Shown one piece after another: positions 1 to 64,000 of a DNA stretch of 64,000 bases. The stretch covers positions 153,521 to 217,520 of the forward strand of contig CAVUCH010000001.1 of the NCBI GenBank assembly GCA_963739995.1, given 5' to 3'. The notes under the pieces were generated by a model. It was not told where the DNA came from, searched no databases, and saw only the letters and a list, made by a program, of their open reading frames with translations. Numbering within the stretch: position 1 is the first letter of the stretch; each line of letters opens with the position of its first letter. Source of the stretch: Vicinamibacteria bacterium. GTDB lineage: Bacteria > Acidobacteriota > Vicinamibacteria > Vicinamibacterales > JAENWD01. The position numbers were made by a program, and so were the translations under genes.

Positions 1-999
1 GGCGACGAGGTCATCGTCCCGCCGTACACGTTCGTCGCGACCGTAAACGCGGTCCTCTTGATGCACGCGCTGCCCGTGTTCGTGGACAGCGACCTCGAGA
101 CGTTCCAGATTGACGCGAGAAAGGTCGAAGCTGCGACGACCGATCGCACCAGGGCCATCATCCCGGTGCACCTCGGAGGGGCCGCCGCCGATCTCGATAC
201 GATTCTGTCAATCGCGCAGAAGCGCGGGCTCCCGTTGATCGAGGACGCGTGCCAGGCGCACCTGGCCGAGTGGCGCGGGCGCAAGGTGGGGACGTACGGC
301 ATCGCCGGGTGCTTCAGCTTCCAGGCCAGCAAGAACCTCAACGCCGGCGAAGGCGGCGCGATACTTACCAGCGACGACGCTCTCCTCGAGAGGTGCTATC
401 GCTTCCACAACAACAGCCGTGGACGCGGCAACACCGGCAACGATTTTTCCTACCGCAACAGCGGCGCGAACCTGCGGATGACCGAGTTCCAGGCAGCCCT
501 CCTCATGGCGCAGATGACACGCCTCGAAGCGCAGGCTCTCACCCGCGACCAGAACGCCGCGCACCTCACGAGCCTCCTGAGGCAAATCCCCGGCATCGCG
601 CCCGCACGCATGTACGAGGGCTGCACGCGCAACGCGTACCACCTGTACATGTTCCGCTATGACGCCTCGGCGTTCTCCGGCCTTCCCCGCGCGGCGTTCC
701 TGAAGGCCCTCGGCGCTGAAGGCGTACCGGCATCGAGCGGGTACTCGCCCCTGAACAAGGAACCATTCCTGGAAGACGCGCTCGGGACGCGCGGCTTTCA
801 GGCGATTTACCCGAAGTCGCGACTGGACGAGTGGCGCGAGCGGAACCAGTGCCCGCAGAACGACCGCCTGTGCTCCGAGGCGATCTGGATGGGTCAGACG
901 ATGCTGCTCGGACCGCGTCAGGACATGGAAGACATCGCCGAAGCCGTACGGAAGGTGCAGGCGCATGCCCCGCAGCTCGCGCGGGACGCCACGGCCTGA
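1..999 (+). CDS. DegT/DnrJ/EryC1/StrS family PLP-dependent aminotransferase (5'-partial)
   Basis: Frame open from base 1 ([14 protein letters not shown]...); motifs [31 protein letters not shown] (PLP lysine). Confidence 0.93.
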
Positions 1000-1124
1000 C
1001 GCCGCCCCGAGACCGAAACGATGTGGAGCCGGAACTTCAAAGGTCCCGTCGTGGCCACGTCGGATGCGCCGCTCGTCCTCGGGCTGAGCGTAGCGCTCCG
1101 GCGGCCTGCGCGGGGGGCTGCGGC

Positions 1125-1130
1125 TATAAT
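1125..1130 (+). promoter_or_regulatory. Candidate sigma70 -10 box for acyP-apt
   Basis: Perfect TATAAT 11 nt before the ATG at 1142 in a GC-rich context; no clear -35. Confidence 0.45.
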
Positions 1131-1141
1131 CAACGATTCGC

Positions 1142-1435
1142 ATGATCACCGGACGCCGCTACGTCGTATCGGGTCGTGTGCAGGGCGTCGGGTTCCGGTT
1201 CTTCGCGCGTGATGCCGCTGCGAGGGAAGGGATCCACGGATGGGTGCGCAACCTGCCCGAAGGCGCGGTGGAAATCGAGGCCCACGGGGATTCGGACGCG
1301 CTCACCCGGTTCGAGCGGGCCATCCGGCGCGGGCCGGCAGGTGCGCGGGTAGACGACGTGCTCGTGGATCCTGCGCCGCCCTCAGAGCGCCAGTACCGGC
1401 TTCCGCATCGAACCCTGACCGCAGTGATTGACTGA
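1142..1435 (+). CDS. acyP: Acylphosphatase
   Basis: VSGRVQGVGFR and GWVRNL motifs; the family-like C-terminus (..TGFRIEP*) is in another frame from ~1390, so a probable indel. Confidence 0.92.
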   Translation: MITGRRYVVSGRVQGVGFRFFARDAAAREGIHGWVRNLPEGAVEIEAHGDSDALTRFERAIRRGPAGARVDDVLVDPAPPSERQYRLPHRTLTAVID

Positions 1436-1443
1436 CACTCCAC

Positions 1444-1959
1444 ATGGACAACCTCAAAGACAAGATCCGGCACGTTCCCGATTTCCCGAAGGCGGGAATC
1501 CTCTTCTACGACATCACCACGCTGCTGCGCGAGCCGGCCGGGTTCCGGATGGTCGTGGATAGCCTCGCGCTCCCGTTCATGTCCGCTGCCATCGACGTCG
1601 TGGTGGGCATCGAGAGCCGCGGGTTCATCCTCGGCGGAGCAGTGGCGGACCGCATCGGCGCAGGGTTCTCTCCAGTGCGGAAGCCTGGCAAGCTGCCGTC
1701 GACGACAGTCCGTGAAAGCTACGCGCTCGAGTACGGGTCCGACGCGCTCGAAATCCATGCCGATGCGGTAGTCCCGGGTCAGCGCGTCCTGATTGTCGAT
1801 GACGTCATGGCGACCGGTGGCACGGCTCGGGCGACCGCCGCGCTCGTCCGGCGGCTCGGCGGCACGGTGCACGCCATCGCCTTTCTCATCGAGCTCGCCG
1901 CGCTGAACGGCAGAAGTCAGCTGACCGATGAGAACGTGTTCTCGGTGTTGAAGTACTGA
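1444..1959 (+). CDS. apt: Adenine phosphoribosyltransferase
   Basis: PDFPKAGILFYDIT, GIESRGF, RKPGKLP, YALEYG, VLIVDDVMATGGT (PRPP loop). Confidence 0.96.
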   Translation: MDNLKDKIRHVPDFPKAGILFYDITTLLREPAGFRMVVDSLALPFMSAAIDVVVGIESRGFILGGAVADRIGAGFSPVRKPGKLPSTTVRESYALEYGSDALEIHADAVVPGQRVLIVDDVMATGGTARATAALVRRLGGTVHAIAFLIELAALNGRSQLTDENVFSVLKY

Positions 1960-2005
1960 TACAGGTCACTCCGAGCCGGACGGCCGTGGACGCACAGTAC
2001 CCCAG

Positions 2006-2655
2006 ATGAGAAACAACGGGCTCTCGCTCGCTCTCCTGGCGCTCTTCCTTGTCTGCTGGCTGGGGCAGGCTGTTGCCGGGCTGAAGCACTACAACGACGA
2101 ACGCAGCCAGCACGGGCACACGACGGTCCGGTTCTCCCAGTACCTCCGAACGAGCGACTTCTGGGAGGCGACATTCGAGAACTGGGAAAGCGAGTTCCTG
2201 CAGATGGCCGTCTTCGTGCTGCTGACGACCTTTCTGTACCAGCGCGGGTCGGCGGAGTCGAAGCGGATCGGGGCCCTCGAAGCGGTCGATGTGGACCCAA
2301 GGGAGGTGAGCGCACCGGATGCACCGTGGGCAGTCAGGCGTGGGGGGCTCGTGCTTCGCCTGTACGAGAATTCGCTCGGGCTTGCATTGGTCCTTCTGTT
2401 TCTCGGGTCCATCGCTGGCCACGCTGTAGTCGGCGTGCATCGCTTGAACGAGGAGCAGGCGAGCCATGCCCAACCGGCCGCTTCGCTGCTCGAGTACGTG
2501 TCGGGTGGGGAGTTCTGGTTCGAGTCGCTTCAGAACTGGCAGAGCGAGTTCCTGTCCATCTGTGCCCTGGTGGTGTTGACGATCTTCTTGCGGCAGCGCG
2601 GCTCACCCGAGTCCAAGCGGTATATGCACCGCATTCGGAGACGGGGCGGAGCTGA
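2006..2655 (+). CDS. DUF6766-like membrane protein, internally duplicated; frameshift near 2617
   Basis: Two halves FWEATFENWESEFL..QRGSAESK and FWFESLQNWQSEFL..QRGSPESK; the plausible end VYAPHSETGRS* lies in the frame ending at 2655, which avoids the overlap with the transporter. Confidence 0.75.
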
Positions 2656-2704
2656 CGGTCGAGGGCGGCGGTCAATCACGCAGGCGAGCGCGTCGGCCAT
2701 CCGA

Positions 2705-4618
2705 TCACCCAAGGTGAATGCGCGGACGCCTTTCCGGGACTCGCTCCGCCTGGCGCAGGACTTCGCGTGTGACGGGTGCCACATCGCCTTCCCCCAAGGC
2801 GAGGAACTTGAGCAAGTACGCAATGGGATTCCCTTCGGTCCACCCGAAGTATGCGTGTGGTGGCCTGCCCGTGCGATCTCGGATGTACAACAGCAGCGCC
2901 GCGAGCGCGTTCGGCACGGCCGGACTGGTGCACCGCAGAATCCGGTGAGGCCCGACGCTCGCGCCGCGGACGACCAGATGGTCGCTGAACTCGGACGCGT
3001 CGGTCAGTCGCACTTCGACGAACAGGGGCGAGTGATGGGACGCGAGCGAATGTGACTCGGCGGCCTCCCGCAGCTTGCCCTGGTACTCCTCGATGTCCCC
3101 CCGGTCCGGGCGGTTCGCAATCACACGCACGGCCGGGTCCGCTGCCTCGTCGATGAATCGGGCCGCCGATTCGTCCGGCTGCACCTCCACGATCCGGAGC
3201 TCCGTAGACCGCAGCACGCGCGAGATGAGCGATGTTCCGATGATCACGACGATGAAGATGGACGCGATCTTGATCCCTTCCGGCCGTTCGATGACATTGA
3301 CGATGGTGGTGTAGAAGAAGATTGCTGTGACGGTCGCGTACAGCCAGAACCGCCGGCGCTCACGCCACGCGACAAGGGTCACGGCAAAGGCCCCGGACGA
3401 CATCAGCGCCAGTACGCCTGTCGCATAGGCCCCCCCTTGAGCAGTGACGTCCGCTTTGAAGAGCAGCGTGACCAGAAACGTGATTGCCGTGATGATGACG
3501 ACGAGCGGTCGGGTGGCCTTGGCCCACTCCGGGGCCATGCCATAGCGCGGCAGGTAGCGGGGCACCAGGTTCAGGAGCCCCACCATGGCCGATGCGCCGG
3601 CGAACCAGAGGATGGCGATCGTGCTCAGGTCGTACGCGGTACCGAAGGCTTCGCCGAAATGCTCATGGGCAAGGTAGGCCAGCGCGCGGTCGTTCGCCGC
3701 TCCTCCTTCCTCGAACGCCTCGGCCGGAATCAGCAGCGTGGTCACGAGGCTGCTTCCCATCAGCATGACGCTCATGATCAACGCCGCGGTCGCGAGAAGA
3801 CGCCGTGCATTTCTGATACGGCCGACCGGATATTCGGGTAGATCGTCCGCGTCGCCGCGGACGAGAGGCATGACCGCCACGCCTGTCTCGAACCCCGAGA
3901 GGCCGAGGGCAAGCTTGGGGAAGAGCACGAGGGCCACCAGGCCCATCCTGAATGGGTTGCCGTGTTCCGCCACGAGCATCTCCTGCCAGCGCGCCAACAG
4001 TTCGGGATGCAGCCAGATGTGATGCAGGCCCCACGCGATCAGGACGACGTTCAGCAGGAGATACGCGGCCACGATCGGGACCGCCAGGCCGACGGCCTCA
4101 CGAAATCCCTTGAGGAAGACCGCACCGAGCGCCGTCAGGAGGAGAAGCGTGAGCGGCACGGGATGCCGCATCGCGAGCGGCATCATCGGATTCTCCAGGA
4201 TGTGCGCGGCGGCGTCCGCAGCGGACAGCGTCATCGTGATCACGAACGCGGTGGATGCGAACCCGAGCAGGCACAGGATCAGCGTCTTGCCCCGCCAGCG
4301 TGGCAGCAGCGTTCGCAGCAGCACGATGCTGCCTTCGCCGTGCGGGCTCAACTCGGCCACACGGCTGTACATCGGCAACGCCGCGAACAGCGTGAGCAGC
4401 ACGAGGACGAGAGTAGCCAGCGGCGAGAGCGTGCCCGCTGCGAGGAAGGCAATTCCCGGCTGATAGCCGAGCGTCGAGAAGTAGTCCACGCCGGTGAGGC
4501 ACATGACCTTCCACCATGCGTCGGTGTGCGTCGGCTGTGGGGGCTCCGAGCCCCCCTGCCGCATGCCGTGCATGAGCCATCGTCTGAAGCGCGAGCGCGT
4601 GTGCGTATCGTGCGGCAT
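2705..4618 (-). CDS. Amino acid transporter (APC superfamily) with soluble C-terminal domain
   Basis: 637 aa, ~12 hydrophobic segments, [41 protein letters not shown]. Confidence 0.85.
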
Positions 4619-4627
4619 CGAGCGGGG

Positions 4628-5179
4628 TCAATTGTTCCGAACGGACGGCCGGCGCCCCGCGGCGTCCGGCAGCTGCTGGCGCAGAGTGCGGACGAGCTCA
4701 AACACGTTCGTCTCCTCGCTGAGTTTCCGTGCGGATCTCTTCGTCGCTCGGCGAGGCATCCCGAGGCGTTCCGAGATGCGCCGCAGGAGCTTCAACATGA
4801 GGGTCAATTCCTGTTCAGCCAGCATACTGATCTGCAGGCTGAGGTGATCGCGCTCATCGCTCTGCCGACTCATTCGATTTTGTGCGATTAGCACGAAGGT
4901 CGCTATCAGCACCCCTCCAGCGACACGATGAACGTGAGGAGGCCATAGGGATCGAACCGCAGGGGTGGCGAGGCGAGTCCGTTCCAGGCAATCCAGGCGA
5001 TCATAGCCGCGGCATGGACGGACACGAACGTCATGGTGCCGACGAAGTCGCTGATTGCCTGTCCCACCCGCTCCCCGAGTGAGGCTCGCCGAATGGCCTG
5101 CCGCTCGACCTCGACGATGGCCTTGATGTTTTCCGTCGTCGGATCGGGGTGGCCCCTTCCCTCCGTCCTGCTGACGCAT
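4628..5179 (-). CDS. DUF1003 family membrane protein (compensating frameshifts)
   Basis: An alternate frame reads ENIKAIVEVE..FDPYGLLTFIVSLE and joins VLIATFVLIAQNRMSRQSDERDHLSLQISMLAEQE at a G run near 4915. Confidence 0.72.
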   Translation of the reverse strand: MRQQDGGKGPPRSDDGKHQGHRRGRAAGHSASLTRGAGGTGNQRLRRHHDVRVRPCRGYDRLDCLERTRLATPAVRSLWPPHVHRVAGGVLIATFVLIAQNRMSRQSDERDHLSLQISMLAEQELTLMLKLLRRISERLGMPRRATKRSARKLSEETNVFELVRTLRQQLPDAAGRRPSVRNN

Positions 5180-5312
5180 GGGCAGGGCCTGGTGCAAGGC
5201 CTACGCCCGTTCGACTCCAGCAGCCGCAGGGCGTTGGAAAACCAGACCGTTGCGCGCCCGTCTCCGGGCTCCGCCAGGATCGCGGGTGGCTCAGACGAGA
5301 CAGCAGGCTCAG

Positions 5313-5531
5313 TCAGGAGGCGCGGGTGTTGCGGGCGTCGTGACCGGCAAGGCGGCGGTCCATCATCTGTCGGCGCTCGGGATGCGACCAGACGAACGTG
5401 CAGTCATCGCATCGCAGATAGAAGAAGAAATCGGCGACGGTGGCGAGACGTACCCGCACGCTGGAGCATGATGGGCACGGGAAGCCACTGACCGGGGGGT
5501 GCGTCTCGGGATTGGGGTTACGCCTGTCCAT
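5313..5531 (-). CDS. Small zinc-ribbon protein (72 aa)
   Basis: CPSC-x18-CDDC-xxxW followed by ERRQMMDRR. Confidence 0.55.
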   Translation of the reverse strand: MDRRNPNPETHPPVSGFPCPSCSSVRVRLATVADFFFYLRCDDCTFVWSHPERRQMMDRRLAGHDARNTRAS

Positions 5532-6044
5532 ATGAGTGCGTGGATCGTATACGCACAGACAGCTGCCCGTCAGTGGCGGCATGCGCAATCGATGTCTGCG
5601 AGGAGACACCTGTATCGTCAATGACACGGCGATCCGGGTTGGGGGGCGCGAACTCACCCTGAAATGGAGGAGACGGTCGGCGATCCTGCTCGAAGCCGCG
5701 TCGCAGTCGTGCCGCTCGCGGGTCCTGCTTGCCCTGGGTTGGCGTGGAACTCGGCGCTCCGTCTCCTCCGGCCGCCACTCCCCGCGCTGCGTCAGGATCG
5801 GGCTCCGGAGGAACGCCAATCATGCCAGAGCGGACCGAACCGCCGTTTACACCACCGACGCGGCCGATCGCGACCGCCCTTTTCGTGAATGTTGCAGTGC
5901 CACTCACCACCCCTCAGCCATTAGCGGTTCCGGCCTGGTACTAGGACGTTGAGCCTATTGTCTGCACCGGGAGCGCCGCGTACGTTGGGTCCACAGCGCC
6001 GCGTAGGTTGGGTCCACATTCTCCGGCGTCCGAAAGGGATTTCG

Positions 6045-6329
6045 ATGGGCAAGTTGAGCGGCCTCGATGATAGCGATCACGGTGAGGCTCGGAGAACGTT
6101 CCTCAAGAAGGCTGCGTACGCCACCCCGGTGATTCTCACGCTGAAGGCGGTCCCCTCCTTTGCGTCCTATGGCTCGGGCCCGGGCCCAGCTCCCACGGGC
6201 CAGGGAGACGACGGTGTCGGCGAGGGCTTCAATCCGCACCCGCACAAGGGTCACAAGGAGAAAGCCCCCAAGGACAAGGCCCCCAAGGACAAGGCCGAGA
6301 AGCACGGAAAGCCGAAGAAGAACAAATAG
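6045..6329 (+). CDS. Small protein with twin-arginine/leader-like N-terminus and Lys-rich tail (94 aa)
   Basis: AAGGG SD-like site; RRTFLKKAAYATPVILTLKAVPSFA; 15-bp tandem repeat at 6264-6293 encoding APKDK x2. Confidence 0.7.
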   Translation: MGKLSGLDDSDHGEARRTFLKKAAYATPVILTLKAVPSFASYGSGPGPAPTGQGDDGVGEGFNPHPHKGHKEKAPKDKAPKDKAEKHGKPKKNK

Positions 6330-6519
6330 CGGCGTGTCGAGCCGCGTCCCCCGAAGGGCGACGAGGGGGTTGGGCTTGCTTCGCCTCGCGACGCGAGGTT
6401 GCGAGAACGAGCTCAGGAACACCGTGCGCCGCGTGTTCTTCCCCTTGTTGGCCGTGCAATGCGCGCTGCCCAGGTGCGGCTGCAGCTCATTCGCACGGGC
6501 GCTCGGAGCCTGGAGCCCC

Positions 6520-6705
6520 ATGATCAGCGATGCGCGGTTTCCCTGCCCGTGCGGCACGACGGTCCATGTGGAGTACGAGACGTCGGCTGGGTACATGATG
6601 CATCCCTGGCCCATCGCATGTCCGCAGTGTGCCCGCTCGATCCAGCGATCGTTGCCTGCAGTCCGCATCCTGTCGATCAGGGCGACATCGTTGCCACCGA
6701 ACTAG
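6520..6705 (+). CDS. Small Cys-rich (CxC...CxxC) protein (61 aa)
   Basis: GGAG SD then ATG; FPCPCG..IACPQC. Confidence 0.5.
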   Translation: MISDARFPCPCGTTVHVEYETSAGYMMHPWPIACPQCARSIQRSLPAVRILSIRATSLPPN

Positions 6706-6870
6706 AGTGGCGATCACATCCTGGCTCGGTGCTGAGGAGACGGCAGCAGTGCCAAGCTCGAGTCGTGATCCGGGTAATTGACTCCGGTGCAACGGAGCAC
6801 GATGTTGACGACCCATTAACAGGCCGTGGTGGCGCTGGCTCCTCGACACGCTGACGACGGAGGCGATCGA

Positions 6871-7068
6871 ATGGCCGCACTAGCCGATGCCGAGGCTGAA
6901 CTGGCGGCTCCGGCCGAAGTCGGCGACTTACGCGAGGCGCTCGCGCACGCGCTCGCGGTCGCTGCGCACGAGCAACGGCTGCGGGAGCAGGCGCAAGACA
7001 CCGCCGCCCGGGCCTGGCGTGTCACGACGACCTGGCCGCGCCGCGCCGACCGTCCCGGCGCGAGATGA
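6871..7068 (+). CDS. Hypothetical helical protein in element
   Basis: GGAGG SD 7 nt before the ATG; Ala/Glu-rich 65 aa. Confidence 0.5.
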   Translation: MAALADAEAELAAPAEVGDLREALAHALAVAAHEQRLREQAQDTAARAWRVTTTWPRRADRPGAR

Positions 7069-7083
7069 GCGCGTGCACGTTCG

Positions 7084-7113
7084 TTGACGCATCGTATGAG
7101 TATGTAATACACT
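7084..7113 (+). promoter_or_regulatory. Candidate sigma70 promoter giving a leaderless RHH mRNA
   Basis: TTGACG-18 nt-TACACT with the ATG 7 nt downstream; AT-rich spacer. Confidence 0.5.
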
Positions 7114-7120
7114 CGCGCCC

Positions 7121-7309
7121 ATGCCTGCGCGACGCATCATCAGCACGTTTCGGCTCGATCCGGACTTGCTCGACGGGTTACAGGCCATCTGGAAACGGGA
7201 CGGCGTACAACCCTCAGAACAAGTCCGGCGCGCGATCCGCATGTGGCTGAAGTCGCGAGGCATGGAGAAGGCGGACCGCAGGCGCGCGAGCACGCGCACG
7301 CGGTCCTGA
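7121..7309 (+). CDS. CopG/ribbon-helix-helix DNA-binding protein
   Basis: ISTFRLDPDLLDGLQAIWKRDGVQPSEQVRRAIRMWL matches the beta-alpha-alpha RHH pattern. Confidence 0.8.
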   Translation: MPARRIISTFRLDPDLLDGLQAIWKRDGVQPSEQVRRAIRMWLKSRGMEKADRRRASTRTRS

Positions 7310-7387
7310 GCCAGTCAGCAGCGTGAACCTGCCGACGTGCCTGCGAGCCAGTATCGCAGACCCGCCGGCCTCTCCTCTCGAGGCCCG

Positions 7388-7660
7388 ATGAAGATCTTCA
7401 CGACCGCAGACGAGACATTCGAGGCGCGGCTCCACGCCTATGATCGTGAGGTGTTATGGCTGGTCGATGCCACGCATGGACGGTATCAGTTTGCATTGGC
7501 GTTGCAAGGCGGCTGGCGCATCCTGGAGACCACGCCGACCGAGCGCGCGCTGCTCGAGGTGCATGGGTTCGCGAGCCGGGAGCGTGCAGTAATGCTGCGA
7601 AACTTCGGCGCACGCATCGAGCGCGCGGGCATTAAGGCGCTGCTCACGGGGAGGGAGTGA
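7388..7660 (+). CDS. Hypothetical protein
   Basis: GAGG SD, globular-looking 90 aa, stop overlaps the next start. Confidence 0.5.
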   Translation: MKIFTTADETFEARLHAYDREVLWLVDATHGRYQFALALQGGWRILETTPTERALLEVHGFASRERAVMLRNFGARIERAGIKALLTGRE

Positions 7661-8175
7661 TGAAGTGGATCGACGATGTGATGGCGAGTCAATGGCGCAC
7701 CCACGAGAGGGACCCGCGCTACCGCGACGCAGAGAACAATCCCACGCGCCTGGTCTGGCCGGCGCTGGTGACAGACCTGTGGCATGCCATCGAAGCTTTC
7801 AACCGCGGAGGCCGCAGAGCGGTTGAGCCTGCGGCATTCTTGGATGATGGCGGTGCCTACCGGGCGGTGTTCGGCGGTGAGTCAGTGTCGGTGCAGCTAC
7901 ACGAGCGGGAGTTTGTTTACATCTACACCGCCATGACTCCGGCATCGGCTGGCCGAAACACAACCATGGGCGCATTCTTTCAGCGCATCCAAATCTTCGG
8001 CCCTGACGACACCGAGGGTGGGTTGCAGCGCGTCATCAACGACGGTGAGCCAGAGATTCTGACGGTTGAAGCCAGCGGCGACCCGACCGCCGAGAGTTAC
8101 GACGAGACGCGGGCCAAAGTTGTCGAGTGGATTCTCGTTCCTCTCTTCGCGGTCAATGAAGGAAGCCGCCGATGA
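7657..8175 (+). CDS. Hypothetical protein
   Basis: 172 aa, coupled to both neighbours (overlaps at 7657-7660 and 8172-8175). Confidence 0.6.
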   Translation: MMKWIDDVMASQWRTHERDPRYRDAENNPTRLVWPALVTDLWHAIEAFNRGGRRAVEPAAFLDDGGAYRAVFGGESVSVQLHEREFVYIYTAMTPASAGRNTTMGAFFQRIQIFGPDDTEGGLQRVINDGEPEILTVEASGDPTAESYDETRAKVVEWILVPLFAVNEGSRR

Positions 8176-9523
8176 AATCCAAGCGCCAGCGTGACGACGG
8201 GCTGCGGAAGATCTGCGCGTGCCGCTCGTGGACGAGTGCGAAGTGTGATCACCCGTGGTACTTCTGGTACAAGGCCAAGGGCAAGCCCCGCGTGCGCGTA
8301 TCGCTGGACCGCTACGCCGGGTCGGCACGTCGAGAAGATCGAAGAGGCGAAGGGCTTTGCCGCCACGCTCCGCGGTGCCGTGGATGCGGGCACTTATCCA
8401 CCGCCGTCCGTGTCGCCAGAGCCGATCGCCGTCGTGACGTTTGCTGTGGCGGCGGATCGGTTCTGGAAGACGGTCCCGATCAAGAGGGGCAAGAACCAGG
8501 GCAAGCCGCGCGGGACGAACGAAGCGCAGATGATCGGCAAGCTGTGCGCCTGGACGCCTCCGGCGCGTCTGGGCGCTCGGCCAGCACTCCCCCGCCGACG
8601 TGACAGAGGACGTGCTCGAGGCGTTCACGGCGCACCTGCGCGAGCAGGGCCGCGCGGCCTCGACCGTCAGCAACTACATCCAGTTGATCAAGGCGATCGA
8701 CCGATGGCTGGCGCAGAAGGGCTATCGTCTGCTCCCGCCGTGAGCGGCGAGGCCGACGGCCTGCGCCGCGGGAAGGCCACCAAACGCCACCGGAGGCTCG
8801 TCCCCGACACGATCGACGAGCACGGCAAGGTGACACAGGAGGGCGAAGAGCGACGGCTCCTGAAGGCCGCGACCCCGTGGCTGCAACGGCTGATCATCGG
8901 CGGCGATCGAAACGGGCTGCCGCCGCGGCGAGTTGCTCGGCCTGACGTGGGGCGACGTGGATCTCACGCGCGGCGAGCTGACCGTGACCGGGCGACACGA
9001 ACAAGACCGGCCAGGGGCGCGCGATTCCGATCTCGCCACGGCTGCGGGCCGTGCTCGACCTGCTGAAGCTGGACCCGGCCGGTAAGGAGCGGTCCGCGGC
9101 AGCACTCACGTTTTCGGGGATGCGATCGGGCAAGCGGTGGCGTCCACGAAGAAGGGCATGGGAGACGGCCGTGCTCCGCGCCAACGGCATCGAGCCGACG
9201 TGGACCGCCAGTCGCGGCCTCGCGGCCGACGTCGCGCCGGGCGCTGCAAGCGATCGATCTGCACTTCCACGACCTGCGGCACGAGGCCGGCTCGCGGATG
9301 TTGGAATCGGGTTGGCCGCTGCATCACGTCCAGAGGATGCTCGGCCACGCGGACGTGAAGCAAACTGCGCACGTACCTGAACGCAGAGCGCGTCGGCCTG
9401 CACGACTCCATGAAGCGGTTCGGCACGACCCCCGCGTGGCAATCCGTGGCAATCACCCCGGTCGGAGAGCAACTGGCACCTGCCACGGCGAGGCGCCTAA
9501 AGCGCCGCAATCGAATCAAGTAA
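8172..9523 (+). pseudogene. Tyrosine recombinase/integrase, multiply frameshifted
   Basis: Stitched frames give LRKICAC..KCDHPW (N-term), ETGCRRGELLGLTWGDVD, NKTG, LHFHDLRHEAGSR, QRMLGHAD, TYLNA; about nine frame changes. Confidence 0.88.
9435..9454 (+). repeat. 10-bp perfect tandem repeat CGTGGCAATC x2 (candidate integrase arm-type sites)
   Basis: Seen ~80 bp from the tRNA 3' end; related GTGGCGATC at 6707-6715 and inverted TTGCCAC at 6691-6697. Confidence 0.5.
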
Positions 9524-9534
9524 CGGGTTTAGAG

Positions 9535-9611
9535 TGGCGTCCCCGGCAGGTCTCGAACCTGCGACCCCCGGTTTAGGAAACCGGTGCTCTATCCTGCTGA
9601 GCTACGGGGAC
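9535..9611 (-). tRNA. tRNA-Arg (anticodon CCT)
   Basis: Reverse complement folds as GTCCCCG/CGGGGAC acceptor stem, GCTC/GAGC D stem, CCGGT-TTCCTAA-ACCGG anticodon arm, GCAGG-TTCGAGA-CCTGC T arm, G-CCA end; 77 nt. Confidence 0.97.
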
Positions 9612-9638
9612 GTGAGGTTTTCGCTAACCAAGCATTCG

Positions 9639-10070
9639 CTAGGCACCGAGCTTGGCGAGGGGCGACGACGGCTCATTGTCCCTTTTCTGTCCCTGTCCCG
9701 CGACGTCAGGCTTCCGCGCGGCCTCGCGCAAGTCGCCAGCACTCGATGTTGTAGCGCTCGAACACCGAGGGAGCCTTGTGTCCGGTCAACTGCATCGCCG
9801 CGCGCTCCGGGACGCCCGCGCGCACCAAGTTTCGCACGGCCGTTCGTCGGAAGTCATGCAGGTGCGACCCGGACAGCCTACGGCCGCGCAGGCCGACGCC
9901 AACCCTTGCGGAATGAGCCGATGCGGGCGCCATTAGTTCTTCGTGAAGACGAGCCGTGGGATCATGCGCTTCAGCCGCTCCGCGTGCGCCTGCTGGTCCT
10001 CGAGCGCCCGGCGCAGTTCGGCCGTCATCGGGAATGTCCGCGCTTCCCAGTTCTTCGTGCTGTCGATGTG
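9639..10070 (-). pseudogene. C-terminal fragment of a second tyrosine integrase
   Basis: [17 protein letters not shown]..., [35 protein letters not shown]; frameshifts; N-terminal part not recognisable. Confidence 0.85.
9677..9699 (+). repeat. TGTCCC x3 (candidate arm-type sites of integrase 2)
   Basis: Copies at 9677, 9688 and 9694, between the integrase catalytic region and the tRNA. Confidence 0.4.
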
Positions 10071-10449
10071 GTTCCTCGACGAATCTATGACCTTGTCTCG
10101 TCGGTGCCCGATAGCGGCGCGATGCGTCGAGCGCGACCGGCGGAAGTGGAGCGGCTGATGACGACCAGACGCGCGTGGCCCTCGAGGATTTGCGCCGACA
10201 GCTCGAGATGGACGCCGACCGCACGGCCCGGAATCGCGCGGTGCTCCTTGAGCGCGCGGCTGAGCTCATCGAACGCCGCCACCCGTGCGACGTTTGAAAC
10301 CGCGTTCTTACGGATCCAGAAAGGGCACTGACCTGCCGTAATGGCGCTGGCGCCTTGCGGAGGCGTCAAGCGCCATTTTTCAAGGGAATGAGTCGATCGT
10401 CAGGGGGCACATTTCTTGCCCGGCCAAGTCGGCGAAGGGAGCGTGCAGC

Positions 10450-11082
10450 ATGCCGATACGCTCGTGTCCGCTCGTCGTCCTGGTCGCGACCGCCGCCCTG
10501 GTCGTGGCGTGCGAGAACCAACGCGCGCAACCGGTCGGTCCATCAAGTCTGTCGCATCCGGTCAGCCCGTCAACTCCAGAAAACGGCCAATCCGCCGTCG
10601 TTGCCGTGCCGGCGCAGGTCGCCTCGTCGAGGGGCGCATCGCAGCACGTTGTCACCCTCTTTGACGCCTGCGACCCCGAGACGTTCAATGCCGCGCTCGG
10701 TGCCGGATCGTGCGCGAGATCGGGAGGCGTAGAGTTCGCCAAGTTCCTGGAACAGCTCGGGCGCCATGGGGCGATTGGCGCTTGGCACTTCGCTCCCTCG
10801 ACTGTGACGATGCAGGTTGGGCAGCTGCTCGTGGCTAAGAACCGCGGGGGAGAGGCGCACACCTTCACCGAAGTCGAAGAGTTCGGCGGCGGGATTGTCC
10901 CGGAACTGAACGACCTCACGGGATTGACGAACGTCGCACCCGAGTGCAATCAACTGATGGGCAGTGATTTCCTGGCGCCAGGCGCTTCGTCGAGCGAAGA
11001 AGAAGAAGAAGCCGGCGTCGAGAACTATCAGTGCTGCATCCACCCGTGGATGCGGGCTCAGGTTCGGGTCACGGAGAAGTGA
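10450..11082 (+). CDS. Cupredoxin/plastocyanin-like lipoprotein
   Basis: Lipobox LVVAC; type-1 copper-like ligands GEAHTF ... YQCCIHPWM. Confidence 0.75.
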   Translation: MPIRSCPLVVLVATAALVVACENQRAQPVGPSSLSHPVSPSTPENGQSAVVAVPAQVASSRGASQHVVTLFDACDPETFNAALGAGSCARSGGVEFAKFLEQLGRHGAIGAWHFAPSTVTMQVGQLLVAKNRGGEAHTFTEVEEFGGGIVPELNDLTGLTNVAPECNQLMGSDFLAPGASSSEEEEEAGVENYQCCIHPWMRAQVRVTEK

Positions 11083-11496
11083 CGCTACGCGGACGACATC
11101 CGCGAAGCAATGTCGTCGGTGCCAGCGGGATGGTCCTCGCGACGAAAGATGGCGCGTCCGGCACTCGCTCGGACGCGCCGTAGGCCCGCCGTCGGCGTTG
11201 CCGCGTCTTTCTGAATCGCGGCCACGAACTCCTGCAAGGCCTCCGCGGCCACGGATCGGTTAGAAACTGCGAGCCGCCACTCTGCGAGTGCTTCTAGAAC
11301 TTTCCTGTGTCAGCGGTCCGTGACTCTCGCGACCCGTCCCGCGATTGCACGTGTGGGAAGACCTGCCGGGAACGCCACACATGTGTTCTACACCCGCTGC
11401 GTGCGTGCGGGCCGTTGAAAATGGCGAGAGCGCGCGTGGCGCGCTGCGTGTGCGAGGCGGGCCGAGCGACCTTCTCGTCATCCCGTGCGCGTAACG

Positions 11497-11766
11497 CTAC
11501 GTCTGTAGGGGTTCCTCGTCGACGGCGGGCAGGTGGTGGACGGCGGCCGCGCAGTCTCGCGCGGCTTCGCTGATGATCTTGTTGGTCCGGAGCACCGATT
11601 CCATGTCCGACACGAGCTGGCGCTTGAGATACGCTCTCGCGTCTCTGCGTTCGCGAAACTGATCGATGATTCGCTGGGCATCGGTCAGGGCGCGAAGCTG
11701 CTCCTCGCATTGGGTGCGAAGATCCCATAAGGATGCGGAGACCATGACGATGCTGGTGTCTGGCAT
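11497..11766 (-). CDS. Hypothetical helical protein (89 aa)
   Basis: Amphipathic helical pattern; no recognised family. Confidence 0.45.
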   Translation of the reverse strand: MPDTSIVMVSASLWDLRTQCEEQLRALTDAQRIIDQFRERRDARAYLKRQLVSDMESVLRTNKIISEAARDCAAAVHHLPAVDEEPLQT

Positions 11767-11841
11767 GGCGGCGAACAGTGCTTACGTGTCTGCGCCTCGC
11801 ACGGCGACTCCCCAGGGAATTCAGGACTACGGGACGTGAAC

Positions 11842-11857
11842 GGCCCGCAGCCTATCA
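11842..11857 (-). promoter_or_regulatory. Candidate original tRNA promoter (extended -10 plus GC-rich discriminator)
   Basis: Minus strand reads TGaTAGGCT-GCGGGCC-GTTCAC-GTCCCGTAG, a promoter followed directly by a stump of the tRNA 5' end. Confidence 0.5.
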
Positions 11858-12113
11858 CAGAAACCGCGCAACAAAGCCGGTGCCCGCGAGCATGTTTGCG
11901 CCGTTGTAGTCGACGCGGAGCAGCGGCAGCGCCGGGTGCCACACGGATCGCGCCGTGCCGGCGGGGCGCCTCCGCGCCCTCGGTGCGACGCCGGTCTTTC
12001 ACCAGGCTGCTAGGGGCGGCGCCGGTCGAGCAGGGGTGCAAAGTCGCGCCCGCTGCCCGGCCGTATACAATCAATCGTCGAGGTCACCTGAACCAGCACT
12101 CATCGGAGGCCAC

Positions 12114-12377
12114 GTGTCAGACACCAAGAAGATCCAGGCGAAGCTGCAGAAGGCGGAGGCGGACGCCGACCGCGAGCGGACGAAGCTGCGAGCGAAGGCT
12201 GAAAGCAAGATCGCGCGAATCAAGAACGAACTCCGCGCCGAGGAGTCGAAGATCGCGGCGAAGGTCGAGCGGAAACGCGAGAAGACTGCACTCAGGCTCG
12301 CGGCCGCGAGCGCCGCGGCGGGGAGCGACGGCAGGGGCAACGGGCGATCGTTGAAAGCGCGGCCGCAGGGCCGATAG
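12114..12377 (+). CDS. Small basic coiled-coil protein
   Basis: GGAGG SD before GTG, TACAAT -10 at 12066-12071; K/E/A-rich heptads. Confidence 0.6.
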   Translation: MSDTKKIQAKLQKAEADADRERTKLRAKAESKIARIKNELRAEESKIAAKVERKREKTALRLAAASAAAGSDGRGNGRSLKARPQGR

Positions 12378-12396
12378 GCAGCGGCAGGGAACCGGG

Positions 12397-12816
12397 TCAG
12401 TGCACGGTGGCCAGCCGCCCGATCACCCCGCCGTGCGCCACGAGCACGGTGGGGTCGCGCTGCAGCAGCTCGTGGTACCGCCGGCCGAACGGCGCCTGCC
12501 CGTCGGTGAGCAGCGTGCGCGTCCGCTCCACGAACACTGCCGCGCGCTCGTCGGTCACCGGTTCCTCGCCGTCCAGCAGTTCATCGATCTGGACGATCAG
12601 CTCGGAGACGGGCCGCAGCCAACTAAACCACTCGTGCTGCAGCGCGAGCTGCAAAAACTCCTGGCTCGACGCGATCCGGCCCTTCGCGCGCTCGTAGCCG
12701 ACGCGTTCGGACTCGAGCAGCGCCTTGTGCAGCCGCAGCAACCCGTCCCGCACGCCGTGCAATCGCCCGCGTGCATGCCGTGACCCCTCCGGCCTGCTGC
12801 GCCCCGCGTCCGCCAT
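12397..12816 (-). CDS. Conserved hypothetical helical protein
   Basis: LLRLHKALLESER..YE...GRI..WFSWLRPVSELIVQIDE; GGAG SD. Confidence 0.7.
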   Translation of the reverse strand: MADAGRSRPEGSRHARGRLHGVRDGLLRLHKALLESERVGYERAKGRIASSQEFLQLALQHEWFSWLRPVSELIVQIDELLDGEEPVTDERAAVFVERTRTLLTDGQAPFGRRYHELLQRDPTVLVAHGGVIGRLATVH

Positions 12817-12870
12817 CCTCACTCCAGCTACTCCGTCAGCCTGTCGTCCATTGATGATAGCGCGACGCCG

Positions 12871-15570
12871 TTACCGCGTCTCCAGGCCTTCTGCGATGGT
12901 GACCTGCACCTTTCCCGTCTGGGTGTTCGCGCCCAGCTTGATGGTCACCTCGTACTCTCCGGGCGCGACGAACTTCGCGCCCTGGCCGCCGTATGCGTTC
13001 AACATGTCCTTGGTCGGCTTGAGATCCCACACGAGCCGATTGAATCCGGGCAGCGCCGGGCCTGAGAAAGACGCCACCGCCGCCCCGGTAGGCCCTTTGA
13101 TGGAGATGGTCAACGGCTCGCCGGTGAACTCGCGTACCCACACGTCTATCCGCGCGCCTCCCGGCGGGTTCGCGCCGCGGAAAACGCCTCCGCTGCCCCC
13201 CCATTCCACCCATCCGGGCAGCGGTTCGAAGCCGGACGCGGGGCTCAGCGGAAACAGAAAGGCCGGATGCGTCATCACCTCGGGAGTGAGACGCTCGAGC
13301 GGGCCGATGTCGTCCAGGATGTACAGGCTCCGTCCGTGGGTGGCGATCAACAGGTCGCGCGTGCGCGGGTGCACCAGGATGTCATCCACCGGCACCGCCG
13401 GCAGACCGCCGATCGGGATCCACGTCGTGCCGCGATCGAAGCTGGCGTACAGGCCGATCTCGGTGCCAGCAAACAGCAGGTCCGCATTCGCCGGATCCTC
13501 ACGCACGACGCGCACCGGCCAGGTGGCGGGGAGGTTCCCGGCGACGCTCTGCCACGTGCGCCCGAGGTCTGCGGTGCGATAGACGAGCGGCGCGTAGTTG
13601 CCCCCGTGATAGGCGCTCACCGCCAGGTAGGCGACCTTGTCATCGGCGTGCCCCGGTTCGACGCGAGCGATCCACTGATCCTTCGCCGCTGCCGGAAGGC
13701 TCGCCGTCAGATCCGTCCACCTGCCGCCCTCGTCTTCGGTCACCCACAATTTGCCGTCATCGGTGCCGGCCCACAGGAGCCCCGCCTTGCGGGAGGAGAC
13801 GCCCAGCGTGAAGACGACGCCGTAGTTCTCCGCGCCGCTGCCTACCGTGATGATGCGCTCCGCGCGGCGCGCCGACAGGTCAGGGCTGATCGTCTTCCAC
13901 GTCTCGCCGCGTTCGGTCAGCTTGAACACCCGGTTCCCCGCGAGATACATCGCGCCCTTCTCGTGCGGGCTGGCGACGAGCGGCGAGTTCCAGTGGAACC
14001 GGAAAGCGGGCTGTCCTTCCTGCGGCTCGGGTCGGAGCATCTTGACGGCCCCGCTCCCGAGGTGCATGCGGTGGACGAACCCCTGCTGCGACTCGGCGTA
14101 CACGACGTGGCGGTCAGAGGGATCGAACACGCAGTAGAACCCGTCGCCGCCGCCGATGTTGATCCACTCCGCGTTGGTGACCCCGTCCTTCGACCGCGTG
14201 GCGCTTGGCCCCACCCAGTTCACGTTGTCCTGGAGCCCGCCGCAGATCCTGTACGGCGCGCTGTCGTCCACGGCCACGCGATAAAACTCGCCGATGGCCA
14301 TCGTATTCACGTGGGTCCACGAGGTGGCGCGATCGTACGTCTGGTACACGCCGCCATCGGTGCCGAGCAGCATCCGCGCCGGGTTCCTGGGGTCGATGGC
14401 GAGAGCGTGGGTGTCCGGATGCACCTTTGCGAAGCGATCCTCGCGGAAGGTCTTTCCCCCGTCTTCGGAGACGTGCAGCATGAACCCGAGGACGTACACG
14501 AGGCGATCGTCCTGCGGGTCGACGCGAATCTTGCTGAAGTAGAAAGGACGCGGGTTCAGCGCGCTCGTCCGCGTCCAGGTGTCGCCGCCATCGGCAGACC
14601 GGAAGACGCCGCCGCGCCTGCTGAGCACCTCATCGATGCTCTGCGTCCCGCCATCGCTGCTCTGGACGATCGCGACGATCACCTTCGGGTTCTTCGCGAA
14701 GACGGAGAGCCCGATTCGTCCGGTCTGGACGGGCAGGCCGCCGGCCAGTTTCTTCCACGTGGCGCCTGCGTCGACGCTCCGGTAAATACCACCCACGTCG
14801 CGGCCCTTCGTGACGTCCGTGCCCGCGTCGAACGACCAGGGCGTGCGCCGCCGTGCGTAGAGCACGGCGTAGACGGTGTTCGGGTTCTGCGGATCAATTG
14901 CGACGTCACCGCAGCCTGTCGTGACGTGATCGGGCGCGGGCGCCTGCAGGATGGGCTTCCACGACCCACCGCCATCGGTCGTCTTGAAGAGACCACGCTC
15001 GGCGTTGTCGTTCCAGAGATCGCCGATGGCAGCCACGTAGGCGACCGCCGGGTCGGTCGGATGCGCGGCGATTCGCGCCACCGCCTTCGTGCCGCGGAGG
15101 CCGGGGGCGGCCCACGTCGTGCCGCCGTCCGCGGATCGGTAGACGCCCGTGCCCCAGCCGGAGCTGTTGCGATCGTTTGCTTCCCCGGTGCCGAGCCAGA
15201 TGACCTTCGGATCGGAAGGGGCGACCGCCACGGCGCCAGTCGAGGAAAAGTCCTGCTTGTCGGTAAGGGCCGTAAAGGTTCCGCCGTTGTTGCTCGTCTT
15301 CATGAGCCCGCCATGCGCGGTGGCGACGTAGAACGTCCATGGATCCTGCGGGTCGAGGGCGATATCGGAGATGCGCCCGCCCATCACCGCAGGACCGATG
15401 CTCCGCGCAGCCAACGGCTTGAGCATTGCGGCGGAAGGCGTCGGGCGCGATGGCGTGCCAGTCTCGCGAGTCGCGTCGACCGGTTTTGCGGCCGGCTTCC
15501 GGCTCTGTGCCATCGGTGATGGAGACAGCGAGATGATGAGTAAAGCGATGGCGGCGGCGCGTTGCGTCAA
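12871..15570 (-). CDS. Secreted BNR/Asp-box (VPS10/sialidase-like) beta-propeller glycosyl hydrolase
   Basis: Signal peptide; RSIGPAVMGGRI; many SxDGGxTW Asp-boxes; GGLQDN; GGDGF; RFHWNSP; ATHGR. Confidence 0.88.
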   Translation of the reverse strand: MTQRAAAIALLIISLSPSPMAQSRKPAAKPVDATRETGTPSRPTPSAAMLKPLAARSIGPAVMGGRISDIALDPQDPWTFYVATAHGGLMKTSNNGGTFTALTDKQDFSSTGAVAVAPSDPKVIWLGTGEANDRNSSGWGTGVYRSADGGTTWAAPGLRGTKAVARIAAHPTDPAVAYVAAIGDLWNDNAERGLFKTTDGGGSWKPILQAPAPDHVTTGCGDVAIDPQNPNTVYAVLYARRRTPWSFDAGTDVTKGRDVGGIYRSVDAGATWKKLAGGLPVQTGRIGLSVFAKNPKVIVAIVQSSDGGTQSIDEVLSRRGGVFRSADGGDTWTRTSALNPRPFYFSKIRVDPQDDRLVYVLGFMLHVSEDGGKTFREDRFAKVHPDTHALAIDPRNPARMLLGTDGGVYQTYDRATSWTHVNTMAIGEFYRVAVDDSAPYRICGGLQDNVNWVGPSATRSKDGVTNAEWINIGGGDGFYCVFDPSDRHVVYAESQQGFVHRMHLGSGAVKMLRPEPQEGQPAFRFHWNSPLVASPHEKGAMYLAGNRVFKLTERGETWKTISPDLSARRAERIITVGSGAENYGVVFTLGVSSRKAGLLWAGTDDGKLWVTEDEGGRWTDLTASLPAAAKDQWIARVEPGHADDKVAYLAVSAYHGGNYAPLVYRTADLGRTWQSVAGNLPATWPVRVVREDPANADLLFAGTEIGLYASFDRGTTWIPIGGLPAVPVDDILVHPRTRDLLIATHGRSLYILDDIGPLERLTPEVMTHPAFLFPLSPASGFEPLPGWVEWGGSGGVFRGANPPGGARIDVWVREFTGEPLTISIKGPTGAAVASFSGPALPGFNRLVWDLKPTKDMLNAYGGQGAKFVAPGEYEVTIKLGANTQTGKVQVTIAEGLETR

Positions 15571-15597
15571 CGGAGCCTCATGAAGAAAGGGGACGAC

Positions 15598-16761
15598 TCA
15601 CTTCTGCGCGGGACGTCGCTCGTCGCGCCACCCGTAGGCACGCAGCATGATCCCGAACAGATCCGTATTGGAGAGATACCCGTGCACGCGGAACGAGCCG
15701 GGGCCCTGCGCCGCGGCCATCACAGGCTCCCCGGTATGCGTGCCATCCATCGAGAGGTTCGGTAGTCTCAGTGACGTGACGGACTCATCGTTGGCGGCCT
15801 CTGTGACCGCGTCCAGGCCGTCCAGCAGGTTGGCGCCCGTGGCGCCGTCATGCACCCGCAGGTCGAAGGAGTGATCCGCCGTGAAGAGCACGAGCGTCTC
15901 CGGACCCGCCGCGGCCGTCGTGTCCCGGATAATCCGATCGAAGGCGACCATCCGCTCGAGCCCTCGCCGCGCGCGGTCGGTGTGGACGTCGCACTCGACC
16001 ATCAGGAATGAGCCTCGCGGGTTCCGGGCCAGCACCGTCTGCGCCGTCCGGACGGCCGCCGCCAGATCGAATTCCGCGCCTTCGTAGAGCACGACCGCGC
16101 GCCGCGCGCCGGGCGGGATCTCGGAGAGGTCGGCAAGCAAAGTGCGGTGCGCGGCGCCCGCAATGACCGAGAGGTCCTGGCCTGATTCCGCGACCGCCTT
16201 CGTAAGGGCGGTGCGACCGCCGCCGATCAGGACGTCGACCCCATCGCCCCGGCGCGGCGAGAACGCCTGGAGGATGATCTCCGCTTCCTTGCCGCGATCG
16301 TTCGCCTTCGCATACAGCGCCGCCGGCGTGGCGCCGGCCACCGAGTCGTTTGTGACGATGCCGGTCGAGAGGCCGCGCGCTTCCGCGTACTCCAGAATCG
16401 ATTGGAGAGGCGCGCCATCGGATTGCTTGCGAATCGCGTCGGGCCCCTGCGACAGCACTCCATTGTTGGTCTTGCGGCCCGTGACGATCGCCGTCATGCC
16501 TGCCGCCGAATCGGTGACCCAGGCGTCGGCGGCGGAGGTGTCGACGAGCGCGATGTGTGGCATCTGCTGCACGAACAGACCCCGCGGTGAGCCCGTGGCG
16601 AGGAGGCTGGCGGCGTGGATCGTCGGGATTCCTCCCGCGTCGGCAAGGAACAGGATGACGTGTCGTGCGCGTGCGGCAGCCGGCGCAGCGGGCTGCGTTC
16701 CGGCGGGGGTGACTATCGCCAGCGACAGCAGGATCGCGAGCAGGGCAGCGGGGCGTGTCAC
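15598..16761 (-). CDS. Alkaline phosphatase (PhoA family)
   Basis: Signal peptide; VILFLADAGG, VTDSAAGMTA (catalytic Ser), ATPAA, FLMVE, TADH, HTGE. Confidence 0.88.
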   Translation of the reverse strand: MTRPAALLAILLSLAIVTPAGTQPAAPAAARARHVILFLADAGGIPTIHAASLLATGSPRGLFVQQMPHIALVDTSAADAWVTDSAAGMTAIVTGRKTNNGVLSQGPDAIRKQSDGAPLQSILEYAEARGLSTGIVTNDSVAGATPAALYAKANDRGKEAEIILQAFSPRRGDGVDVLIGGGRTALTKAVAESGQDLSVIAGAAHRTLLADLSEIPPGARRAVVLYEGAEFDLAAAVRTAQTVLARNPRGSFLMVECDVHTDRARRGLERMVAFDRIIRDTTAAAGPETLVLFTADHSFDLRVHDGATGANLLDGLDAVTEAANDESVTSLRLPNLSMDGTHTGEPVMAAAQGPGSFRVHGYLSNTDLFGIMLRAYGWRDERRPAQK

Positions 16762-16894
16762 GGGCGCCAGCGTAGTCGCACTGCTCGTCGCGTGTAAAGG
16801 CGCGGCGGCGTCCTCACCGGTCGACGCCATCGAGCATCCAGATGCTGCCAGTCACCGCCTTCAGGGTGAGCACCACGTGCTGCGACCGGAGAGT

Positions 16895-17110
16895 AACCGT
16901 AATCGCGATGTCGAGCACTTCGCGGAGGGGAGCCGCGGCGCGCTCCCGGGAAAGCCACTCTCTGAGTGTGCGACCCGCCACGTACTCGATCGCAATGAAG
17001 TGGCGGCGGTCGGTCACATCGAGCGCGTGGACGACGCAGACGTTGGGATGAGTCAGGTCGGACGCAGAACGCGCCTCGTGCGCGGAGCGGGTGACCCGCT
17101 GCGCGTCCGA
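16895..17110 (-). pseudogene. Fragment of a Hanks-type Ser/Thr protein kinase (alphaC to hinge region)
   Basis: HEARSASDLTHPNVCVVH...HFIAIEYVAGRTLREWL..LREVLDIA; no Gly loop, HRD or DFG. Confidence 0.7.
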
Positions 17111-17196
17111 CGTGACGCCGGCCGGGACGGCCGTTCCCGTCGTATTGATGTGGACGCGCCAACGGAGGGAGAATGACAGCCGAAGGGGATCGCTCC

Positions 17197-18579
17197 ATGG
17201 CACACGCATCGACACGCCGGGACTTCATCAGGACCTCGGCCCACGCCGCGGCCGCCGTTGCACTCGCGCCAGCGCTCGGGTCACGCACACACGCCTCCGT
17301 GCTCGGGGCGAACGACAGCATCGGTGTCGGTATCATCGGCATCGGCATCCGGGGCGAGATCCTCCTTCGAGGTACCGCGACTGTCCCGAACACCCGGGTG
17401 GTCGAGGTCGCCGATGCGTATGACACGCACTTCGAGCGCGCCCGTGAGCTGGTCGGTCCCGACCTCCGCACCGGCCGCGACTACAGGAGGCTGCTCGACA
17501 ACACGGACGTGCAGGCGGTCATCATCGCGGTCCCCGATCACTGGCACAGGCAGATGGCGCTCGACGCGATGGACGCCGGCAAGGACGTGTTCATCGAGAA
17601 GCCGATGACACACCGGTGGGAGGACGGCGAGGCGATTATCGACGCGGCCCGCGAGAAGAAACGGATCGTGCAGGTCGGCAGCCAGTGGGCGAGCGTCGCG
17701 GCCAACGCGCAGGCGATCGACATCATCACCTCCGGGAAGCTTGGTCAGGTGACGCTCATCGACGGTCGCATGCACCGCAACACGCCGACCGGCGCCTGGT
17801 ACTACCCCGTGCCGCCGGATGCCTCGCCCGAGACCATCGACTGGGCGCGCTTCATCGGTCCGGCGCCCGAGCGTCCTTTCGACGCGAGCCGCTTCTTCCA
17901 GTGGCGCCTCTACTGGGACTACTCGGGCGGCCTGCCCACGGACCTGTTCGTCCACATGATCACCGCGACGCACGCGCTGATGGGCGTGAAGATGGCCAAC
18001 CGGGTCATGGGCATGGGCGCCATTCACCATTTCAAGAACCGCGAAGTCCCCGAGCAGATGTCGGCCATCGTCGAGTATCCAGACTTCACCCTCACGCTCA
18101 CGTCGACCGCCACGAACAATCACCCGTACCCGCTGCTCACGATCATGGGCACCGAGGGCACGCTCGAGTACCACGGGTCGAGGCTCGTCTACCACTCCGA
18201 ACCGGTGCTCGAGAACTACACGTACTCGACCAACGCCTGGCCAAAGGCGACGCGCGAGAAGTACGCCGAGCTGCACGATCTCGATCCCGCGACAATGCGG
18301 CCGAACCCGACGGCGACACTGAAGAAGCCGGAGCCGCAGGAGATCCAGGTGCCGGGCCGCGACTCGACGGAACTGCACCTCGAGAAGTTCTTCGACAGCG
18401 TCCGGACGCGGAGGGAGCCGTTCGAGAACGCGGAGATGGGTCATCTGTGCGCAACGGTCGGCCACATGGTGAACCTCAGCTACAAGAGCCACCGCGAGAT
18501 GCAATGGGATGCGGAGAAGCGGCGGGTCGTCGAGGGCGGGCGGCCGACGGAGCGTACATCGATGACGGCAACGGGGTAG
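17197..18579 (+). CDS. Tat-exported Gfo/Idh/MocA oxidoreductase
   Basis: TRRDFI Tat motif; GIIGIGIRG; AVPDHWH; GKDVFIEKPM; QWRLYWDYSGG; DLFVH. Confidence 0.92.
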   Translation: MAHASTRRDFIRTSAHAAAAVALAPALGSRTHASVLGANDSIGVGIIGIGIRGEILLRGTATVPNTRVVEVADAYDTHFERARELVGPDLRTGRDYRRLLDNTDVQAVIIAVPDHWHRQMALDAMDAGKDVFIEKPMTHRWEDGEAIIDAAREKKRIVQVGSQWASVAANAQAIDIITSGKLGQVTLIDGRMHRNTPTGAWYYPVPPDASPETIDWARFIGPAPERPFDASRFFQWRLYWDYSGGLPTDLFVHMITATHALMGVKMANRVMGMGAIHHFKNREVPEQMSAIVEYPDFTLTLTSTATNNHPYPLLTIMGTEGTLEYHGSRLVYHSEPVLENYTYSTNAWPKATREKYAELHDLDPATMRPNPTATLKKPEPQEIQVPGRDSTELHLEKFFDSVRTRREPFENAEMGHLCATVGHMVNLSYKSHREMQWDAEKRRVVEGGRPTERTSMTATG

Positions 18580-18614
18580 GGAGGGGCCCCCAGCGCCCAC
18601 CGCCTTGGCGCCGC

Positions 18615-19802
18615 CTATCCCTCCCGTTCCGGTCGATTCATCCATTCCTGCAGCTGTTGATCCGACCAGCAGTTGATCACGCGCTCCGGGGTGAGCCGCG
18701 CGAGCCGCGCGTGGGCCACGGCCATGCGCGAGAAGAGCAGCTCCTCGGTCGCGTGCGCGTCGCTGTCGAGGGCGAAGAGGCAGCCCGCCTCGAGCGCCGC
18801 GGCCGCGAGAGTCCAGTCGATGTCCTGGCGGTCCGGATAGCCATCGAGCTCGATCGCGACACGGCGCTCGGCGGCGGCAGAGAAGACCTCGTGCCAATCG
18901 GCCGACACACCTGGGCGCACGTCGTAGCGGCGGCCGCGCGGATGCCCGAGGATGTCGACCCATGGGTGCGAGACCGCGGCGACCATGCGCGCGGTCTGGT
19001 CGGCGCGGCTGCGCAGGGCGGAGTGGGGCGACGCCACCACGAACTCGAAACGGCGGAGCTCGTGCGGCTCCATATCGATTCGGCCGTCGGCGCGGATGTT
19101 GGCCTCGATCCCCTTGAAGAGCCTGAACTGGCCCCGGCGCTGCCCGTTGAGCTCGTCGATGGCCGCGTGCTGGCGGGACACCGCTTCCATGCTCATTCCG
19201 CTCGCGATGGGCAAACCGTAGCCATGATCGGTGACGCCCGCGCACGTCTGCGCGAGCGCGAGTGATGCTTCGACGATCCGCTCCAGGGTCTGCCCGCCGT
19301 CACTCCATGTCGAGTGCATCTGGAAGTCGCCGCGGTAATCCGCCAGCGCGACGAGCCCGTGAGCCGGTGCCGCCAGCACGGCCTCCGCGGTCGCCTGACT
19401 GATGAAGTCGCCCCGCAGTGACCGGCGGGTCGCGATCGCCTCCGCCCGGCCACTCTCGTGGATGGCTCTCTCCACGGTTGGCGAGCGGCCCGCCTCCAGA
19501 TACTCGAGGATGACGCGCTCGCTCGAGGGCCCCACATACGGTATCTTGGGCAGTTTCGGACCGTTCCGGAGTGCTGACAGCGGTTGTGCCAGGCCCAGCA
19601 CTGCGTGCGCCGCGCGTTTGTACGCCAGGGCGCGGGGGCCGTCCTGGAGCGCCGCAAGGTCGAGCAACAGCCCCGCTATCGAGGCATTGACGTCGTCCTC
19701 GAGCGCAGGCGCACCACCCGTCGGCGTCGATGAGTTGAGAGGGCTATCCGAGGGCGCCCGGCGGGAGCGAGGGACGGCCGCGGCACGGCGCTTGGCGGTC
19801 AT
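18615..19802 (-). CDS. PolX-like N-terminal helical/HhH domain fused to a PHP domain, without polymerase core
   Basis: NASIAGLL..AYKRAA..KIPYVGPSS; GDFQMHSTWSDG, VTDH, GIEANI, ILGHPRGR, DSDAH. Confidence 0.82.
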   Translation of the reverse strand: MTAKRRAAAVPRSRRAPSDSPLNSSTPTGGAPALEDDVNASIAGLLLDLAALQDGPRALAYKRAAHAVLGLAQPLSALRNGPKLPKIPYVGPSSERVILEYLEAGRSPTVERAIHESGRAEAIATRRSLRGDFISQATAEAVLAAPAHGLVALADYRGDFQMHSTWSDGGQTLERIVEASLALAQTCAGVTDHGYGLPIASGMSMEAVSRQHAAIDELNGQRRGQFRLFKGIEANIRADGRIDMEPHELRRFEFVVASPHSALRSRADQTARMVAAVSHPWVDILGHPRGRRYDVRPGVSADWHEVFSAAAERRVAIELDGYPDRQDIDWTLAAAALEAGCLFALDSDAHATEELLFSRMAVAHARLARLTPERVINCWSDQQLQEWMNRPEREG

Positions 19803-19868
19803 CCACGCGCCTCGTGCAAAGGGGTCGCCCGCCTCGCCGGGCCGAGTGGAACAAAGGGTGCAAAGCAG

Positions 19869-22199
19869 TTGCCGGAGGTGGCTGTCCCTTTCACTCCCGG
19901 TGCTCCTGTGTCGAAGACTGTCGGCTATACGGTGGCCGTGGCGGCGACCGTCCTGATGGCTTTCATCAGGTGGGTGCTCGACCCATGGCTCCATGAGCAG
20001 GCGATCCTGCTGCCGTTTACGCTGGCCGTGGTTGCAGCGGCGGTCGTCGGCGGACTGGGTCCAGGGCTGGCAGCCGCGGTCCTGTCTATGCTCATCGGCG
20101 CGCTGGCCTTCTTCGAGCCGCGAGGGTCGCTGTCGGTGGCAAGCGTGCCGGACGTGCTGCACCTTACCGTCTTCGCCTGCGTGTCCCTCATCGTATGCCT
20201 GCTGAGCCACCGCCGCGAGCAGGCGCTGGCGCATGCGCTCCGGTTCGAACGCCATCTCGAGCAGTCCAACCACCGGCTTGACGTCGCACAGGAATGTGTC
20301 GACGCAGGCGTATGGGAGTGGGAGATCGAGCGCGACCGGGGCTACTGGTCGCCCGGGTTTCGCTTGCTGATTGGCGCGAGCGCCGATGTCCCGGCGAGCC
20401 TGGCCGCGTTCCTCGATCGGGTCCACCCGTCCGACCGCCCGCGCGTGCATGGCGATGTGCAGCGCGCACTGGATGAGGGCGATTTCCGGTCCGAGTATCG
20501 CGTGCTCCACGCGGAGCGCGGCGAGACATGGCTGCTCAGTGCAGGCCGCACGCTCCGTGACGCATCGGGGCGCCCGGTGCGGATCACGGGCGTGGCACTG
20601 GATATCACCGAGCGGAAGCGCAACGAACAGGAGCTGCGGGACAGCCGCGAGCAGTTCCGGGCGATCGCCGACACGATGCCGCACTTCGTCTGGAGCGGGC
20701 GGCCCGACGGTTACATCGACTACTACAACGAGCGGTGGTACCAGTACACCGGGATGCCGCGCACGCCGGACCAGGGGTGGCACTGGAAGCTCTATATCCA
20801 TTCAGACGACCTCGATCGCGTGGCAGCCGCCTGGGGACACTCGCTGGCCACTGGCGAGCCCTACGACGTGGAGTACCGCGTCCGGCGCGGGAGCGACGGC
20901 ACGTATCGCTGGTTCATGGCGCGGGCAATGCCGATCCGGGGCGATCGCGGGGAGATCACGCGCTGGTTCGGCACCTGCACCGATGTCGACGAACAGCGCC
21001 GGCTTGCCGAAGCGCGCGACGCGCTCCTCGCAGCGGAGCGGGCGGCTCGCGCCCAGATCGAGCGGGCCATGCGCCACCGCGACGAATTCGTCGCAACGCT
21101 CGCCCACGAGCTGCGCACCCCGCTCAACGCCATCCTCGGGTGGACACAGATGCTGCGGCGCCCGACGAGCGCCGAGGTGCTGGCCCGTGGCCTCGAGGTG
21201 ATTGAGAGGAACACACGGGCACAGGCGCAGGTGATCTCCGACCTGCTGGATATCGGCCACATCACGTCCGGGAAGATCCGCCTGGCGCGGAAGACGGTGA
21301 ACATGCTCGGCATCGTGAGGGCCGCCGTCTCCATCGTGCGTCCAGCGGCGGAGGCAAAAAGCGTGTCGATCGACGCCGCGTCCGAGCCCGGCGCGCTCGT
21401 CATTGGCGATGAGGCGCGGCTGCAGCAGGTGACCTGGAACCTCCTCAGCAACGCCGTCAAGTTCACACCTCCTGGCGGCACCATCACCGTGGTCGCACAG
21501 CGTGTGGACGACCGCGTGGAACTGCGGGTCGTCGATTCGGGCGAGGGCATCGCGCCAGAATTCCTGCCCTTCCTCTTCGATCGCTACCGGCAGGGTGACG
21601 CCAGCGCCACCCGCTCGTATGGCGGCCTCGGCCTCGGCCTGTCGATTGCGAAGCACATCGTGGAACTGCATGGCGGGACGATTGACGCGTTCAGCGCCGG
21701 GATCGGACGTGGCGCGACCTTCCTCGTGCGGCTGTCGCACGCGGAGCTCGATGATCGCACCGACGCCGGGCGGCACGCCGATGTGTCGCTTGCCGGCGCG
21801 CATGTGCTCGTGGTCGAAGACCAGCCCGACGGACGGGAACTGGTGTCGCGGATCATCACCGAGCGGGGCGGCCGGGTGTCCACCGCGGTCAGCGCGGCGG
21901 AGGCGATCGCCCAGTTCACGGAGGAGCCGCCCGATCTGGTCATCAGCGACATCGCCATGCCGAACATGAACGGCTACGAGTTGTTGACGCGTCTGCGTGC
22001 GCTCGAGGAGGGCCGCCGGGTGCCGGCCATCGCCCTTACGCCGTACGCGCGCGCGGAAGATCGGACGCGGTCGCTGCGTGCCGGCTACCAGGGGCACGTC
22101 CCGAAGCCGGTCGATCCTGCCGAGTTGCTGGCCACCGTCGCGAGCCTGCTGCAATTGGCGGAGCGGCCCGACGACACACCGAAAGGAGTAACGCAATGA
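19869..22199 (+). CDS. Hybrid sensor histidine kinase (DUF4118-like membrane domain, 2 PAS, HisKA, HATPase, REC)
   Basis: LAHELRTPLNAI, NLLSNAVKFT, DSGEGI, GGLGLGL, LVISDIAMP; start uncertain. Confidence 0.93.
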   Translation: MPEVAVPFTPGAPVSKTVGYTVAVAATVLMAFIRWVLDPWLHEQAILLPFTLAVVAAAVVGGLGPGLAAAVLSMLIGALAFFEPRGSLSVASVPDVLHLTVFACVSLIVCLLSHRREQALAHALRFERHLEQSNHRLDVAQECVDAGVWEWEIERDRGYWSPGFRLLIGASADVPASLAAFLDRVHPSDRPRVHGDVQRALDEGDFRSEYRVLHAERGETWLLSAGRTLRDASGRPVRITGVALDITERKRNEQELRDSREQFRAIADTMPHFVWSGRPDGYIDYYNERWYQYTGMPRTPDQGWHWKLYIHSDDLDRVAAAWGHSLATGEPYDVEYRVRRGSDGTYRWFMARAMPIRGDRGEITRWFGTCTDVDEQRRLAEARDALLAAERAARAQIERAMRHRDEFVATLAHELRTPLNAILGWTQMLRRPTSAEVLARGLEVIERNTRAQAQVISDLLDIGHITSGKIRLARKTVNMLGIVRAAVSIVRPAAEAKSVSIDAASEPGALVIGDEARLQQVTWNLLSNAVKFTPPGGTITVVAQRVDDRVELRVVDSGEGIAPEFLPFLFDRYRQGDASATRSYGGLGLGLSIAKHIVELHGGTIDAFSAGIGRGATFLVRLSHAELDDRTDAGRHADVSLAGAHVLVVEDQPDGRELVSRIITERGGRVSTAVSAAEAIAQFTEEPPDLVISDIAMPNMNGYELLTRLRALEEGRRVPAIALTPYARAEDRTRSLRAGYQGHVPKPVDPAELLATVASLLQLAERPDDTPKGVTQ

Positions 22200-22493
22200 G
22201 TAAGGGCCCGCCCGTTGTCGCCGTCTTCAACTCGAACGACGATACCGTCGAGTTGATCCGAACCTGAGTCGAGCGGGTCGGGATCGTCGTTGTCAGCGCC
22301 CCCCTCGATAACATCAAGCGGGACGGCTTCGGGTGCCGGCCGTCTTCACCACCACCAACGAACAGCACGTGCGGGAAAGCGTGCCGGCCCGGTGGACGTG
22401 CTCGAGATCGTGGGCAAGCCATACGACTTGGATCTCCTCCTCGATAAAGTCCAGGCCGTAACCGGCGTCGTGGGGGACACAATCGAGGGGTAG
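22196..22493 (+). pseudogene. Degraded receiver-like protein
   Basis: ATG overlaps the kinase stop; MSKGPPVVAVFNSNDDTVELIRT* then EIVGKPYDLDLLL in another frame; internal stop and apparent deletion. Confidence 0.55.
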
Positions 22494-22724
22494 CGCCGCC
22501 CGATCTGTATTGCTGCTGTGCTAGCGCAGGGCCCAGCCTGAGGATGCGGAATATTCGCGCCCGCGCGGGAAAGTTCGCGGCGCCGAGTTGGAAGTCCCTG
22601 CGAGCGGGTACGATACACCCGGAAAATCGACCGGAGGTCGCAGGCTCGACCGGAACATATCTTGCTGAAAAAGGCACAGGGCGTTTCGCTATCCGCTTGC
22701 AGCGGTTCATGTTCCCGCGTAACC

Positions 22725-22740
22725 TTGACATCAGTGTCAC
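22725..22740 (+). promoter_or_regulatory. TGACA-N4-TGTCA palindrome overlapping a TTGACA -35 box
   Basis: TTGACATCAGTGTCAC about 40 bp upstream of the heme-operon leader ORF. Confidence 0.5.
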
Positions 22741-22775
22741 CCGGCCCATCTGGCACACCACGCTTCGTCGCCCGC

Positions 22776-23318
22776 GTGACTGAGGTGTTCCGCTCCCGGA
22801 ATCGCCTTGCGCGCGGCGCACGTCTCGCCCTCTCGGCCTCAGTCGCCGTGTCGGCGCTGGCGCTGGTGATCTTTCATCTCGTCCTGTTCTGGGACCAGAT
22901 CATCAGCGGGCGTCTGCTCGACCCCGCAGTGGCGGTGCGATGGGGTATGAGCGCCCTGCTGCTGGTGGTCTTCACCGCGTTCCGCCGCGCGGGCGTGCCC
23001 CTGTTATGGGGCCGACGCGCGCTGGTGGTGTGGGTGCTCGTTGCGCTGCTGCACTGCGCCGCCGTGCCTGCCGGCGATGTCGAGGGGATCACCCGGGGTG
23101 GCGCGCAGGCGGCGGAAGTGGTCGTCGACCTGCGCATCGGTGGGGCCGCGGCGCTCCTGCTCGCCGCTTCCCTGATGTTGCTGTTTCTCCTGGGCGCGCG
23201 CGCCATGCCCGGTGCCGCCCGCGCGATGCGCGTGCGGTGGTCCGCGGTCTCCGGCGCCCACGCGCCAATCCTCAGCCTCCATCTCGCCTCGCGCGCGCCT
23301 CCTCCCGTGGCCGCCTGA
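22776..23318 (+). CDS. Membrane protein ending in RAPP (candidate arrest-peptide leader of the heme operon)
   Basis: About four hydrophobic segments with His in two (VIFHLVLFW, VALLHC); C-terminus HLASRAPPPVAA*; start uncertain. Confidence 0.7.
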   Translation: MTEVFRSRNRLARGARLALSASVAVSALALVIFHLVLFWDQIISGRLLDPAVAVRWGMSALLLVVFTAFRRAGVPLLWGRRALVVWVLVALLHCAAVPAGDVEGITRGGAQAAEVVVDLRIGGAAALLLAASLMLLFLLGARAMPGAARAMRVRWSAVSGAHAPILSLHLASRAPPPVAA

Positions 23319-23496
23319 TCGCGCGCGGCCGGCGGTATGCCCGGCCGCTCCTGCACCTCTGCCTGCAGCCGCAGGACGCGCACGTGCGATGCGCGAGGTG
23401 CCGTGCGGGACCTGGACGCCCGGCCGGCATGCCGGCACGCGCCCAGCTCGCACGAGGTGAGAAACCCGCGTCATGGGACGCTCGGCGAGGCTCGCA

Positions 23497-24784
23497 ATGA
23501 CCCTCTTCCTGCTCGGTGTCAACCATCGGACGGCGGCGCTCGAAGACCGCGAAGCGCTCGCGCTCTCGTCCGTCGAAGTGCTCGACATCCTCGAACGGCT
23601 CGCGCGCCGGGGCGTGCTGCGCGAGTCGCTGGTGCTCTCGACGTGCAATCGCACGGAAGTCTATGCGGTGGCTGCCGAGATCACCGCCGCGGAGCACGAG
23701 GTGCGGCACGCCGTCCAGCAGCTGCGCGGACGCGACCTGCTCGAGCCGGGGCCCCACCGGTACCTGCGGAGCGGGCCGGCGGTGGCCGCGCACCTGGTCC
23801 GCGTTGCGTGCGGGCTCGACTCGATGGTGCTCGGCGACGTGCAGATTCTCGGGCAGGTGAAGGACGCCTATGCACTGGCCCGTCAGGCGGGCACAGCGGG
23901 TGTGCTGCTCGACCGCCTGCTCGAAACGGCGCTGCACGCCGGGAAGCGCGCCCGCGCCGAAACGGCCATCGGGGCGGGGCACGTGTCGATGTCGTCATCG
24001 GCGGTCGCGGCGGCCGTCAACACCGTGGGCCTGCGGGGCCGCCGTGTGCTCGTCGTCGGGTGCGGGCGAGACCGCGCGGCTGGCCGCCCGACATGCGGCC
24101 GATCATGATCCTGCCGTCATCGTCGTGGCCAACCGCACCGTCGAACACGCACGGACCGTTGCTCGGGACGTGCGTGGCGAGGCCCTGCCGCTCAACTGCC
24201 TGACCGAGGCGCTCACCGCGGCCGACGTCGTGTTCTCGGCCACGAGCGCGCCAGGCACGGTGATCGCGGCCGACGTGGTGCGCGCGGCGATGGCGGTGCG
24301 TCCGGACCGTCCCCTGATGGTCCTCGACCTCGCGGTGCCCCGCGACGTCGACGCGGCCGCGGCCGACGTGGCCGGCGTGACGCTGCGCACGCTCGACACC
24401 ATTCGCGCGGCGGTCGATCACACGCTGTCGACCCGATCGGCCGAAGTGCCGCAGGTGGAAGCCATCGTTGCCGAGGAAAGCGAGCGCTTCAGCGGATGGA
24501 CGCGCAGCCTCGCGGCGACGCCCACGCTCGTGGCGCTGCGCGAGCATTTCGAGCGCATTCGCAACGAGGAGCTCGACCGCGTGCTGGGCCACGCCAGCGA
24601 CGAGGAACGGCAGCGCGCCGAACGGCTCACGCGCGTCCTCGTCAACCGTCTGCTGCACGTGCCGATGCTGCGGCTGAAGGAGACGGACGCGGCGTCGACC
24701 GACGGCCAGCTGCGGCTGCAGGCTGCGCGCGACCTGTTCGCGCTCGGCGTGTCGTTCGACGCCGGCCGGGGACACGATGCGTGA
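23497..24784 (+). CDS. hemA: Glutamyl-tRNA reductase (extra G near 24058-24060, probably a sequencing indel)
   Basis: GVNHRTA, LSTCNRTE, GLDSMVLG..QILGQVK; second frame GAGETARL, VANRT, SATSAP, DLAVPRDVD. Confidence 0.92.
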
Positions 24785-25742
24785 AGCGGCCAGCATCCGC
24801 GCCGGCACCCGCGCGAGCCGGCTCGCCTTGTGGCAGACGGAGCATGTGATCGCGCGGCTTGCGCAGGCCTGGCCGCAGCTGTCGTTCGAGCGCGTCCGCA
24901 TCCGGACGCTCGGAGATCGGATCACGGACGTGCCGCTGCCGCGAATCGGCGATCGCGGCCTCTTCACCCGCGAGCTCGAAGACGCCCTGCGCAGCCGGGT
25001 GATCGACTTCGCGGTGCACAGCCTGAAGGACCTGCCAACCGAACAGCCTGCCGGCCTCGCGCTCGGCGCAGTGCTCTCCCGCGAAGATCCCAGCGAGGTG
25101 CTCATTTCCCGGAGTCGCCGGCGGCTCGCCGATCTGCCTCCGGGCGCTCGCCTCGGCACGTCGTCATTGCGACGCCGCGCACAGGTGATGGCGCTCCGCC
25201 GGGATCTCGACATTGTCGACATCCGGGGCAACGTGCCCACACGCATCGAGAAGGTGCAGCGGGGTGAGTACGATGCCACGCTCCTCGCGCTCGCAGGCTT
25301 GCGGCGGCTGAAGCTGACGGATGCCGCGACCGAGGTGTTCGCGAGCGACGTGATGGTGCCGGCGCCGGGCCAGGGTGCGCTGGCGGTGCAGGTGCGGACG
25401 GACGACGAGCGCATCCTGCGGATCGTGACGGCTGTCGAGGACCTCGAGACCCGGCTCGCCACCGCGGCGGAGCGGCGCGTCCTGACCGCGCTCGAGGGTG
25501 GATGTCAGGCGCCAATCGGCGCGCTCGCGACGTGGACTGCACCAGGGCGCCTGCATCTCGTCGGAATCGTGGCGGGACTGGACGGCGTGCGTCTTCTGCG
25601 GGCCACGGGGGAGCGGCCGGTCGACAGCGAGCAGACGGCCTGCGCTCTGGGTATATCGGTGGCCGGTGCGCTCGCGGCCCAGGGCGCACGAGGCCTCATC
25701 CAGGACGCGCGGGCGCTGGCCGGCACGGGAGACCCGACGTGA
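24777..25742 (+). CDS. hemC: Hydroxymethylbilane synthase (porphobilinogen deaminase)
   Basis: GTRASRLALWQ, AVHSLKDLPT, GTSSLRR, RGNVPTR, LEGGCQAP. Confidence 0.96.
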   Translation: MREAASIRAGTRASRLALWQTEHVIARLAQAWPQLSFERVRIRTLGDRITDVPLPRIGDRGLFTRELEDALRSRVIDFAVHSLKDLPTEQPAGLALGAVLSREDPSEVLISRSRRRLADLPPGARLGTSSLRRRAQVMALRRDLDIVDIRGNVPTRIEKVQRGEYDATLLALAGLRRLKLTDAATEVFASDVMVPAPGQGALAVQVRTDDERILRIVTAVEDLETRLATAAERRVLTALEGGCQAPIGALATWTAPGRLHLVGIVAGLDGVRLLRATGERPVDSEQTACALGISVAGALAAQGARGLIQDARALAGTGDPT

Positions 25743-26548
25743 CCGCCTGGGAACGCCCGCTGGTCGTCGCCACGCGGGCAGAGAAGGCCGGCGACGGTTT
25801 TGCGCGGGTGCTGCGCGCAGCGGGTGTCCACGCCATCGCGATGCCGACCATCAGCATTGGTCCGCCGCAGGATCCTGGCGCGCTCACCGACGCGCTCGAA
25901 CGCCTGGCCTCCAGCCGGTGGATCGTGTTCACGAGCGCAGAGGCCGTCGCCGCCACGTGTACGCATCCAGGATGGGCGGAGGCGTGGCGCCGCCTCTTCG
26001 AACGGCCGCGGATCGCCGCCGTCGGTCCGGCGACCGCCGCGCGCGTGCGATCGTTCGGCCTGCCGTGCGATCTGGTGCCGGAGCGCTCGAGCGGGCGGGA
26101 CCTGGCAGCGGCCCTGGCGACATGTGACGGAAGCCTGGCGGGCGCACACGTGCTGTGGCCACGCTCGGATATCGCCGGCCGCGAGCTGCCGGATGCGCTG
26201 ACCGCCGCTGGCGCGGTGGTGATCGAGCCCGAGGCGTACTGCACTCGCACCGTGAAGCCGGACGCACTCGGCATCTTCACCGACATGCTCGAGGGGTGCG
26301 GCGTGGAGGCGGTGGCGTTTTTCTCGCCGTCGGCCGCCGATGGCCTCGCACGCGCGTTCGACGGAGGCAGCCGGATGGGGCTGGCACGGCTCGCCGGACG
26401 CACCGAGGTGGCGAGCATCGGACCGTCCACGTCGGCGGCGCTCGAGGCACTGGGGGCCCCGGTGACAATCGAGGCGAAAACGCGTTCAGGCTCGGAGCTC
26501 GCGAGCGCCATCCTGCGGCAGCTGGCGCGGCGGAAGGGCGCGGCATGA
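25739..26548 (+). CDS. hemD: Uroporphyrinogen-III synthase
   Basis: [37 protein letters not shown]; coupled between hemC and hemB. Confidence 0.88.
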
Positions 26549-27531
26549 GCTTTCCCGTCCACCGGCCACGCCGCCTCCGGCGCAGCGACGCACTGCGCGG
26601 CCTCGTTCGCGAGACGCGGCTCTCGCCCCAGCAGCTGATCGCGCCGCTGTTCGTGTGCGAGGGCGAGGGTGTGCGACGCGAGATCGTCTCGATGCCGGAC
26701 TGCTTTCACCTCAGCGTGGACACATTGGTCGAGGAATGCCGCGCGCTGGCCAGTCTTGGCGTAGCCGGGGTGATTCTCTTCGGCATCCCTGACGCGAAGC
26801 ATCCGGACGGCCGCGCCGCCCGCGATCCGGCAGGTCCCGTGGCCCGCGGTCTCGCAGCCGTTCGCGCCGCGGTGCCCGGGCTGTCTCTGTGGGCCGACGT
26901 CTGCCTGTGCGAGTACACCGATCATGGGCACTGCGGCCCCATTGCGACCGCCGCCGACGGGCTCGTGGAGGTGGACAACGACGCGACGCTGCCGCTGCTT
27001 GCCGCGGCGGCTGTCACCTACGCGGCCGCCGGCGCCGACGTGGTCGCGCCCTCCGACATGATGGACGGCCGGGTTGGTGCGATCCGGACCGCGCTCGATC
27101 GGGCCAGCCGCACCGACGTGGTCATCGTCTCGTATGCCGCCAAGTATGCGTCCGGCTTCTACGGCCCGTTCCGAGAGGCCGCTGGGTCGGCCCCGAGCTT
27201 CGGAGATCGCCGCGGCTACCAGATGGACCCGGCCAACGCGCTCGAAGCGCTGCGCGAGGTCGCGGCCGATCTGGGGGAGGGCGCCGACATCGTGATGGTG
27301 AAGCCGGCGCTCGCCTATCTGGACATTGTCTGGCGCGTGAAAGAGCGTTTCGGCGTGGCGGTCGCCGCGTACAACGTATCGGGCGAGTACGCGATGGTGA
27401 AGGCCGCCGGCGCCCGGGGCTGGCTCGACGAGCCGCGCGTGATAATGGAGTCGCTGCTCTCCATCCGGCGGGCGGGCGCCGACATCATCCTGACCTATTT
27501 CGCGAAAGAGGCTGCGCGGCTGCTCGCGTAG
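26545..27531 (+). CDS. hemB: Porphobilinogen synthase (Zn-dependent)
   Basis: [55 protein letters not shown]. Confidence 0.97.
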
Positions 27532-27543
27532 ACACGTCTCTCG

Positions 27544-28857
27544 ATGGCTTCAGAACTCCAGGCTGACACGACCGCCACGAGCGCCGCGCTGTTCGACCGC
27601 GCCCGCGAGCTGATGCCCGGCGGTGTCAACTCGCCCGTGCGCGCGTTCCGTGCGGTGGGCGGGGCGCCGCGCTTCATCGCGCGCGGAGCCGGCGCGCGCG
27701 TCTGGGACGTGGACGGGCACGAGCTCATCGACTTCATCGGGTCGTGGGGACCGATGATCCTCGGGCATGCGCATCCTGACGTCGTGGCCGCCGTCACGCG
27801 GCAGGCGCACGAGGGCACCGCCTTCGGCGCACCCACCGCGCTCGAAGTGCGCATGGCGGAGCGGCTGACGGCACTCGTGCCGTCGATCGAGATGGTCCGG
27901 ATGGTGAACTCCGGCACCGAGGCGACGATGGCCGCGCTGCGGGTGGCGCGGGGCGTCACCGGTCGTCCGGGGGTGATCAAGTTCGAGGGCTGCTATCACG
28001 GGCACGGCGACAGTTTCCTCGTCAAGGCCGGCTCCGGTGCCGCCACGTTCGGCACACCCGACAGCCCGGGCGTGACGGACGCGACGGCGCGCGATACTGT
28101 GACCGCGCGTTTCAACGATCTCGCGAGCGTGCGCGCCGCCTTCACCTCGCACCCGGGCGCGATCGCCGCCCTCATCGTCGAGCCGGTCGTCGGCAACATG
28201 GGCGTGGTCGCCCCCAGGCCGGGGTTCCTGGAGGGGCTCCGCGAGGTGTGCTCGGCGGAGGGCGCCCTGCTCATCTTCGACGAGGTCATGACGGGTTTTC
28301 GCGTGGCGCGCGGCGGCGCCCAGGAGCGTTATGGGATCCGGCCGGACCTGACCACCCTCGGCAAGATCGTGGGCGGGGGACTGCCGGTCGGCGCCTACGG
28401 CGGACGGCGCGACCTCATGCAGCAGGTGTCACCGGCGGGGCCGATCTACCAGGCAGGCACGATGTCCGGCAATCCGCTGTCGATGGCGGCGGGTCTCGCG
28501 ACGCTCGATGTCATTGCGGCCGATCCGCAGTTCTACGGACGCCTCGAGGGGATGGGGGCAGCGCTCGAGGATGGTTTGTCGGCGGCGGTGGACCGGATCG
28601 GCGCGCCGTGCACCATCGCGCGCGTCGGGTCGATGTGGACCCTGTTCTTCACGCGCGATCGTGTGGACGATTGGACCGGCGCCGCGCGCGCGGACGTCGC
28701 CCGGTACGCGGGGTTCTTCCAGGCGATGCTCGGGCGCGGGATCGTCCTGGCGCCTTCACAGTTCGAAGCGAATTTCATCTCCGCGGCGCACACGCAGGGC
28801 GACATCGAGACCACGATTGCCGCCGCCACCGCGGCTCTGGAGACCGCCGGTGTCTGA
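27544..28857 (+). CDS. hemL: Glutamate-1-semialdehyde 2,1-aminomutase
   Basis: MPGGVNSPVRAF, NSGTEATM, GCYHGHGD, FDEVMTGFR, LGKIVGGGLP. Confidence 0.97.
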   Translation: MASELQADTTATSAALFDRARELMPGGVNSPVRAFRAVGGAPRFIARGAGARVWDVDGHELIDFIGSWGPMILGHAHPDVVAAVTRQAHEGTAFGAPTALEVRMAERLTALVPSIEMVRMVNSGTEATMAALRVARGVTGRPGVIKFEGCYHGHGDSFLVKAGSGAATFGTPDSPGVTDATARDTVTARFNDLASVRAAFTSHPGAIAALIVEPVVGNMGVVAPRPGFLEGLREVCSAEGALLIFDEVMTGFRVARGGAQERYGIRPDLTTLGKIVGGGLPVGAYGGRRDLMQQVSPAGPIYQAGTMSGNPLSMAAGLATLDVIAADPQFYGRLEGMGAALEDGLSAAVDRIGAPCTIARVGSMWTLFFTRDRVDDWTGAARADVARYAGFFQAMLGRGIVLAPSQFEANFISAAHTQGDIETTIAAATAALETAGV

Positions 28858-29983
28858 GACGGAGGTCGGGCCGGCGATGCGCACGGCACCGCTCGCCGGT
28901 GAGGATGTGCTGTTCCTGCGGGCGTGCCGCCGCGAGCCCGTGGAACGGACGCCCGTTTGGATCATGCGGCAGGCCGGGCGCTACCTGCCGGAATACCGCG
29001 CGATCCGGGAGCGCCGCGACTTCCTCGAATGCTGTCGTACGCCGGAGCTGGCCGCCGAGATCACAATGCAACCGGTCACGAGGCTCGGAGTCGACGCGGC
29101 CATCCTGTTCTCCGATATCCTTGTCCCCCTCCCCGGGATGGGGGTGCACGTCGAGTTCAACCCGGCCCCACAGCTCGCGCATCCCATCCGCTGCGCGGCC
29201 GACGTGGCCTCGCTGCGTGTGCCGGACGCACGCGAGGCGACACCCTTCGTGCTGCAGGCGGTGCGCCTGGTCCGCGGTCAACTTGGCGGCCGCGTGCCGC
29301 TCATCGGGTTTGCCGGCGCGCCCTTCACCATGGCGACGTACCTCGTCGAGGGCGGCGGCTCGAAGTCGTTCGCCGCCATCAAGGGGCTCCTTTTCGGCGA
29401 TACGCGCACTGCGCACCTGCTGCTCGCGATCTGCGCCGACACGGTCGCATCCTACCTCTCTGAGCAGGTGAAGGCGGGGGCGCAGGCCGCCATGCTCTTC
29501 GACACGTGGGCCGGTCTGCTCGGGCCCGAAGACGTCGGCAGCTTCGTCCTGCCGTATGCCCGGCGCGTGCTCGAAGCGGTGGGACAAGCCGCGCAAGACA
29601 TCGGCGCCCGGGTGCCGCTCATCTACTACGCCGGCGATGCCGCCGGGTGGGTCGAGGCGTGTACCGAAACCGGCGCCGACGTCATCGGCCTCGACTGGCG
29701 GATCGGCCTCGACGCCGCGCGCGCGCGCGTCGGCACGGAGGTCGCGCTTCAGGGCAACCTCGATCCGACGATCCTGCTTGGATCGCGCAGCCTCATCCGG
29801 CAGCGCACGCGTGGCGTGCTCCGCGCCGCCCGGGGGTTGACCAGCGGCGACCTCGACGCGGCGCCGGGACCGGCCATCGGCCACATCTTCAATCTCGGGC
29901 ACGGAATCCTGCCGCAGACGCCGCCGGATCACGCCCGGCTGCTCGTAGACAGCGTGCGCGAGTTCTCGGAGATCACGTCATGA
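28850..29983 (+). CDS. hemE: Uroporphyrinogen decarboxylase
   Basis: PVWIMRQAGRYLPEY, DAAILFSDIL, IGFAGAPFT, QGNLDP, IFNLGHGI. Confidence 0.96.
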   Translation: MSETEVGPAMRTAPLAGEDVLFLRACRREPVERTPVWIMRQAGRYLPEYRAIRERRDFLECCRTPELAAEITMQPVTRLGVDAAILFSDILVPLPGMGVHVEFNPAPQLAHPIRCAADVASLRVPDAREATPFVLQAVRLVRGQLGGRVPLIGFAGAPFTMATYLVEGGGSKSFAAIKGLLFGDTRTAHLLLAICADTVASYLSEQVKAGAQAAMLFDTWAGLLGPEDVGSFVLPYARRVLEAVGQAAQDIGARVPLIYYAGDAAGWVEACTETGADVIGLDWRIGLDAARARVGTEVALQGNLDPTILLGSRSLIRQRTRGVLRAARGLTSGDLDAAPGPAIGHIFNLGHGILPQTPPDHARLLVDSVREFSEITS

Positions 29984-31422
29984 GCGATGCGCCGCTGCCG
30001 GTCTATCGTCGCTCGCCGACCGTGCCCGCGGGGCCGCCGTCGTTCGAATCGGCGCCGCTCGATCTGCTGCGGCGATACGACCGGCCGGGGCCGCGCTACA
30101 CGTCGTATCCCACGGCCGTCGAGTTCCACGACGGATTCCGCGAACGGGAGTATCGTGAGCGGCTGGCTGAGGCGACGCGAGCGGCGACCGACCCGCTGTC
30201 GCTGTACATCCACCTGCCGTTCTGCCGCGAGCGCTGCTCGTTCTGCGGGTGCATGGTCATCATCACGAAAAAGCACCAGGTTGCCGCGCGGTACCTCGAG
30301 TTCCTGGCGCGCGAGGTGGCCATGCTCGCCGACGCGCTCGGCGCCCGCCGGCAGGTGGTGCAGTACCACTGGGGCGGCGGAACACCGACGTATCTGACCC
30401 TCGAGGAAATGGAAGCCCTGCACAACACGGTAGCGCAGCACTTCGATGTGCAGCCGGGCGCGGAGGTCGCCATCGAAGTGGACCCGCGGGTCACCAGCCC
30501 GCAGCAGCTGGCGCTGCTGCGGCAGCTTGGCTTCAACCGGGTATCGTTCGGCGTGCAGGACTTCACTCCCGAAGTGCAGGAAGCCGTCAATCGCATTCAG
30601 CCCGAGGCGCTCACGCACCGCCTCTTCGACGATGCCCGCCGGCTCGGGTTCGACTCGATCAACATCGACTTGATTTACGGGTTGCCGCTGCAGACACGCC
30701 ACTCGTTCGGCCGCGCGGTCGACGCCGTCGTGGCGATGCGGCCGGATCGCGTGGCCGCGTATTCGTACGCGCACGTGCCGTGGATCCGCGGCAACCAGAA
30801 GCGGATCGACCCCGCAACGCTGCCGACGGGGGAGCGCAAGCTGGAGCTGTTCGGAGAAGTGATGGACCGGTTCCTGGCGGCCGGCTACGTGCAGATCGGC
30901 ATGGATCACTTCGCGCTGCCGCACGACGAGCTCGCCCGTGCGTCGGCGGCGCGGCGGCTCCATCGCAACTTCATGGGCTACACCACCAAGCCTGCGACCG
31001 ATATGGTCGGTCTCGGCGTCTCGGCCATCGGTGACGTCGCGGGCGCGTTCGTGCAGAACACGAAGAAGCTCTCCACGTACTACGCCGACCTGGAAGCTGG
31101 CCGGTTCCCCGTGGAACGCGGGTACCTGCTCGACGCCGACGATCGGCTCCGACGGGCGCTCATCACCGAGTTGATGTGCAACTTCCGCATCGAACCGCAG
31201 GCGCTCGACGCAAGGTTCGGCATCGTGTTCGACGACTACTTCGCCCGCGAGCTCGACGAGCTTGCGACCGGGCCCATGGCCGATGGCCTGATCACACGCC
31301 AGGGCGGCGCCTTCGAGGTGACGCCGGCCGGCCGGCTGCTGGTGCGGAACATCGCCATGATCTTCGATCGTCACCTGCGCGCGCGCACCACCGAGACGCC
31401 GGTCTTCTCGAGGACAATCTGA
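29980..31422 (+). CDS. hemN: Oxygen-independent coproporphyrinogen III oxidase (radical SAM)
   Basis: GPRYTSYPTA, YIHLPFCRERCSFCGC, WGGGTPT, GMDHFA, HRNFMGY, FSRTI. Confidence 0.95.
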   Translation: MSDAPLPVYRRSPTVPAGPPSFESAPLDLLRRYDRPGPRYTSYPTAVEFHDGFREREYRERLAEATRAATDPLSLYIHLPFCRERCSFCGCMVIITKKHQVAARYLEFLAREVAMLADALGARRQVVQYHWGGGTPTYLTLEEMEALHNTVAQHFDVQPGAEVAIEVDPRVTSPQQLALLRQLGFNRVSFGVQDFTPEVQEAVNRIQPEALTHRLFDDARRLGFDSINIDLIYGLPLQTRHSFGRAVDAVVAMRPDRVAAYSYAHVPWIRGNQKRIDPATLPTGERKLELFGEVMDRFLAAGYVQIGMDHFALPHDELARASAARRLHRNFMGYTTKPATDMVGLGVSAIGDVAGAFVQNTKKLSTYYADLEAGRFPVERGYLLDADDRLRRALITELMCNFRIEPQALDARFGIVFDDYFARELDELATGPMADGLITRQGGAFEVTPAGRLLVRNIAMIFDRHLRARTTETPVFSRTI

Positions 31423-31423
31423 C

Positions 31424-32488
31424 GTGCCGACTTCGACCGCGACGGGTGCGCCCATCGCCATCCTGCTGTTCAACCTTGGCGGACCCGGCACGCTCGCCGA
31501 CGTCAGGCCGTTTCTGATCAACCTCTTCTCCGATCGCGACATCATCGAGCTGCCGCTCGGCGCACTGCTCCAGCCGGTCGTGGCGCGCATCATCGCCGCA
31601 TCGCGCGGCCCGTCGGTGCGGGAGAACTACGCCCGCATCGGCGGCGGTTCGCCGCAGCTGCGACTCACCGGCGAGCAGGCCGCCGCTCTCGAAGCCCGCC
31701 TGAACCGTCAGGGCGGCCGCGTCCGCACGTTCATCGCCATGCGGTACTGGCAGCCGACGACGGAGCAGGCGCTCGAGGCGATGGCGGCCGAGGGCATCTC
31801 CCGGGTGGTGACGCTCACGCTTTTTCCTCACTACTCGCAGGCGACAACGGGGTCCTCCGAGAAGGAGCTCGCGCGGACGCTTGCGCTCCCGAAATGGCAG
31901 GGACGGTTCACCGTGACCGGCATCCGATCCTACCCGGACGATCCCTTGTATCTGGATGCGATGACGGACACGGTGCGGCGGGCGCTCGACGGGTTCCCGG
32001 CCGACGTGCGCGAGCAAGTCGTGCTGCTCTTCAGCGCGCACGGATTGCCGCAGAAATTCATCGACCGCGGCGATCCCTACATCGAGGAGACCGGCAAGAC
32101 CCGGCGCGGCATTCTCGAGCGGCTCAACGTGCCGAACCGCCACGTGCTGGGGTACCAGTCGCGAACCGGCCCGGTGAAGTGGATTGGACCGGGCACCGAG
32201 GAGAAGCTCGAGGAGCTGGGCAGGGAAGGCGTTCGCCACGTGCTTCTGATCCCGCTGTCGTTCGTGTCAGACCACATCGAGACGCTGTACGAGGTGGACA
32301 TGCTCTTCGCCGACGCGGCGAAGGCCGCGGGCATCACCGACTACCGGCGGCCTGAGGCGCTGAACACGCACCCGCTGTTCATCGAGTCGCTGGCGCGACA
32401 GGTCGAACGGCATCTCGGGGCGGCGGCCGGGGCCGCTGACCGCGTGCGTGCAGGCGCAGCGGCCAGCAGTGCTGGAGAGGCACGATGA
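31424..32488 (+). CDS. hemH: Ferrochelatase
   Basis: LLFNLGGP, GGGSP, AMRYW, FSAHGLP, GDPY, YQSR, FVSDHIETLYE. Confidence 0.96.
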   Translation: MPTSTATGAPIAILLFNLGGPGTLADVRPFLINLFSDRDIIELPLGALLQPVVARIIAASRGPSVRENYARIGGGSPQLRLTGEQAAALEARLNRQGGRVRTFIAMRYWQPTTEQALEAMAAEGISRVVTLTLFPHYSQATTGSSEKELARTLALPKWQGRFTVTGIRSYPDDPLYLDAMTDTVRRALDGFPADVREQVVLLFSAHGLPQKFIDRGDPYIEETGKTRRGILERLNVPNRHVLGYQSRTGPVKWIGPGTEEKLEELGREGVRHVLLIPLSFVSDHIETLYEVDMLFADAAKAAGITDYRRPEALNTHPLFIESLARQVERHLGAAAGAADRVRAGAAASSAGEAR

Positions 32489-33900
32489 TGTCGCGCGTGG
32501 TGATTGCCGGCGGTGGCATAGCCGGTCTGGCGACGGCGTTCGAGCTGACGCGGGACCGACAGGGCGAACTCGACGTGACGGTGCTCGAACGCGCCGCTCG
32601 ACCTGGTGGGAACCTGCGGAGCGAGCGGATCGACGGCTACCTGTGCGAGTGGGGCCCGAACGGGTTTCTCGATAACGTCCCCGAGACAATCGCGCTCGTC
32701 CGTGAGCTCGGGATTGCGGATCGCCTGCTGCCTGCCGACGCTGCGGCGAAGCGTCGGTTCATCTACAGCAACGGCCGTCTACACGAGCTGCCGGGCGGGC
32801 CTGTGGGCTTTGCCCTGACCCGCCTGCTGTCGTTCTCAGGCCGCATGCGCGTCATGGGGGAGCCCTTCGCGGCTCACCGCCCCGACACCGACGAGACGAT
32901 TCACGCGTTTGCCGCCCGCCGCATCGGGCTCGAGGCAGCCGACGTGCTCATCGATTCGATGGTGTCGGGCGTCTTTGCCGGGAACGCGCGCGAGCTCTCC
33001 CTTCGGGCGTGCTTTCCGAAGATGTGGGAGATGGAACGCGAGCACGGCAGCCTCGTGAAGGCGATGCTGGCGAAGCGGCGCGAGCGGCGGACGTCCTCGG
33101 GTGCGCCGATGGGTGCGCCTGGTGGTCACCTGACGTCGTTCACGGGAGGCATCGAGGATCTGGTACACGCGCTCGGCCGGGCGCTCGCTCCGCGCGTGAA
33201 GACCGGCTGTGCAGTGCGCCGTGTGCGGCCACGCACGCCGGGCAGTCCCGACGGGTGGGTGGTGGAGCTCGAGGACGGCCGGTCGTTCGAGGCCGACGCG
33301 GTGGTGCTCGCGGGCAGCGCCGCGAGCAGCGCCACGCTGGTGGAGGGTTTCGATGGAACCCTTGCGGCGGTGCTTCGACAGATCCCGACGGCGCCCCTGG
33401 CGGTCGTCTGTCTCGGGTACGAAACGGCACGCCTCGACCGCCCGCTCGACGGCTTCGGTTTTCTCGTCCCCCGTGGAGAAGGCATTGCCGTCCTCGGTGC
33501 GCTCTGGGATTCGAGCATCTACCCGGGGCGCGCGCCGGAAGGTCGTTCGCTGATCCGCGTGATGATTGGCGGCGCGCATGACGCATCCGCGGTGATGCTC
33601 GATGACGAGGTGCTCATCGATCGGGCGCGCGCGGACCTGGAGACCACGATCCGCCTCAACATCGAGCCGGTGTTCACGCGGGTCTTCAGGCATCCTGCGG
33701 GCATTCCGCAGTACACAGTGGGACACCTGGATCGGGTCGCGCGGATCGACGAGCGCATGAGGCAACACCATGGGCTGTTCCTCGCCGGGAACAGCTATCG
33801 AGGGGTGTCAATCAACGCGTGCATTGCCGACGCCCGACCGCTCGCCGCCGGGGTACGGGACGCGGCGGCGGCCGCGCGGCCGCTGACCGCACTGCAGTAG
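32485..33900 (+). CDS. hemY: Protoporphyrinogen oxidase (HemY-type flavoprotein)
   Basis: IAGGGIAGL dinucleotide fold, EWGPNGF, GFGFLVP, IPQYTVGH, GNSYRGVSINAC. Confidence 0.93.
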   Translation: MMSRVVIAGGGIAGLATAFELTRDRQGELDVTVLERAARPGGNLRSERIDGYLCEWGPNGFLDNVPETIALVRELGIADRLLPADAAAKRRFIYSNGRLHELPGGPVGFALTRLLSFSGRMRVMGEPFAAHRPDTDETIHAFAARRIGLEAADVLIDSMVSGVFAGNARELSLRACFPKMWEMEREHGSLVKAMLAKRRERRTSSGAPMGAPGGHLTSFTGGIEDLVHALGRALAPRVKTGCAVRRVRPRTPGSPDGWVVELEDGRSFEADAVVLAGSAASSATLVEGFDGTLAAVLRQIPTAPLAVVCLGYETARLDRPLDGFGFLVPRGEGIAVLGALWDSSIYPGRAPEGRSLIRVMIGGAHDASAVMLDDEVLIDRARADLETTIRLNIEPVFTRVFRHPAGIPQYTVGHLDRVARIDERMRQHHGLFLAGNSYRGVSINACIADARPLAAGVRDAAAAARPLTALQ

Positions 33901-33910
33901 CGAGTCGTGG

Positions 33911-34076
33911 CTAGTCGCCTGTATCGGCTGAAGCGGTAGTGGATTTCGGAGCGCGGCGCCTGGCTGGCAAGGCGCGACGACCGAGCATACCGGGAGTATT
34001 CGAGGGAGGAGCAACGCCGCCAGCCGGGATGCCCCGCCCGAAAGGCACTACTGATTCAGCTGATACAGGCCACTAG
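33911..34076. mobile_element. 166-bp palindromic MITE/RPE-like element bounded by CTAG
   Basis: CTAGTCGCCTGTATCGGCTGAAGCGGTAGTG pairs with CACTACTGATTCAGCTGATACAGGCCACTAG (27/31), and pairing continues inward for ~58 bp. Confidence 0.75.
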
Positions 34077-34095
34077 TCCCGGTACTAGCCCTTGC

Positions 34096-34124
34096 ATGAC
34101 ACAGTCGTCCTTTGGTGCTACAGT
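34096..34124 (+). promoter_or_regulatory. Candidate promoter of the cold-shock gene
   Basis: ATGACA-17 nt-TACAGT with TG extension; implies a ~140 nt 5' UTR as in csp genes. Confidence 0.45.
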
Positions 34125-34270
34125 ATGGCTCCCCAACCTGCTGCCTGACGGGTCCCATTCCTGAGTTCCGCTCACGCATCAGCTTGCAGGCCGCGGCGAT
34201 TCAACCGCGGCGCGTTTACGACCATCCGCGCACGCCGGGCTTCGGCAAGCGTGCATCGAGGAGACACGAC

Positions 34271-34477
34271 ATGGCTACTAGCAACGGTACGATCAAGCGG
34301 CTCGTCAGGGACAAGGGATTCGGCTTCATCGCCGCATCTGATGGCAACGAGTATTTCTTCCACCAGTCCGCCTGCCAGCAGGTGCCCTTCGACGAGCTCC
34401 GCGAAGGTCAGGCCGTGACGTTTGACAAAGGTCAGGGTCCGAAGGGCCCACGCGGCGAGAACGTCCGCCCCGCATAA
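34271..34477 (+). CDS. Cold-shock domain protein
   Basis: GAGGAG SD; RNP1 KGFGFI, RNP2 YFFHQS, GPKGPR. Confidence 0.95.
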   Translation: MATSNGTIKRLVRDKGFGFIAASDGNEYFFHQSACQQVPFDELREGQAVTFDKGQGPKGPRGENVRPA

Positions 34478-34538
34478 CACCACACCACAGACAGCGCGGT
34501 GCCCCGTCCGGGCGGGTACCGCAAATCGACAGGCCGCA

Positions 34539-34583
34539 GGTGAATGCGTCGGCCGCGCTGCCGCATTCACCGGGTTTGCCTTT
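34539..34583 (+). terminator. Hairpin downstream of csp (probable terminator)
   Basis: GGTGAATGCG...CGCATTCACC stem followed by GGGTTTGCCTTT. Confidence 0.5.
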
Positions 34584-34777
34584 GATCCTTCCCGATTCAT
34601 TTCCCCACGTTGGAAGCCTCGCCCCCACGTCTCGTGCTCCGTAATTCGGCAGATTCAAGCGCACGGGGTCAACACGAACGTGTCGGGCCGCGCCGAAGCG
34701 CCCCGGCAGCTCCGCTTCTGGCACGGAGCGTGAACCCATGCGGCGTGCCGCGCCCTGTACGCGGCGGGGGAGCACGC

Positions 34778-35284
34778 ATGGTTGACGAAACCGCAGGCGC
34801 CATTGGTGGCGAGCGCGTCCAGGGCGACATGACGGAGGCGCAGAAGCGCGAGAACGTCATCCGGCTCGCGTTCGGCGGCGACGCGCGCCGCTTCGAGTCC
34901 TTCTGCGACATGGTCCGGCAAGCGGTGCCGCCCGGCACCGCCGTGGCGCTGCGCGGCAGCGCCGTCACCGGCGAGCGCTGGAAAGACGGCGCACCGTTCG
35001 ACGCGGACGGCCCGGGCACCAGCGACCTCGACCTCACGCTGGTGGGGGACGAGGTGCTGGAGAAGTACAGCCTCACAGGGTTCTACGTGCCTGGCGTTCA
35101 CACGATGCCCCTCGGTGAGGAGCACCCGGACATTGCGCCCGATCTGCTGCCGCTCCGGCAGGAGCTGATGGACGTGGTGGGCCGGCCGGTGAACATCCAG
35201 GGCACGCGCGACTTCGTGATGTACCTGCGCGGCGACCTCCTGGGTCAGCCGTACCTCACCCTCATTGGTACCGTTGGCGAGTGA
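34778..35284 (+). CDS. Stand-alone Pol-beta-fold nucleotidyltransferase-like protein
   Basis: GGGGAG SD; LRGSAVTG ... GTSDLDL (hGS + DxD). Confidence 0.7.
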   Translation: MVDETAGAIGGERVQGDMTEAQKRENVIRLAFGGDARRFESFCDMVRQAVPPGTAVALRGSAVTGERWKDGAPFDADGPGTSDLDLTLVGDEVLEKYSLTGFYVPGVHTMPLGEEHPDIAPDLLPLRQELMDVVGRPVNIQGTRDFVMYLRGDLLGQPYLTLIGTVGE

Positions 35285-36033
35285 CCCTGCGGCTTCTGAG
35301 CTACAACATCCGCTACGGCGGTCGAGGCCGCGAAGCGGAGATCGCCGCGGTCCTCGCGGCCGCGGCGCCGGACGTCGTCATCTTCCAGGAGGCGACCGAC
35401 CCCGCTGTCATTCAGCGCATCGCCGGGGCCGCGGGCATGCGAGCATGGGGTGCCCGGCGGGGCCAGTCGCTCGGCTATGCGAGCCGCGTGGAGCCTGCCC
35501 ATGTGTCGTGGCACTGGCCGCGGTCGTCGCGCCACGCGTTCCTGAAGCTGCTGCCGGCCGGCACGCACCTGGGCATATTCGGCGTACATCTGAGCGCGAT
35601 TCACGCCGCGTGGACCGAGCGTCGCCGTGTGGGTGAGGTGGCCGCGCTGCTCGATGCGATTCAAGAATGGCGGGAGGGCCCGCACGTGCTCGTCGGCGAT
35701 TTCAACACGCTGCCGCCCGGCGACGTCCTCGAGATGCGGCGGCTGCCACCGCGCCTTCGCCCGTTCGTGTGGCTGAGCGGTGGTCAGATCCGCTGGCAGG
35801 TCGTGTCGCGACTGCTGGAATCCGGGTACCTCGATGTTGCGGCGAGGTGCGAACCGGTGCCGACGCCCACGTTTCCGACGTGGAGTCCGCATCTGCGGCT
35901 CGACTATGCCTTCGTTCCGCGGGCGCGCGCAGAATCGGTCCGCGGTTACCGGGTGATCACGGAGCCGCAGGAGGTGCCCCAGGCATCCGACCACCTGCCG
36001 ATCCTTGTCGAGGTGGATGCCCCGCGGCCCTGA
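35281..36033 (+). CDS. Endonuclease/exonuclease/phosphatase (EEP) family protein
   Basis: LLSYNI, DVVIFQEA, GVHL, VGDFN, RLDY, ASDHLP; GTGA overlap with the upstream gene. Confidence 0.92.
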   Translation: MTLRLLSYNIRYGGRGREAEIAAVLAAAAPDVVIFQEATDPAVIQRIAGAAGMRAWGARRGQSLGYASRVEPAHVSWHWPRSSRHAFLKLLPAGTHLGIFGVHLSAIHAAWTERRRVGEVAALLDAIQEWREGPHVLVGDFNTLPPGDVLEMRRLPPRLRPFVWLSGGQIRWQVVSRLLESGYLDVAARCEPVPTPTFPTWSPHLRLDYAFVPRARAESVRGYRVITEPQEVPQASDHLPILVEVDAPRP

Positions 36034-36061
36034 TCGGGCGTCGTTTGCGGGCCGTTCGGTC

Positions 36062-36466
36062 CTACGAGACCGGCCGGGAGCCGTTCAGGGCTTTTCCCAC
36101 GGCCGCCACGAGGGCTTCGGGCGGGCATGGCTTGATTAGTACGGCGTGGAACCCGACCTCCTCGGCCAGCTCGATGTCGCGCAGCGCCATCGCACGGCCG
36201 GTGATGGCGATGACCGGCACCTGTCGGGTTTCAGGACGCAGCTTCACCTGGCGGCACACTTCGAAACCGTCGAAGTCAGGAAGCCCCAGGTCGGCCACGA
36301 TGACGGACGGTCCGTCCGCTTCGGCCGACCGGAGCGCCTGCGCGCCGCTCGACGCCTCCTGCACCCGAAAGCCCGACGCTGTCAGCGCGTCCGCGTAGAA
36401 TCGCAGCGCGGCGGGATCGTCTTCCACGAGCAGGACCGTGGGAAGTTTGGGATCCCCTTTGTGCAA
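36062..36466 (-). CDS. Single-domain response regulator
   Basis: VLLVEDD, VADLGLPDFDG, IAITG, LIKP. Confidence 0.9.
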   Translation of the reverse strand: MHKGDPKLPTVLLVEDDPAALRFYADALTASGFRVQEASSGAQALRSAEADGPSVIVADLGLPDFDGFEVCRQVKLRPETRQVPVIAITGRAMALRDIELAEEVGFHAVLIKPCPPEALVAAVGKALNGSRPVS

Positions 36467-36620
36467 TTGGGTTCACTCCATCGGCCGTCCGTGCCACATT
36501 ACGGGGGCGGATCTGTGGCCTACGCACATGGAATGCCGCAGCATCCACGAGCCGCGTCGCGGCAACCACGGCGGTGCGGGAATTGCTACGAAAACTCGGC
36601 GCGGCTCTCCGCACGCAGTT

Positions 36621-37643
36621 ATGAATACCGCCGACGGCTCATCAATACAAGAGGTCGCGCCCGGCCAGGCGCCTGCAGCCATCGTCAGTGGTTCGTCTGC
36701 GGCTGGCGGCGGGTACTGCGGGTATTGGTGGAGGCTTGTGAAGGCGGCCGCGCTGGTGTTCGTCGGGGTGACCGTGCACCTCTGGATTGATGGACCAATA
36801 CCATCAGCGCCCGGCAGGGATACCTCGGCCGACACACTGGTCGACACGGTCTCCGACACGATCGCGGGGTTAGGTTATTCGCGCGGCGGACCGGCAGCAC
36901 GTCAGCCAGCCCCCCTGCTCGAGCACGTGGCCGCGGAATCCGATTCTACCAAGCAAGACGAGTTGCCGCGCGCAGTGGCGACCTCGGGTCATCAAGCGGA
37001 GGCGGTTCTCGATGGCAGGGCGAGGCGCGCGGAACTGCCCGACGCACCGAAGTACCGGCACATTGCCAACGTGCCCCCAACTGGTCGCGGGCTCGTCCGG
37101 ACAGGCGGCCTGTCGGGTGTCCCAGTGGCCGAGCTGCCCGTGATGCCGTCGGCACGCCGGTTCAGCGGATGGACGGGCGAAGCTGTCGCACTCTCGCCGG
37201 TGGCGGTTCCCGACACGACCGCCCCCGAGCCACGCGGTCCGAACCTGGCCGGAGCCGCGCCAGCCGCGTCGGCAACAAGCGTTTCGCGCGCGGCGCCCGT
37301 AGCGCCGCCGCGGGAAGAAGAGTCGATTCTCCAGGTGCTGCACGAATATGAGACCGCCGTGGGCCGCAAGGACCCCGTGGCGGCAAAGGCCGTCTGGCCC
37401 GCACTCGACGACCGCGCGCTCGCGCGGGCCTTCAACGACCTGCAGTCGCAGTCGATCGCGTTCGAGGACTGCGGCGTCACCGTGGCCAACTCGAACGCCG
37501 CCGCGCGCGCGAGGTGCCAGGGCGTGGCGACCTACCTGCCCAAGGTCGGACGCCGCAAGCCAATCAGCGCCAGTCACGAGTGGACGTTCAATCTCTCGAA
37601 GACCGGCGGCGACTGGCAGATCGAGTCGGCTGCGATTCGATAG
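36621..37643 (+). CDS. Membrane-anchored protein with low-complexity linker and C-terminal NTF2-like domain
   Basis: One TM segment, Pro/Ala linker, then ILQVLHEY..AAKAVWP..LARAF..C..ARCQG..WTFNL..WQI; start uncertain. Confidence 0.65.
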   Translation: MNTADGSSIQEVAPGQAPAAIVSGSSAAGGGYCGYWWRLVKAAALVFVGVTVHLWIDGPIPSAPGRDTSADTLVDTVSDTIAGLGYSRGGPAARQPAPLLEHVAAESDSTKQDELPRAVATSGHQAEAVLDGRARRAELPDAPKYRHIANVPPTGRGLVRTGGLSGVPVAELPVMPSARRFSGWTGEAVALSPVAVPDTTAPEPRGPNLAGAAPAASATSVSRAAPVAPPREEESILQVLHEYETAVGRKDPVAAKAVWPALDDRALARAFNDLQSQSIAFEDCGVTVANSNAAARARCQGVATYLPKVGRRKPISASHEWTFNLSKTGGDWQIESAAIR

Positions 37644-37662
37644 CGCGCTACCGTCCATCTAC

Positions 37663-39441
37663 ATGCGAAGGCCGATACTCGCGGACGTCGAGCAGACGCT
37701 GCTCGCCGACGAGCGGAGGGCTCTGTCGACGCTGCGCGACGCGCTCGGCCAGCTCGACGCGTCGGCCGACAGCGTGGCGGCACTCGCGCAATCGATCGAA
37801 CAGCTGGACGAACTCTTCCTCGTGGTGATCGTCGGAGAGTTCAACTCGGGAAAGAGCGCGTTCATCAACGCCCTGCTCGGCGCGCCCGTGCTGAAGGAAG
37901 GCGTCACCCCGACCACCGCCCAGGTGCACGTGCTGCAGTTCGGGCCCGAGCCCACCCGGCACGAGCGCAGGCCGCACCTCCACGTGATCAGCGCGCCCGT
38001 CGATCTGCTGCGCGAGATTCACATCGTCGACACGCCCGGCACCAACGCCGTGATTCGCGAGCACGAGGCGATCACGGCGGAGTTCGTGCCGCGGTCCGAC
38101 CTCGTGCTGTTCGTGACATCGGCTGATCGCCCGTTCACCGAAAGCGAGCGGCTCTTCCTGGAAGGTGTGCGGGAGTGGGGCAAGAAGATCCTCGTGGTGA
38201 TCAACAAGGTGGACCTCTTGGAGACGCCCGCGCAGCTCGAGGAGGTCCGCGGATTTGTCGCGGACCAGGGGCGGCGGCTGCTCGGGACCGAACCCGAGAT
38301 TTTCCCCGTCAGCGCCCGCCTGGCGCAGCGGGCCAAGGCGGGCGACCCGGCCGCCTGGGCGCCGAGCGGCTTCGAGCGGCTCGAAACCTACATTCGTGAG
38401 CGCCTCGACGAACACGAGCGCGTGCGCTTGAAGCTCGCGAACCCGCTGGGCGTGGGGCTGACGCTCGTGCGTCGTTATCTGGACGTGGTGGGCGGACGTC
38501 TGGGCCTGCTCGCGGAGGACGTGCAGCTGCTCGACGACGTGGACCGCCAGCTCGCCGTGCAGCGCGAGGACATGGACCGGCAGTTCGAGCTGCGCACGGC
38601 GGAGATCGAAAAGACGCTGATCGAGATGGAGGTCCGCGGGCACGCCTACTTCGACGAGATGCTCCGCGTCGCCCGCGTGTTCGATTTGTTCAACACCGCG
38701 CGCGTGCAGGAAGGGTTCGAACGCCAGGTGGTCGCCGACACGCCGCGCGAAATCGAGCGCCTGGTGGGCGAGCTGATCGACTGGCTGGTCGATGCCGACT
38801 TCCGGCAGTGGCAGCGGGTCACCTCACACCTGGCCGACCGCCGGCGGCAGCATCGTGAGCGGATCGTCGGCGATCCCGAGGTCGCGAGCTTCCACATCGA
38901 GCGCACGCGGCTGATCGAGTCCGTCGGCGGTGAGGCCCAGCGGGTTGTGGACAGTTACGATCGCAGGCGCGAGGCCGCGGCACTCGCGGAGAGCGCGCGC
39001 AACGCCGTCGCAACGGCGGCGGCCGTTGGCGCGGGCGCGCTCGGGCTGGGTGCAGTGATCACGCTTGTCGCCACGACCGCGGCGGCAGACGTGACGGGTG
39101 TGCTGCTGGCCGGCGTGCTCGGCACGCTCGGGCTGTTCGTCATCCCGGCGCGCCGTCGCAAGGCGAAGTCCGAGCTCCGGACGAAGATCACGGCGATGCG
39201 CGAAACGCTGTCGCGGGCGCTTCGGGCGCAGTTCGAACGCGAGCTGCGCCGCAGCAGCGATCGGTTGTCCGAAAGCATCGCCCCCTACAGCCGCTTCGTG
39301 CGCGCAGAACAGCAGTCGCTCACGAACACACGGCATCAGCTCGCCACGCTTCAGGACGAGATGATCATGCTGCAGGGGCGCGTGAATGCGATCGGCAGTG
39401 AGAATCGAGGAGAAAGAGTAAAACCGAAGACCGAAGAATGA
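37663..39441 (+). CDS. Bacterial dynamin-like GTPase
   Basis: G1 GEFNSGKS, G2 PTT, G3 DTPG, G4 NKVD; long helical stalk with a hydrophobic paddle near the C-terminus. Confidence 0.9.
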   Translation: MRRPILADVEQTLLADERRALSTLRDALGQLDASADSVAALAQSIEQLDELFLVVIVGEFNSGKSAFINALLGAPVLKEGVTPTTAQVHVLQFGPEPTRHERRPHLHVISAPVDLLREIHIVDTPGTNAVIREHEAITAEFVPRSDLVLFVTSADRPFTESERLFLEGVREWGKKILVVINKVDLLETPAQLEEVRGFVADQGRRLLGTEPEIFPVSARLAQRAKAGDPAAWAPSGFERLETYIRERLDEHERVRLKLANPLGVGLTLVRRYLDVVGGRLGLLAEDVQLLDDVDRQLAVQREDMDRQFELRTAEIEKTLIEMEVRGHAYFDEMLRVARVFDLFNTARVQEGFERQVVADTPREIERLVGELIDWLVDADFRQWQRVTSHLADRRRQHRERIVGDPEVASFHIERTRLIESVGGEAQRVVDSYDRRREAAALAESARNAVATAAAVGAGALGLGAVITLVATTAAADVTGVLLAGVLGTLGLFVIPARRRKAKSELRTKITAMRETLSRALRAQFERELRRSSDRLSESIAPYSRFVRAEQQSLTNTRHQLATLQDEMIMLQGRVNAIGSENRGERVKPKTEE

Positions 39442-39444
39442 AGG

Positions 39445-39591
39445 TCAGAAATCGGATGAACGCCGGTCTGCCTTGTGCCGCGCCAGCCAGCCATCACTGA
39501 CCGCACCCATATCGGGCTCACGGGTCGAGAGGCGCAGGAGCACAAGCACCAGAAGGGTGAAGATAATCCCGCCGGCCAGCCAGAACCACAT
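39445..39591 (-). CDS. Small single-pass membrane protein (48 aa)
   Basis: N-terminal TM segment followed by DMGAVSDGWLARH. Confidence 0.6.
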   Translation of the reverse strand: MWFWLAGGIIFTLLVLVLLRLSTREPDMGAVSDGWLARHKADRRSSDF

Positions 39592-39901
39592 GACGGCACC
39601 TTGCGTTCGCTGTGGACGCGGCGAACGAAAAGCAAGCATATCCGCACGATCCGTGTGCCCGCAAGCTGATCGGCAACCATCGCGATCCAGTTCGCCCGCC
39701 CGTCGCGGGAAGGGCGGTCAGCCGCGAGTCCAGCGGCGAACGGGCGCGAGAGGACCAATACCGTTGACGGGCGCCTCCATTGTTTGGAGTAAATCGGGAC
39801 CTGAGTGGACTGCCCGCGTCGGCAGCGTGGGCCGCCGTGAGGGCCGTCGGACAAACGCCGCGCGAGAGAGTGCGCGGCCCTGCCCGACCTGCAGCGCGTG
39901 G

Positions 39902-40276
39902 CTACTTCGACCGATTGCGCTTGCGGCCCCGCTTCTTTCCGGCCCCGCCTTGAGCGGTGGGCGACGCGTCTGCCGCGCCGGACTTTTCGGCGCGTCGCGC
40001 TGCCCAATAGGCCCGCATGCGCTCGCCAACGGCCTTGCGCTGCGCGGGAGACATGCCGCCGCGGCGTCTGCGGGACGGCCGAGCCGGCGCAGCACCCTGG
40101 CTCGTTCGCGTCTGAGCGGCGCGCGTCTGGCCTGACGACGATCCGCGCAGAGCAGGAAAGGCCGCCAGCAGCGCGGCCTGTTCCGCACGCAATGCTTCGA
40201 GACGCGCCTCCGCGCCTGCGCGCGCGAGATCCTGCATATTGATGCCGCTGTTCGACCCTGTCTTTCTCTTTGCCAT
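39902..40276 (-). CDS. Small basic putative nucleoid-associated protein
   Basis: GGAGG SD; N-terminal coiled coil, linker, RRRRGGMSPAQRKAVGERMRAYWAARR, basic tail; AT-rich upstream region. Confidence 0.75.
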   Translation of the reverse strand: MAKRKTGSNSGINMQDLARAGAEARLEALRAEQAALLAAFPALRGSSSGQTRAAQTRTSQGAAPARPSRRRRGGMSPAQRKAVGERMRAYWAARRAEKSGAADASPTAQGGAGKKRGRKRNRSK

Positions 40277-40440
40277 CAAAACCTCCAACCCCGCATCATA
40301 GTCGAGAATGTTATAGGACGAAAGTACCAATAACTCGAGCGATGCTCACATACCTAGAGTCGAACTTGCGTGTGAGCTGCCGAAACGAACTCTAAGTCTA
40401 TGACGATGAGGAATCGAACGCCCAACCTATGTCAATGCGA

Positions 40441-41352
40441 TCAGCGCGCCACCCGCGCCGGGCTGCACGGGCTGGTTCCGGTATCGGTGAACGACTGACC
40501 TTCTACCGCCACGAAGGCCCACTCGTAACGGCCGGGCAGAAGCACCAGCTTCAACACCCCGTAGCTCGCGTTCTCGCGCACTTCGCTGTGCGGAGCCACG
40601 CGCTTCACGTGGTAGACGCCCCCGCCCCCGGTGCCGACCACGAACTGGCGCATTCCGCCCACAGGATCGGGGCGGCCCCCGGCGTCGAGGGGCGCGAAGC
40701 GCTCGTAATGATGGTCATGGCCGCTCAAGGCCACGTCGGCGCCGCCAGCGGCGAGTTGGCGCCATAGTTCCATCATCTCGAGATTGATCCCGTGGGGACC
40801 GGAGCTGAAAGCGGGGATGTGAAAGTAGGCCAGCACGCAGTCGCCTGAGTGAGCCTGCAGATCGTCGGCGAGCCATCTGCCCTGCGGAGAGCGCGGACCA
40901 ACCGGAATGGCACTATTCAAAGATATGATGTGCCACGTGCCGAGGTCGAAACTGTAGTAGCCGCGGCCCGGTGGCCCGGCCCGGTCCCCGAAGTACCCGA
41001 AATAGCCGGCGGCGTTGCGCGTTTCATAGTCGTGATTACCCGGTGCGGGACGTGTGCGACCCAGATGACGGCCCCAGGTCGGGCCGTAGCATTTCTCGAA
41101 CTCCCGCGCCGTACCCGACTCATACGCGTTGTCGCCCAGTGTCAGGATGGTTCCCGCCAGCCGATCCAGCAACCGCGCCGTCGCCGCGGCGCCGCCGATG
41201 ATGGTGCACCGTGCGATGTCGCCGGCCGCCAGCACTACCGGAGGAGACTCGGGCAGCGCCGCTGGCGCGGGCTGCCCGCCGGCAGTCGGCTGCATCGCGA
41301 GCAGCAGCACCAGCACGAGCAGCCACGGGTGATGTCTATCTACAGACGTCAT
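40441..41352 (-). CDS. Exported calcineurin-like metallophosphoesterase
   Basis: Signal peptide; AAGDI, LGDNAY, PGNHDY, YFHIP, SGHDHHYER. Confidence 0.9.
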   Translation of the reverse strand: MTSVDRHHPWLLVLVLLLAMQPTAGGQPAPAALPESPPVVLAAGDIARCTIIGGAAATARLLDRLAGTILTLGDNAYESGTAREFEKCYGPTWGRHLGRTRPAPGNHDYETRNAAGYFGYFGDRAGPPGRGYYSFDLGTWHIISLNSAIPVGPRSPQGRWLADDLQAHSGDCVLAYFHIPAFSSGPHGINLEMMELWRQLAAGGADVALSGHDHHYERFAPLDAGGRPDPVGGMRQFVVGTGGGGVYHVKRVAPHSEVRENASYGVLKLVLLPGRYEWAFVAVEGQSFTDTGTSPCSPARVAR

Positions 41353-41382
41353 GTCAGGCGCACCGGAGTGGACCCTCGCGTG

Positions 41383-42222
41383 TCAGCGCGTGACGAAGTC
41401 CGGGTCCGCCGCCATCTGCTTCTCGAACCCCGCCTTCATCAAGTCGCGCCTCTGGATCACCGCCTTGATTTCGCCCTTGCCCATCCACGGACTCAGCACC
41501 GGCTCGAGTGCTTCCAACGTCAGGGCACTCATCTTGTCCCACAGCGGTCCATCGATGCGGGTCATCTTCTTGTGGACGAGGTCTTTGTCTGTCGTAAAGG
41601 CACGCGTATGGTCGATCAGGATCAGGTTCCACGCAGGATCCACGAGCCAGTTTCCGAGATTGGGGTCTTTGTTGCCAATGAGGTTGTCGAACATCTTGGC
41701 GCGAGCGAGCTGCCGGTTCCAGGAGGCGTGGTGCTGCGGCGGCGCAGTGGGCACGCCTTTCAGCTGGCCGAAGCTCTTGGTCTGCGAGCACCACATGATC
41801 GCCGCGCCGAGCGTGTTGTTCACGCGACGCTCCACGGTGGGTGGCACCATATCGAGGCCCAGCAGCTTGTCCATCTCGTACGCGGCAATCTCGGACTTGT
41901 AGCTCTCCCAGAACCCCGAGGGGCGGCCGGGCGGGACGACCTTCCACGCGAACGCTTCGACCGGCCCGCCGGGCGCAAGCTTCGCGCGACGCGGCTTCGT
42001 GACGCCGATAGGCAGGTCCTCGAGGGCCACGACTTCCGCTGTCTTGAGATACGCCTCAATCTGCTCACGGGTGTCCAGCCATGTCTTCGCCGAGACTTCC
42101 CCCGTCGCAGTCGCAGCTGCCGTGCCGGTCGCCGTTGCCGCCGTGGGGCCCTGCCCATACACATGCGCGCCGAAAAACACGAGCGTGATGACAACCGTGG
42201 TCAGACGTGCAGCACTCCGCAT
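41383..42222 (-). CDS. Exported atypical kinase-like protein (PI3/4K-, HipA- or Fam20-like fold)
   Basis: GGAGG SD; signal peptide; IGVTKP, AWK, YKSEIAAY..LLGLDMVPPTV, FDNLIGNKDPNLGN, LIDHTRAF. Confidence 0.72.
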   Translation of the reverse strand: MRSAARLTTVVITLVFFGAHVYGQGPTAATATGTAAATATGEVSAKTWLDTREQIEAYLKTAEVVALEDLPIGVTKPRRAKLAPGGPVEAFAWKVVPPGRPSGFWESYKSEIAAYEMDKLLGLDMVPPTVERRVNNTLGAAIMWCSQTKSFGQLKGVPTAPPQHHASWNRQLARAKMFDNLIGNKDPNLGNWLVDPAWNLILIDHTRAFTTDKDLVHKKMTRIDGPLWDKMSALTLEALEPVLSPWMGKGEIKAVIQRRDLMKAGFEKQMAADPDFVTR

Positions 42223-42251
42223 GTAACCTCCTCTACTCGAGACGCTCACCG

Positions 42252-43149
42252 CTATCGGAACGTGGGAAACAGCTGCTTCAACTCCGCCTCTGTCGCGGGA
42301 CGCCCGTACTGGTTCACCTGGAACGCCTCGGCGTATCTCACGAGGCGGCCCCGCGCGTCACCGTACAGCGCCAGCAGGCGGTCTCGGGTCCTGATCCGCC
42401 ACGGCGGCGCTCCGCCCTTTCACGCCCTCGAGAAGAAACGCCTGCCGTTCGGCGTCCCCGCCCGGCACACCTGGCCGCGTGCGGGCCTGCCACGAATCCT
42501 TGTCACCGAACTGCGAGGGCATCGCGGCGATGCACGCCCATTTCTTCTCAGCGACCGAGTCGATGTCGACGACAATGCTCGGCACGAACGGATACGGTTG
42601 CTGAAAACCATCGGAATAGTACAGGAACACGGGATTGCGCTCGACCGCTTTCGTATGCGGGACGAAAAAGGGCGCGACCACCACGACGGCCGCATCGTCC
42701 ATCAGCACGCCCGTGTACCGGTGGTCCGGATGGTAATCGTATGGGCGGTGGCCCATGACGATGTCGGCCTGCCACTCGCGAATGAGCCGGGCGACGGTCT
42801 TCCGGTTCTCGAGCGACGGCGTGAGCTCGCCGTCGTGTATGTCGAGCACGTCGGTTTCGATCCCGAGGTGCCGGTGACAGTCTTCAACTTCCGCCCGGCG
42901 ACGCTGCGCGAGCGGACCGCCAGCCATCGCGAAGTGACCGATGTCGCCGTTGGTCATCGCGACGAGCTTTACCTTGTGCCCCTGTGCCGCCCACAGCGCG
43001 GCCACCCCGCTCGCCTTCAACTCCGCGTCGTCCGGGTGCGCGCCGAACGCGATGATGCGCAGCGGTGGCGCGGCCGGCGACTGCATCGATGCCGGCCGCA
43101 CGGCGGACATCACCAGGAGCACGGACGCCGCAACGACGACGCGCAGCAT
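42252..43149 (-). CDS. PIG-L/LmbE family deacetylase, exported (frameshift near 42390)
   Basis: FGAHPDDAE, RRAE, HDGEL, DYHPDH; C-terminus YAEAFQVNQYG..LFPTFR* in another frame. Confidence 0.88.
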
Positions 43150-43721
43150 GGAATCCCTTTTCGTCCGATCGAGGTCGGCAGGTGTTCTCAGGTTCGTGAG
43201 AGGACCACGTCCCGAGCTCAGAGCGTGTGTGAGCGTCGCGCGCCTCAGGTACGCCGCCGGGACGCAGTGTATCGCAACCGGCCGTCGTGGCTCAGGGCCG
43301 CCCGGGAGGAGGCGCGGGACTCGCCAAAAGAGGCGAGCGTTGCTCAGGCAATCGCGCGTACGCACCGCGGCTGCCCACTTTTTCCATGACCTTCCTCACG
43401 CGACGGGGAGGAGGCGGTTTTCGCTGCGGTGCGAGCGTGGCACTACGCTTGCTCTGACAGGAAGCAACCGCGCTCGTTCAGCACTCTGCGGAACGGCAAA
43501 CAACCCATCCCACGGACGGGAGGCCTCTCGCCTCCCGCCTCGCCTTGTACGCGCGGCGGCACGTCGGGCGGTTCCCAAACCGGAAGCGCACGCTCGAGGG
43601 CAAGCAGGCGTGTCGAGGCGGCTGCCACGTCTGCGGGCATCCCGCCGAACCGGCTGGGGCATGGACCCCCGGTGGACTATGCTTGGAGAGGCGCTTCCGC
43701 CACAGTTCACGAGCATCGCCC

Positions 43722-46622
43722 ATGGACGTCCCCGCGTCGCTCGGGCCTGCCGATCCAGCGCCCGTTCCGCCGCAATCCACCGCGCGCGTGCGCGCGTGGA
43801 TCCTGGGCGGGCTGCTCATCTCGCTCAGCCTCGCCCTCGCCTTCGCGCACTCGCGCCAGGAGCGGCCGTCGCTCGATCTCGGGGCAGAGATTCCATTCGA
43901 CTCGGCCGTAAAGACCGGATCGCTGCCGAATGGGCTCGCGTTCTATATCCGTTACAACACCAGGCCGGCCGGGCGCGTGCTGCTGCGCCTCGCCGTCAAG
44001 GCCGGCTCGCTCGATGAGGCAGACGACCAACAGGGGCTCGCGCATTTCCTCGAGCACATGGCCTTCAACGGCAGCCAGCACTTCACTCCTGGGGAGTTCA
44101 TTTCGTACTTCGAATCGATCGGCGCGCGGCTCGGCCCACACGTCAACGCGTACACCGGGTTCGAAGAGACGGTCTACATGCTCGACCTGCCGGCCGACAA
44201 ACCGGAAATCGTGGCCCGTGGCTTTATGGCGCTCGCCGACATCGCCGGCGGGTTGACGATCGATCCCGGACAGGTAGAGAAGGAACGCGGCGTCGTCATC
44301 GAGGAGTGGCGCGGCGGACTCGGTGCCGGCTCCCGCATCCGGGATCGACAGGTGCCCGTCCTCTACTTCCAGTCGCGCTACGCAGAGCGGCTGCCGATCG
44401 GGAAGCCGGACGTGCTCCGCACCGCCCCGGCGCAGCGCCTTCGGGCCTTCTACGACACCTTCTATCGCCCTGACCGGATGGCGCTCGTTCTGGTCGGCGA
44501 TGCCGATCCTGGCGGACTCGAGGCATCGCTGCGGACTACGTTCGGTCCGCTCCGTGCCAGGAGCGCCACGCCGCCGCCCCCACGAAACGACAAGGTTCCG
44601 CTGCACGATCAGACGCTCGTCAGCGTCGTCGCCGACCCGGAAGCGTCCGGTTCATCGGTCAGCATCATGCGAAAGCGCCCCGCAGAGCCCCAGTCGCGGG
44701 TCGGCGACTATCGCCGGTCGCTGCTGCAGCGGCTCGCCGAGCGGATCTTGAACGAGCGCTTCGAGGACCTCGTGCGGCGGCCCGACGCGAAAGTGCTCGG
44801 GCTGGGAGCCGCTAATCGCCGGCTGAGCCCGGGCGTGACGGCGTTCTCGCTCAGCGCTGGCGTACCTGACGGACGGCTCGACGATGGCGTCGTCACGCTC
44901 GTGGTCGAAGCGAATCGTGTGCGGCAGCACGGCGTTGGCTCAGCGGAACTGGATCGCGCGAAGCGGTGGATGTCGGCGTTCTACTCTCGCGCCCTGAAGG
45001 AGCGCGACAAGACTGAGAGCGCGTCGTACGCCCGCGAGTACGTCTCGCACTTCCTGGAAGGCGAACCCAGCCCCGGCATTGTCTACGAGTACGACTTGGG
45101 AAGTCAGTTCGTTCCCGGGATGACGACGGGGGAGGTCTCGGACCTGCTCAAGCAGTTGCTTGGCGATACGAGTCGTGTCGTGCTTGCGCTGTCACCGCAA
45201 AAGGCAGGCATTCAGGTGCCGGACGAGAGCGAGATTCGAGCATCGATCACCTCCGCCGAGACGGTTGCTGTGCTGCCCTGGGCCGACACCGCGTCTACTC
45301 GCGTGCTCATGGAACAGATTCCGGACCCGGCAGAGGTTGTCGAGCGGCGGGAACGGGCGGATCTCGGTGTGACCATCGTCCGTTTCGCGAACGGGGTCGA
45401 GGCGTGGCTGAAGCCCACCGATTTCAAGAACGATGAGATCGTGTTCACGATGTACGCGCCGGGCGGCCTGTCGCTCGCCGCGCCGTCAGACTACGCCGAG
45501 GCCTCGCTCGCGACCGCGTACGTCGGCCTGTCAGGCGCCGGCGGTCTGAAGGCCTTCGAGCTCCAGAAGCTGCTGGCTGGGCAGCTGGCGTCGGTGTCGC
45601 CGTTCGTATCGATGCAGATGCAGGGCATCAACGGATCCGCCGCGCCTGCGCAGCTCGAGACGGCGCTGCAGCTGGCGCACCTGCGGTTCGCCGCCCCGGG
45701 CGACGATCCCGACGCGCTTGCGCTGCTGAAGCGGCAGCTCGATGCGACGCTCGCCAATCGCGCTCAGAACCCAATGCGGGTGTTCGGGGAAACGTTGGGT
45801 GAGGTCAATACCTCCGGGCACTACGCCTCGGAGCCGCTGACGCGCGAGCGCGTCGCGTCGCTCGATCGCGCCCGGATGCTGGCGTTCTACAAGGCCCGGT
45901 TCTCGAACGCCGCAGACTTCACGGTGTTCATGGCGGGCGCATTCCAGCCGGATCAGGCCATTCCGCTGCTGGCGCGCTACGTGGGCACGCTGCCGTCCAC
46001 CGGACAGCGGACCTCGCAGGCAAAGGATGTGGGGCTGCAGTTCCCCGCCGAGATCCAGCGTGCCCAGGTCGCCCTTGGCCGTGAGCCGCGCAGCCAGGCT
46101 GTTCTCAGCTTCTTTGCCGATCCGGCGCCCGAACCCGCCGAGCAGGTGCGTGTCACGGCGGCTACGGACGTGCTCGAGATCACGCTTCGCGACATCCTTC
46201 GGGAGGAGTTGGGCCAGACATACAACGTGTCAGCAGACCTGGTGCAGCGTCTGCCTCTACGTGGGGCGGGCCACATCAGCGTGGGGTTCGGTGCTGATCC
46301 GGCGAATCTCGACGCGATGATCGCGCGCGTGCTGGAGGAGGTGGCGCGCCTGCAGAAGGAGGGCCCCACACCAGACCTCACCAACCGCGCCAAGGAGGGG
46401 GCGCGCCGCAGCCTTGAAACCGCGACGCGGCAGAACGGCTACTGGATCGGCAGCCTGCAGACCGCCCACCTGCTGGGCCGTGACCCCGGCGAGATGCTCG
46501 AGCGTCCGCAACGGATCGCGGAGGTCACCCCTGACGTGTTGCGCGACGTGTTCCGCCGGTATTTCCCCCTGGAGCGATACACCGTCGTCACGCTGGTTCC
46601 GGGCACCACGACGGCACAGTAG
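43722..46622 (+). CDS. M16 family zinc peptidase (PqqL/pitrilysin-like)
   Basis: GLAHFLEHMAFNG (HxxEH), NAYT, KERGVVIEE, RLPIG, LREELG..Y; N-terminal TM/signal segment. Confidence 0.93.
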   Translation: MDVPASLGPADPAPVPPQSTARVRAWILGGLLISLSLALAFAHSRQERPSLDLGAEIPFDSAVKTGSLPNGLAFYIRYNTRPAGRVLLRLAVKAGSLDEADDQQGLAHFLEHMAFNGSQHFTPGEFISYFESIGARLGPHVNAYTGFEETVYMLDLPADKPEIVARGFMALADIAGGLTIDPGQVEKERGVVIEEWRGGLGAGSRIRDRQVPVLYFQSRYAERLPIGKPDVLRTAPAQRLRAFYDTFYRPDRMALVLVGDADPGGLEASLRTTFGPLRARSATPPPPRNDKVPLHDQTLVSVVADPEASGSSVSIMRKRPAEPQSRVGDYRRSLLQRLAERILNERFEDLVRRPDAKVLGLGAANRRLSPGVTAFSLSAGVPDGRLDDGVVTLVVEANRVRQHGVGSAELDRAKRWMSAFYSRALKERDKTESASYAREYVSHFLEGEPSPGIVYEYDLGSQFVPGMTTGEVSDLLKQLLGDTSRVVLALSPQKAGIQVPDESEIRASITSAETVAVLPWADTASTRVLMEQIPDPAEVVERRERADLGVTIVRFANGVEAWLKPTDFKNDEIVFTMYAPGGLSLAAPSDYAEASLATAYVGLSGAGGLKAFELQKLLAGQLASVSPFVSMQMQGINGSAAPAQLETALQLAHLRFAAPGDDPDALALLKRQLDATLANRAQNPMRVFGETLGEVNTSGHYASEPLTRERVASLDRARMLAFYKARFSNAADFTVFMAGAFQPDQAIPLLARYVGTLPSTGQRTSQAKDVGLQFPAEIQRAQVALGREPRSQAVLSFFADPAPEPAEQVRVTAATDVLEITLRDILREELGQTYNVSADLVQRLPLRGAGHISVGFGADPANLDAMIARVLEEVARLQKEGPTPDLTNRAKEGARRSLETATRQNGYWIGSLQTAHLLGRDPGEMLERPQRIAEVTPDVLRDVFRRYFPLERYTVVTLVPGTTTAQ

Positions 46623-46754
46623 GTGTACGGGCCCGGTAGGTGCGAGGCACGGCGTAGCGGCTCGTATGGCCCGCCCTTGTCGGTCGCTCGGCCAGCGAAT
46701 GCGAAACAGATTGGTGCAGCGGAGGTGTCGCCGCGGGGTGTCGGGACTGCGCGG

Positions 46755-47426
46755 TCAGACGCTGGGAGCGGGGGTCGTGTTCTTGAAGGTCAACCGCCAC
46801 TGACCCATGCACATGCCGCACTTGTAGGTAACGCTGGACCGGGTGGTCCTCACGACCGTGCAATCAGCATCGCTGCCGCACCGCCGGCAACGCGGCGACA
46901 CCGGAAGTACTCCTGCAGCCGCAACACTGGCCGGTGCCTGCGGCGCCTCGAGGGCTGCGCCCACGGCGACGGCGTCACGCTGCGCCTCCGCGGAACGCTC
47001 GCGGAGCGCAGCCCCGCGATGCAGAAGCCGGGCCGACCGCTGCCGCAGCAAGGCGGCGCGTTCGACGAGCAGCCGGGCGACGTCGACGAGCGTCGAGGCA
47101 GTCACGGGTTTGATCAGGAGCGCGTCGAACCCCGCGGACCGTACGCGCTGTTGCAGCTCGGGGTAGGGCTGGGCCGTGATAGCTAGGACGGGTATGTCAG
47201 CTGTTTCAGGATCGCGCTTGAGCTGTTCGACAACGGAAAACCCGTCGAGCTTCGACATGCACAGGTCGGTGACGATCAATTCCGGCCGCTCAGTTCGCGC
47301 AATCGTGATCGCCTGGTGATCGTCGGTGGCCGTTGTGGTGCGGAACTGCTGGGCACCGTACGCGGCCTCGAACATCCGCCGTGTCTCCGTATCGTTGTCA
47401 GCGATCAGAACGAGCCTGTCGTTCAT
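46755..47426 (-). CDS. Response regulator with coiled coil and C-terminal zinc ribbon
   Basis: LIADND, VTDLCM, ITA, IKP; then CRRC-x19-CGMC-xxxW. Confidence 0.82.
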   Translation of the reverse strand: MNDRLVLIADNDTETRRMFEAAYGAQQFRTTTATDDHQAITIARTERPELIVTDLCMSKLDGFSVVEQLKRDPETADIPVLAITAQPYPELQQRVRSAGFDALLIKPVTASTLVDVARLLVERAALLRQRSARLLHRGAALRERSAEAQRDAVAVGAALEAPQAPASVAAAGVLPVSPRCRRCGSDADCTVVRTTRSSVTYKCGMCMGQWRLTFKNTTPAPSV

Positions 47427-47731
47427 GAGCCCCTCGTGGCGGAGATCAAGCAGTGCCGGGGCGCAATGGCACACCGGCTCGGCACACGCAAACAAGCTGC
47501 CGCAGGCGCGTCCTTACGCAGCGCTCAGAAAGGGTCCGATAGTGTCGCAAAACCCGACAGGCGCGTAAGTCGATCACGCAGCGTCCCTCCCGCGGGCATC
47601 CGGATAGTGTACCAGCCAGAACGCGGAATGCAGGTCAGCAATTTCCCGAGCAACGGCCGGGCTTGCACGGCCCCAAGGCGTTTACGCACGCCAGTTGAGA
47701 GAGCGGGGACGGGGCTGGTATCGGGTGCTCG

Positions 47732-47746
47732 GGCCCGTGAGTTGCA
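47732..47746 (+). promoter_or_regulatory. Candidate sigma54 promoter upstream of the metallothionein
   Basis: GGCCCGTGAGTTGCA has exact GG-N10-GC spacing with TTGCA at -12. Confidence 0.4.
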
Positions 47747-47806
47747 TCAAGCGTGTCGAACCTCGCACTTCGCAGGTTCCCCAGCGCGGCCGAAAAGGAG
47801 CATGTC

Positions 47807-47956
47807 ATGGCAGAGCACCAGGCCAACCGCAAGTGCGCACACGAGGGCTGTCAGTGCAACGTACGGCCCGGTGACAAGTACTGCAGCGATTACTGCGCCC
47901 GCGCAGGGACGATGACCGAACTGCACTGCAACTGCCAGCACGCGGAGTGCAGATAG
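47807..47956 (+). CDS. Bacterial metallothionein (49 aa)
   Basis: AAGGAG SD; CAHEGCQC..YCSDYC..HCNCQHAEC, SmtA/BmtA-like spacing. Confidence 0.85.
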   Translation: MAEHQANRKCAHEGCQCNVRPGDKYCSDYCARAGTMTELHCNCQHAECR

Positions 47957-48150
47957 ATCGCTGGCGCCTCGACGTCGCCGCCGTCCTGTCAGCAGCCGGC
48001 ACTCTGCCTGCGAACCATGCTCCTGCGAAGGTGGCAAATCCAACGGGGGCGACACCGGCTGACGTCGCGGTCCCCCAAGCGCGTGCGCGCGCCTCGTCGC
48101 GCCCGCTGTGCTTGACCGCCGTCCAGCTCGTGCAGAATCTATAGGGACAC

Positions 48151-48366
48151 ATGTATGGCTACCTGCCGTGCCCGTGCTGTCATCAGCCGCGCGCCGAACG
48201 GTCACGTACGCGCGGGCTGGAGCGATTGCTGAAGCGGTTCACCAAGCGCAGACCGTACCGGTGTAGCGCGTGCGGCTGGCGGGGGTGGTGCGCTATTGCA
48301 GGCTCCAGGCTGCAGGCGCGCCCTTCTTTACTGGAACGGCTCCGCCCGCGTCGCCACGTCCACTGA
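48151..48366 (+). CDS. Small basic zinc-ribbon protein
   Basis: CPCC..RSRTRGLERLL..RPYRCSACGWRGW. Confidence 0.7.
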   Translation: MYGYLPCPCCHQPRAERSRTRGLERLLKRFTKRRPYRCSACGWRGWCAIAGSRLQARPSLLERLRPRRHVH

Positions 48367-48521
48367 GCGGCCACTCCTCTGTTGCCGGTCCGTATCCACG
48401 CGTCCAGGCCCTGCGCCTCCCATATCGGCACGTCCCCAGCCGCCGCAACCAGATCGACGCCGCCTCGATGTGAACGGCGCGCTTGCGATGCTCGGCGCAT
48501 GCGGGCAGATGTGCGAGTCGA

Positions 48522-48551
48522 GTCCTGGTACCCAAAAATCGGTACCAGGAC
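48522..48551. repeat. Perfect 11-bp inverted repeat
   Basis: GTCCTGGTACC-CAAAAATC-GGTACCAGGAC; no U tract on either side. Confidence 0.7.
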
Positions 48552-48637
48552 CAGCGAGCCATTGTCTGGTCGCTCCCGCCGGCTGAAACTCACGGCGACG
48601 CTTCGGTCGCGATACGCGTCAGCTGGAGTTGCTTCCC

Positions 48638-48853
48638 ATGTCACACCACCGAACGAGTTGTTCCGGTACAGTGCAGACCGGCGAGGGACACCGGCCTTGC
48701 CGCAAGACCACATTGCACCCTTCGGGATACTGCCACGTCCACTGCAGCGCCGACCGGCATCACCGCGAGTGCGAAGCCGCCCGGCCTTCCGCTCCTTCGC
48801 ACTGGGGAGCGCCGTCGGCGCCGCCGTCTCGCCACTCCTCCTCTCAGCATTGA
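48638..48853 (+). CDS. Small C3H zinc-knuckle-like protein (DUF5763-like pattern)
   Basis: GGAG SD; CSGTVQTGEGHRPCRKTTLHPSGYCHVH. Confidence 0.5.
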   Translation: MSHHRTSCSGTVQTGEGHRPCRKTTLHPSGYCHVHCSADRHHRECEAARPSAPSHWGAPSAPPSRHSSSQH

Positions 48854-49121
48854 TGGATGCCCACCCGCGCCTCTCCGGGGCGTGCATGGGTACACGGTTG
48901 CGCGCCGAGCACTCACCGCAACGAGTCACAGTAACCCGCCGCCAGCGGCGGCGGGTCCGGACCCGATTCGTGGTCCCGCGCTCGTCCCCCTGTTCATTCG
49001 TCGAGGTCGGTGTAACCTGCAAACTCTGACACGCTCACGCCTCCCCGTCAGAGCCGCTCGGTTGGCACAGTGCTGGCGTACGAACGGTCGGGGCGTGGCG
49101 GGCAGATGGCCCCGAGGACGT

Positions 49122-49319
49122 ATGACTGAGTACTACTTCGACGGCGATCCCGCGGTAGCCAGCACGCGACGGCACCTCGAGCGGGTCTTGAATGAGGCGC
49201 CGCCGCGGCGGTGGGCGTGGCTGATGGCGATGCTGGCAGGAGGCGCCGCCCTGACGTTCTGGCGCGTTCGTCGACCCGGCAAGCCGCCGCATGCGCGCGC
49301 CTCGCCGCCGCCGCCCTGA
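49122..49319 (+). CDS. Small single-pass membrane protein (65 aa)
   Basis: GAGGA SD; one TM segment; preceded by sigma54-like TGGCAC-N5-TGGC at 49063-49077. Confidence 0.5.
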   Translation: MTEYYFDGDPAVASTRRHLERVLNEAPPRRWAWLMAMLAGGAALTFWRVRRPGKPPHARASPPPP

Positions 49320-49436
49320 TGACAGTGCATAAGGCCGTTTTACGACCCAATGCATCGCCGGCTGGTTGCGATGCGAGACGGGTCCACGCTGGCGGACAGT
49401 CCAGTCTCGGACCTGACGCCAGCGGGCAGAACCGGA

Positions 49437-50312
49437 TTACCCATCCCAGGTCGGCAGCGGTTCACGGTTGCGCACCCACACGGAAGGCAGGTCACCCGAC
49501 GACAACGCGACGATCCCGCCGACGATGGCGCAGGTCGTGTCGCGATCGCCGAGCCCTCTCACCGTCCACCAGAGCGCACCTTCGAAATCGTGCAGGTGGT
49601 ACGCCGCGCTCCAGACGCAGAACGGCACGGTGTCCTGCGCGGTCGGGTTGTCGCCGGTCCCGAGGACACGAACGGCTTCGCCGAGATCGTCGCCAGGCAG
49701 ATCGATCGACTGCTGGATCTTCCGGTGGGTGAGTCCCTCGGGGACGAACCTCAGCACCGAGCGGAGAAACGCCGGGCCGGCAGCAGGTGACGGCTGCGCG
49801 GCGAGTGCCGCGGCAGCAGCCACCGCCATCGCGCCCGCCTGACCCTCGGGATGCGCGTGCGTGACCACCGCAGACTGGCGGGCCTCGCCAGCGGCACGCG
49901 CCGGATCACGCCAGAAGTATCCGCCGATGGGCGCGGCGCGCATCGCACCACCGTTGCCGTACGACCCGCCGCTGAAGAGGGCCGGTGCCGCCGTCCGCCA
50001 GTCGGCCCCGTTGGCGATCTGGCCGAGCAGGCTCATGGCGCCCGATGCGTAGCCGCGGTACGGTTCGGCCACGAACCTGCGGGCGAACGCGCGTGCCAGC
50101 GCGTCCTGGTCGATCCTTCCGAAGCGCTCGAGCACTTCCACAACGGACAGCGCCATGTGCGTGTCATCCGTCCATGGCCACGGTCCGGGTGGCAGGCTGG
50201 CGGCCGTGGTGGTGGACGGCGAGGCCTGGAAGAAGAGCTCTCCGAACGCGTCCCCAACCGAGAGACCCTCGAGGCTGAACCTTGCACGGTGAAGATCGAG
50301 TTCGGAATTCAC
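49437..50312 (-). CDS. ADP-ribosylglycohydrolase family protein
   Basis: VGDAFG, WTDDTHMAL, YGNGGAMR, VTHAHP, GDRDTT. Confidence 0.92.
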   Translation of the reverse strand: MNSELDLHRARFSLEGLSVGDAFGELFFQASPSTTTAASLPPGPWPWTDDTHMALSVVEVLERFGRIDQDALARAFARRFVAEPYRGYASGAMSLLGQIANGADWRTAAPALFSGGSYGNGGAMRAAPIGGYFWRDPARAAGEARQSAVVTHAHPEGQAGAMAVAAAAALAAQPSPAAGPAFLRSVLRFVPEGLTHRKIQQSIDLPGDDLGEAVRVLGTGDNPTAQDTVPFCVWSAAYHLHDFEGALWWTVRGLGDRDTTCAIVGGIVALSSGDLPSVWVRNREPLPTWDG

Positions 50313-50643
50313 GGTGTCACGCCGGCGCGATAGGTTACCAGAGGCGCCACCTGCGCGATGCCTGGGCACTCGCACACGCTTCAGAGCACGCCGCAAGCCC
50401 TGGAGCCACGAGCGTTGCCGTCCGCGCCGAGAACTGCCGGGTCGGACGGGCTGGTGCCGACCAGCAGGCTGAAGGCGACGCGCCGAGCGTGATGCCTGCC
50501 GCCATCCCCACGCGCTCGCACCGGGTGATTCCATGTACTTCGACTGGGCATCCCGCATGGCTGCAGACGCGGTGCGGGCCGGGCATGCCAGCGCGATCCT
50601 GGTGACCACTGCGTCACGAGGTTTTCGACGCACAATCTACGAG

Positions 50644-52416
50644 ATGCATGCGTATGACCTCATCCTGACGCTCACGGGCGGCCTGGCCGCCGCACTGGTC
50701 CTGGGCTATGTCACACAGCGCCTCGGACTGTCGCCCATCGTCGGGTATCTCCTCGCCGGCACGCTGGTGGGCCCGCATACGCCCGGGTTTGTCGCCGACG
50801 CGTCCCTGGCCGAGCAGCTGGCCGAAATCGGCGTCATTCTGCTGATGTTCGGTGTCGGCCTGCAGTTCCACCTCGAGGAGCTGCTGGCCGTCCGCGGCGT
50901 GGCGATCCCGGGCGCCGTTGCACAGAGTGCGGTCGCGACCGCATTGGGGACCCTTCTTGCGATTGCGCTTGGATGGAGTCCGTCTGCAGGTCTGATCTTC
51001 GGCATGGCCCTGGCGGTGGCGAGCACGGTGGTACTGATTCGCGTGCTGGCGGACAACAACGATCTGCACACGCAGGCGGGTCACATCGCGGTGGGATGGC
51101 TGGTCGTCGAGGACCTCCTCACGGTCATTGCCCTGGTGCTGTTGCCGGCGCTCTTCGGGGCCGGCACCGCGGGTGCCGCCGACACGCCGCTGCCGTTGGC
51201 GATTGGCATCACGGCGCTGAAGGTGACTGCGCTCGTGGGGTTCACCGCGATCGTCGGAACCCGCGTCATTCCGCGGGTGCTCGACCACGTCGCCGATACG
51301 CGGTCGCGCGAGCTGTTCACGCTTGCGGTTCTGGTGATTGCACTCGGGATTGCGGTCGGCTCATCGTTGATGTTCAGCGTGTCGATGGCCCTTGGAGCGT
51401 TTCTCGCGGGCATGGTCGTGGGACGGTCCGATTACAGCCTGCGGGCCGCGTCGGACGCACTGCCCATGCGAGACGCGTTCGCGGTCCTGTTCTTTGTCTC
51501 GGTTGGCATGCTGCTGGATCCGGGCTCGCTGACCGCTTCTCCCGGTCTCGTGATCGGGGCGCTCGCCGTCGTGCTCGTGGGGAAGCCGCTCGTCGCCCTC
51601 GTGATCGTATGGGCGATGAAGTACCCATTCAAGGTGGCTTTGACGGTCGCGATTGCGCTGGCGCAGATCGGCGAGTTCTCGTTCATGCTCGCCACGATGG
51701 GACGAGAGCTCGGCATCCTCACGACCGCCGCCACGAATGCGATCGTCGCCGCGTCGCTCGTCTCGATTGTGATGAATCCGCTCGTGTATCGGACGATCGG
51801 CCCGGTTGAAGCGTGGGTCGCCAGGAAGCCACGCCTCAGGAGGGCCTTGAACCGTGCGGTTTCCATACCCTCGGACCTGGAGACATCCCCCCCGGAGCAC
51901 ACACCGGATCCCCGCCATCGTGCCGTCGTCATCGGATATGGTCCGACCGGCCGGAGGGTGGTGCGGTTGCTCCGCAGCAACGGTATCGTGCCGACCGTCG
52001 TCGACCTCAATATGGAGACGGTGCGATCGCTACGACAGGATGGCATCGACGCGATCTACGGCGACGCCACGCGCCCTGAGACAATCGAGGCCGCGGGCGT
52101 GGCCCGGGCAGACAGTCTCATCCTTGCGTCGGCCGGCATGGCCGACAGCGCGGAAGTCATCCGCAATGCTCGCGGGCTGAACCCTGATGTTCGCGTCCTC
52201 GCACGGGCGCCGTACCTCCGCGATCTCGCGTCATTGAAGGAGGCGGGCGCGAACAGCGTCTACTCCGGAGAGGGAGAGGTCGCCCTCGCATTCATCGAAG
52301 ACATCCTCGAAGACCTTGGAGCGACGGCCCAGCAGATCGACCGGGAACGCGCGCGGGCGCATCGCGAGCTGTCGGGAGACGCCGTACCCTCGAGCGCCGG
52401 CAGCTCGAATGCATAG
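50644..52416 (+). CDS. Monovalent cation:proton antiporter-2 (YbaL/RosB-like) with TrkA_N domain
   Basis: AEIGVILLMFGVGL, ASTVV, GWLVVEDL, RDAFAVLFFVSVG, QIGEFSF, IGYGPTG. Confidence 0.93.
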   Translation: MHAYDLILTLTGGLAAALVLGYVTQRLGLSPIVGYLLAGTLVGPHTPGFVADASLAEQLAEIGVILLMFGVGLQFHLEELLAVRGVAIPGAVAQSAVATALGTLLAIALGWSPSAGLIFGMALAVASTVVLIRVLADNNDLHTQAGHIAVGWLVVEDLLTVIALVLLPALFGAGTAGAADTPLPLAIGITALKVTALVGFTAIVGTRVIPRVLDHVADTRSRELFTLAVLVIALGIAVGSSLMFSVSMALGAFLAGMVVGRSDYSLRAASDALPMRDAFAVLFFVSVGMLLDPGSLTASPGLVIGALAVVLVGKPLVALVIVWAMKYPFKVALTVAIALAQIGEFSFMLATMGRELGILTTAATNAIVAASLVSIVMNPLVYRTIGPVEAWVARKPRLRRALNRAVSIPSDLETSPPEHTPDPRHRAVVIGYGPTGRRVVRLLRSNGIVPTVVDLNMETVRSLRQDGIDAIYGDATRPETIEAAGVARADSLILASAGMADSAEVIRNARGLNPDVRVLARAPYLRDLASLKEAGANSVYSGEGEVALAFIEDILEDLGATAQQIDRERARAHRELSGDAVPSSAGSSNA

Positions 52417-52569
52417 TGGAGACCTCCTTCAGGGCCGCCCGGGCCGCGCAGGTAACGATTCGGTAAAATATCCCCATCCCCGCGTCATGCGGCAGAAAAG
52501 TCCGGCGCGGTACTGCTACCGTGCTGGCGTCGCGAAGAGGCAGATCCTCCAATACGGCAGCGCTCGATC

Positions 52570-54161
52570 ATGGCCCGCTCAGCACCTACCACATCTCAAT
52601 CGCCGACACCGCGCAGCATCCGGTCCACCACCCAGCCGACCGTGCTCGGCGTTGTCGACCTGGGCGCGTCCGCCATCCGGCTGCTCGTCGCTCAGCACTG
52701 GCCCGGAGAACCTCTGGAAGTTCTCGAGGAGGCCTCGCGCGCGATGCTCCTCGGTCGCGACACGTTCTCGACTGGACGCATCGGCGCCGCCACGATGGAC
52801 GCGGCGATTCGCGCGCTCGCAGGCTTCAAGCAGGTGATGGATGACTACGGCGTGACACGCGTGTGCGCGGTGGCGACCAGTGCCGTACGGGAAGCCTCCA
52901 ATGCCGAGATGTTCCTCGATCGCATACGCGTCCGCGTCGGTCTGAACGTAGACGTGATCGATGGATCGGAGGAGAGCCGGCTCACCTATCTCGCGGTCAG
53001 CGACGGACTCTCCGAGCACCCCGCCCTGAAAGCCGACTGCACCTTGCTGATGGAGGTCGGCGGCGGCAGCCTGGATGTTACCCGGCTCTCCCGCGGTGCC
53101 CCCGTCCAGGCGGGTGTGTACCCCCTGGGCTCGATCCGGATGCGGCAGCGGCTCGGCAGCTGGCAGGGCTCGCACGAGCAGCGCGTGCGGCTGCTCTCGG
53201 CCCAGGTCGCCAACGTGATCGGAGACATCGTCGACGAGATCACTGTCACGGGTGCCACCTTCGCCGTGGCGCTCGGGGGGGACATGCGCTTCGTGGTCTC
53301 CCAGGCGGCCGGCGCCGCCGAGGACGCGATCGTGGAGATTTCGCGAGAGGCGTTCCTGGGGTTTGTCGCCGATCTCGTGAAGCTCGACGAAGACCAGATC
53401 GCCGAGCGGTACCAGCTGTCGCCGGTGGCGGCCGAAACGCTCGTTCCGTCCATGCTGGTCTACCGCACGCTGATCGAGCAGTCGGGGGCCGCGACAATCG
53501 TCGTCCCGGACGTGTCGCTGCGCGACGGCGTTCTGCTGGACCTCGCCGGGGCGGTCGCGGGCCCGGCCGACTTTGCTCCCCACGTGCTCGCCAGTGCAGC
53601 AGCGCTCGGTACTCGATATAGATACGACGCTCTGCACGCAGGCGCGGTGGCCCGGCTCTCGACGCGGCTGTTCGATCTGCTGGCCGCCGAGCACGGAATG
53701 GGCCCCCGGGATCGGCTCCTGCTGGAGGTCGCGGCGCTGCTGCACGATATCGGCCTGTTCGTCAGCTTGCGCGGGCATCACAAGCACGCGATGTACTTGT
53801 TGCAGGCGTCAGAGATTTTTGGTCTGTCACGCGATGACATGCAGATCGTCGGCAGCATCGCGCGGTACCACCGGCGGGGAATGCCGCAGAAGTCGCATCC
53901 CGAGTTCATGCGGCTCGATCGCGACGAGCGCGTCCGGGTGACCAAGCTGGCGGCCATGCTCCGCCTCGCGAACGCACTCGATGCCGAACATGAGCAGAAG
54001 GTCACAGACGTTAGCCTCCACGAGCAGGACAACAACTGGATTATCGAGCTCACGGGACAGGGCGACCTCACCATGGAGCGCCTCGCCTCCGCATTGCGGG
54101 CCGATCTGCTGGTGGATGTGTTCGGGCGGCAGATACAGGTGCGGGGCGCCGGAGCCGGTTC

Positions 54162-54165
<4 letters not shown>
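52570..54165 (+). CDS. ppx: Exopolyphosphatase Ppx/GppA with HD domain
   Basis: VDLGASAIR, ATSAVREA, GSEE, EVGGGS, SLRDG, LLHDIG, ARYHR. Confidence 0.92.
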
Positions 54166-56276
<2,111 letters not shown>

Positions 56277-56466
56277 CGGCGGGAGGGGCCAGCAGCTTGA
56301 CGCCGATGCCCCCACCCTTGCAGCTCAATCGGCTGGCTCCTGACCCTCCGGGCTCGGCACGCGGCTCCGCGGCCGTTGAGCACTGGCGCCGTGGCGGAGT
56401 GCTGCTTTTGGTATCGTGTGTATGGATCACGAATGTCGCGGCCGTGCGGTTTCATCTGGAGGGTGT

Positions 56467-56829
56467 GTGGACGTTCAGCCGTACAAGGAACAACTGCTCG
56501 AGCTCGAAACGCGTCTTTCGATTCGCACGGACCACGAGATTGCACAGGGGCGGGAGCAGACCGCAGATTCGGCTCGAGACACTGGTGACGCCAGCGTCGC
56601 GGCCGCGTCGGCAAGTGACAACTTCAACGGAGCGGAGCTCGATTCGGCGGTTCTCCAGCAGGTGCGGGACGCTCTCAGGCGAATCGAGGACGGCACGTTC
56701 GGCAGGTGCATCGTTGACGGCGGCACGATAGAGGAGAAGCGGCTCCAGGCGGTTCCCTGGACTCCCTATTGCCTGGAGCACCAGGCCCATCTGGAGGCGG
56801 TCGCACCGGCGAGAATGCCTACGCTGTAG
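56467..56829 (+). CDS. TraR/DksA family protein (CxxD...CxxH variant)
   Basis: GGAGGG SD before GTG; DTGDAS tip, ALRRIEDGTFGRC, RLQAVPWTPYC. Confidence 0.88.
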   Translation: MDVQPYKEQLLELETRLSIRTDHEIAQGREQTADSARDTGDASVAAASASDNFNGAELDSAVLQQVRDALRRIEDGTFGRCIVDGGTIEEKRLQAVPWTPYCLEHQAHLEAVAPARMPTL

Positions 56830-56844
56830 GCGGTCAGCCATCCC

Positions 56845-57021
56845 ATGACACCTGACAACACCAATCGGCACCAGCACACACCGGAGGAGGAGCGAGCCAT
56901 TCGGGAAGCTGCGCTCGATGCAACGATCGAAGGCTCGTTTCCTGCGAGCGATCCCGCGTCGTCGGATCCGAACCCCGACGATGACACCGTCTTCGAGAGA
57001 CGGCGGGACGAGGACGTGTAA
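56845..57021 (+). CDS. 58-aa acidic microprotein with SFPASDP motif (not in the ORF track)
   Basis: MTPDNTNRHQHTPEEERAIREAALDATIEGSFPASDPASSDPNPDDD...; starts 15 nt after the dksA-like stop. Confidence 0.7.
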   Translation: MTPDNTNRHQHTPEEERAIREAALDATIEGSFPASDPASSDPNPDDDTVFERRRDEDV

Positions 57022-57066
57022 GCGTTCCGCGCAAATTGCGAATTCTGCTCGCGCGCGACGCGGCCG

Positions 57067-57519
57067 TCAGGATTCGCTCTCGAGGGCGCTGGTCCGGCGG
57101 CCGGTCAGCCGCGTGATGCTGATGCGGTAGACGATCGGGACGTGATGCTCGCGCGTCCCTCGCTTCGCCGCGGCAATACTCCACCACGCGCGGCGCGTTT
57201 GAAAGAGCGCCAGGGCCCGCTGCCTGGCCTCGTTGTGTTCAGGCGTGTCCCGAAGTTCCTCGTAATAGCCGAACGCAATCACCGTCGTCCAGTGCGAGCC
57301 GTCCGTGCCTTCGTCCACCTCCACGCAGACGCGCGGATTCGCGCGCATCCACTCGATTTTCTGCCCGAGCGTGCCGAAGCTGTAGAGATACCGCCCATCG
57401 AGATAGAAGTAGGCTGGAACGACATACGGCTGATTGTCTTTCGCGCAGGCGATCCGACCCAGATTGAGTCTTTGCAAGACCTCCTCGCATTCGGTTTCCG
57501 TGAGATCATGCACTTGCAT
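57067..57519 (-). CDS. Pyridoxamine 5'-phosphate oxidase-like (FMN-binding split barrel) protein
   Basis: LGRIAC..PYVVP, GQKIEWMRANPRVCVEVD, WTTVIAFG. Confidence 0.88.
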   Translation of the reverse strand: MQVHDLTETECEEVLQRLNLGRIACAKDNQPYVVPAYFYLDGRYLYSFGTLGQKIEWMRANPRVCVEVDEGTDGSHWTTVIAFGYYEELRDTPEHNEARQRALALFQTRRAWWSIAAAKRGTREHHVPIVYRISITRLTGRRTSALESES

Positions 57520-57729
57520 AGGTTCGTTTTCGCCTCCCTGCCGCTCTTCCTCTCCCGCTCTGCTCGACGATCTTACCGCGAGGGCTGGACGTGGGTGGCC
57601 GCGGGGGTGAAGTGCGAAGAAGGGAAAAGCTCCGGCTGGCAGCAACCGCAGGCGGGTGGCCGGGACCCCGAAAAAGACGTGGCGGGCGAATTGCTGCGAT
57701 TTGAGTGCACGGTCGTCCGGAGGTCTGCC

Positions 57730-58383
57730 ATGTGGTCACGGCATCGATGTTCGGCACTTCTGTGCCTGTTCGCGGCGCTCCTGTTCCCCTCCCGTGCGGT
57801 CGCCGACACGATCCGGATCACGAGCGGATTCGTGGAACTCGTCGGCGCGTTCGACCTCGAGGGGGACGAGCGGGGGTTCCAGCTGGTCGGAAGCGGCTAC
57901 GGGGGTGGCTCCAGCCCGAGCGCGTACGCGTTCTGTGACGGCGACGACTGCAACGCGGAAGAAGTTGCGCAGCTCCAGCACGCGTTCGGTGGTCTGGATC
58001 TCTCCGTTGGCTCGGCGACGATCGACGGAACCACCTACAACGAGGTGAACACCCTTGGCGCGGAGGTGTTCGCCGAAATCGGCTTCTCGAGCACGCATTT
58101 GCTGCCATCGCTGAGCAGTACGGCGATTCTCAACACGCCGTTCACGATGCAGGGCTCCTTTTCGCACCCGGGCGGAGTCGAAACGCTCGTCGGCTCCGGC
58201 ATCGTCAACACCCGCTGGATCTCGTCGGCGCCAGGCGGGTCGGTGCCTCCCGCATGGAACCTTGCATTCGCGCGTTATGAGTTTTCGGACGCTGCTGCGG
58301 TTCCCGAACCCGGCACGCTCTTGCTCGTCGCAACGGGCGCTGCGGCGGCGGCGGCCATGAGCCGGCGTAAGAGGCGCGCATGA
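57730..58383 (+). CDS. PEP-CTERM sorting domain protein
   Basis: Signal peptide (AVA-D) and C-terminal VPEPGTLLL-TM-RRKRR. Confidence 0.9.
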   Translation: MWSRHRCSALLCLFAALLFPSRAVADTIRITSGFVELVGAFDLEGDERGFQLVGSGYGGGSSPSAYAFCDGDDCNAEEVAQLQHAFGGLDLSVGSATIDGTTYNEVNTLGAEVFAEIGFSSTHLLPSLSSTAILNTPFTMQGSFSHPGGVETLVGSGIVNTRWISSAPGGSVPPAWNLAFARYEFSDAAAVPEPGTLLLVATGAAAAAAMSRRKRRA

Positions 58384-58740
58384 AAGGTCGTGGACGAGCG
58401 CGTAGTTGAGCTGCCATCAAGGTGAACGGCCCCGGCTCTTGCCGCGCCGCCCCGCCAGGTCGAGACTGACCAGTCCCCCGCGTGACACCTCCGAGTACGA
58501 GAGGCCGCCCAGCTCGTCGGACCAGATCCGAGGGGAAATCCAGCGCTGAACTGGCTGTCGAAGTTCACCACCCCAGCGACACACACGAAAAAGCATCTCG
58601 CCCCAGACTGCCCGGTTCCGGGATGGAGAGCCTGTCTCTCTAGCAACTCAACCTGGGACATTTTCGGGCAACAGCCCTCAGATCACTTCAGCGCCACGGC
58701 GGGAACCATCCCTGGGCGGCGCGCGTCCAAGGCTACAGAT

Positions 58741-58764
58741 ATGAAAGCAAGCACTTGCAATCAT
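58741..58764. promoter_or_regulatory. Candidate TetR operator
   Basis: Imperfect palindrome ATGA-AA-GCAAG-CA-CTTGC-AA-TCAT, 17 nt before the TetR start. Confidence 0.6.
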
Positions 58765-58781
58765 TTGGTCGGACCACCGGA

Positions 58782-59384
58782 ATGAGCGGCACCGACGTGC
58801 GGGAACAGCTGCTCCAAGCCGCTCTGCGCGTCTATGCCGTGGCCGGCGTCCGGGGAGCCACGACGCGCCGCATCGCTCACGAGGCCGGGGTCAACGAGGT
58901 GACGCTGTTCCGCCACTTCGGGTCGAAAGACACCCTGCTGCAGGAAGCGCTGGCGTGGGAAACGCGCCACGCCAGCGAGGGCGTCGGTCTGCCGGCGGAG
59001 CCGAGGGATCCGGAGCACGAACTGCTCGAGTTCTGCCGCCGGCAGTATAGCGGGCTCCTCGCGTCGCGTTCCCTGATCCGAACGAGCATGGCGGAGTTCA
59101 GTGAGCATCCCGATGCCACTCGGCTGGTGTGCCAGACGCCCGTTCGACTCGCGGAGCAGCTGCAGCAGTATCTCGTGCGGCTGCGCGCTGCGGGTTTCGC
59201 CGGCGGCGACTGGCAGCCACGAGCCGCCGCGGCAATGTTGATGGGGACGCTTTTCTCCGACGCCATGGGACGCGACTGCATGCCGGAGCGATATCCGCCG
59301 GAGCGCGAGGCCATCAGGCAATACGTGGCGCTCTTCCTCCGTGCTATCGGCGCCGCCGTTTCGGCGCAAGGCGAACGAGACTGA
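58782..59384 (+). CDS. TetR/AcrR family regulator
   Basis: ATTRRIAHEAGVNEVTLFRHFGSK helix-turn-helix. Confidence 0.94.
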   Translation: MSGTDVREQLLQAALRVYAVAGVRGATTRRIAHEAGVNEVTLFRHFGSKDTLLQEALAWETRHASEGVGLPAEPRDPEHELLEFCRRQYSGLLASRSLIRTSMAEFSEHPDATRLVCQTPVRLAEQLQQYLVRLRAAGFAGGDWQPRAAAAMLMGTLFSDAMGRDCMPERYPPEREAIRQYVALFLRAIGAAVSAQGERD

Positions 59385-61105
59385 TGGCCGGGCGAGGTGG
59401 ATGCGGGAATGCAGGGGAGCTATTCGTCGAGGTTGATGTGGGTGATGTGACGATCGGATGGAGCCGCCGAGGACGGCTCGCGGCGGCGGTAGTGCTCGGC
59501 GCTCACCTGGTGAGCATCGTGGCTCCCGCGCATGCGCAGCAGACGCAGCGGTCGGGCGAGCCTCAGGCGGTCGCAGCCGCACCAACGCCGGGCGCGGCGA
59601 CGGTGCTGACGCTGGAGGACGCGCTGCGGCTGGCCAAGGACACGAGCGAGCAGGTAGACATCGCCGTGGCAGGCGTGACGCGGGCGGAAGCGGCGCGACA
59701 GCTCGCCAGGAGCGCGCGGCTGCCCCAATTGGACGCGGCGGCGTCCTACGACCGCGCGCTGAAGAGCGAGTTCGAGGGGCTCTTCGATGTGACGACGGAG
59801 CCATGCATTCCGCTGCAAGTGGACCCGAACGCGCCGCTCGAGGATCGGGTCGCGGAGCTCGAACGCGCGTACGACTGTCCACCATCGGGCGGCGACCCGT
59901 TTGGCGGGGACAACGTAGACCTGCCGTTCGGCCGCGCCAACACGTACCGTGCGGGGCTGGTGTTCTCGCAGTCTCTTTACAGCGGCGGGCGCATTCGGGC
60001 CCAGGAGCGGCAGGCGCTCTTCCGCCGCGATAACGCGCAGCTCGGTGTCACGTCGGCCCGGGCACAGACGCTGCTCGATGTGACGGAGGCGTTCTACGAC
60101 GCGGCCCTGTCAGACCGGCTCGTGCAGATCGCCGAGGAGACCTACGCCCAGGCGGACCGCTCGCTGGCGCAGGCGGGCGCGCAGCGACAGGCAGGCCGCG
60201 TGTCGGAGTTCGAGCTGCTTCAGGCCCAGGTCGCGCGCGACACGCTCCAGCCGTCCGTCGTGCGGGCGCGAGCGAATCGGGAGGTCAACTACCTCCGGCT
60301 GCGACAACTGCTCGAGCTGCCGCTCGATGCGCCGGTGTCGCTGCGCGCGGCGCTCGAAGATCCGGTGCTGCCGCCGCCCGCCGGTTTCGCACCCCAGATC
60401 GCCGAGGTGGAGGCAGGCCTTCCGCTCCGTGACCGCGTCAGCGTGACGCAGACGGCCAACGAGGTGGAGGCAGCCGAGCAGGACGTCGCAATCGCGCGAT
60501 CCCAGCGCAGACCAAACCTGTCGGTCAACTCGAACTATGGTCTCGTCACCTACCCGACCTCCGTGCCCGCCTTCGACGACTGGCGCACGAACTGGACGGT
60601 CGGCGCATTGGTGACCGTGCCAATCCTGAACGGCGGGCGAATCCGGGCTGACGAGGCGATCGCACGGGCCGGCGTGACGGAGGCCGAAGCGCGCCTGCGC
60701 CTCACGCGCGAGTTGGCGGCGCTCGACGCCGAGAGCGCACGGCAGGAGCTTCGCGCGGCCCGCGCCGAGTGGGAGGCCAGCGGCGCCACGATCCAGCAGG
60801 CCGCGCGCGCCTACGAGATTGCCGATCTGCGATATCGGGAGGGGCTCTCGACACAGCTGGAGCTGTCGGATTCACGACTCCTGCTCGCGGAGTCGGAGGT
60901 CACGCGTGCCCGAGCCGCGCGCGACTTGCAGGTACGTCGGATCCGACTTGCCCTGCTGCCCGAGCTGCCGCTGACCGGCGGCGCGCTGCCAGCGGTTGTC
61001 GCGGGCACCGCGGGGCAGCCGACCGCGCTGCAGCAGGCGCGCACGGGTCGATCGATCCGCACCGGGGGCACCGCCATCGGTGCCGGTGCGCAGGGAGGAC
61101 AGTAG
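59384..61105 (+). CDS. TolC family outer membrane efflux protein
   Basis: LTLEDALRLA, RLPQLD, QSLYSGG, RYREGLSTQLEL; real start may be GTG 59447. Confidence 0.9.
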   Translation: MAGRGGCGNAGELFVEVDVGDVTIGWSRRGRLAAAVVLGAHLVSIVAPAHAQQTQRSGEPQAVAAAPTPGAATVLTLEDALRLAKDTSEQVDIAVAGVTRAEAARQLARSARLPQLDAAASYDRALKSEFEGLFDVTTEPCIPLQVDPNAPLEDRVAELERAYDCPPSGGDPFGGDNVDLPFGRANTYRAGLVFSQSLYSGGRIRAQERQALFRRDNAQLGVTSARAQTLLDVTEAFYDAALSDRLVQIAEETYAQADRSLAQAGAQRQAGRVSEFELLQAQVARDTLQPSVVRARANREVNYLRLRQLLELPLDAPVSLRAALEDPVLPPPAGFAPQIAEVEAGLPLRDRVSVTQTANEVEAAEQDVAIARSQRRPNLSVNSNYGLVTYPTSVPAFDDWRTNWTVGALVTVPILNGGRIRADEAIARAGVTEAEARLRLTRELAALDAESARQELRAARAEWEASGATIQQAARAYEIADLRYREGLSTQLELSDSRLLLAESEVTRARAARDLQVRRIRLALLPELPLTGGALPAVVAGTAGQPTALQQARTGRSIRTGGTAIGAGAQGGQ

Positions 61106-61107
61106 GC

Positions 61108-62244
61108 ATGTCACGTTCGTTCTGGTCAGTCATGCGCACGAGGGCACTCCTCGGCCCGGTCGCGGCAGCGGCGATTGCCGCAACCGCATGCGCCGGGGAT
61201 GGGAGCTCGCAGGCTGCCGCAGCGGCGCCGCCGGCGGTGGTCGAGATCGGCGCCGAGAACGTCATCACGGTCGCTCCGTCCTCGATCAGCGTCGGCCCGC
61301 TCGTCTCGGGCGAGCTGCGTGCGCAGCGCGAGGCCACGGTCCGCGCCGAGATCGGCGGCTCGGTCGTGCAGGTCGTGCCCGAGGAAGGGCAACCGGTGAG
61401 GCAGGGCGCGCTGTTGGCGCGCATCGAGGCGCGGACGCAGCAGGACGCGTTCCTCTCGGCGCAATCCGCGGTGCGGTCCAGCGAGGAGGCGCTCCAGATC
61501 GCACAGCGCGAGCTCGAGCGCACCGAGCGTCTCGTGAAGGGCGGCGCGCTCGCGGAGCGTGATCTCGAGAGCGCCAGGAACGCCGCTATCTCGGCCCGCG
61601 CACAGCGTGACGATGCGCTGTCGCGGCTCTCGTTGGCCCAAAAGGCGATGAACGACGCGACGGTGCGATCGCCGATCACCGGCATCGTGTCCCGCCGGCA
61701 TGTGAACGCCGGGGATGTCGTGAGCCCGGGCGGCGAGCTCTACACGATTATCGACCCCTCGAGCATGCGGCTCGAGGCCTCCGTCTCGTCCGAGCAGATC
61801 GACTCGATCAAGATCGGCGCACCGGTGTCGTTCGAAGTGCGCGGGTACCCCGGACAGACCTTCGAGGGCCGGATCGAGCGCATCAGCCCGGCGGCAGATT
61901 CCGTGACGCGCCAGATCCCTATCTTCGTGGCCATTCCGAACACGGGCGGACGGCTGGTCGCCGGCCTCTTCGCCCAGGGGCGCGTGCTGCGCGAGATCCG
62001 CTCGGGTCTCGTCGTTCCCGCCGCCGCCGTGACCGAGCGGGGGGGCAAGGCCAGCGTGCTGCGCGTCCGCGACGGCAAGGCCGAGCGGGTGGACGTGACC
62101 CTCGGCCTGCGGGACGACCAGACCGAGCGCGTCGAGATTGCCTCCGGCATCGCAGAGGGTGATGTGCTGCTGGTCGGCGCCGCCCAGGGCATGACGCCGG
62201 GCACGCCCGTCCGCGTCCGGAACGGCTCACCGTCGGAGGAGTAG
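61108..62244 (+). CDS. RND efflux periplasmic adaptor (MFP), lipoprotein
   Basis: ATAC lipobox-like, EGQPVRQGALLA, VRSPITGIV, GRIERISP. Confidence 0.92.
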   Translation: MSRSFWSVMRTRALLGPVAAAAIAATACAGDGSSQAAAAAPPAVVEIGAENVITVAPSSISVGPLVSGELRAQREATVRAEIGGSVVQVVPEEGQPVRQGALLARIEARTQQDAFLSAQSAVRSSEEALQIAQRELERTERLVKGGALAERDLESARNAAISARAQRDDALSRLSLAQKAMNDATVRSPITGIVSRRHVNAGDVVSPGGELYTIIDPSSMRLEASVSSEQIDSIKIGAPVSFEVRGYPGQTFEGRIERISPAADSVTRQIPIFVAIPNTGGRLVAGLFAQGRVLREIRSGLVVPAAAVTERGGKASVLRVRDGKAERVDVTLGLRDDQTERVEIASGIAEGDVLLVGAAQGMTPGTPVRVRNGSPSEE

Positions 62245-62247
62245 CAG

Positions 62248-64000
62248 GTGTTCATCTCTGATTTCGCCATTCGGCGGCCGATCATCACGGTGGTCACGAT
62301 GATTGCGTTGTCGGTCTTCGGCGTGTTCGCGCTGGCGTCCCTGAAGACCGACGAGTTCCCAGACGTCTCTCCGCCGATCGTCTCGGTCGCGATCCCCTAC
62401 CCGGGCGCGTCGCCCGACACGGTCGAGCGTGAAGTCGTCGATCCGATCGAGGAGCAGATCTCGGCCATCAGCGGCGTCAAGCAGATCCAGTCGAATTCGC
62501 TGGACAGTTTCGGCGTGATCACGGTCGAATTCGCCTTCGAGAAGGACCTGCAGGAAGCGACGCAGGACATCCGCGACGGCATCTCGCAGATCCGGAACGA
62601 CCTGCCGACCGAGATGGAGGAGCCGATCCTGACGCGGTTCGATCCGAACGACTTGCCGATCGTGCAGCTGACCGCGGCCTCCCGGACGCTGTCGGGACCC
62701 GAGCTCACGCGGCTGGTCGATCCCGGCATCGTCCGCCAGCTGCGCGGCGTGACCGGCGTCGCGGAAGTGCGCGTGGTCGGCGGCATCGAGCGCGAGATGA
62801 CGATCGAGCTGAAGCCGCGGGCCCTCGAGGCGGCAGGGGTGAGCGTCGCGGAGGTCGTCCAGGCCCTGCAGGCGCAGAACCTGGCCGCACCCGTGGGGCG
62901 GCTGAACGGCTCGCTGGACGAGCGCACGATCCGGCTCAAGGGGCGGCTGGACACGCCGGCCGACTTCGCGCAGCTGGTCGTAACGCAGCGCAACGGCCGG
63001 CTCGTGCGCCTGGGGGACGTGGCTGAAGCGCGCGACGGCACGGAGGAGCCGCGCACCGCGGCACTCTTCAACGGCCGTGCGGCGGTGGGCATCGACATCA
63101 TCAAGGCGGACGAATACAGCGCCACCGACGTCAGCGGCCGCGTGGCGAAGCAGGTCGACCGGATCAAGGCGACGTTGCCCGCCGGCGTGGAGTTGATCAC
63201 GGCCCGGGACGCGGGCCCGCGTGTCGCCAACTCGGTGGCGGACGTCCAGGGCGCGCTGATCGAAGGAGCGCTCCTCACGGTTCTCGTCGTGTTCCTGTTC
63301 CTGAACTCGTGGCGCTCGACGGTGATCACCGGCCTGGCGCTACCCGTCTCGGTGCTCGCCTCCTTCGTGGCGGTCTGGGCCTTCGGGTTCACGCTGAACA
63401 CGATGTCCCTGCTCGGCCTCTCGCTCGCGATCGGCATCCTCATCGACGATGCGATCGTCGTGCGGGAGAACATCGTGCGGCACGTCGAGATGGGAAAGAG
63501 CCATTACACGGCGGCACGCGAGGGGACGGCCGAGATCGGCCTCGCCGTGGCCGCGACCACGTTCTCGATCGTGGTGGTCTTCGTGCCGATCGCGTTCATG
63601 GGCGATCTCGCGGGGCAATGGTTCCAGCCATTCGCCCTCACAATCGCCTGCTCGGTGCTCGTGTCGCTGTTTGTGTCGTTCTCGCTCGATCCGATGCTGT
63701 CGGCCTACTGGCCCGACCCGCACCTCGAACCGCACCAGCGGTCGTGGCTGGGGCGGCTGCTCGTGCGGTTCAATAACTGGTTCGATCGGCAGGCCGAGGG
63801 CTACAAGCGCGTGATCGGGTGGGCACTCGATCACCGCTTCGCGATGGCCGGCCTCGCCGTGCTCTCGCTCGTTGGCGCCCTTGCGCTGCCGGCCACCGGC
63901 ATCGTCGGCGGGGCGTTCTTTCCCGACGCCGACAACTCAGAGATGCTCATCAACGTCGAAACCCCGCCGGGTTCGAATCTCGACTACACGATCCTGAAGG
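62248..64000 (+). CDS. RND efflux permease (AcrB/AcrD/AcrF family), 3'-partial
   Basis: MFISDFAIRRP.., YPGASP, LNTMSLLGLSLAIGILIDDAIVVRENI; open to the window end. Confidence 0.95.
   Translation, partial: MFISDFAIRRPIITVVTMIALSVFGVFALASLKTDEFPDVSPPIVSVAIPYPGASPDTVEREVVDPIEEQISAISGVKQIQSNSLDSFGVITVEFAFEKDLQEATQDIRDGISQIRNDLPTEMEEPILTRFDPNDLPIVQLTAASRTLSGPELTRLVDPGIVRQLRGVTGVAEVRVVGGIEREMTIELKPRALEAAGVSVAEVVQALQAQNLAAPVGRLNGSLDERTIRLKGRLDTPADFAQLVVTQRNGRLVRLGDVAEARDGTEEPRTAALFNGRAAVGIDIIKADEYSATDVSGRVAKQVDRIKATLPAGVELITARDAGPRVANSVADVQGALIEGALLTVLVVFLFLNSWRSTVITGLALPVSVLASFVAVWAFGFTLNTMSLLGLSLAIGILIDDAIVVRENIVRHVEMGKSHYTAAREGTAEIGLAVAATTFSIVVVFVPIAFMGDLAGQWFQPFALTIACSVLVSLFVSFSLDPMLSAYWPDPHLEPHQRSWLGRLLVRFNNWFDRQAEGYKRVIGWALDHRFAMAGLAVLSLVGALALPATGIVGGAFFPDADNSEMLINVETPPGSNLDYTILK

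Follow-up and report, generated by a model that had tools for sequence, protein, structure and literature searches.

The intact tRNA-Arg(CCT) gene in the window (the whole 64,000-nt stretch of DNA analyzed here) lies directly behind what is probably the fossil, integrase-proximal end of a mobile element that integrated in reversed orientation, supplying the 5' rather than the 3' part of its tRNA target. This end would run from 9612 to about 10130; the DNA from 10130 to 12078 is best read as a later mosaic whose tRNA-bearing block has been inverted, and a 13-nt repeat within it that had been taken for the far end of the island arose by chance. Reversed-orientation (5'-replacing) integration into tRNA genes is a known but rare kind.

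Integrase relic at the 5' end of tRNA-Arg(CCT)

Four features, all on the minus strand, make up the junction:

9535..9611, minus strand: intact tRNA-Arg(CCT) gene (ARAGORN; Rfam RF00005, 65.8 bits)
9612..9638, minus strand: 27-nt spacer that separates tRNA position 1 from the stop codon of the frame-restored integrase (9639-9641) (read from the sequence)
9639..10130, minus strand: integrase pseudogene int-rem, C-terminal part only, with several frameshifts and one in-frame stop (Pfam, three-frame translation, tblastn)
9677..9699, minus strand: three copies of GGGACA (GGGACAGGGACAGAAAAGGGACA), putative arm-type integrase-binding sites of the integrase-proximal att arm (clustering, conservation)

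The relic is upstream of and co-oriented with the tRNA gene and ends 27 nt before tRNA position 1; the initial annotation, which described an integrase remnant directed into the 5' end of tRNA-Arg(CCT), was right on this point. An ORF at 9706-10269 (minus strand) matches PF00589 (E 2e-5; 24.9 bits, under the 27.1 cut-off), and tblastn with two full-length relatives (P0119 and P0041) aligns only their C-terminal third (residues about 228-373), in two frames, to 10061-9687 of the window. The N-terminal two thirds are missing; the surviving part reads HDFRR...GH...ERYNI, to be set against the H-x-x-R, second His, and Tyr motifs of a tyrosine recombinase catalytic domain, and is 83-87% identical to full-length family members. 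GGGACA occurs at 32 sites in the window, and 9677-9699 is their only cluster; the three copies also form the best-conserved non-tRNA block among four related loci, and analogous paired repeats (e.g., GGGCACAA) are similarly placed in integrase-family members of both orientations. Their position and conservation suggest that these repeats are arm-type sites of the integrase-proximal att arm. The spacer (9612-9638) has no terminator-like site, and an Rfam scan of 8000-13000 finds nothing besides the tRNA, which is the sole CCT isoacceptor found in the genome; the other own-genome matches checked, a set that excludes one on contig C23, are TCT, TCG, and CCG.

How old is this junction? The tRNA is identical at 77/77 positions in G001 and G002, which belong to the same genus as the window genome, and in a 2.4-kb metagenome contig, L145. 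Directly upstream of this invariant tRNA, window positions 9529-10034 match G001 at 77% and 9534-9875 match G002 at 82%; L145, the sole contig from the metagenome scan with the arm-repeat pattern, has the same integrase-tRNA junction at 83% and adds no new arrangement. The integrase relic itself is homologous at 77-83% in these three sequences and is broken in all four loci, the window included. Since the junction is shared together with an identical tRNA and a decayed integrase, the event must be old, and the earlier view of an island that recently separated the tRNA from its promoter does not hold: the junction is genus-wide and the integrase has decayed in every one of the four sequences. 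The sequence at 9612-9700 does precede the tRNA in relatives, an observation that had been named as fatal to an inserted island, but it does so only as part of the same shared relic. Integration would have occurred before the divergence of the three sampled species of the genus, and the integrase would then have decayed to a frameshifted C-terminal stub.

Displaced 5' fragments and probable reversed integration

In G001, a Crp-like gene is closely followed by a displaced copy of tRNA positions 1-43, which lies 1.68 kb upstream of the full tRNA gene and on its strand. The copy is identical at 35/37 bases over positions 7-43 (E 1.7e-9), lacks 1 nt, and mismatches the tRNA in the acceptor stem; an origin from a different tRNA gene is conceivable. 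A search of G002 revealed no displaced 5' fragment, and the Crp-like gene of G001 has no orthologue at the window locus, its best match being 35% identical and on another contig. Because the window itself yields neither a displaced direct 5' fragment beyond a chance-level match (see below) nor a detectable second cluster of arm sites, the argument for reversed integration in the window genome depends on the orthologous G001 locus and on analogy with related elements.

The analogy comes from intact members of the int-rem integrase family. In G044, a co-oriented integrase precedes a tRNA-SeC gene by about 100 nt, and the same contig carries, another 13.1 kb upstream and on the same strand, a 42-nt, 100% identical copy of tRNA positions 1-42. 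This copy is followed by GGGCACAAC repeats matching those beside the integrase, so that GGGCACAAC pairs are present at both ends. In G042, an intact 357-aa integrase lies 68 nt upstream of tRNA-Arg(CCT), and a 42-nt, 100% identical 5' fragment is found on another contig, behind promoter-like sequence and followed by the same arm repeats; analogous arm repeats thus recur beside the displaced 5' fragment in both elements. G042 also has a 3' fragment, tRNA positions 30-77, and the anticodon stem-loop is where this fragment and the 5' fragment overlap. Exact 42-nt 5' repeats combined with arm repeats at both ends represent reversed-orientation integration at the anticodon stem-loop, and the two intact elements are ready test objects for this reaction.

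Is this the habit of the whole family? Among 80 family loci surveyed, 41 have a tRNA gene at most 200 nt downstream of the integrase; 34 of these tRNAs are antisense, the usual orientation, and seven are sense. The initial annotation had proposed that this integrase class targets the tRNA 5' end; the survey contradicts this, the reversed members being a minority scattered on the tree. A 5' fragment was found in two of the six sense-oriented members searched (L097 was left out); searches with L090, L070, L088, and L095 gave no fragment or only a weak 28-nt match. The pattern suggests that reversed orientation is more than an isolated case in this family: 7/41 tRNA-adjacent members show it, at scattered places on the tree, and methods that find islands or predict att sites should allow for it. 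Database homologues of the family are labelled mostly Acidobacteriota. The Islander algorithm likewise admits 5' fragments that lie upstream of a tDNA (PMC4383910).

The arrangement in the window can be set against two known patterns. In 2002, Williams reportedly designated the anticodon loop as the "class I" site for tyrosine integrases in tRNA genes, and the overlap of the G042 5' (1-42) and 3' (30-77) repeats at the anticodon stem-loop fits such a site, as does the displacement of tRNA positions 32-77 by ordinary islands of the kind described below. In the usual class I case, the identity block extends from the crossover to the tRNA 3' end, whereas in the reversed members it extends from position 1 to the anticodon stem. 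Zhao and Williams are said to have described, also in 2002, a reversed-orientation element that supplies the tRNA 5' part and whose integrase precedes the restored tRNA on the same strand. The window locus resembles it in the place and direction of the integrase; the parallel would extend to an element-supplied 5' part, to a displaced 5' fragment left with the native promoter, and to a tRNA that relies on element-side transcription. Unlike that element, the window holds an ancient, decayed, genus-wide relic that lacks a distal end, its tRNA also bears relics of ordinary 3'-side islands, and the block was apparently inverted later.

By these parallels, the tyrosine integrase gene and arm-type sites of the element would have been closely followed by a copy of tRNA positions 1-42, and the element would have recombined with the resident tRNA gene at the anticodon stem-loop in reversed orientation. 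Integration would have (i) left behind a dead 5' fragment with the native promoter; and (ii) built, directly after the integrase gene, a working tRNA from element-borne 5' and resident 3' sequence. The opposite end of the element, comprising the displaced 5' fragment and the distal arm, would since have been lost from the window genome. As a rule, a tRNA gene keeps its host promoter when an element integrates; insertion into the 5' part of the gene breaks this rule, and an essential-type gene must then be driven by the element or by its fossil. tRNA-Arg(CCT) would necessarily be transcribed from element-derived or upstream DNA. A relic beside a perfectly conserved tRNA throughout the genus would then offer a natural case of host tRNA expression that depends on mobile-element DNA.

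Could the element instead have delivered a complete tRNA-Arg(CCT) as cargo, with no resident gene targeted? The neighborhood of the tRNA bears on this question:

1399..1956, plus strand: apt, adenine phosphoribosyltransferase (tblastn, 71% identity, E 1.2e-80)

Gene order across relatives indicates that apt is the ancestral upstream neighbor of tRNA-Arg(CCT): in the sister genus, G013 has tRNA-Arg(CCT) directly after apt, with no integrase and with a tRNA just 53/77 identical to that of the window. Between the two genera, the tRNA-Arg(CCT) genes at the same apt locus are just 50-53/77 identical, against 74-75/77 for tRNA-Arg(TCT), as would be expected if the gene had come from elsewhere. Yet displaced fragments end at position 42 or 43, which implies that the elements carry part of the gene; the locus is still linked to apt; and the divergence can also be explained by successive replacement of the 5' and 3' halves by elements of both orientations. 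Delivery as cargo is accordingly improbable. A fuller version of the favored scenario of 5' replacement is less likely than not: the tRNA-Arg(CCT) of the genus may be a chimera, with positions 1-42 from the reversed element and the 3' part from ordinary islands using the same anticodon-loop site, that took the place of the ancestral gene beside apt and owes its transcription to a domesticated, fossil integrase 3' end, the switch between 3' and 5' carriage having arisen repeatedly in the integrase family.

The 13-nt repeat and its proposed promoter

The initial annotation envisaged a 2.2-kb island (9612-11826) whose crossover lay in tRNA positions 1-10 and the adjoining 4 nt of leader and whose far boundary was a stump of the tRNA gene, still attached to the native promoter, at 11827-11870:

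11827..11839, minus strand: the proposed stump (TCAC plus GTCCC-GTAG), a chance match (shuffle test)

That an island integrated at the tRNA 5' end is supported in kind by the G001 5' fragment and by the 42-nt repeats of intact elements; the evidence does not support the promoter, the att site, or the distal limit assigned to it. The two sequences, CTACGGGGACGTGA at 9602-9615 and CTACGGGACGTGA at 11827-11839, are present as described, and the second is the best direct-orientation match of a query made of 10 nt of leader and tRNA positions 1-43 in the 2.47 kb upstream. Its significance is another matter: 61 of 500 dinucleotide shuffles (12.2%) of the upstream region score as well, and with the whole tRNA and 20 nt on either side as the query, the stump is no longer the best direct match; it is also missing from the blastn-short matches. 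The leader supplies four of the 13 bases that match, a duplication not expected from the intact family elements, in which repeat identity begins exactly at tRNA position 1. Family repeats comprise 42 nt (tRNA 1-42), not 10, and share the anticodon stem-loop with the 3' fragments, which moves the att site away from the first bases of the tRNA. Arm-type repeats sought near the stump were absent, and an inverted tRNA 3' fragment (see below) lies inside the supposed island.

The promoter fares no better. On the minus strand, the stump is followed by TGTGATAGGCTGCGGGCCGT, and the TGaTAGGCT motif with a GC-rich stretch is indeed found before it, as reported; a sigma-70 consensus scan of both strands of 9400-12200 returns zero promoter-like sites, although the scan requires both hexamers and could miss an extended -10 promoter. 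The position of the stump near the start of the conserved flank, and the fact that inversion of the whole block would put the native upstream end at the stump end, speak for a boundary here. When the right flank (11840-13400) was compared with 40 relatives in search of an empty site, however, the only match to 11840-12078 was a multi-copy 67-bp repeat; homology otherwise begins at 12079 in G001 or 12129 in G002, and from 12079 on, the homologous DNA lies on the tRNA 3' side in both. No empty site, such as an allele joining 11840 onward to the tRNA, was found within the genus. The stump is a chance match and not an island end, the 13-nt repeat and its promoter are unsuitable as island boundaries, and a 2.2-kb island with these limits is very unlikely.

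Probable inversion and mosaic structure of the flanks

If the relic ends at about 10130, what fills the DNA beyond it and on the other side of the tRNA? Three further features are relevant:

8172..9520, plus strand: int2, a second integrase pseudogene, of another subfamily, converging on the tRNA 3' end in the usual island orientation (tblastn, three-frame translation)
10450..11082, plus strand: lipoprotein-like ORF of 210 aa with a C-terminal CxxHxxM (ORF list)
11359..11378, plus strand: inverted copy (19/20) of tRNA positions 58-77 and the first trailer base (blastn-short, E 0.001)

int2, which aligns to its G007 homologue in pieces in frames 1, 2, 3, and 1 (tblastn), is exactly the relic that an ordinary tRNA island leaves; int-rem differs from such a relic in that it flanks the opposite side of the tRNA and shares its strand. 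The intact pattern is seen in G007, which has the same layout and a 46-bp displaced 3' fragment (tRNA 32-77) 10.8 kb away. On the int2 side of the window tRNA (4600-9514), the best score for a direct 3' fragment is 23, which 30% of shuffles reach. By contrast, the inverted copy at 11359-11378, which resembles a displaced 3' fragment extending from the T-loop to the 3' end, has a local alignment score of 35, attained in 0/300 shuffles (20.1 +/- 2.3), and is the only significant tRNA-derived repeat near tRNA-Arg(CCT).

Gene order is flipped as well: apt (plus strand) opposes the tRNA (minus strand) in the window, and the two genes are co-oriented in G001, G007, and G013. Together, the inverted fragment and the flipped synteny point to a later inversion of the tRNA-bearing block in the window lineage, a reading that draws on three to four relatives and one 20-nt repeat. 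The inversion would be either small (9554-11358, between the inverted 3' cores) or large (about 4600-11358); the left breakpoint was not located, with no tRNA-derived sequence found near 4600. Rearrangement might even account for int-rem itself, as an ordinary 3'-side island integrase moved to the tRNA 5' end, e.g., by inversion of the tRNA between the two convergent integrase pseudogenes that flank it in the window and in G007; such an origin, although in keeping with the inversion signature of the window genome, is hardly credible given the same junction, spacer, and arm repeats in four genomes, two of them without the inversion, the displaced 5' fragment in G001, and the clean 42-nt 5' repeats of intact family members.

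With int-rem as the end of a reversed element, 10130-12078 would be a later mosaic. Searches of 10035-11860 and 4600-9534 against relatives return paralogous or island-type matches only; a composition profile shows no island signature, and tblastx of the locus against relatives is swamped by high-GC noise. Positions 4000-13000 were also compared with three soil/rhizosphere DNA runs and one RNA run. Contigs from the DNA runs, the best-matching of which may be the sample behind the window assembly, confirm colinearity over 9717-11287 and 11367-12004, and none spans 11287-11367; no strand-changing joint is listed among the sequencing-run contigs over 4000-13000. RNA-library contigs, which cannot show transcription or its starts, cover pieces of the tRNA, 10087-10338, and 11968-12138. 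The lipoprotein-like ORF (10450..11082), flanked by the integrase relic on one side and the inverted tRNA fragment on the other, has no Pfam match and a weak PDB match to a blue copper domain (5fc9_A, E 0.14); we take its CxxHxxM to be a cupredoxin-like motif. Homologues of this ORF, at 64-71% nucleotide identity, are found at other loci in nine related genomes.

The tRNA-Arg(CCT) gene and its integrase relics

The window is C1:153521-217520 of genome G000. The sole tRNA gene that ARAGORN detects in the window, a call with which Rfam agrees, is flanked on both sides by the remains of integrase genes:

9535-9611, minus strand: tRNA-Arg(CCT)
about 8172-9520, plus strand: int2, a broken integrase on the 3' side of the tRNA, converging on it
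about 9639-10130, minus strand: int-rem, a broken integrase on the 5' side, co-oriented with the tRNA

int2 matches a 380-aa homologue from the sister genus (genome G007) in pieces, in frames 1, 2, 3 and 1. In int-rem, ORF 9706-10269 has a weak PF00589 match (E 2e-5; 24.9 bits vs a cut-off of 27.1), full-length relatives align over residues ~228-373 only, in two frames, and inspection of the translation by eye reveals more frameshifts and one in-frame stop. Its frame-restored stop codon (9639-9641) lies 27 nt from tRNA position 1, and a scan of these 27 nt found no terminator-like site. Three GGGACA copies at 9677-9699, the sole such cluster in the window, are the counterpart of the integrase-proximal repeats of the family; this block is the best-conserved upstream one across four related loci. 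We consider it likely that int-rem is a relic of reversed-orientation integration, in which an element replaces the 5' part of a tRNA gene and its integrase comes to lie upstream of, and co-oriented with, the tRNA.

The same arrangement is found in relatives. The tRNA is identical (77/77) in two same-genus genomes, G001 and G002, and the DNA directly upstream is homologous to window 9612 onward (77% over 523 nt and 82% over 350 nt, respectively); a 2.4-kb metagenome contig (L145) has the same integrase-tRNA junction (83%). The integrase is truncated and frameshifted in all four sequences, so the junction must be older than the divergence of these species. The initial annotation, which proposed an island inserted at the tRNA 5' end, counted the 9612-9700 sequence in front of the tRNA in relatives as evidence against it; that sequence is indeed there, but only because the relatives share the relic. 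The tRNA is identical in the four genomes although the surrounding DNA is ~80% identical, so it is in use. In G001, a copy of tRNA 1-43 lies on the same strand 1.68 kb upstream of the full gene, just behind a Crp-like gene (35/37 identical over positions 7-43, E 1.7e-9), with a diverged acceptor strand and a single deletion within the anticodon loop. Such a copy is the remnant expected from reversed-orientation integration. Neither G002 nor the window has a detectable displaced 5' fragment. IS3-like and IS110-like transposase ORFs, their families named from translations, directly follow the G001 tRNA (L030 16500-18137, the end of G001:C8) and probably explain both why the contig ends there and why the tRNA 3' fragment is at the end of another contig, C35.

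The initial annotation had instead placed the far end of the island, together with the native tRNA promoter, at a 13-nt string (11827-11839) resembling the start of the tRNA and its leader (9602-9615). Both strings are present. A same-strand search of the 2.47 kb upstream, with tRNA 1-43 and the preceding 10 nt of leader as query, gives the 13-nt string as top match (score 21), but 61 of 500 dinucleotide shuffles score at least as high, so the match is no better than chance. When the query is the complete tRNA ± 20 nt, the string is outscored by an unrelated 11-mer; blastn-short, with matches up to E 5, does not list it; and 4 of its 13 matched bases are leader, whereas repeat identity in intact elements starts exactly at tRNA position 1. 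Nor did a sigma-70 consensus scan of both strands of 9400-12200, beyond whose reach an extended -10 promoter lies, find a promoter-like site. The string and its promoter should be dropped; what stands of the annotation, partly confirmed as an observation and partly supported as an interpretation, is the likely reversed-orientation origin.

Intact elements and the integrase family

What does an undecayed element of this kind look like? In G044, a 42-nt, 100% copy of tRNA-SeC 1-42 lies 13.1 kb upstream of the tRNA (L057), on the same strand and contig; ~100 nt past this copy come two GGGCACAAC repeats of the same type as the integrase-side pair. In G042, whose tRNA-Arg(CCT) is accompanied by an intact 357-aa integrase (L118), a 42-nt, 100% copy of tRNA 1-42 on another contig follows a promoter-like TTGCGG...TATATT and has arm-type repeats of the same kind behind it; tRNA 30-77 recurs as a 3' fragment 6 kb downstream of the tRNA. 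Because the 5' and 3' repeats have the anticodon stem-loop in common, this is the likely crossover core. The distal att sites share one layout, with repeats identical in type to those on the integrase side:

L147 1250-1700 (G044:C118): tRNA 1-42, ~100-115 nt, paired GGGCACAA-type repeats
L139 1300-1750 (G042:C36): tRNA 1-42, ~100-115 nt, paired GGGCACAA-type repeats

Is targeting of the tRNA 5' end a trait of this integrase class, as the initial annotation supposed? Searching with the conserved C-terminal part of int-rem brings up 2200 longer proteins (about 340-460 aa), those with a source name mostly from Acidobacteriota or Vicinamibacterales. An alignment of 11 of them yielded 80 loci from genome contigs, on all of which ARAGORN was run.

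tRNA neighbours of 80 family integrase loci
Antisense, up to 200 nt downstream (the usual layout, in which the 3' ends of integrase and tRNA are neighbours): 34
Sense, 44-103 nt downstream: 7 (L057, L070, L088, L090, L095, L097, L118)
Farther off: 5
None found: 34 (9 with <250 nt of downstream flank)

The reversed layout thus accounts for 7/41 tRNA-adjacent members. The genomes of six of the seven sense cases were searched for tRNA fragments: clean 5' fragments were found in two (G044 and G042) and no convincing fragment in the other four. A quick maximum-likelihood tree was built from 76 family integrases and the window relic (X at breaks), leaving out four loci, L090 among them, without an ORF of at least 250 aa. 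The six remaining sense rows need six state changes, against a mean of 5.8 for shuffled labels: L118 pairs with the antisense L104, and L088 and L095 group with the antisense L081. The sense rows are scattered, which argues against a class trait. The tree places the relic in a supported group of 20 rows, one sense and four antisense members among them, but this placement is coarse (29% of columns filled).

Likely reversed-orientation integration and possible tRNA-Arg replacement

These layouts suggest how the relic most likely arose. An element bearing an integrase, arm sites and tRNA 1-42 would have crossed over with the resident gene in the anticodon stem-loop, giving a working tRNA gene of element 5' part and resident 3' part that lies directly downstream of the integrase; the native promoter would keep a dead 5' fragment. 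Because only 27 nt free of terminator-like sites separate the int-rem stop from the tRNA, the latter would be transcribed from within or through the relic. On this reading the window relic is a new, decayed case of a known but rare kind: a passage on reversed-orientation integration cites Zhao & Williams 2002 and four archaeal studies, and passages of the Islander paper (PMC4383910) describe candidates with an upstream 5' fragment as kept and opposite-orientation fragments as rejected, the latter serving as a false-positive measure.

Between G000/G001/G002 and the sister-genus genomes G007/G013 (L042, L045), tRNA-Arg(CCT) at the apt-linked locus is 50-53/77 identical, in contrast to 74-75/77 for tRNA-Arg(TCT), a difference that may reflect replacement of tRNA-Arg(CCT) by halves that elements brought in. 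Neither this contrast nor the 7/41 frequency nor the scattered tree distribution of the reversed layout was met in the literature searched, a search not aimed at excluding earlier reports. Other tRNA-Arg loci carry marks of integration. In the window genome, two 3' fragments (query positions 36-77 and 34-77, 88-89% identical) lie 8 and 20 kb downstream of tRNA-Arg(TCT) (G000:C4:452180-472035; L002, L004, L007), probably a tandem island array. In G007, an int2-like C-terminal remnant (G007:C18:720388-720860; L042 2858-3200; L048 388-854) lies between apt and tRNA-Arg(CCT), 24 nt upstream of the tRNA and co-oriented with it: the same picture in a second genus, with a different integrase subfamily. 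On its 3' side, this tRNA has an island of the ordinary kind, 10.8 kb long, whose displaced fragment measures 46 bp.

A probable inversion around the tRNA

Within the proposed island, ORF 10450-11082 (plus strand) encodes a lipoprotein-like product ending in CCIHPWM, which we take to be a cupredoxin-type CxxHxxM motif (small blue copper proteins); it has a weak PDB match (5fc9_A, E 0.14), no family in a Pfam search, and homologues at other loci in related genomes. Farther on, tRNA 58-77 and the first base of the trailer recur with 19/20 matches at 11359-11378 (plus strand), in inverted orientation to the tRNA (score 35 vs 20.1 ± 2.3 for shuffles, reached by 0/300); the copy looks like a displaced 3' fragment reaching from the T-loop to the 3' end.

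The gene order around the tRNA also differs among genomes. apt directly precedes tRNA-Arg(CCT) in G013 and is co-oriented with it in G007 and G001, whereas in the window apt (1399-1956, plus strand) is opposed to the tRNA; the sequence from 12079 on lies toward the 5' end of the tRNA in the window, and toward its 3' end in both G001 and G002. By flank identity G001 is nearer to the window than G002 is, which makes the window orientation the derived one. The inverted fragment and the gene order together point to a probable inversion of the tRNA-bearing block in the window genome that ended on the right at or close to 11359. It could be a flip of 9554-11358 between two inverted 3' cores, or one of ~4600-11358, whose reversal would restore a canonical apt - relic - tRNA - int2 island - 3' fragment order; no left breakpoint was found. 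The present order is borne out by metagenome contigs over 9717-11287 and 11367-12004, none of which spans the inverted fragment.

The window also holds two unrelated-looking repeats. A 23-bp tandem duplication, perfect but for one position, occupies 5972-6017 (two copies of AGCGCCGCGTA[C/G]GTTGGGTCCAC). A ~67-bp GC-rich repeat (11948-12017), without an Rfam match, looks REP- or MITE-like: seven more copies (87-97% identity) are on other contigs of the genome, and weaker copies occur in many genomes of the order.

Follow-up and report, generated by a model that had tools for sequence, protein, structure and literature searches.

The toxicity of free haem and porphyrins is the reason for the tight control of haem synthesis. 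The controls known in bacteria include haem-dependent proteolysis of HemA, HemX in Bacillus and Irr in rhizobia; they act via proteolysis, protein partners or transcription, and we know of none among them that is a nascent-chain arrest device. Arrest peptides have so far been found to respond to antibiotics, to small metabolites, to copper and to how actively proteins are secreted or inserted. SecM, MifM, VemP, ApdA, ApdP and ApcA carry an N-terminal localisation signal and a C-terminal arrest motif (RAGP or RAPP); the stall exposes the Shine-Dalgarno (SD) sequence of the next gene and is relieved by the force of translocation or insertion, and the genes downstream code for components of the Sec or YidC machinery.

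Proteomes exclude RAPP-like motifs, but small proteins that are secreted or membrane-bound and encoded upstream of diverse genes are enriched in them at the C-terminus (PMC12992588). In the mutagenesis reported there, the arginine could not be replaced; at the next position (x), glycine was fully permissive and proline partly so, the proline variant of ApdP coming close to the wild type in B. subtilis, and serine and aspartate also kept arrest partly. Arrest is stated to be induced by RxPP where x is G, A, S or P, and toeprints of CruR and ApdA place the third codon of the motif in the P site and the fourth in the A site (PMC12992588). CruR (Bp2923 of Bordetella pertussis), the uORF of bfrG, is the first gene of its locus; its RAPP lies three residues from the stop and is followed by a GC-rich spacer of ~160 nt and a same-strand gene for a TonB-dependent receptor. 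The protein belongs to DUF2946, has a signal peptide and a CXXC motif, is exported and senses copper. The conserved ligand-binding motif of CruR lies at a fixed distance from RAPP and is needed for downstream expression, and the known RxPP leaders upstream of TonB receptors sense copper (PMC9426467). CutF of Rhodobacter capsulatus, the DUF2946 leader of cutO, senses copper in the periplasm during secretion, with EF-P involved. [quoted passage not shown] The proteome screen in that study apparently took RAPP and RGPP ORFs only, and its main text contains neither RPPP nor a haem link for arrest peptides (PMC12992588).

Here we describe a locus of a Vicinamibacteria bacterium in which a small membrane-protein gene, termed the leader, stands in front of a run of hem genes. 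All positions refer to the window, the whole 64,000-nt stretch of DNA that was analysed (Table 1). The hemA to hemY run that an earlier sequence-only reading had placed after the leader was borne out by Pfam, which assigned nine hem-type genes, and the coordinates of the leader, the RAPP codons, the His codons, the stem and the 178-nt spacer all checked. In the assembly, hemA is broken by one extra base at ~24061, which is absent in near-identical contigs from two other DNA runs.

Table 1. Positions of the leader, its sequence features and the downstream haem genes in the window
Feature	Position	Strand	Basis or remark
Possible -35 box TTGACA of a leader promoter	22716..22721	+	Sequence; weak hint
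Leader gene	22776..23318	+	180 aa, four predicted TM helices; GTG 22776 to TGA 23316-23318, 180 codons; longest ORF from TTG 22662; GC3 signature, homologues, AF2
His34 codon (VIFHLVLFW, TM1)	22875..22877	+	Invariant in 56/56
His93 codon (VALLHC, TM3)	23052..23054	+	Invariant in 39/39 and 56/56
Leader 3' end pairing with the hemA initiation region	23286..23311	+	Predicted; MFE and centroid of 23280-23515
R173-A-P-P176 codons CGC GCG CCT CCT	23292..23303	+	R173, P175 and P176 invariant
Leader-hemA spacer	23319..23496	+	178 nt if hemA starts at ATG 23497
GC-rich post-stop hairpin, no U-run	23321..23354	+	Inner stem GCGGCCGG 23325-23332 / CCGGCCGC 23341-23348
hemA Shine-Dalgarno region GCGAGGC	23484..23490	+	6 nt before ATG 23497
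Haem biosynthesis operon	23497..33900	+	Pfam
hemA	23497 to 24784	+	Pfam GlutR; GlutR_N match begins at LGVNH, just past ATG 23497
hemC	24777-25742	+	Pfam Porphobil_deam
hemD	to 26548	+	Pfam HEM4
hemB	to 27531	+	Pfam ALAD
hemL	27544-28857	+	Pfam Aminotran_3
hemE	to 29983	+	Pfam URO-D
hemN-like gene	to 31422	+	Pfam radical-SAM/HemN_C
hemH	31424-32488	+	Pfam ferrochelatase
hemY	32485-33900	+	Pfam, amine-oxidase type

The leader ORF is a genuine and widespread gene. The GC content at codon positions 1/2/3 was 0.78/0.54/0.85 in the leader and 0.79/0.52/0.86 in hemA, a coding pattern like that of the neighbouring hem genes. Homologues numbered 67 at 90% clustering and fell into 644 clusters at 50% identity (E ≤ 1e-3). 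The family is found in many soil Acidobacteriota and comprises membrane proteins of ~155-200 aa with four predicted TM segments and no family name. A search with an alignment of 39 sequences yielded nine related loci, eight of them titled Vicinamibacteria, Vicinamibacterales, Acidobacteriota or uncultured bacterium and one titled Bifidobacteriaceae. Two genomes (G100 and G190) carry two leader copies each; in G100, one copy is linked to hem genes and the other to a receptor gene.

Metatranscriptome contigs from two studies span 22750-22924, 23121-23281 and 23254-23501, although DNA carry-over and RNA of close relatives are possible sources of them; the last interval, from the leader 3' end into the spacer, is covered jointly by two RNA contigs (X15 records 12 and 13). 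The sequencing runs bear soil and rhizosphere habitat labels. Two RNA contigs start ~29 nt past the TTGACA box, at 22751 (X15 record 10) and 22750 (X16 record 17), and a DNA contig (X5 record 20) continues across the 22750 start. A consensus promoter scan of 22150-23560 yielded no sigma-70-type site, and the two terminator-like matches in the same interval were located inside or upstream of the ORF, with none at the 23325-23348 stem.

The gene downstream of the leader was then compared across loci. Among 30 loci of the same order, 22 have hemA downstream; the distance is 122-187 nt where the linkage is direct (n = 17) and ~1 kb in five further loci. In the three of these five that were scanned (L013, L017 and L021), the leader is separated from hemA by a Cytochrom_C_asm (HemX-like) gene, as it is in L073, from another order. 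All 20 other loci lack hem genes within 8 kb and have a same-strand ORF of 724-1034 aa downstream, directly after the leader in 18 and beyond an intervening membrane gene in two; the spacer measures ~55-165 nt in 18 of the 20. Each of the seven downstream ORFs scanned encodes a CarboxypepD_reg+Plug+barrel TonB receptor, and the best NCBIfam match was of the TonB-hemin/haemoglobin type in seven of seven scanned against that library (E 1e-52 to 1e-74), compared with 1e-21 to 1e-40 for the siderophore model and 1e-9 to 1e-18 for the copper-receptor model. Their scores against TIGR01785 and TIGR01786 (176-251 bits) are below the curated cut-offs of 317-324 bits, so that what makes the receptors haem-type is their closest resemblance and not curated membership. 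In one locus (L075), ccmA and ccmB/C-like genes follow the receptor gene. The expectation that homologues precede haem genes was thus borne out, by hemA in one class of context and by a haem-type TonB receptor gene in the other: the leader is always upstream, on the same strand, of hemA or its operon or of a haem-type TonB-dependent receptor gene, in other Acidobacteriota classes too. A tree of 45 members, built without the frameshifted L004 and without L045, whose match contains a stop, had an unresolved backbone; the context labels required 6 changes on it, compared with a mean of 18.2 after shuffling. This shows that the labels cluster on the tree, which does not give the sequence of events.

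Another test offered with the earlier proposal, whether homologues keep both histidines and the terminal motif, likewise came out in its favour. In an alignment of 56 homologues with identity down to 26%, which are related loci and not independent samples, the only invariant columns were H34, W56, W86, H93, R173, P175 and P176, so that both histidines and the R-x-P-P ending are among seven invariant positions. H34 and H93 are 59 residues apart in 50 of the 56. Judged from the sequence and the AF2 helix limits, His34 would sit ~5 residues in from the end of TM1 that is predicted to face the periplasm, and His93 is predicted at about the same depth in the membrane. The leader ends in SRAPPPVAA, with RAPP at residues 173-176 of 180. 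The homologues end in RAPP (29), RPPP (26) or RGPP (1), the tail after the motif is 1-5 aa long in 50 of 56, and the distance from H93 to the arginine is 74-83 residues in 55 of 56, while the linker sequence drifts. Among the 150 best of the 644 cluster representatives, 147 have R[AGP]PP within 20 aa of the end, x is never another residue, and the three without the motif are truncated or read-through; the core is RPPP in 112 of the 150. The R-x-P-P end and both histidines were present in all five loci from other orders or classes of Acidobacteriota. The codons of the motif arginine differ across loci (CGC, CGG, CGT, CGA and AGG), as do those of x and the prolines, so that it is the peptide on which selection acts.

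To count such motifs in the window genome, a crude set of 3601 coding-like ORFs was used. RAPP occurred 14 times and RGPP 4 times, compared with 122 for AAPP, 39 for AGPP, 58 for PPAR and 86 for RAPA, and the leader was the only ORF with RAPP within ~10 residues of the end. The window genome is poor in both RAPP and RGPP, in keeping with the published depletion, and the leader motif, its sole C-terminal RAPP, is beyond chance.

The AF2 model of the leader has helices at 2-44, 50-71, 80-95, 114-143 and 146-158 and a coil tail at 159-180, with moderate confidence (mean pLDDT 71, pTM 0.42). Four TM helices are predicted by AF2 and hydropathy, and the positive-inside rule predicts an N-in/C-in orientation. 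By a crude hydropathy rule, TM4 ends ~22-33 residues before the motif arginine in 48 of 56 homologues. The leader had no Pfam match (E ≤ 0.01) and no NCBIfam match. Against the PDB, Foldseek gave no match and a sequence-profile search gave one irrelevant match (E 0.066); a wide VIA-align search with the model returned single long-helix matches only (Z 5.2-5.8). Pfam matches to cytochrome b561/Ni_hydr_CYTB and to HemJ were absent among the 56 members, and identity of the leader with HemJ or HemX was rejected, Pfam being without a match. Membership of the leader in DUF2946 was rejected: none of the 56 members matched DUF2946 at E ≤ 1, there is no CXXC and no Cys among the invariant or nearly invariant columns, and the protein is polytopic and not exported. 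A role as a Sec/YidC monitor of the SecM, MifM or VemP type was rejected because the downstream genes, the hemA operon or TonB-dependent receptors, are not localisation factors; no Sec or YidC gene was found downstream in the leader loci.

The RAPP/RGPP arrest peptides (ApdA, ApdP, ApcA, CruR and the S. lividans set) share with the leader a permissive RxPP core near the C-terminus, small size, a signal peptide or TM segments (TM segments in the leader) and a same-strand gene after a short spacer, and the loci with a receptor gene resemble the CruR locus in layout. The leader differs from CruR in its four TM segments with two TM histidines and no Cys motif, in the RPPP ending of most family members, in its targets of haem synthesis or haem-type receptors, and in that no Rho-type C>G region is evident. 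The S. lividans peptides, compared by description only, are likewise polytopic with four predicted TM segments, a C-terminal RAPP or RGPP and a conserved TM His or Cys, and like the leader they are upstream of non-Sec genes, but these are metal-related, thioredoxin or ECF sigma genes in another phylum. SecM, MifM, VemP, ApdA, ApdP and ApcA resemble the leader in the C-terminal motif and N-terminal localisation signal and differ in the genes downstream, which for the leader encode haem enzymes or a receptor. With the known haem controls, the leader shares the target (HemA level) and presumably the haem signal, and a HemX-like gene is present in some leader loci.

At the RNA level, the 8-bp stem after the stop codon had been pointed out previously. 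At the window locus alone it is unexceptional: the hairpin in 23316-23360 has a dG of -20.8 kcal/mol and a z of -1.1, and 31 of 200 dinucleotide shuffles were as stable. A post-stop hairpin is nevertheless recurrent across hem-linked relatives. The 50 nt past the stop had a mean z of -1.77 in 14 hem-linked relatives compared with -0.07 in a control window, and in 7 of the 14 loci no more than 5 of 100 shuffles matched the hairpin, which starts -3 to +17 nt from the stop in hem-linked loci of family f1. A T-run follows it in L014 (CTTTTTT), L024 and L009, and the hairpin could be the leader's own terminator. The receptor-linked loci gave no hairpin signal (mean z -0.54, control -0.46), and no Rho-type C>G skew was seen in the composition profile of the locus.

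The second RNA feature is the predicted pairing of the hemA SD region with the last part of the leader gene, the same RNA logic as that of CutF, a different protein family. The predicted pairs join GCCUCGC at 23286-23292 to GCGAGGC at 23484-23490, and 23303-23311 to ~23470-23478, in a fold of 23280-23515 whose stability is not significant (z -0.95). At the window locus the pairing was lost when 45-90 nt of upstream coding RNA were added (mass 0.03 and 0.01). CCT encodes the predicted P-site proline in 20 of 41 loci, compared with 34 of 354 other proline codons in the same leaders, and CCT at this place gives an anti-SD-like CCUCC. In 15 of 35 loci (chance ~0.8), no stretch was predicted to pair better with the downstream SD than the footprint of the putative stalled ribosome, a count that, like the others on pairing, includes the near-duplicate loci L004, L007 and L011. 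With the fold begun at the footprint edge, pairing was 4.94 against a mean of 3.85 for dinucleotide-shuffled footprints, and it exceeded at least 27 of 30 shuffles in only 10 of 35 loci. Since shuffles pair nearly as well, much of the signal is that of C-rich proline codons meeting G-rich SDs, plus an end effect. The three pairing designs disagree at the window locus and composition explains most of the result; we therefore treat leader-SD pairing as a hypothesis which, unlike the case of CutF, is predicted only and not robust to shuffle controls.

We favour, as somewhat likelier true than false, the reading that the leader is a cis-regulatory RxPP arrest peptide of the kind seen in CruR, CutF and SecM, that its bis-His membrane sensor is unrelated to theirs, and that it controls haem supply. 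For the leader we infer ribosome stalling, haem binding and an RNA mechanism as follows. At the stall, the P site would contain Pro175 (23298-23300) and the A site Pro176 (23301-23303), the arrangement of ApdA, ApdP and CruR. TM4 would then end ~30 residues from the peptidyl-transferase centre and be just leaving the tunnel, so that insertion or packing of the bundle could pull on the chain. His34 in TM1 and His93 in TM3, predicted to be equally deep and close to the periplasm, may ligate a b-type haem or one of its precursors, and folding that depends on this ligand would alter the duration of the stall. The stalled ribosome would cover the C-rich leader 3' end, otherwise paired with the downstream SD region, and would sit just upstream of the post-stop hairpin; stall time would therefore set translation of the haem genes, transcriptional read-through into them, or both. 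In the simplest logic for both contexts, enough haem would shorten the stall and lower haem synthesis and uptake. The most specific form of this proposal, in which the nascent four-helix bundle binds haem co-translationally by bis-His ligation and tunes RxPP arrest in a direct product feedback on the hemA operon and on TonB-dependent haem import throughout Acidobacteriota, is tentative and may well prove wrong.

The leader could instead be an ordinary haem-handling membrane protein, such as a small b-type cytochrome, a chaperone or a transport accessory, that merely shares an operon with its neighbours; its R-x-P-P tail would serve docking or turnover, and pausing would be at most incidental and without regulation. 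This is unlikely in our estimate, although the conserved TM core and the invariant His and Trp residues go beyond the needs of a pure uORF and the gene has its own coding bias and a post-stop hairpin, possibly its own terminator. The haem-binding TM domain Ferric_reduct was also matched weakly by 2 of 56 family members (best E 0.0036). Verified arrest peptides, however, may hold conserved four-TM domains too (PMC12992588), and RAPP and RGPP are counter-selected in a proteome in which the leader is the sole C-terminal case. Only A, G and P occur at x; Gly keeps RAPP-type arrest fully and Pro in part, but Ser and Asp, which the family never has there, also keep it in part. The surroundings of the motif drift while its distances to the stop and TM4 are kept, and the leader is always first, on the same strand, with a spacer of 58-190 nt, in two operon types.

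An arrest leader might also respond to a signal other than haem. The two histidines could ligate iron or some other metal, or the leader could sense redox state, PMF or the capacity for membrane insertion. Copper is the signal for CruR, CutF and SLIV_18480, two histidines could bind a metal, especially in an oligomer, and TM4 is at a force-sensitive distance from the stall site. We nonetheless regard such a signal as doubtful. Both target classes supply haem, and haem-replete cells should cut both synthesis and uptake, so that one sensor with one sign fits haem, whereas iron would need opposite signs at the two. No Cys or Met is invariant and His is invariant at two positions only; the receptors score best on haem-type models and far down on the copper-receptor model; and leader loci contain HemX-like and ccm genes, with no Sec/YidC gene downstream.

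The sign of control could be the reverse of that in the favoured scheme if the post-stop hairpin is an intrinsic terminator or a partial one. A ribosome at the stop codon, 3-8 nt before the stem, would block the hairpin and allow read-through, and one held at RxPP, >20 nt upstream, would leave the hairpin free to fold; stalling would then turn the operon off, with the ligand promoting the stall as Cu does for CutF. The distance of 23-27 nt from the P-site codon to the stem in the window is compatible with this, as are the position near the stop and the stability of the hairpins in hem-linked loci and the three T-runs. We think attenuation of this kind improbable: the window hairpin has no U-run and is not significant, the receptor-linked loci have no such feature, RNA contigs cross the hairpin into the spacer (though contigs cannot show levels), and no C-over-G skew suggests a Rho site.

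That the leader ORF is an accident of 70% G+C DNA and its RAPP compositional has next to no credibility: long spurious ORFs are common in high-GC DNA (the 20-34 kb interval is overlapped by 85 that reach 60 aa or more), but this explanation is already refuted by the coding signature, by hundreds of homologues with synonymous codon variation and by their invariant residues, and RAPP is scarce and not frequent in the genome.

From its sequence context, then, the leader looks like a haem-linked translational switch not described before. The sequence-only reading knew of no haem-sensing arrest device for tetrapyrrole synthesis, and the literature searched, which included the main text of PMC12992588, likewise yielded no description of one for haem or other tetrapyrroles. 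The endings in this family suggest that RPPP is a common natural arrest core; if the reading is right, a family with a dominant RPPP core would be largely missed by screens keyed to RAPP and RGPP. It would also hold the first arrest-peptide sensor of a tetrapyrrole, a new ligand class. The presence of one module before synthesis and uptake genes offers a natural experiment in the rewiring of a sensor between operons, and a leader nascent chain that senses haem in the membrane would, if confirmed, be a new layer of control of tetrapyrrole metabolism.

The frame of the leader, its RAPP codons, both His codons, the stem after the stop and the spacer before hemA were all found where the sequence-only reading had placed them (see the table of features). 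The window has about 70% G+C and is crowded with spurious ORFs; the codon-position GC of the leader (0.78/0.54/0.85 at positions 1/2/3) demonstrated the same pattern as that of the hem genes (0.79/0.52/0.86). Pfam identified hemA, hemC, hemD, hemB, hemL, hemE, a hemN-like gene, hemH and hemY downstream, bearing out the described run, and the leader protein yielded no match in Pfam or NCBIfam. The leader is a real gene and defines a protein family.

In this assembly, an extra base at 24057-24061 interrupts hemA and leaves the frames 23473/23497-24108 and 23870-24784; it falls between VLVVG and AGETARL of the NAD-binding motif. The split probably reflects faulty assembly or a lesion of this strain rather than a property of the lineage, because in two DNA runs, each from a different study (X1 and X5), near-identical contigs have one base fewer at 24057-24061 and hemA is intact in the relatives at loci L003, L004, L006, L008 and L014. 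Upstream, 18615-22200 holds long overlapping ORFs (18615-20801 and 20802-22196 on the minus strand, 19869-22199 on the plus strand), among which the sole Pfam match was a weak HHH_8. No coding signature was seen by codon-position GC in the approximately 300 nt before the leader (roughly 22460-22760).

Features of the leader locus and of homologous loci (L numbers)
Feature	Position or length	Strand	Detail
Leader ORF	22776-23318	+	GTG start 22776; 180 codons; C-terminal end SRAPPPVAA; TGA 23316-23318
RAPP codons	23292-23303	+	sequence
His34 codon	22875-22877	+	VIFHLVLFW; sequence
His93 codon	23052-23054	+	VALLHC; sequence
8-bp stem	23325-23332 / 23341-23348	+	sequence
Leader stop to hemA ATG 23497	178 nt	+	sequence
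Metatranscriptome contig cover, leader	22750-22924, 23121-23281, 23254-23365		
Metatranscriptome contig cover, spacer	23341-23501		
Cytochrom_C_asm gene	L013:2117-2938, L017:557-1378, L021:470-1288, L073:5219-6031		between leader and hemA
Multi-TM receptor companion	L043:6596-7270, L046:6243-6953, L038:3557-4336, L051:3414-4415, L075:5231-5965		

Contigs from two soil metatranscriptome studies (X15 and X16), with 90-100% identity, cover the leader, the spacer and parts of hemA; being contigs and not reads, they document that the leader-hemA junction is represented but say nothing of levels, and they may include DNA carry-over. One of them joins 23365 to 23448 and represents a relative with an 82-nt shorter spacer. 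The RNA contigs of both studies start at 22750/22751, a point that a DNA contig runs through; this weakly suggests that transcription starts near 22750, 29 nt downstream of an exact TTGACA hexamer (22716-22721), with the GTG a further 26 nt on. This TTGACA was not picked up by a consensus promoter scan, since no -10-like hexamer follows it.

The sequence-only reading had proposed that both His residues and the terminal motif would be conserved, and this was the case. Among 56 aligned members, down to 26% identity with the window protein as reference, only seven columns were invariant (H34, W56, W86, H93, R173, P175 and P176), and a separate 39-sequence alignment agreed. The C-terminal core was RAPP in 29 members, RPPP in 26 and RGPP in one, followed by 1-5 residues in 50/56. 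The two His were 59 residues apart in 50/56 members, and the distance from His93 to the Arg was 74-83 residues in 55/56, despite a freely drifting linker sequence. In the best 150 of 644 cluster representatives, R[AGP]PP lay within 20 residues of the end in 147 (112 RPPP, 31 RAPP and four RGPP, with A, G or P always the second residue), and the other three were truncated or read-through products. All five loci from other orders or classes kept both His, with the endings ARPPPA, SRPPPAYS, PRAPPA, PRPPPSRPAALALA and GRAPPALSSS. The motif Arg codons vary (CGC, CGG, CGT, CGA and AGG), as do those of the second residue and the Pro residues; the motif is therefore conserved at the peptide level.

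The window's own genome is depleted of such motifs: 3601 crude coding-like ORFs held 14 RAPP and four RGPP, compared with 122 AAPP, 39 AGPP, 58 PPAR and 86 RAPA as controls, the same depletion as the main text of Fujiwara et al. (EMBO J 2025, PMC12992588) reports for proteomes. The leader carries the only RAPP close to a C-terminus; several of the other matches lie within N-terminal extensions that are probably spurious. A 101-aa coding-like ORF on contig C25 (50863-51168, plus strand) ends in SARSPPADLQ, with RSPP four residues before the stop, and may be another leader candidate because RSPP is partly arrest-permissive (PMC12992588).

A word-indexed search recovered 67 homologous clusters, all unnamed save one evident misannotation, and a HMMER profile search recovered 644 clusters (50% identity) at E<=1e-3 and 550 at E<=1e-10, nearly all of 150-200 aa and matched to the very last residues. 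The family was present in 51/201 sampled genomes of the window's order, concentrated in a few of its families (f1 16/17, f3 12/17, f2 10/17 and f6 8/17), and in 20/401 sampled genomes of the phylum, five of these outside the order. Titled records were mostly Vicinamibacteria, Vicinamibacterales or Acidobacteriota MAGs. One MAG titled 'uncultured Bifidobacteriaceae' (L054) has a contig with an Acidobacteriota-type leader-hemA locus corresponding to L005, matched at the same positions (364-585); mislabelling or contamination of the bin is probable.

Homologues were also expected upstream of heme genes, and hemA was found downstream in 22/30 loci returned for the order (1.5-kb flank), at 122-187 nt in 17 of these 22 and at about 0.9-1.06 kb in the other five. 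A Cytochrom_C_asm (HemX/CcsB-like) membrane gene lies between leader and hemA in all three of those five that were scanned and in a locus from another order (L073), an arrangement that differs from the Bacillus order hemAXCDBL in the position of the HemX gene. A second set of 20 loci with 8-kb flanks, comprising 7/8 loci without hemA and 13 more from the match list, contained no hem genes within those flanks; a same-strand ORF of 724-1034 aa followed the leader in all 20, directly in 18 and after a membrane ORF of roughly 260-330 aa in two. All seven large ORFs scanned were TonB-dependent receptors by Pfam (CarboxypepD_reg, Plug and beta-barrel), and in NCBIfam, where the seven scanned included four from other classes, all scored best on the haem/haemoglobin receptor models (E 1e-52 to 1e-74, compared with 1e-21 to 1e-40 for the siderophore model and 1e-9 to 1e-18 for the copper model); all scores are below the curated cut-offs, and haem-type denotes best resemblance. 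The comparative tests proposed for the leader, on conservation and on haem-gene context, all came out in its favour, and the proposed interpretation as a haem-linked stalling device is partly supported.

L075 carries ccmA (137 bits; the cut-off is 131.6) downstream of the receptor, together with genes resembling ccmB and ccmC (L075:331-2403); their predicted role is haem export for cytochrome c maturation. The haem-type receptor is accompanied, after it or between leader and receptor, by a multi-TM protein with a conserved core of about 225-260 aa and HYIP(I/V)LTT near its N-terminus; the L051 copy has a longer ORF call (333 aa), and the copies of L043, L038, L046 and L075 had no match in Pfam or NCBIfam. 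A role as an inner-membrane partner in haem uptake is conceivable. RAPP and RPPP are not strictly tied to one context: RAPP occurs with a receptor in L075 and L077, and RPPP with hem genes in L013, L018, L020, L021, L023 and L073. Two genomes (G100 and G190) have two leader copies each; those of G100 are split between the two contexts, one with hem genes and the other with a receptor. On a maximum-likelihood tree with an unresolved backbone, the contexts clustered (6 label changes vs 18.2 for shuffles).

The GC stem noted after the stop is present, and structure recurs there in hem-linked relatives, but in the window alone it is not significant: the hairpin (-20.8 kcal/mol, z -1.1, equalled by 31/200 shuffles) is unexceptional for its composition and is followed by no U-run. 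Across 14 hem-linked loci, with duplicates excluded, the 50 nt that follow the stop had a mean z of -1.77 (14/14 negative; 7/14 equalled by at most 5/100 shuffles), compared with -0.07 for a control window 60-110 nt downstream, and a T-run follows the hairpin in L014, L024 and L009. Receptor-linked loci demonstrated no post-stop structure signal (mean z -0.54 vs control -0.46).

When 23280-23515 was folded, GCCUCGC at 23286-23292 (codons A171-R173) paired with the hemA Shine-Dalgarno (SD) region GCGAGGC at 23484-23490, and 23303-23311 paired with about 23470-23478; the MFE and centroid structures agreed on both pairings. When 90 nt upstream were included, the stalled-ribosome footprint (27 nt) was the best predicted partner of the downstream SD in 15/35 loci (about 0.8 by chance), the window's own locus not among them; when 45 nt were included and a 15-nt stretch was considered, 14/35 ranked first, several with little pairing mass. 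Folds begun at the footprint edge ranked it first in 26/35 loci, among them the window's own (9.6 of 13 nt), but pairing by shuffled footprints was nearly as extensive (3.85 vs 4.94), and only 10/35 loci beat at least 27/30 shuffles. CCT was the P-site Pro codon in 20/41 loci and the A-site codon in 10/41, compared with 34/354 for other Pro codons of the same leaders, and this usage yields an anti-SD-like CCUCC. Masking of the SD by the Pro-codon region is physically plausible in these models and, because of the CCT bias, has perhaps been selected for. A stall may switch expression on by unmasking the SD or, alternatively, off by allowing a terminator to form.

AlphaFold2 with the 56-sequence alignment (mean pLDDT 71, pTM 0.42) gave helices at 2-44, 50-71, 80-95, 114-143 and 146-158 and coil at 159-180. 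The sequence, read with the positive-inside rule, would place the N-terminus, the RRAGVPLLWGRRA loop and the C-terminal tail in the cytoplasm. His34 in TM1 and His93 in TM3 would then each lie 5-6 residues beneath the periplasmic end of their helix, level with Trp56 of TM2, an arrangement that would be typical of a bis-His b-haem site. Two of the 56 members weakly match the haem-binding Ferric_reduct TM domain in Pfam, and a PDB search by structure and sequence found no relative. TM4 ends about 30 residues short of Arg173, and a crude hydropathy rule gave a distance of 22-33 residues in 48/56 members, so TM4 would only just have begun to leave the ribosome when the presumed stall occurs. At such a geometry, membrane insertion pulls the nascent chain in SecM- and MifM-type systems.

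According to the main text of PMC12992588, the motif Arg is irreplaceable in ApcA, ApdA and ApdP, Ala to Gly is fully permissive, and Ala to Pro, Ser or Asp is partly so, with ApdP A132P near wild type in B. subtilis; random-library stalling screens yielded RxPP with G, A, S or P. The A, G and P of the leader family are thus residues documented there, whereas Ser and Asp are absent from the family. That text further describes RAPP-like motifs as depleted in proteomes yet overrepresented close to the C-terminal ends of small proteins that are secreted or membrane-bound, with diverse downstream genes, TonB-dependent receptors included. Translation arrest, both in vitro and in vivo, is documented for seven RAPP/RGPP proteins of S. 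lividans, of which four are predicted to have four TM segments, and the CruR toeprint places the third motif codon in the P site and the fourth in the A site (PMC12992588). The leader shares with CruR, as described in PMC9426467, a small localised protein, R-x-P-P a few residues before the stop, a GC-rich spacer and a same-strand target, and its layout also matches that of CutF (preprint) and of the S. lividans four-TM peptides (PMC12992588). Membership in DUF2946 was rejected (0/56 members match). The earlier remark that an arrest-type haem device was not known to be described for tetrapyrrole synthesis agrees with our full-text searches, in which no publication connected an arrest peptide with haem; the main text of PMC12992588 contains no occurrence of heme, haem, porphyr, glutamyl-tRNA, iron or RPPP, and its supplements may list downstream gene classes.

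Compared with the known leaders, the module layout is familiar; the sensor domain is different and not DUF2946, the core is mostly RPPP, and the targets are new. On balance, we favour the view that the leader acts through RxPP arrest to control haem-supply genes; direct sensing of haem by way of the two His is a more tentative proposal. Haem is preferred over iron as the signal because both operon types share the need for haem supply and the expected sign of control, in that both would be turned down when haem is plentiful.
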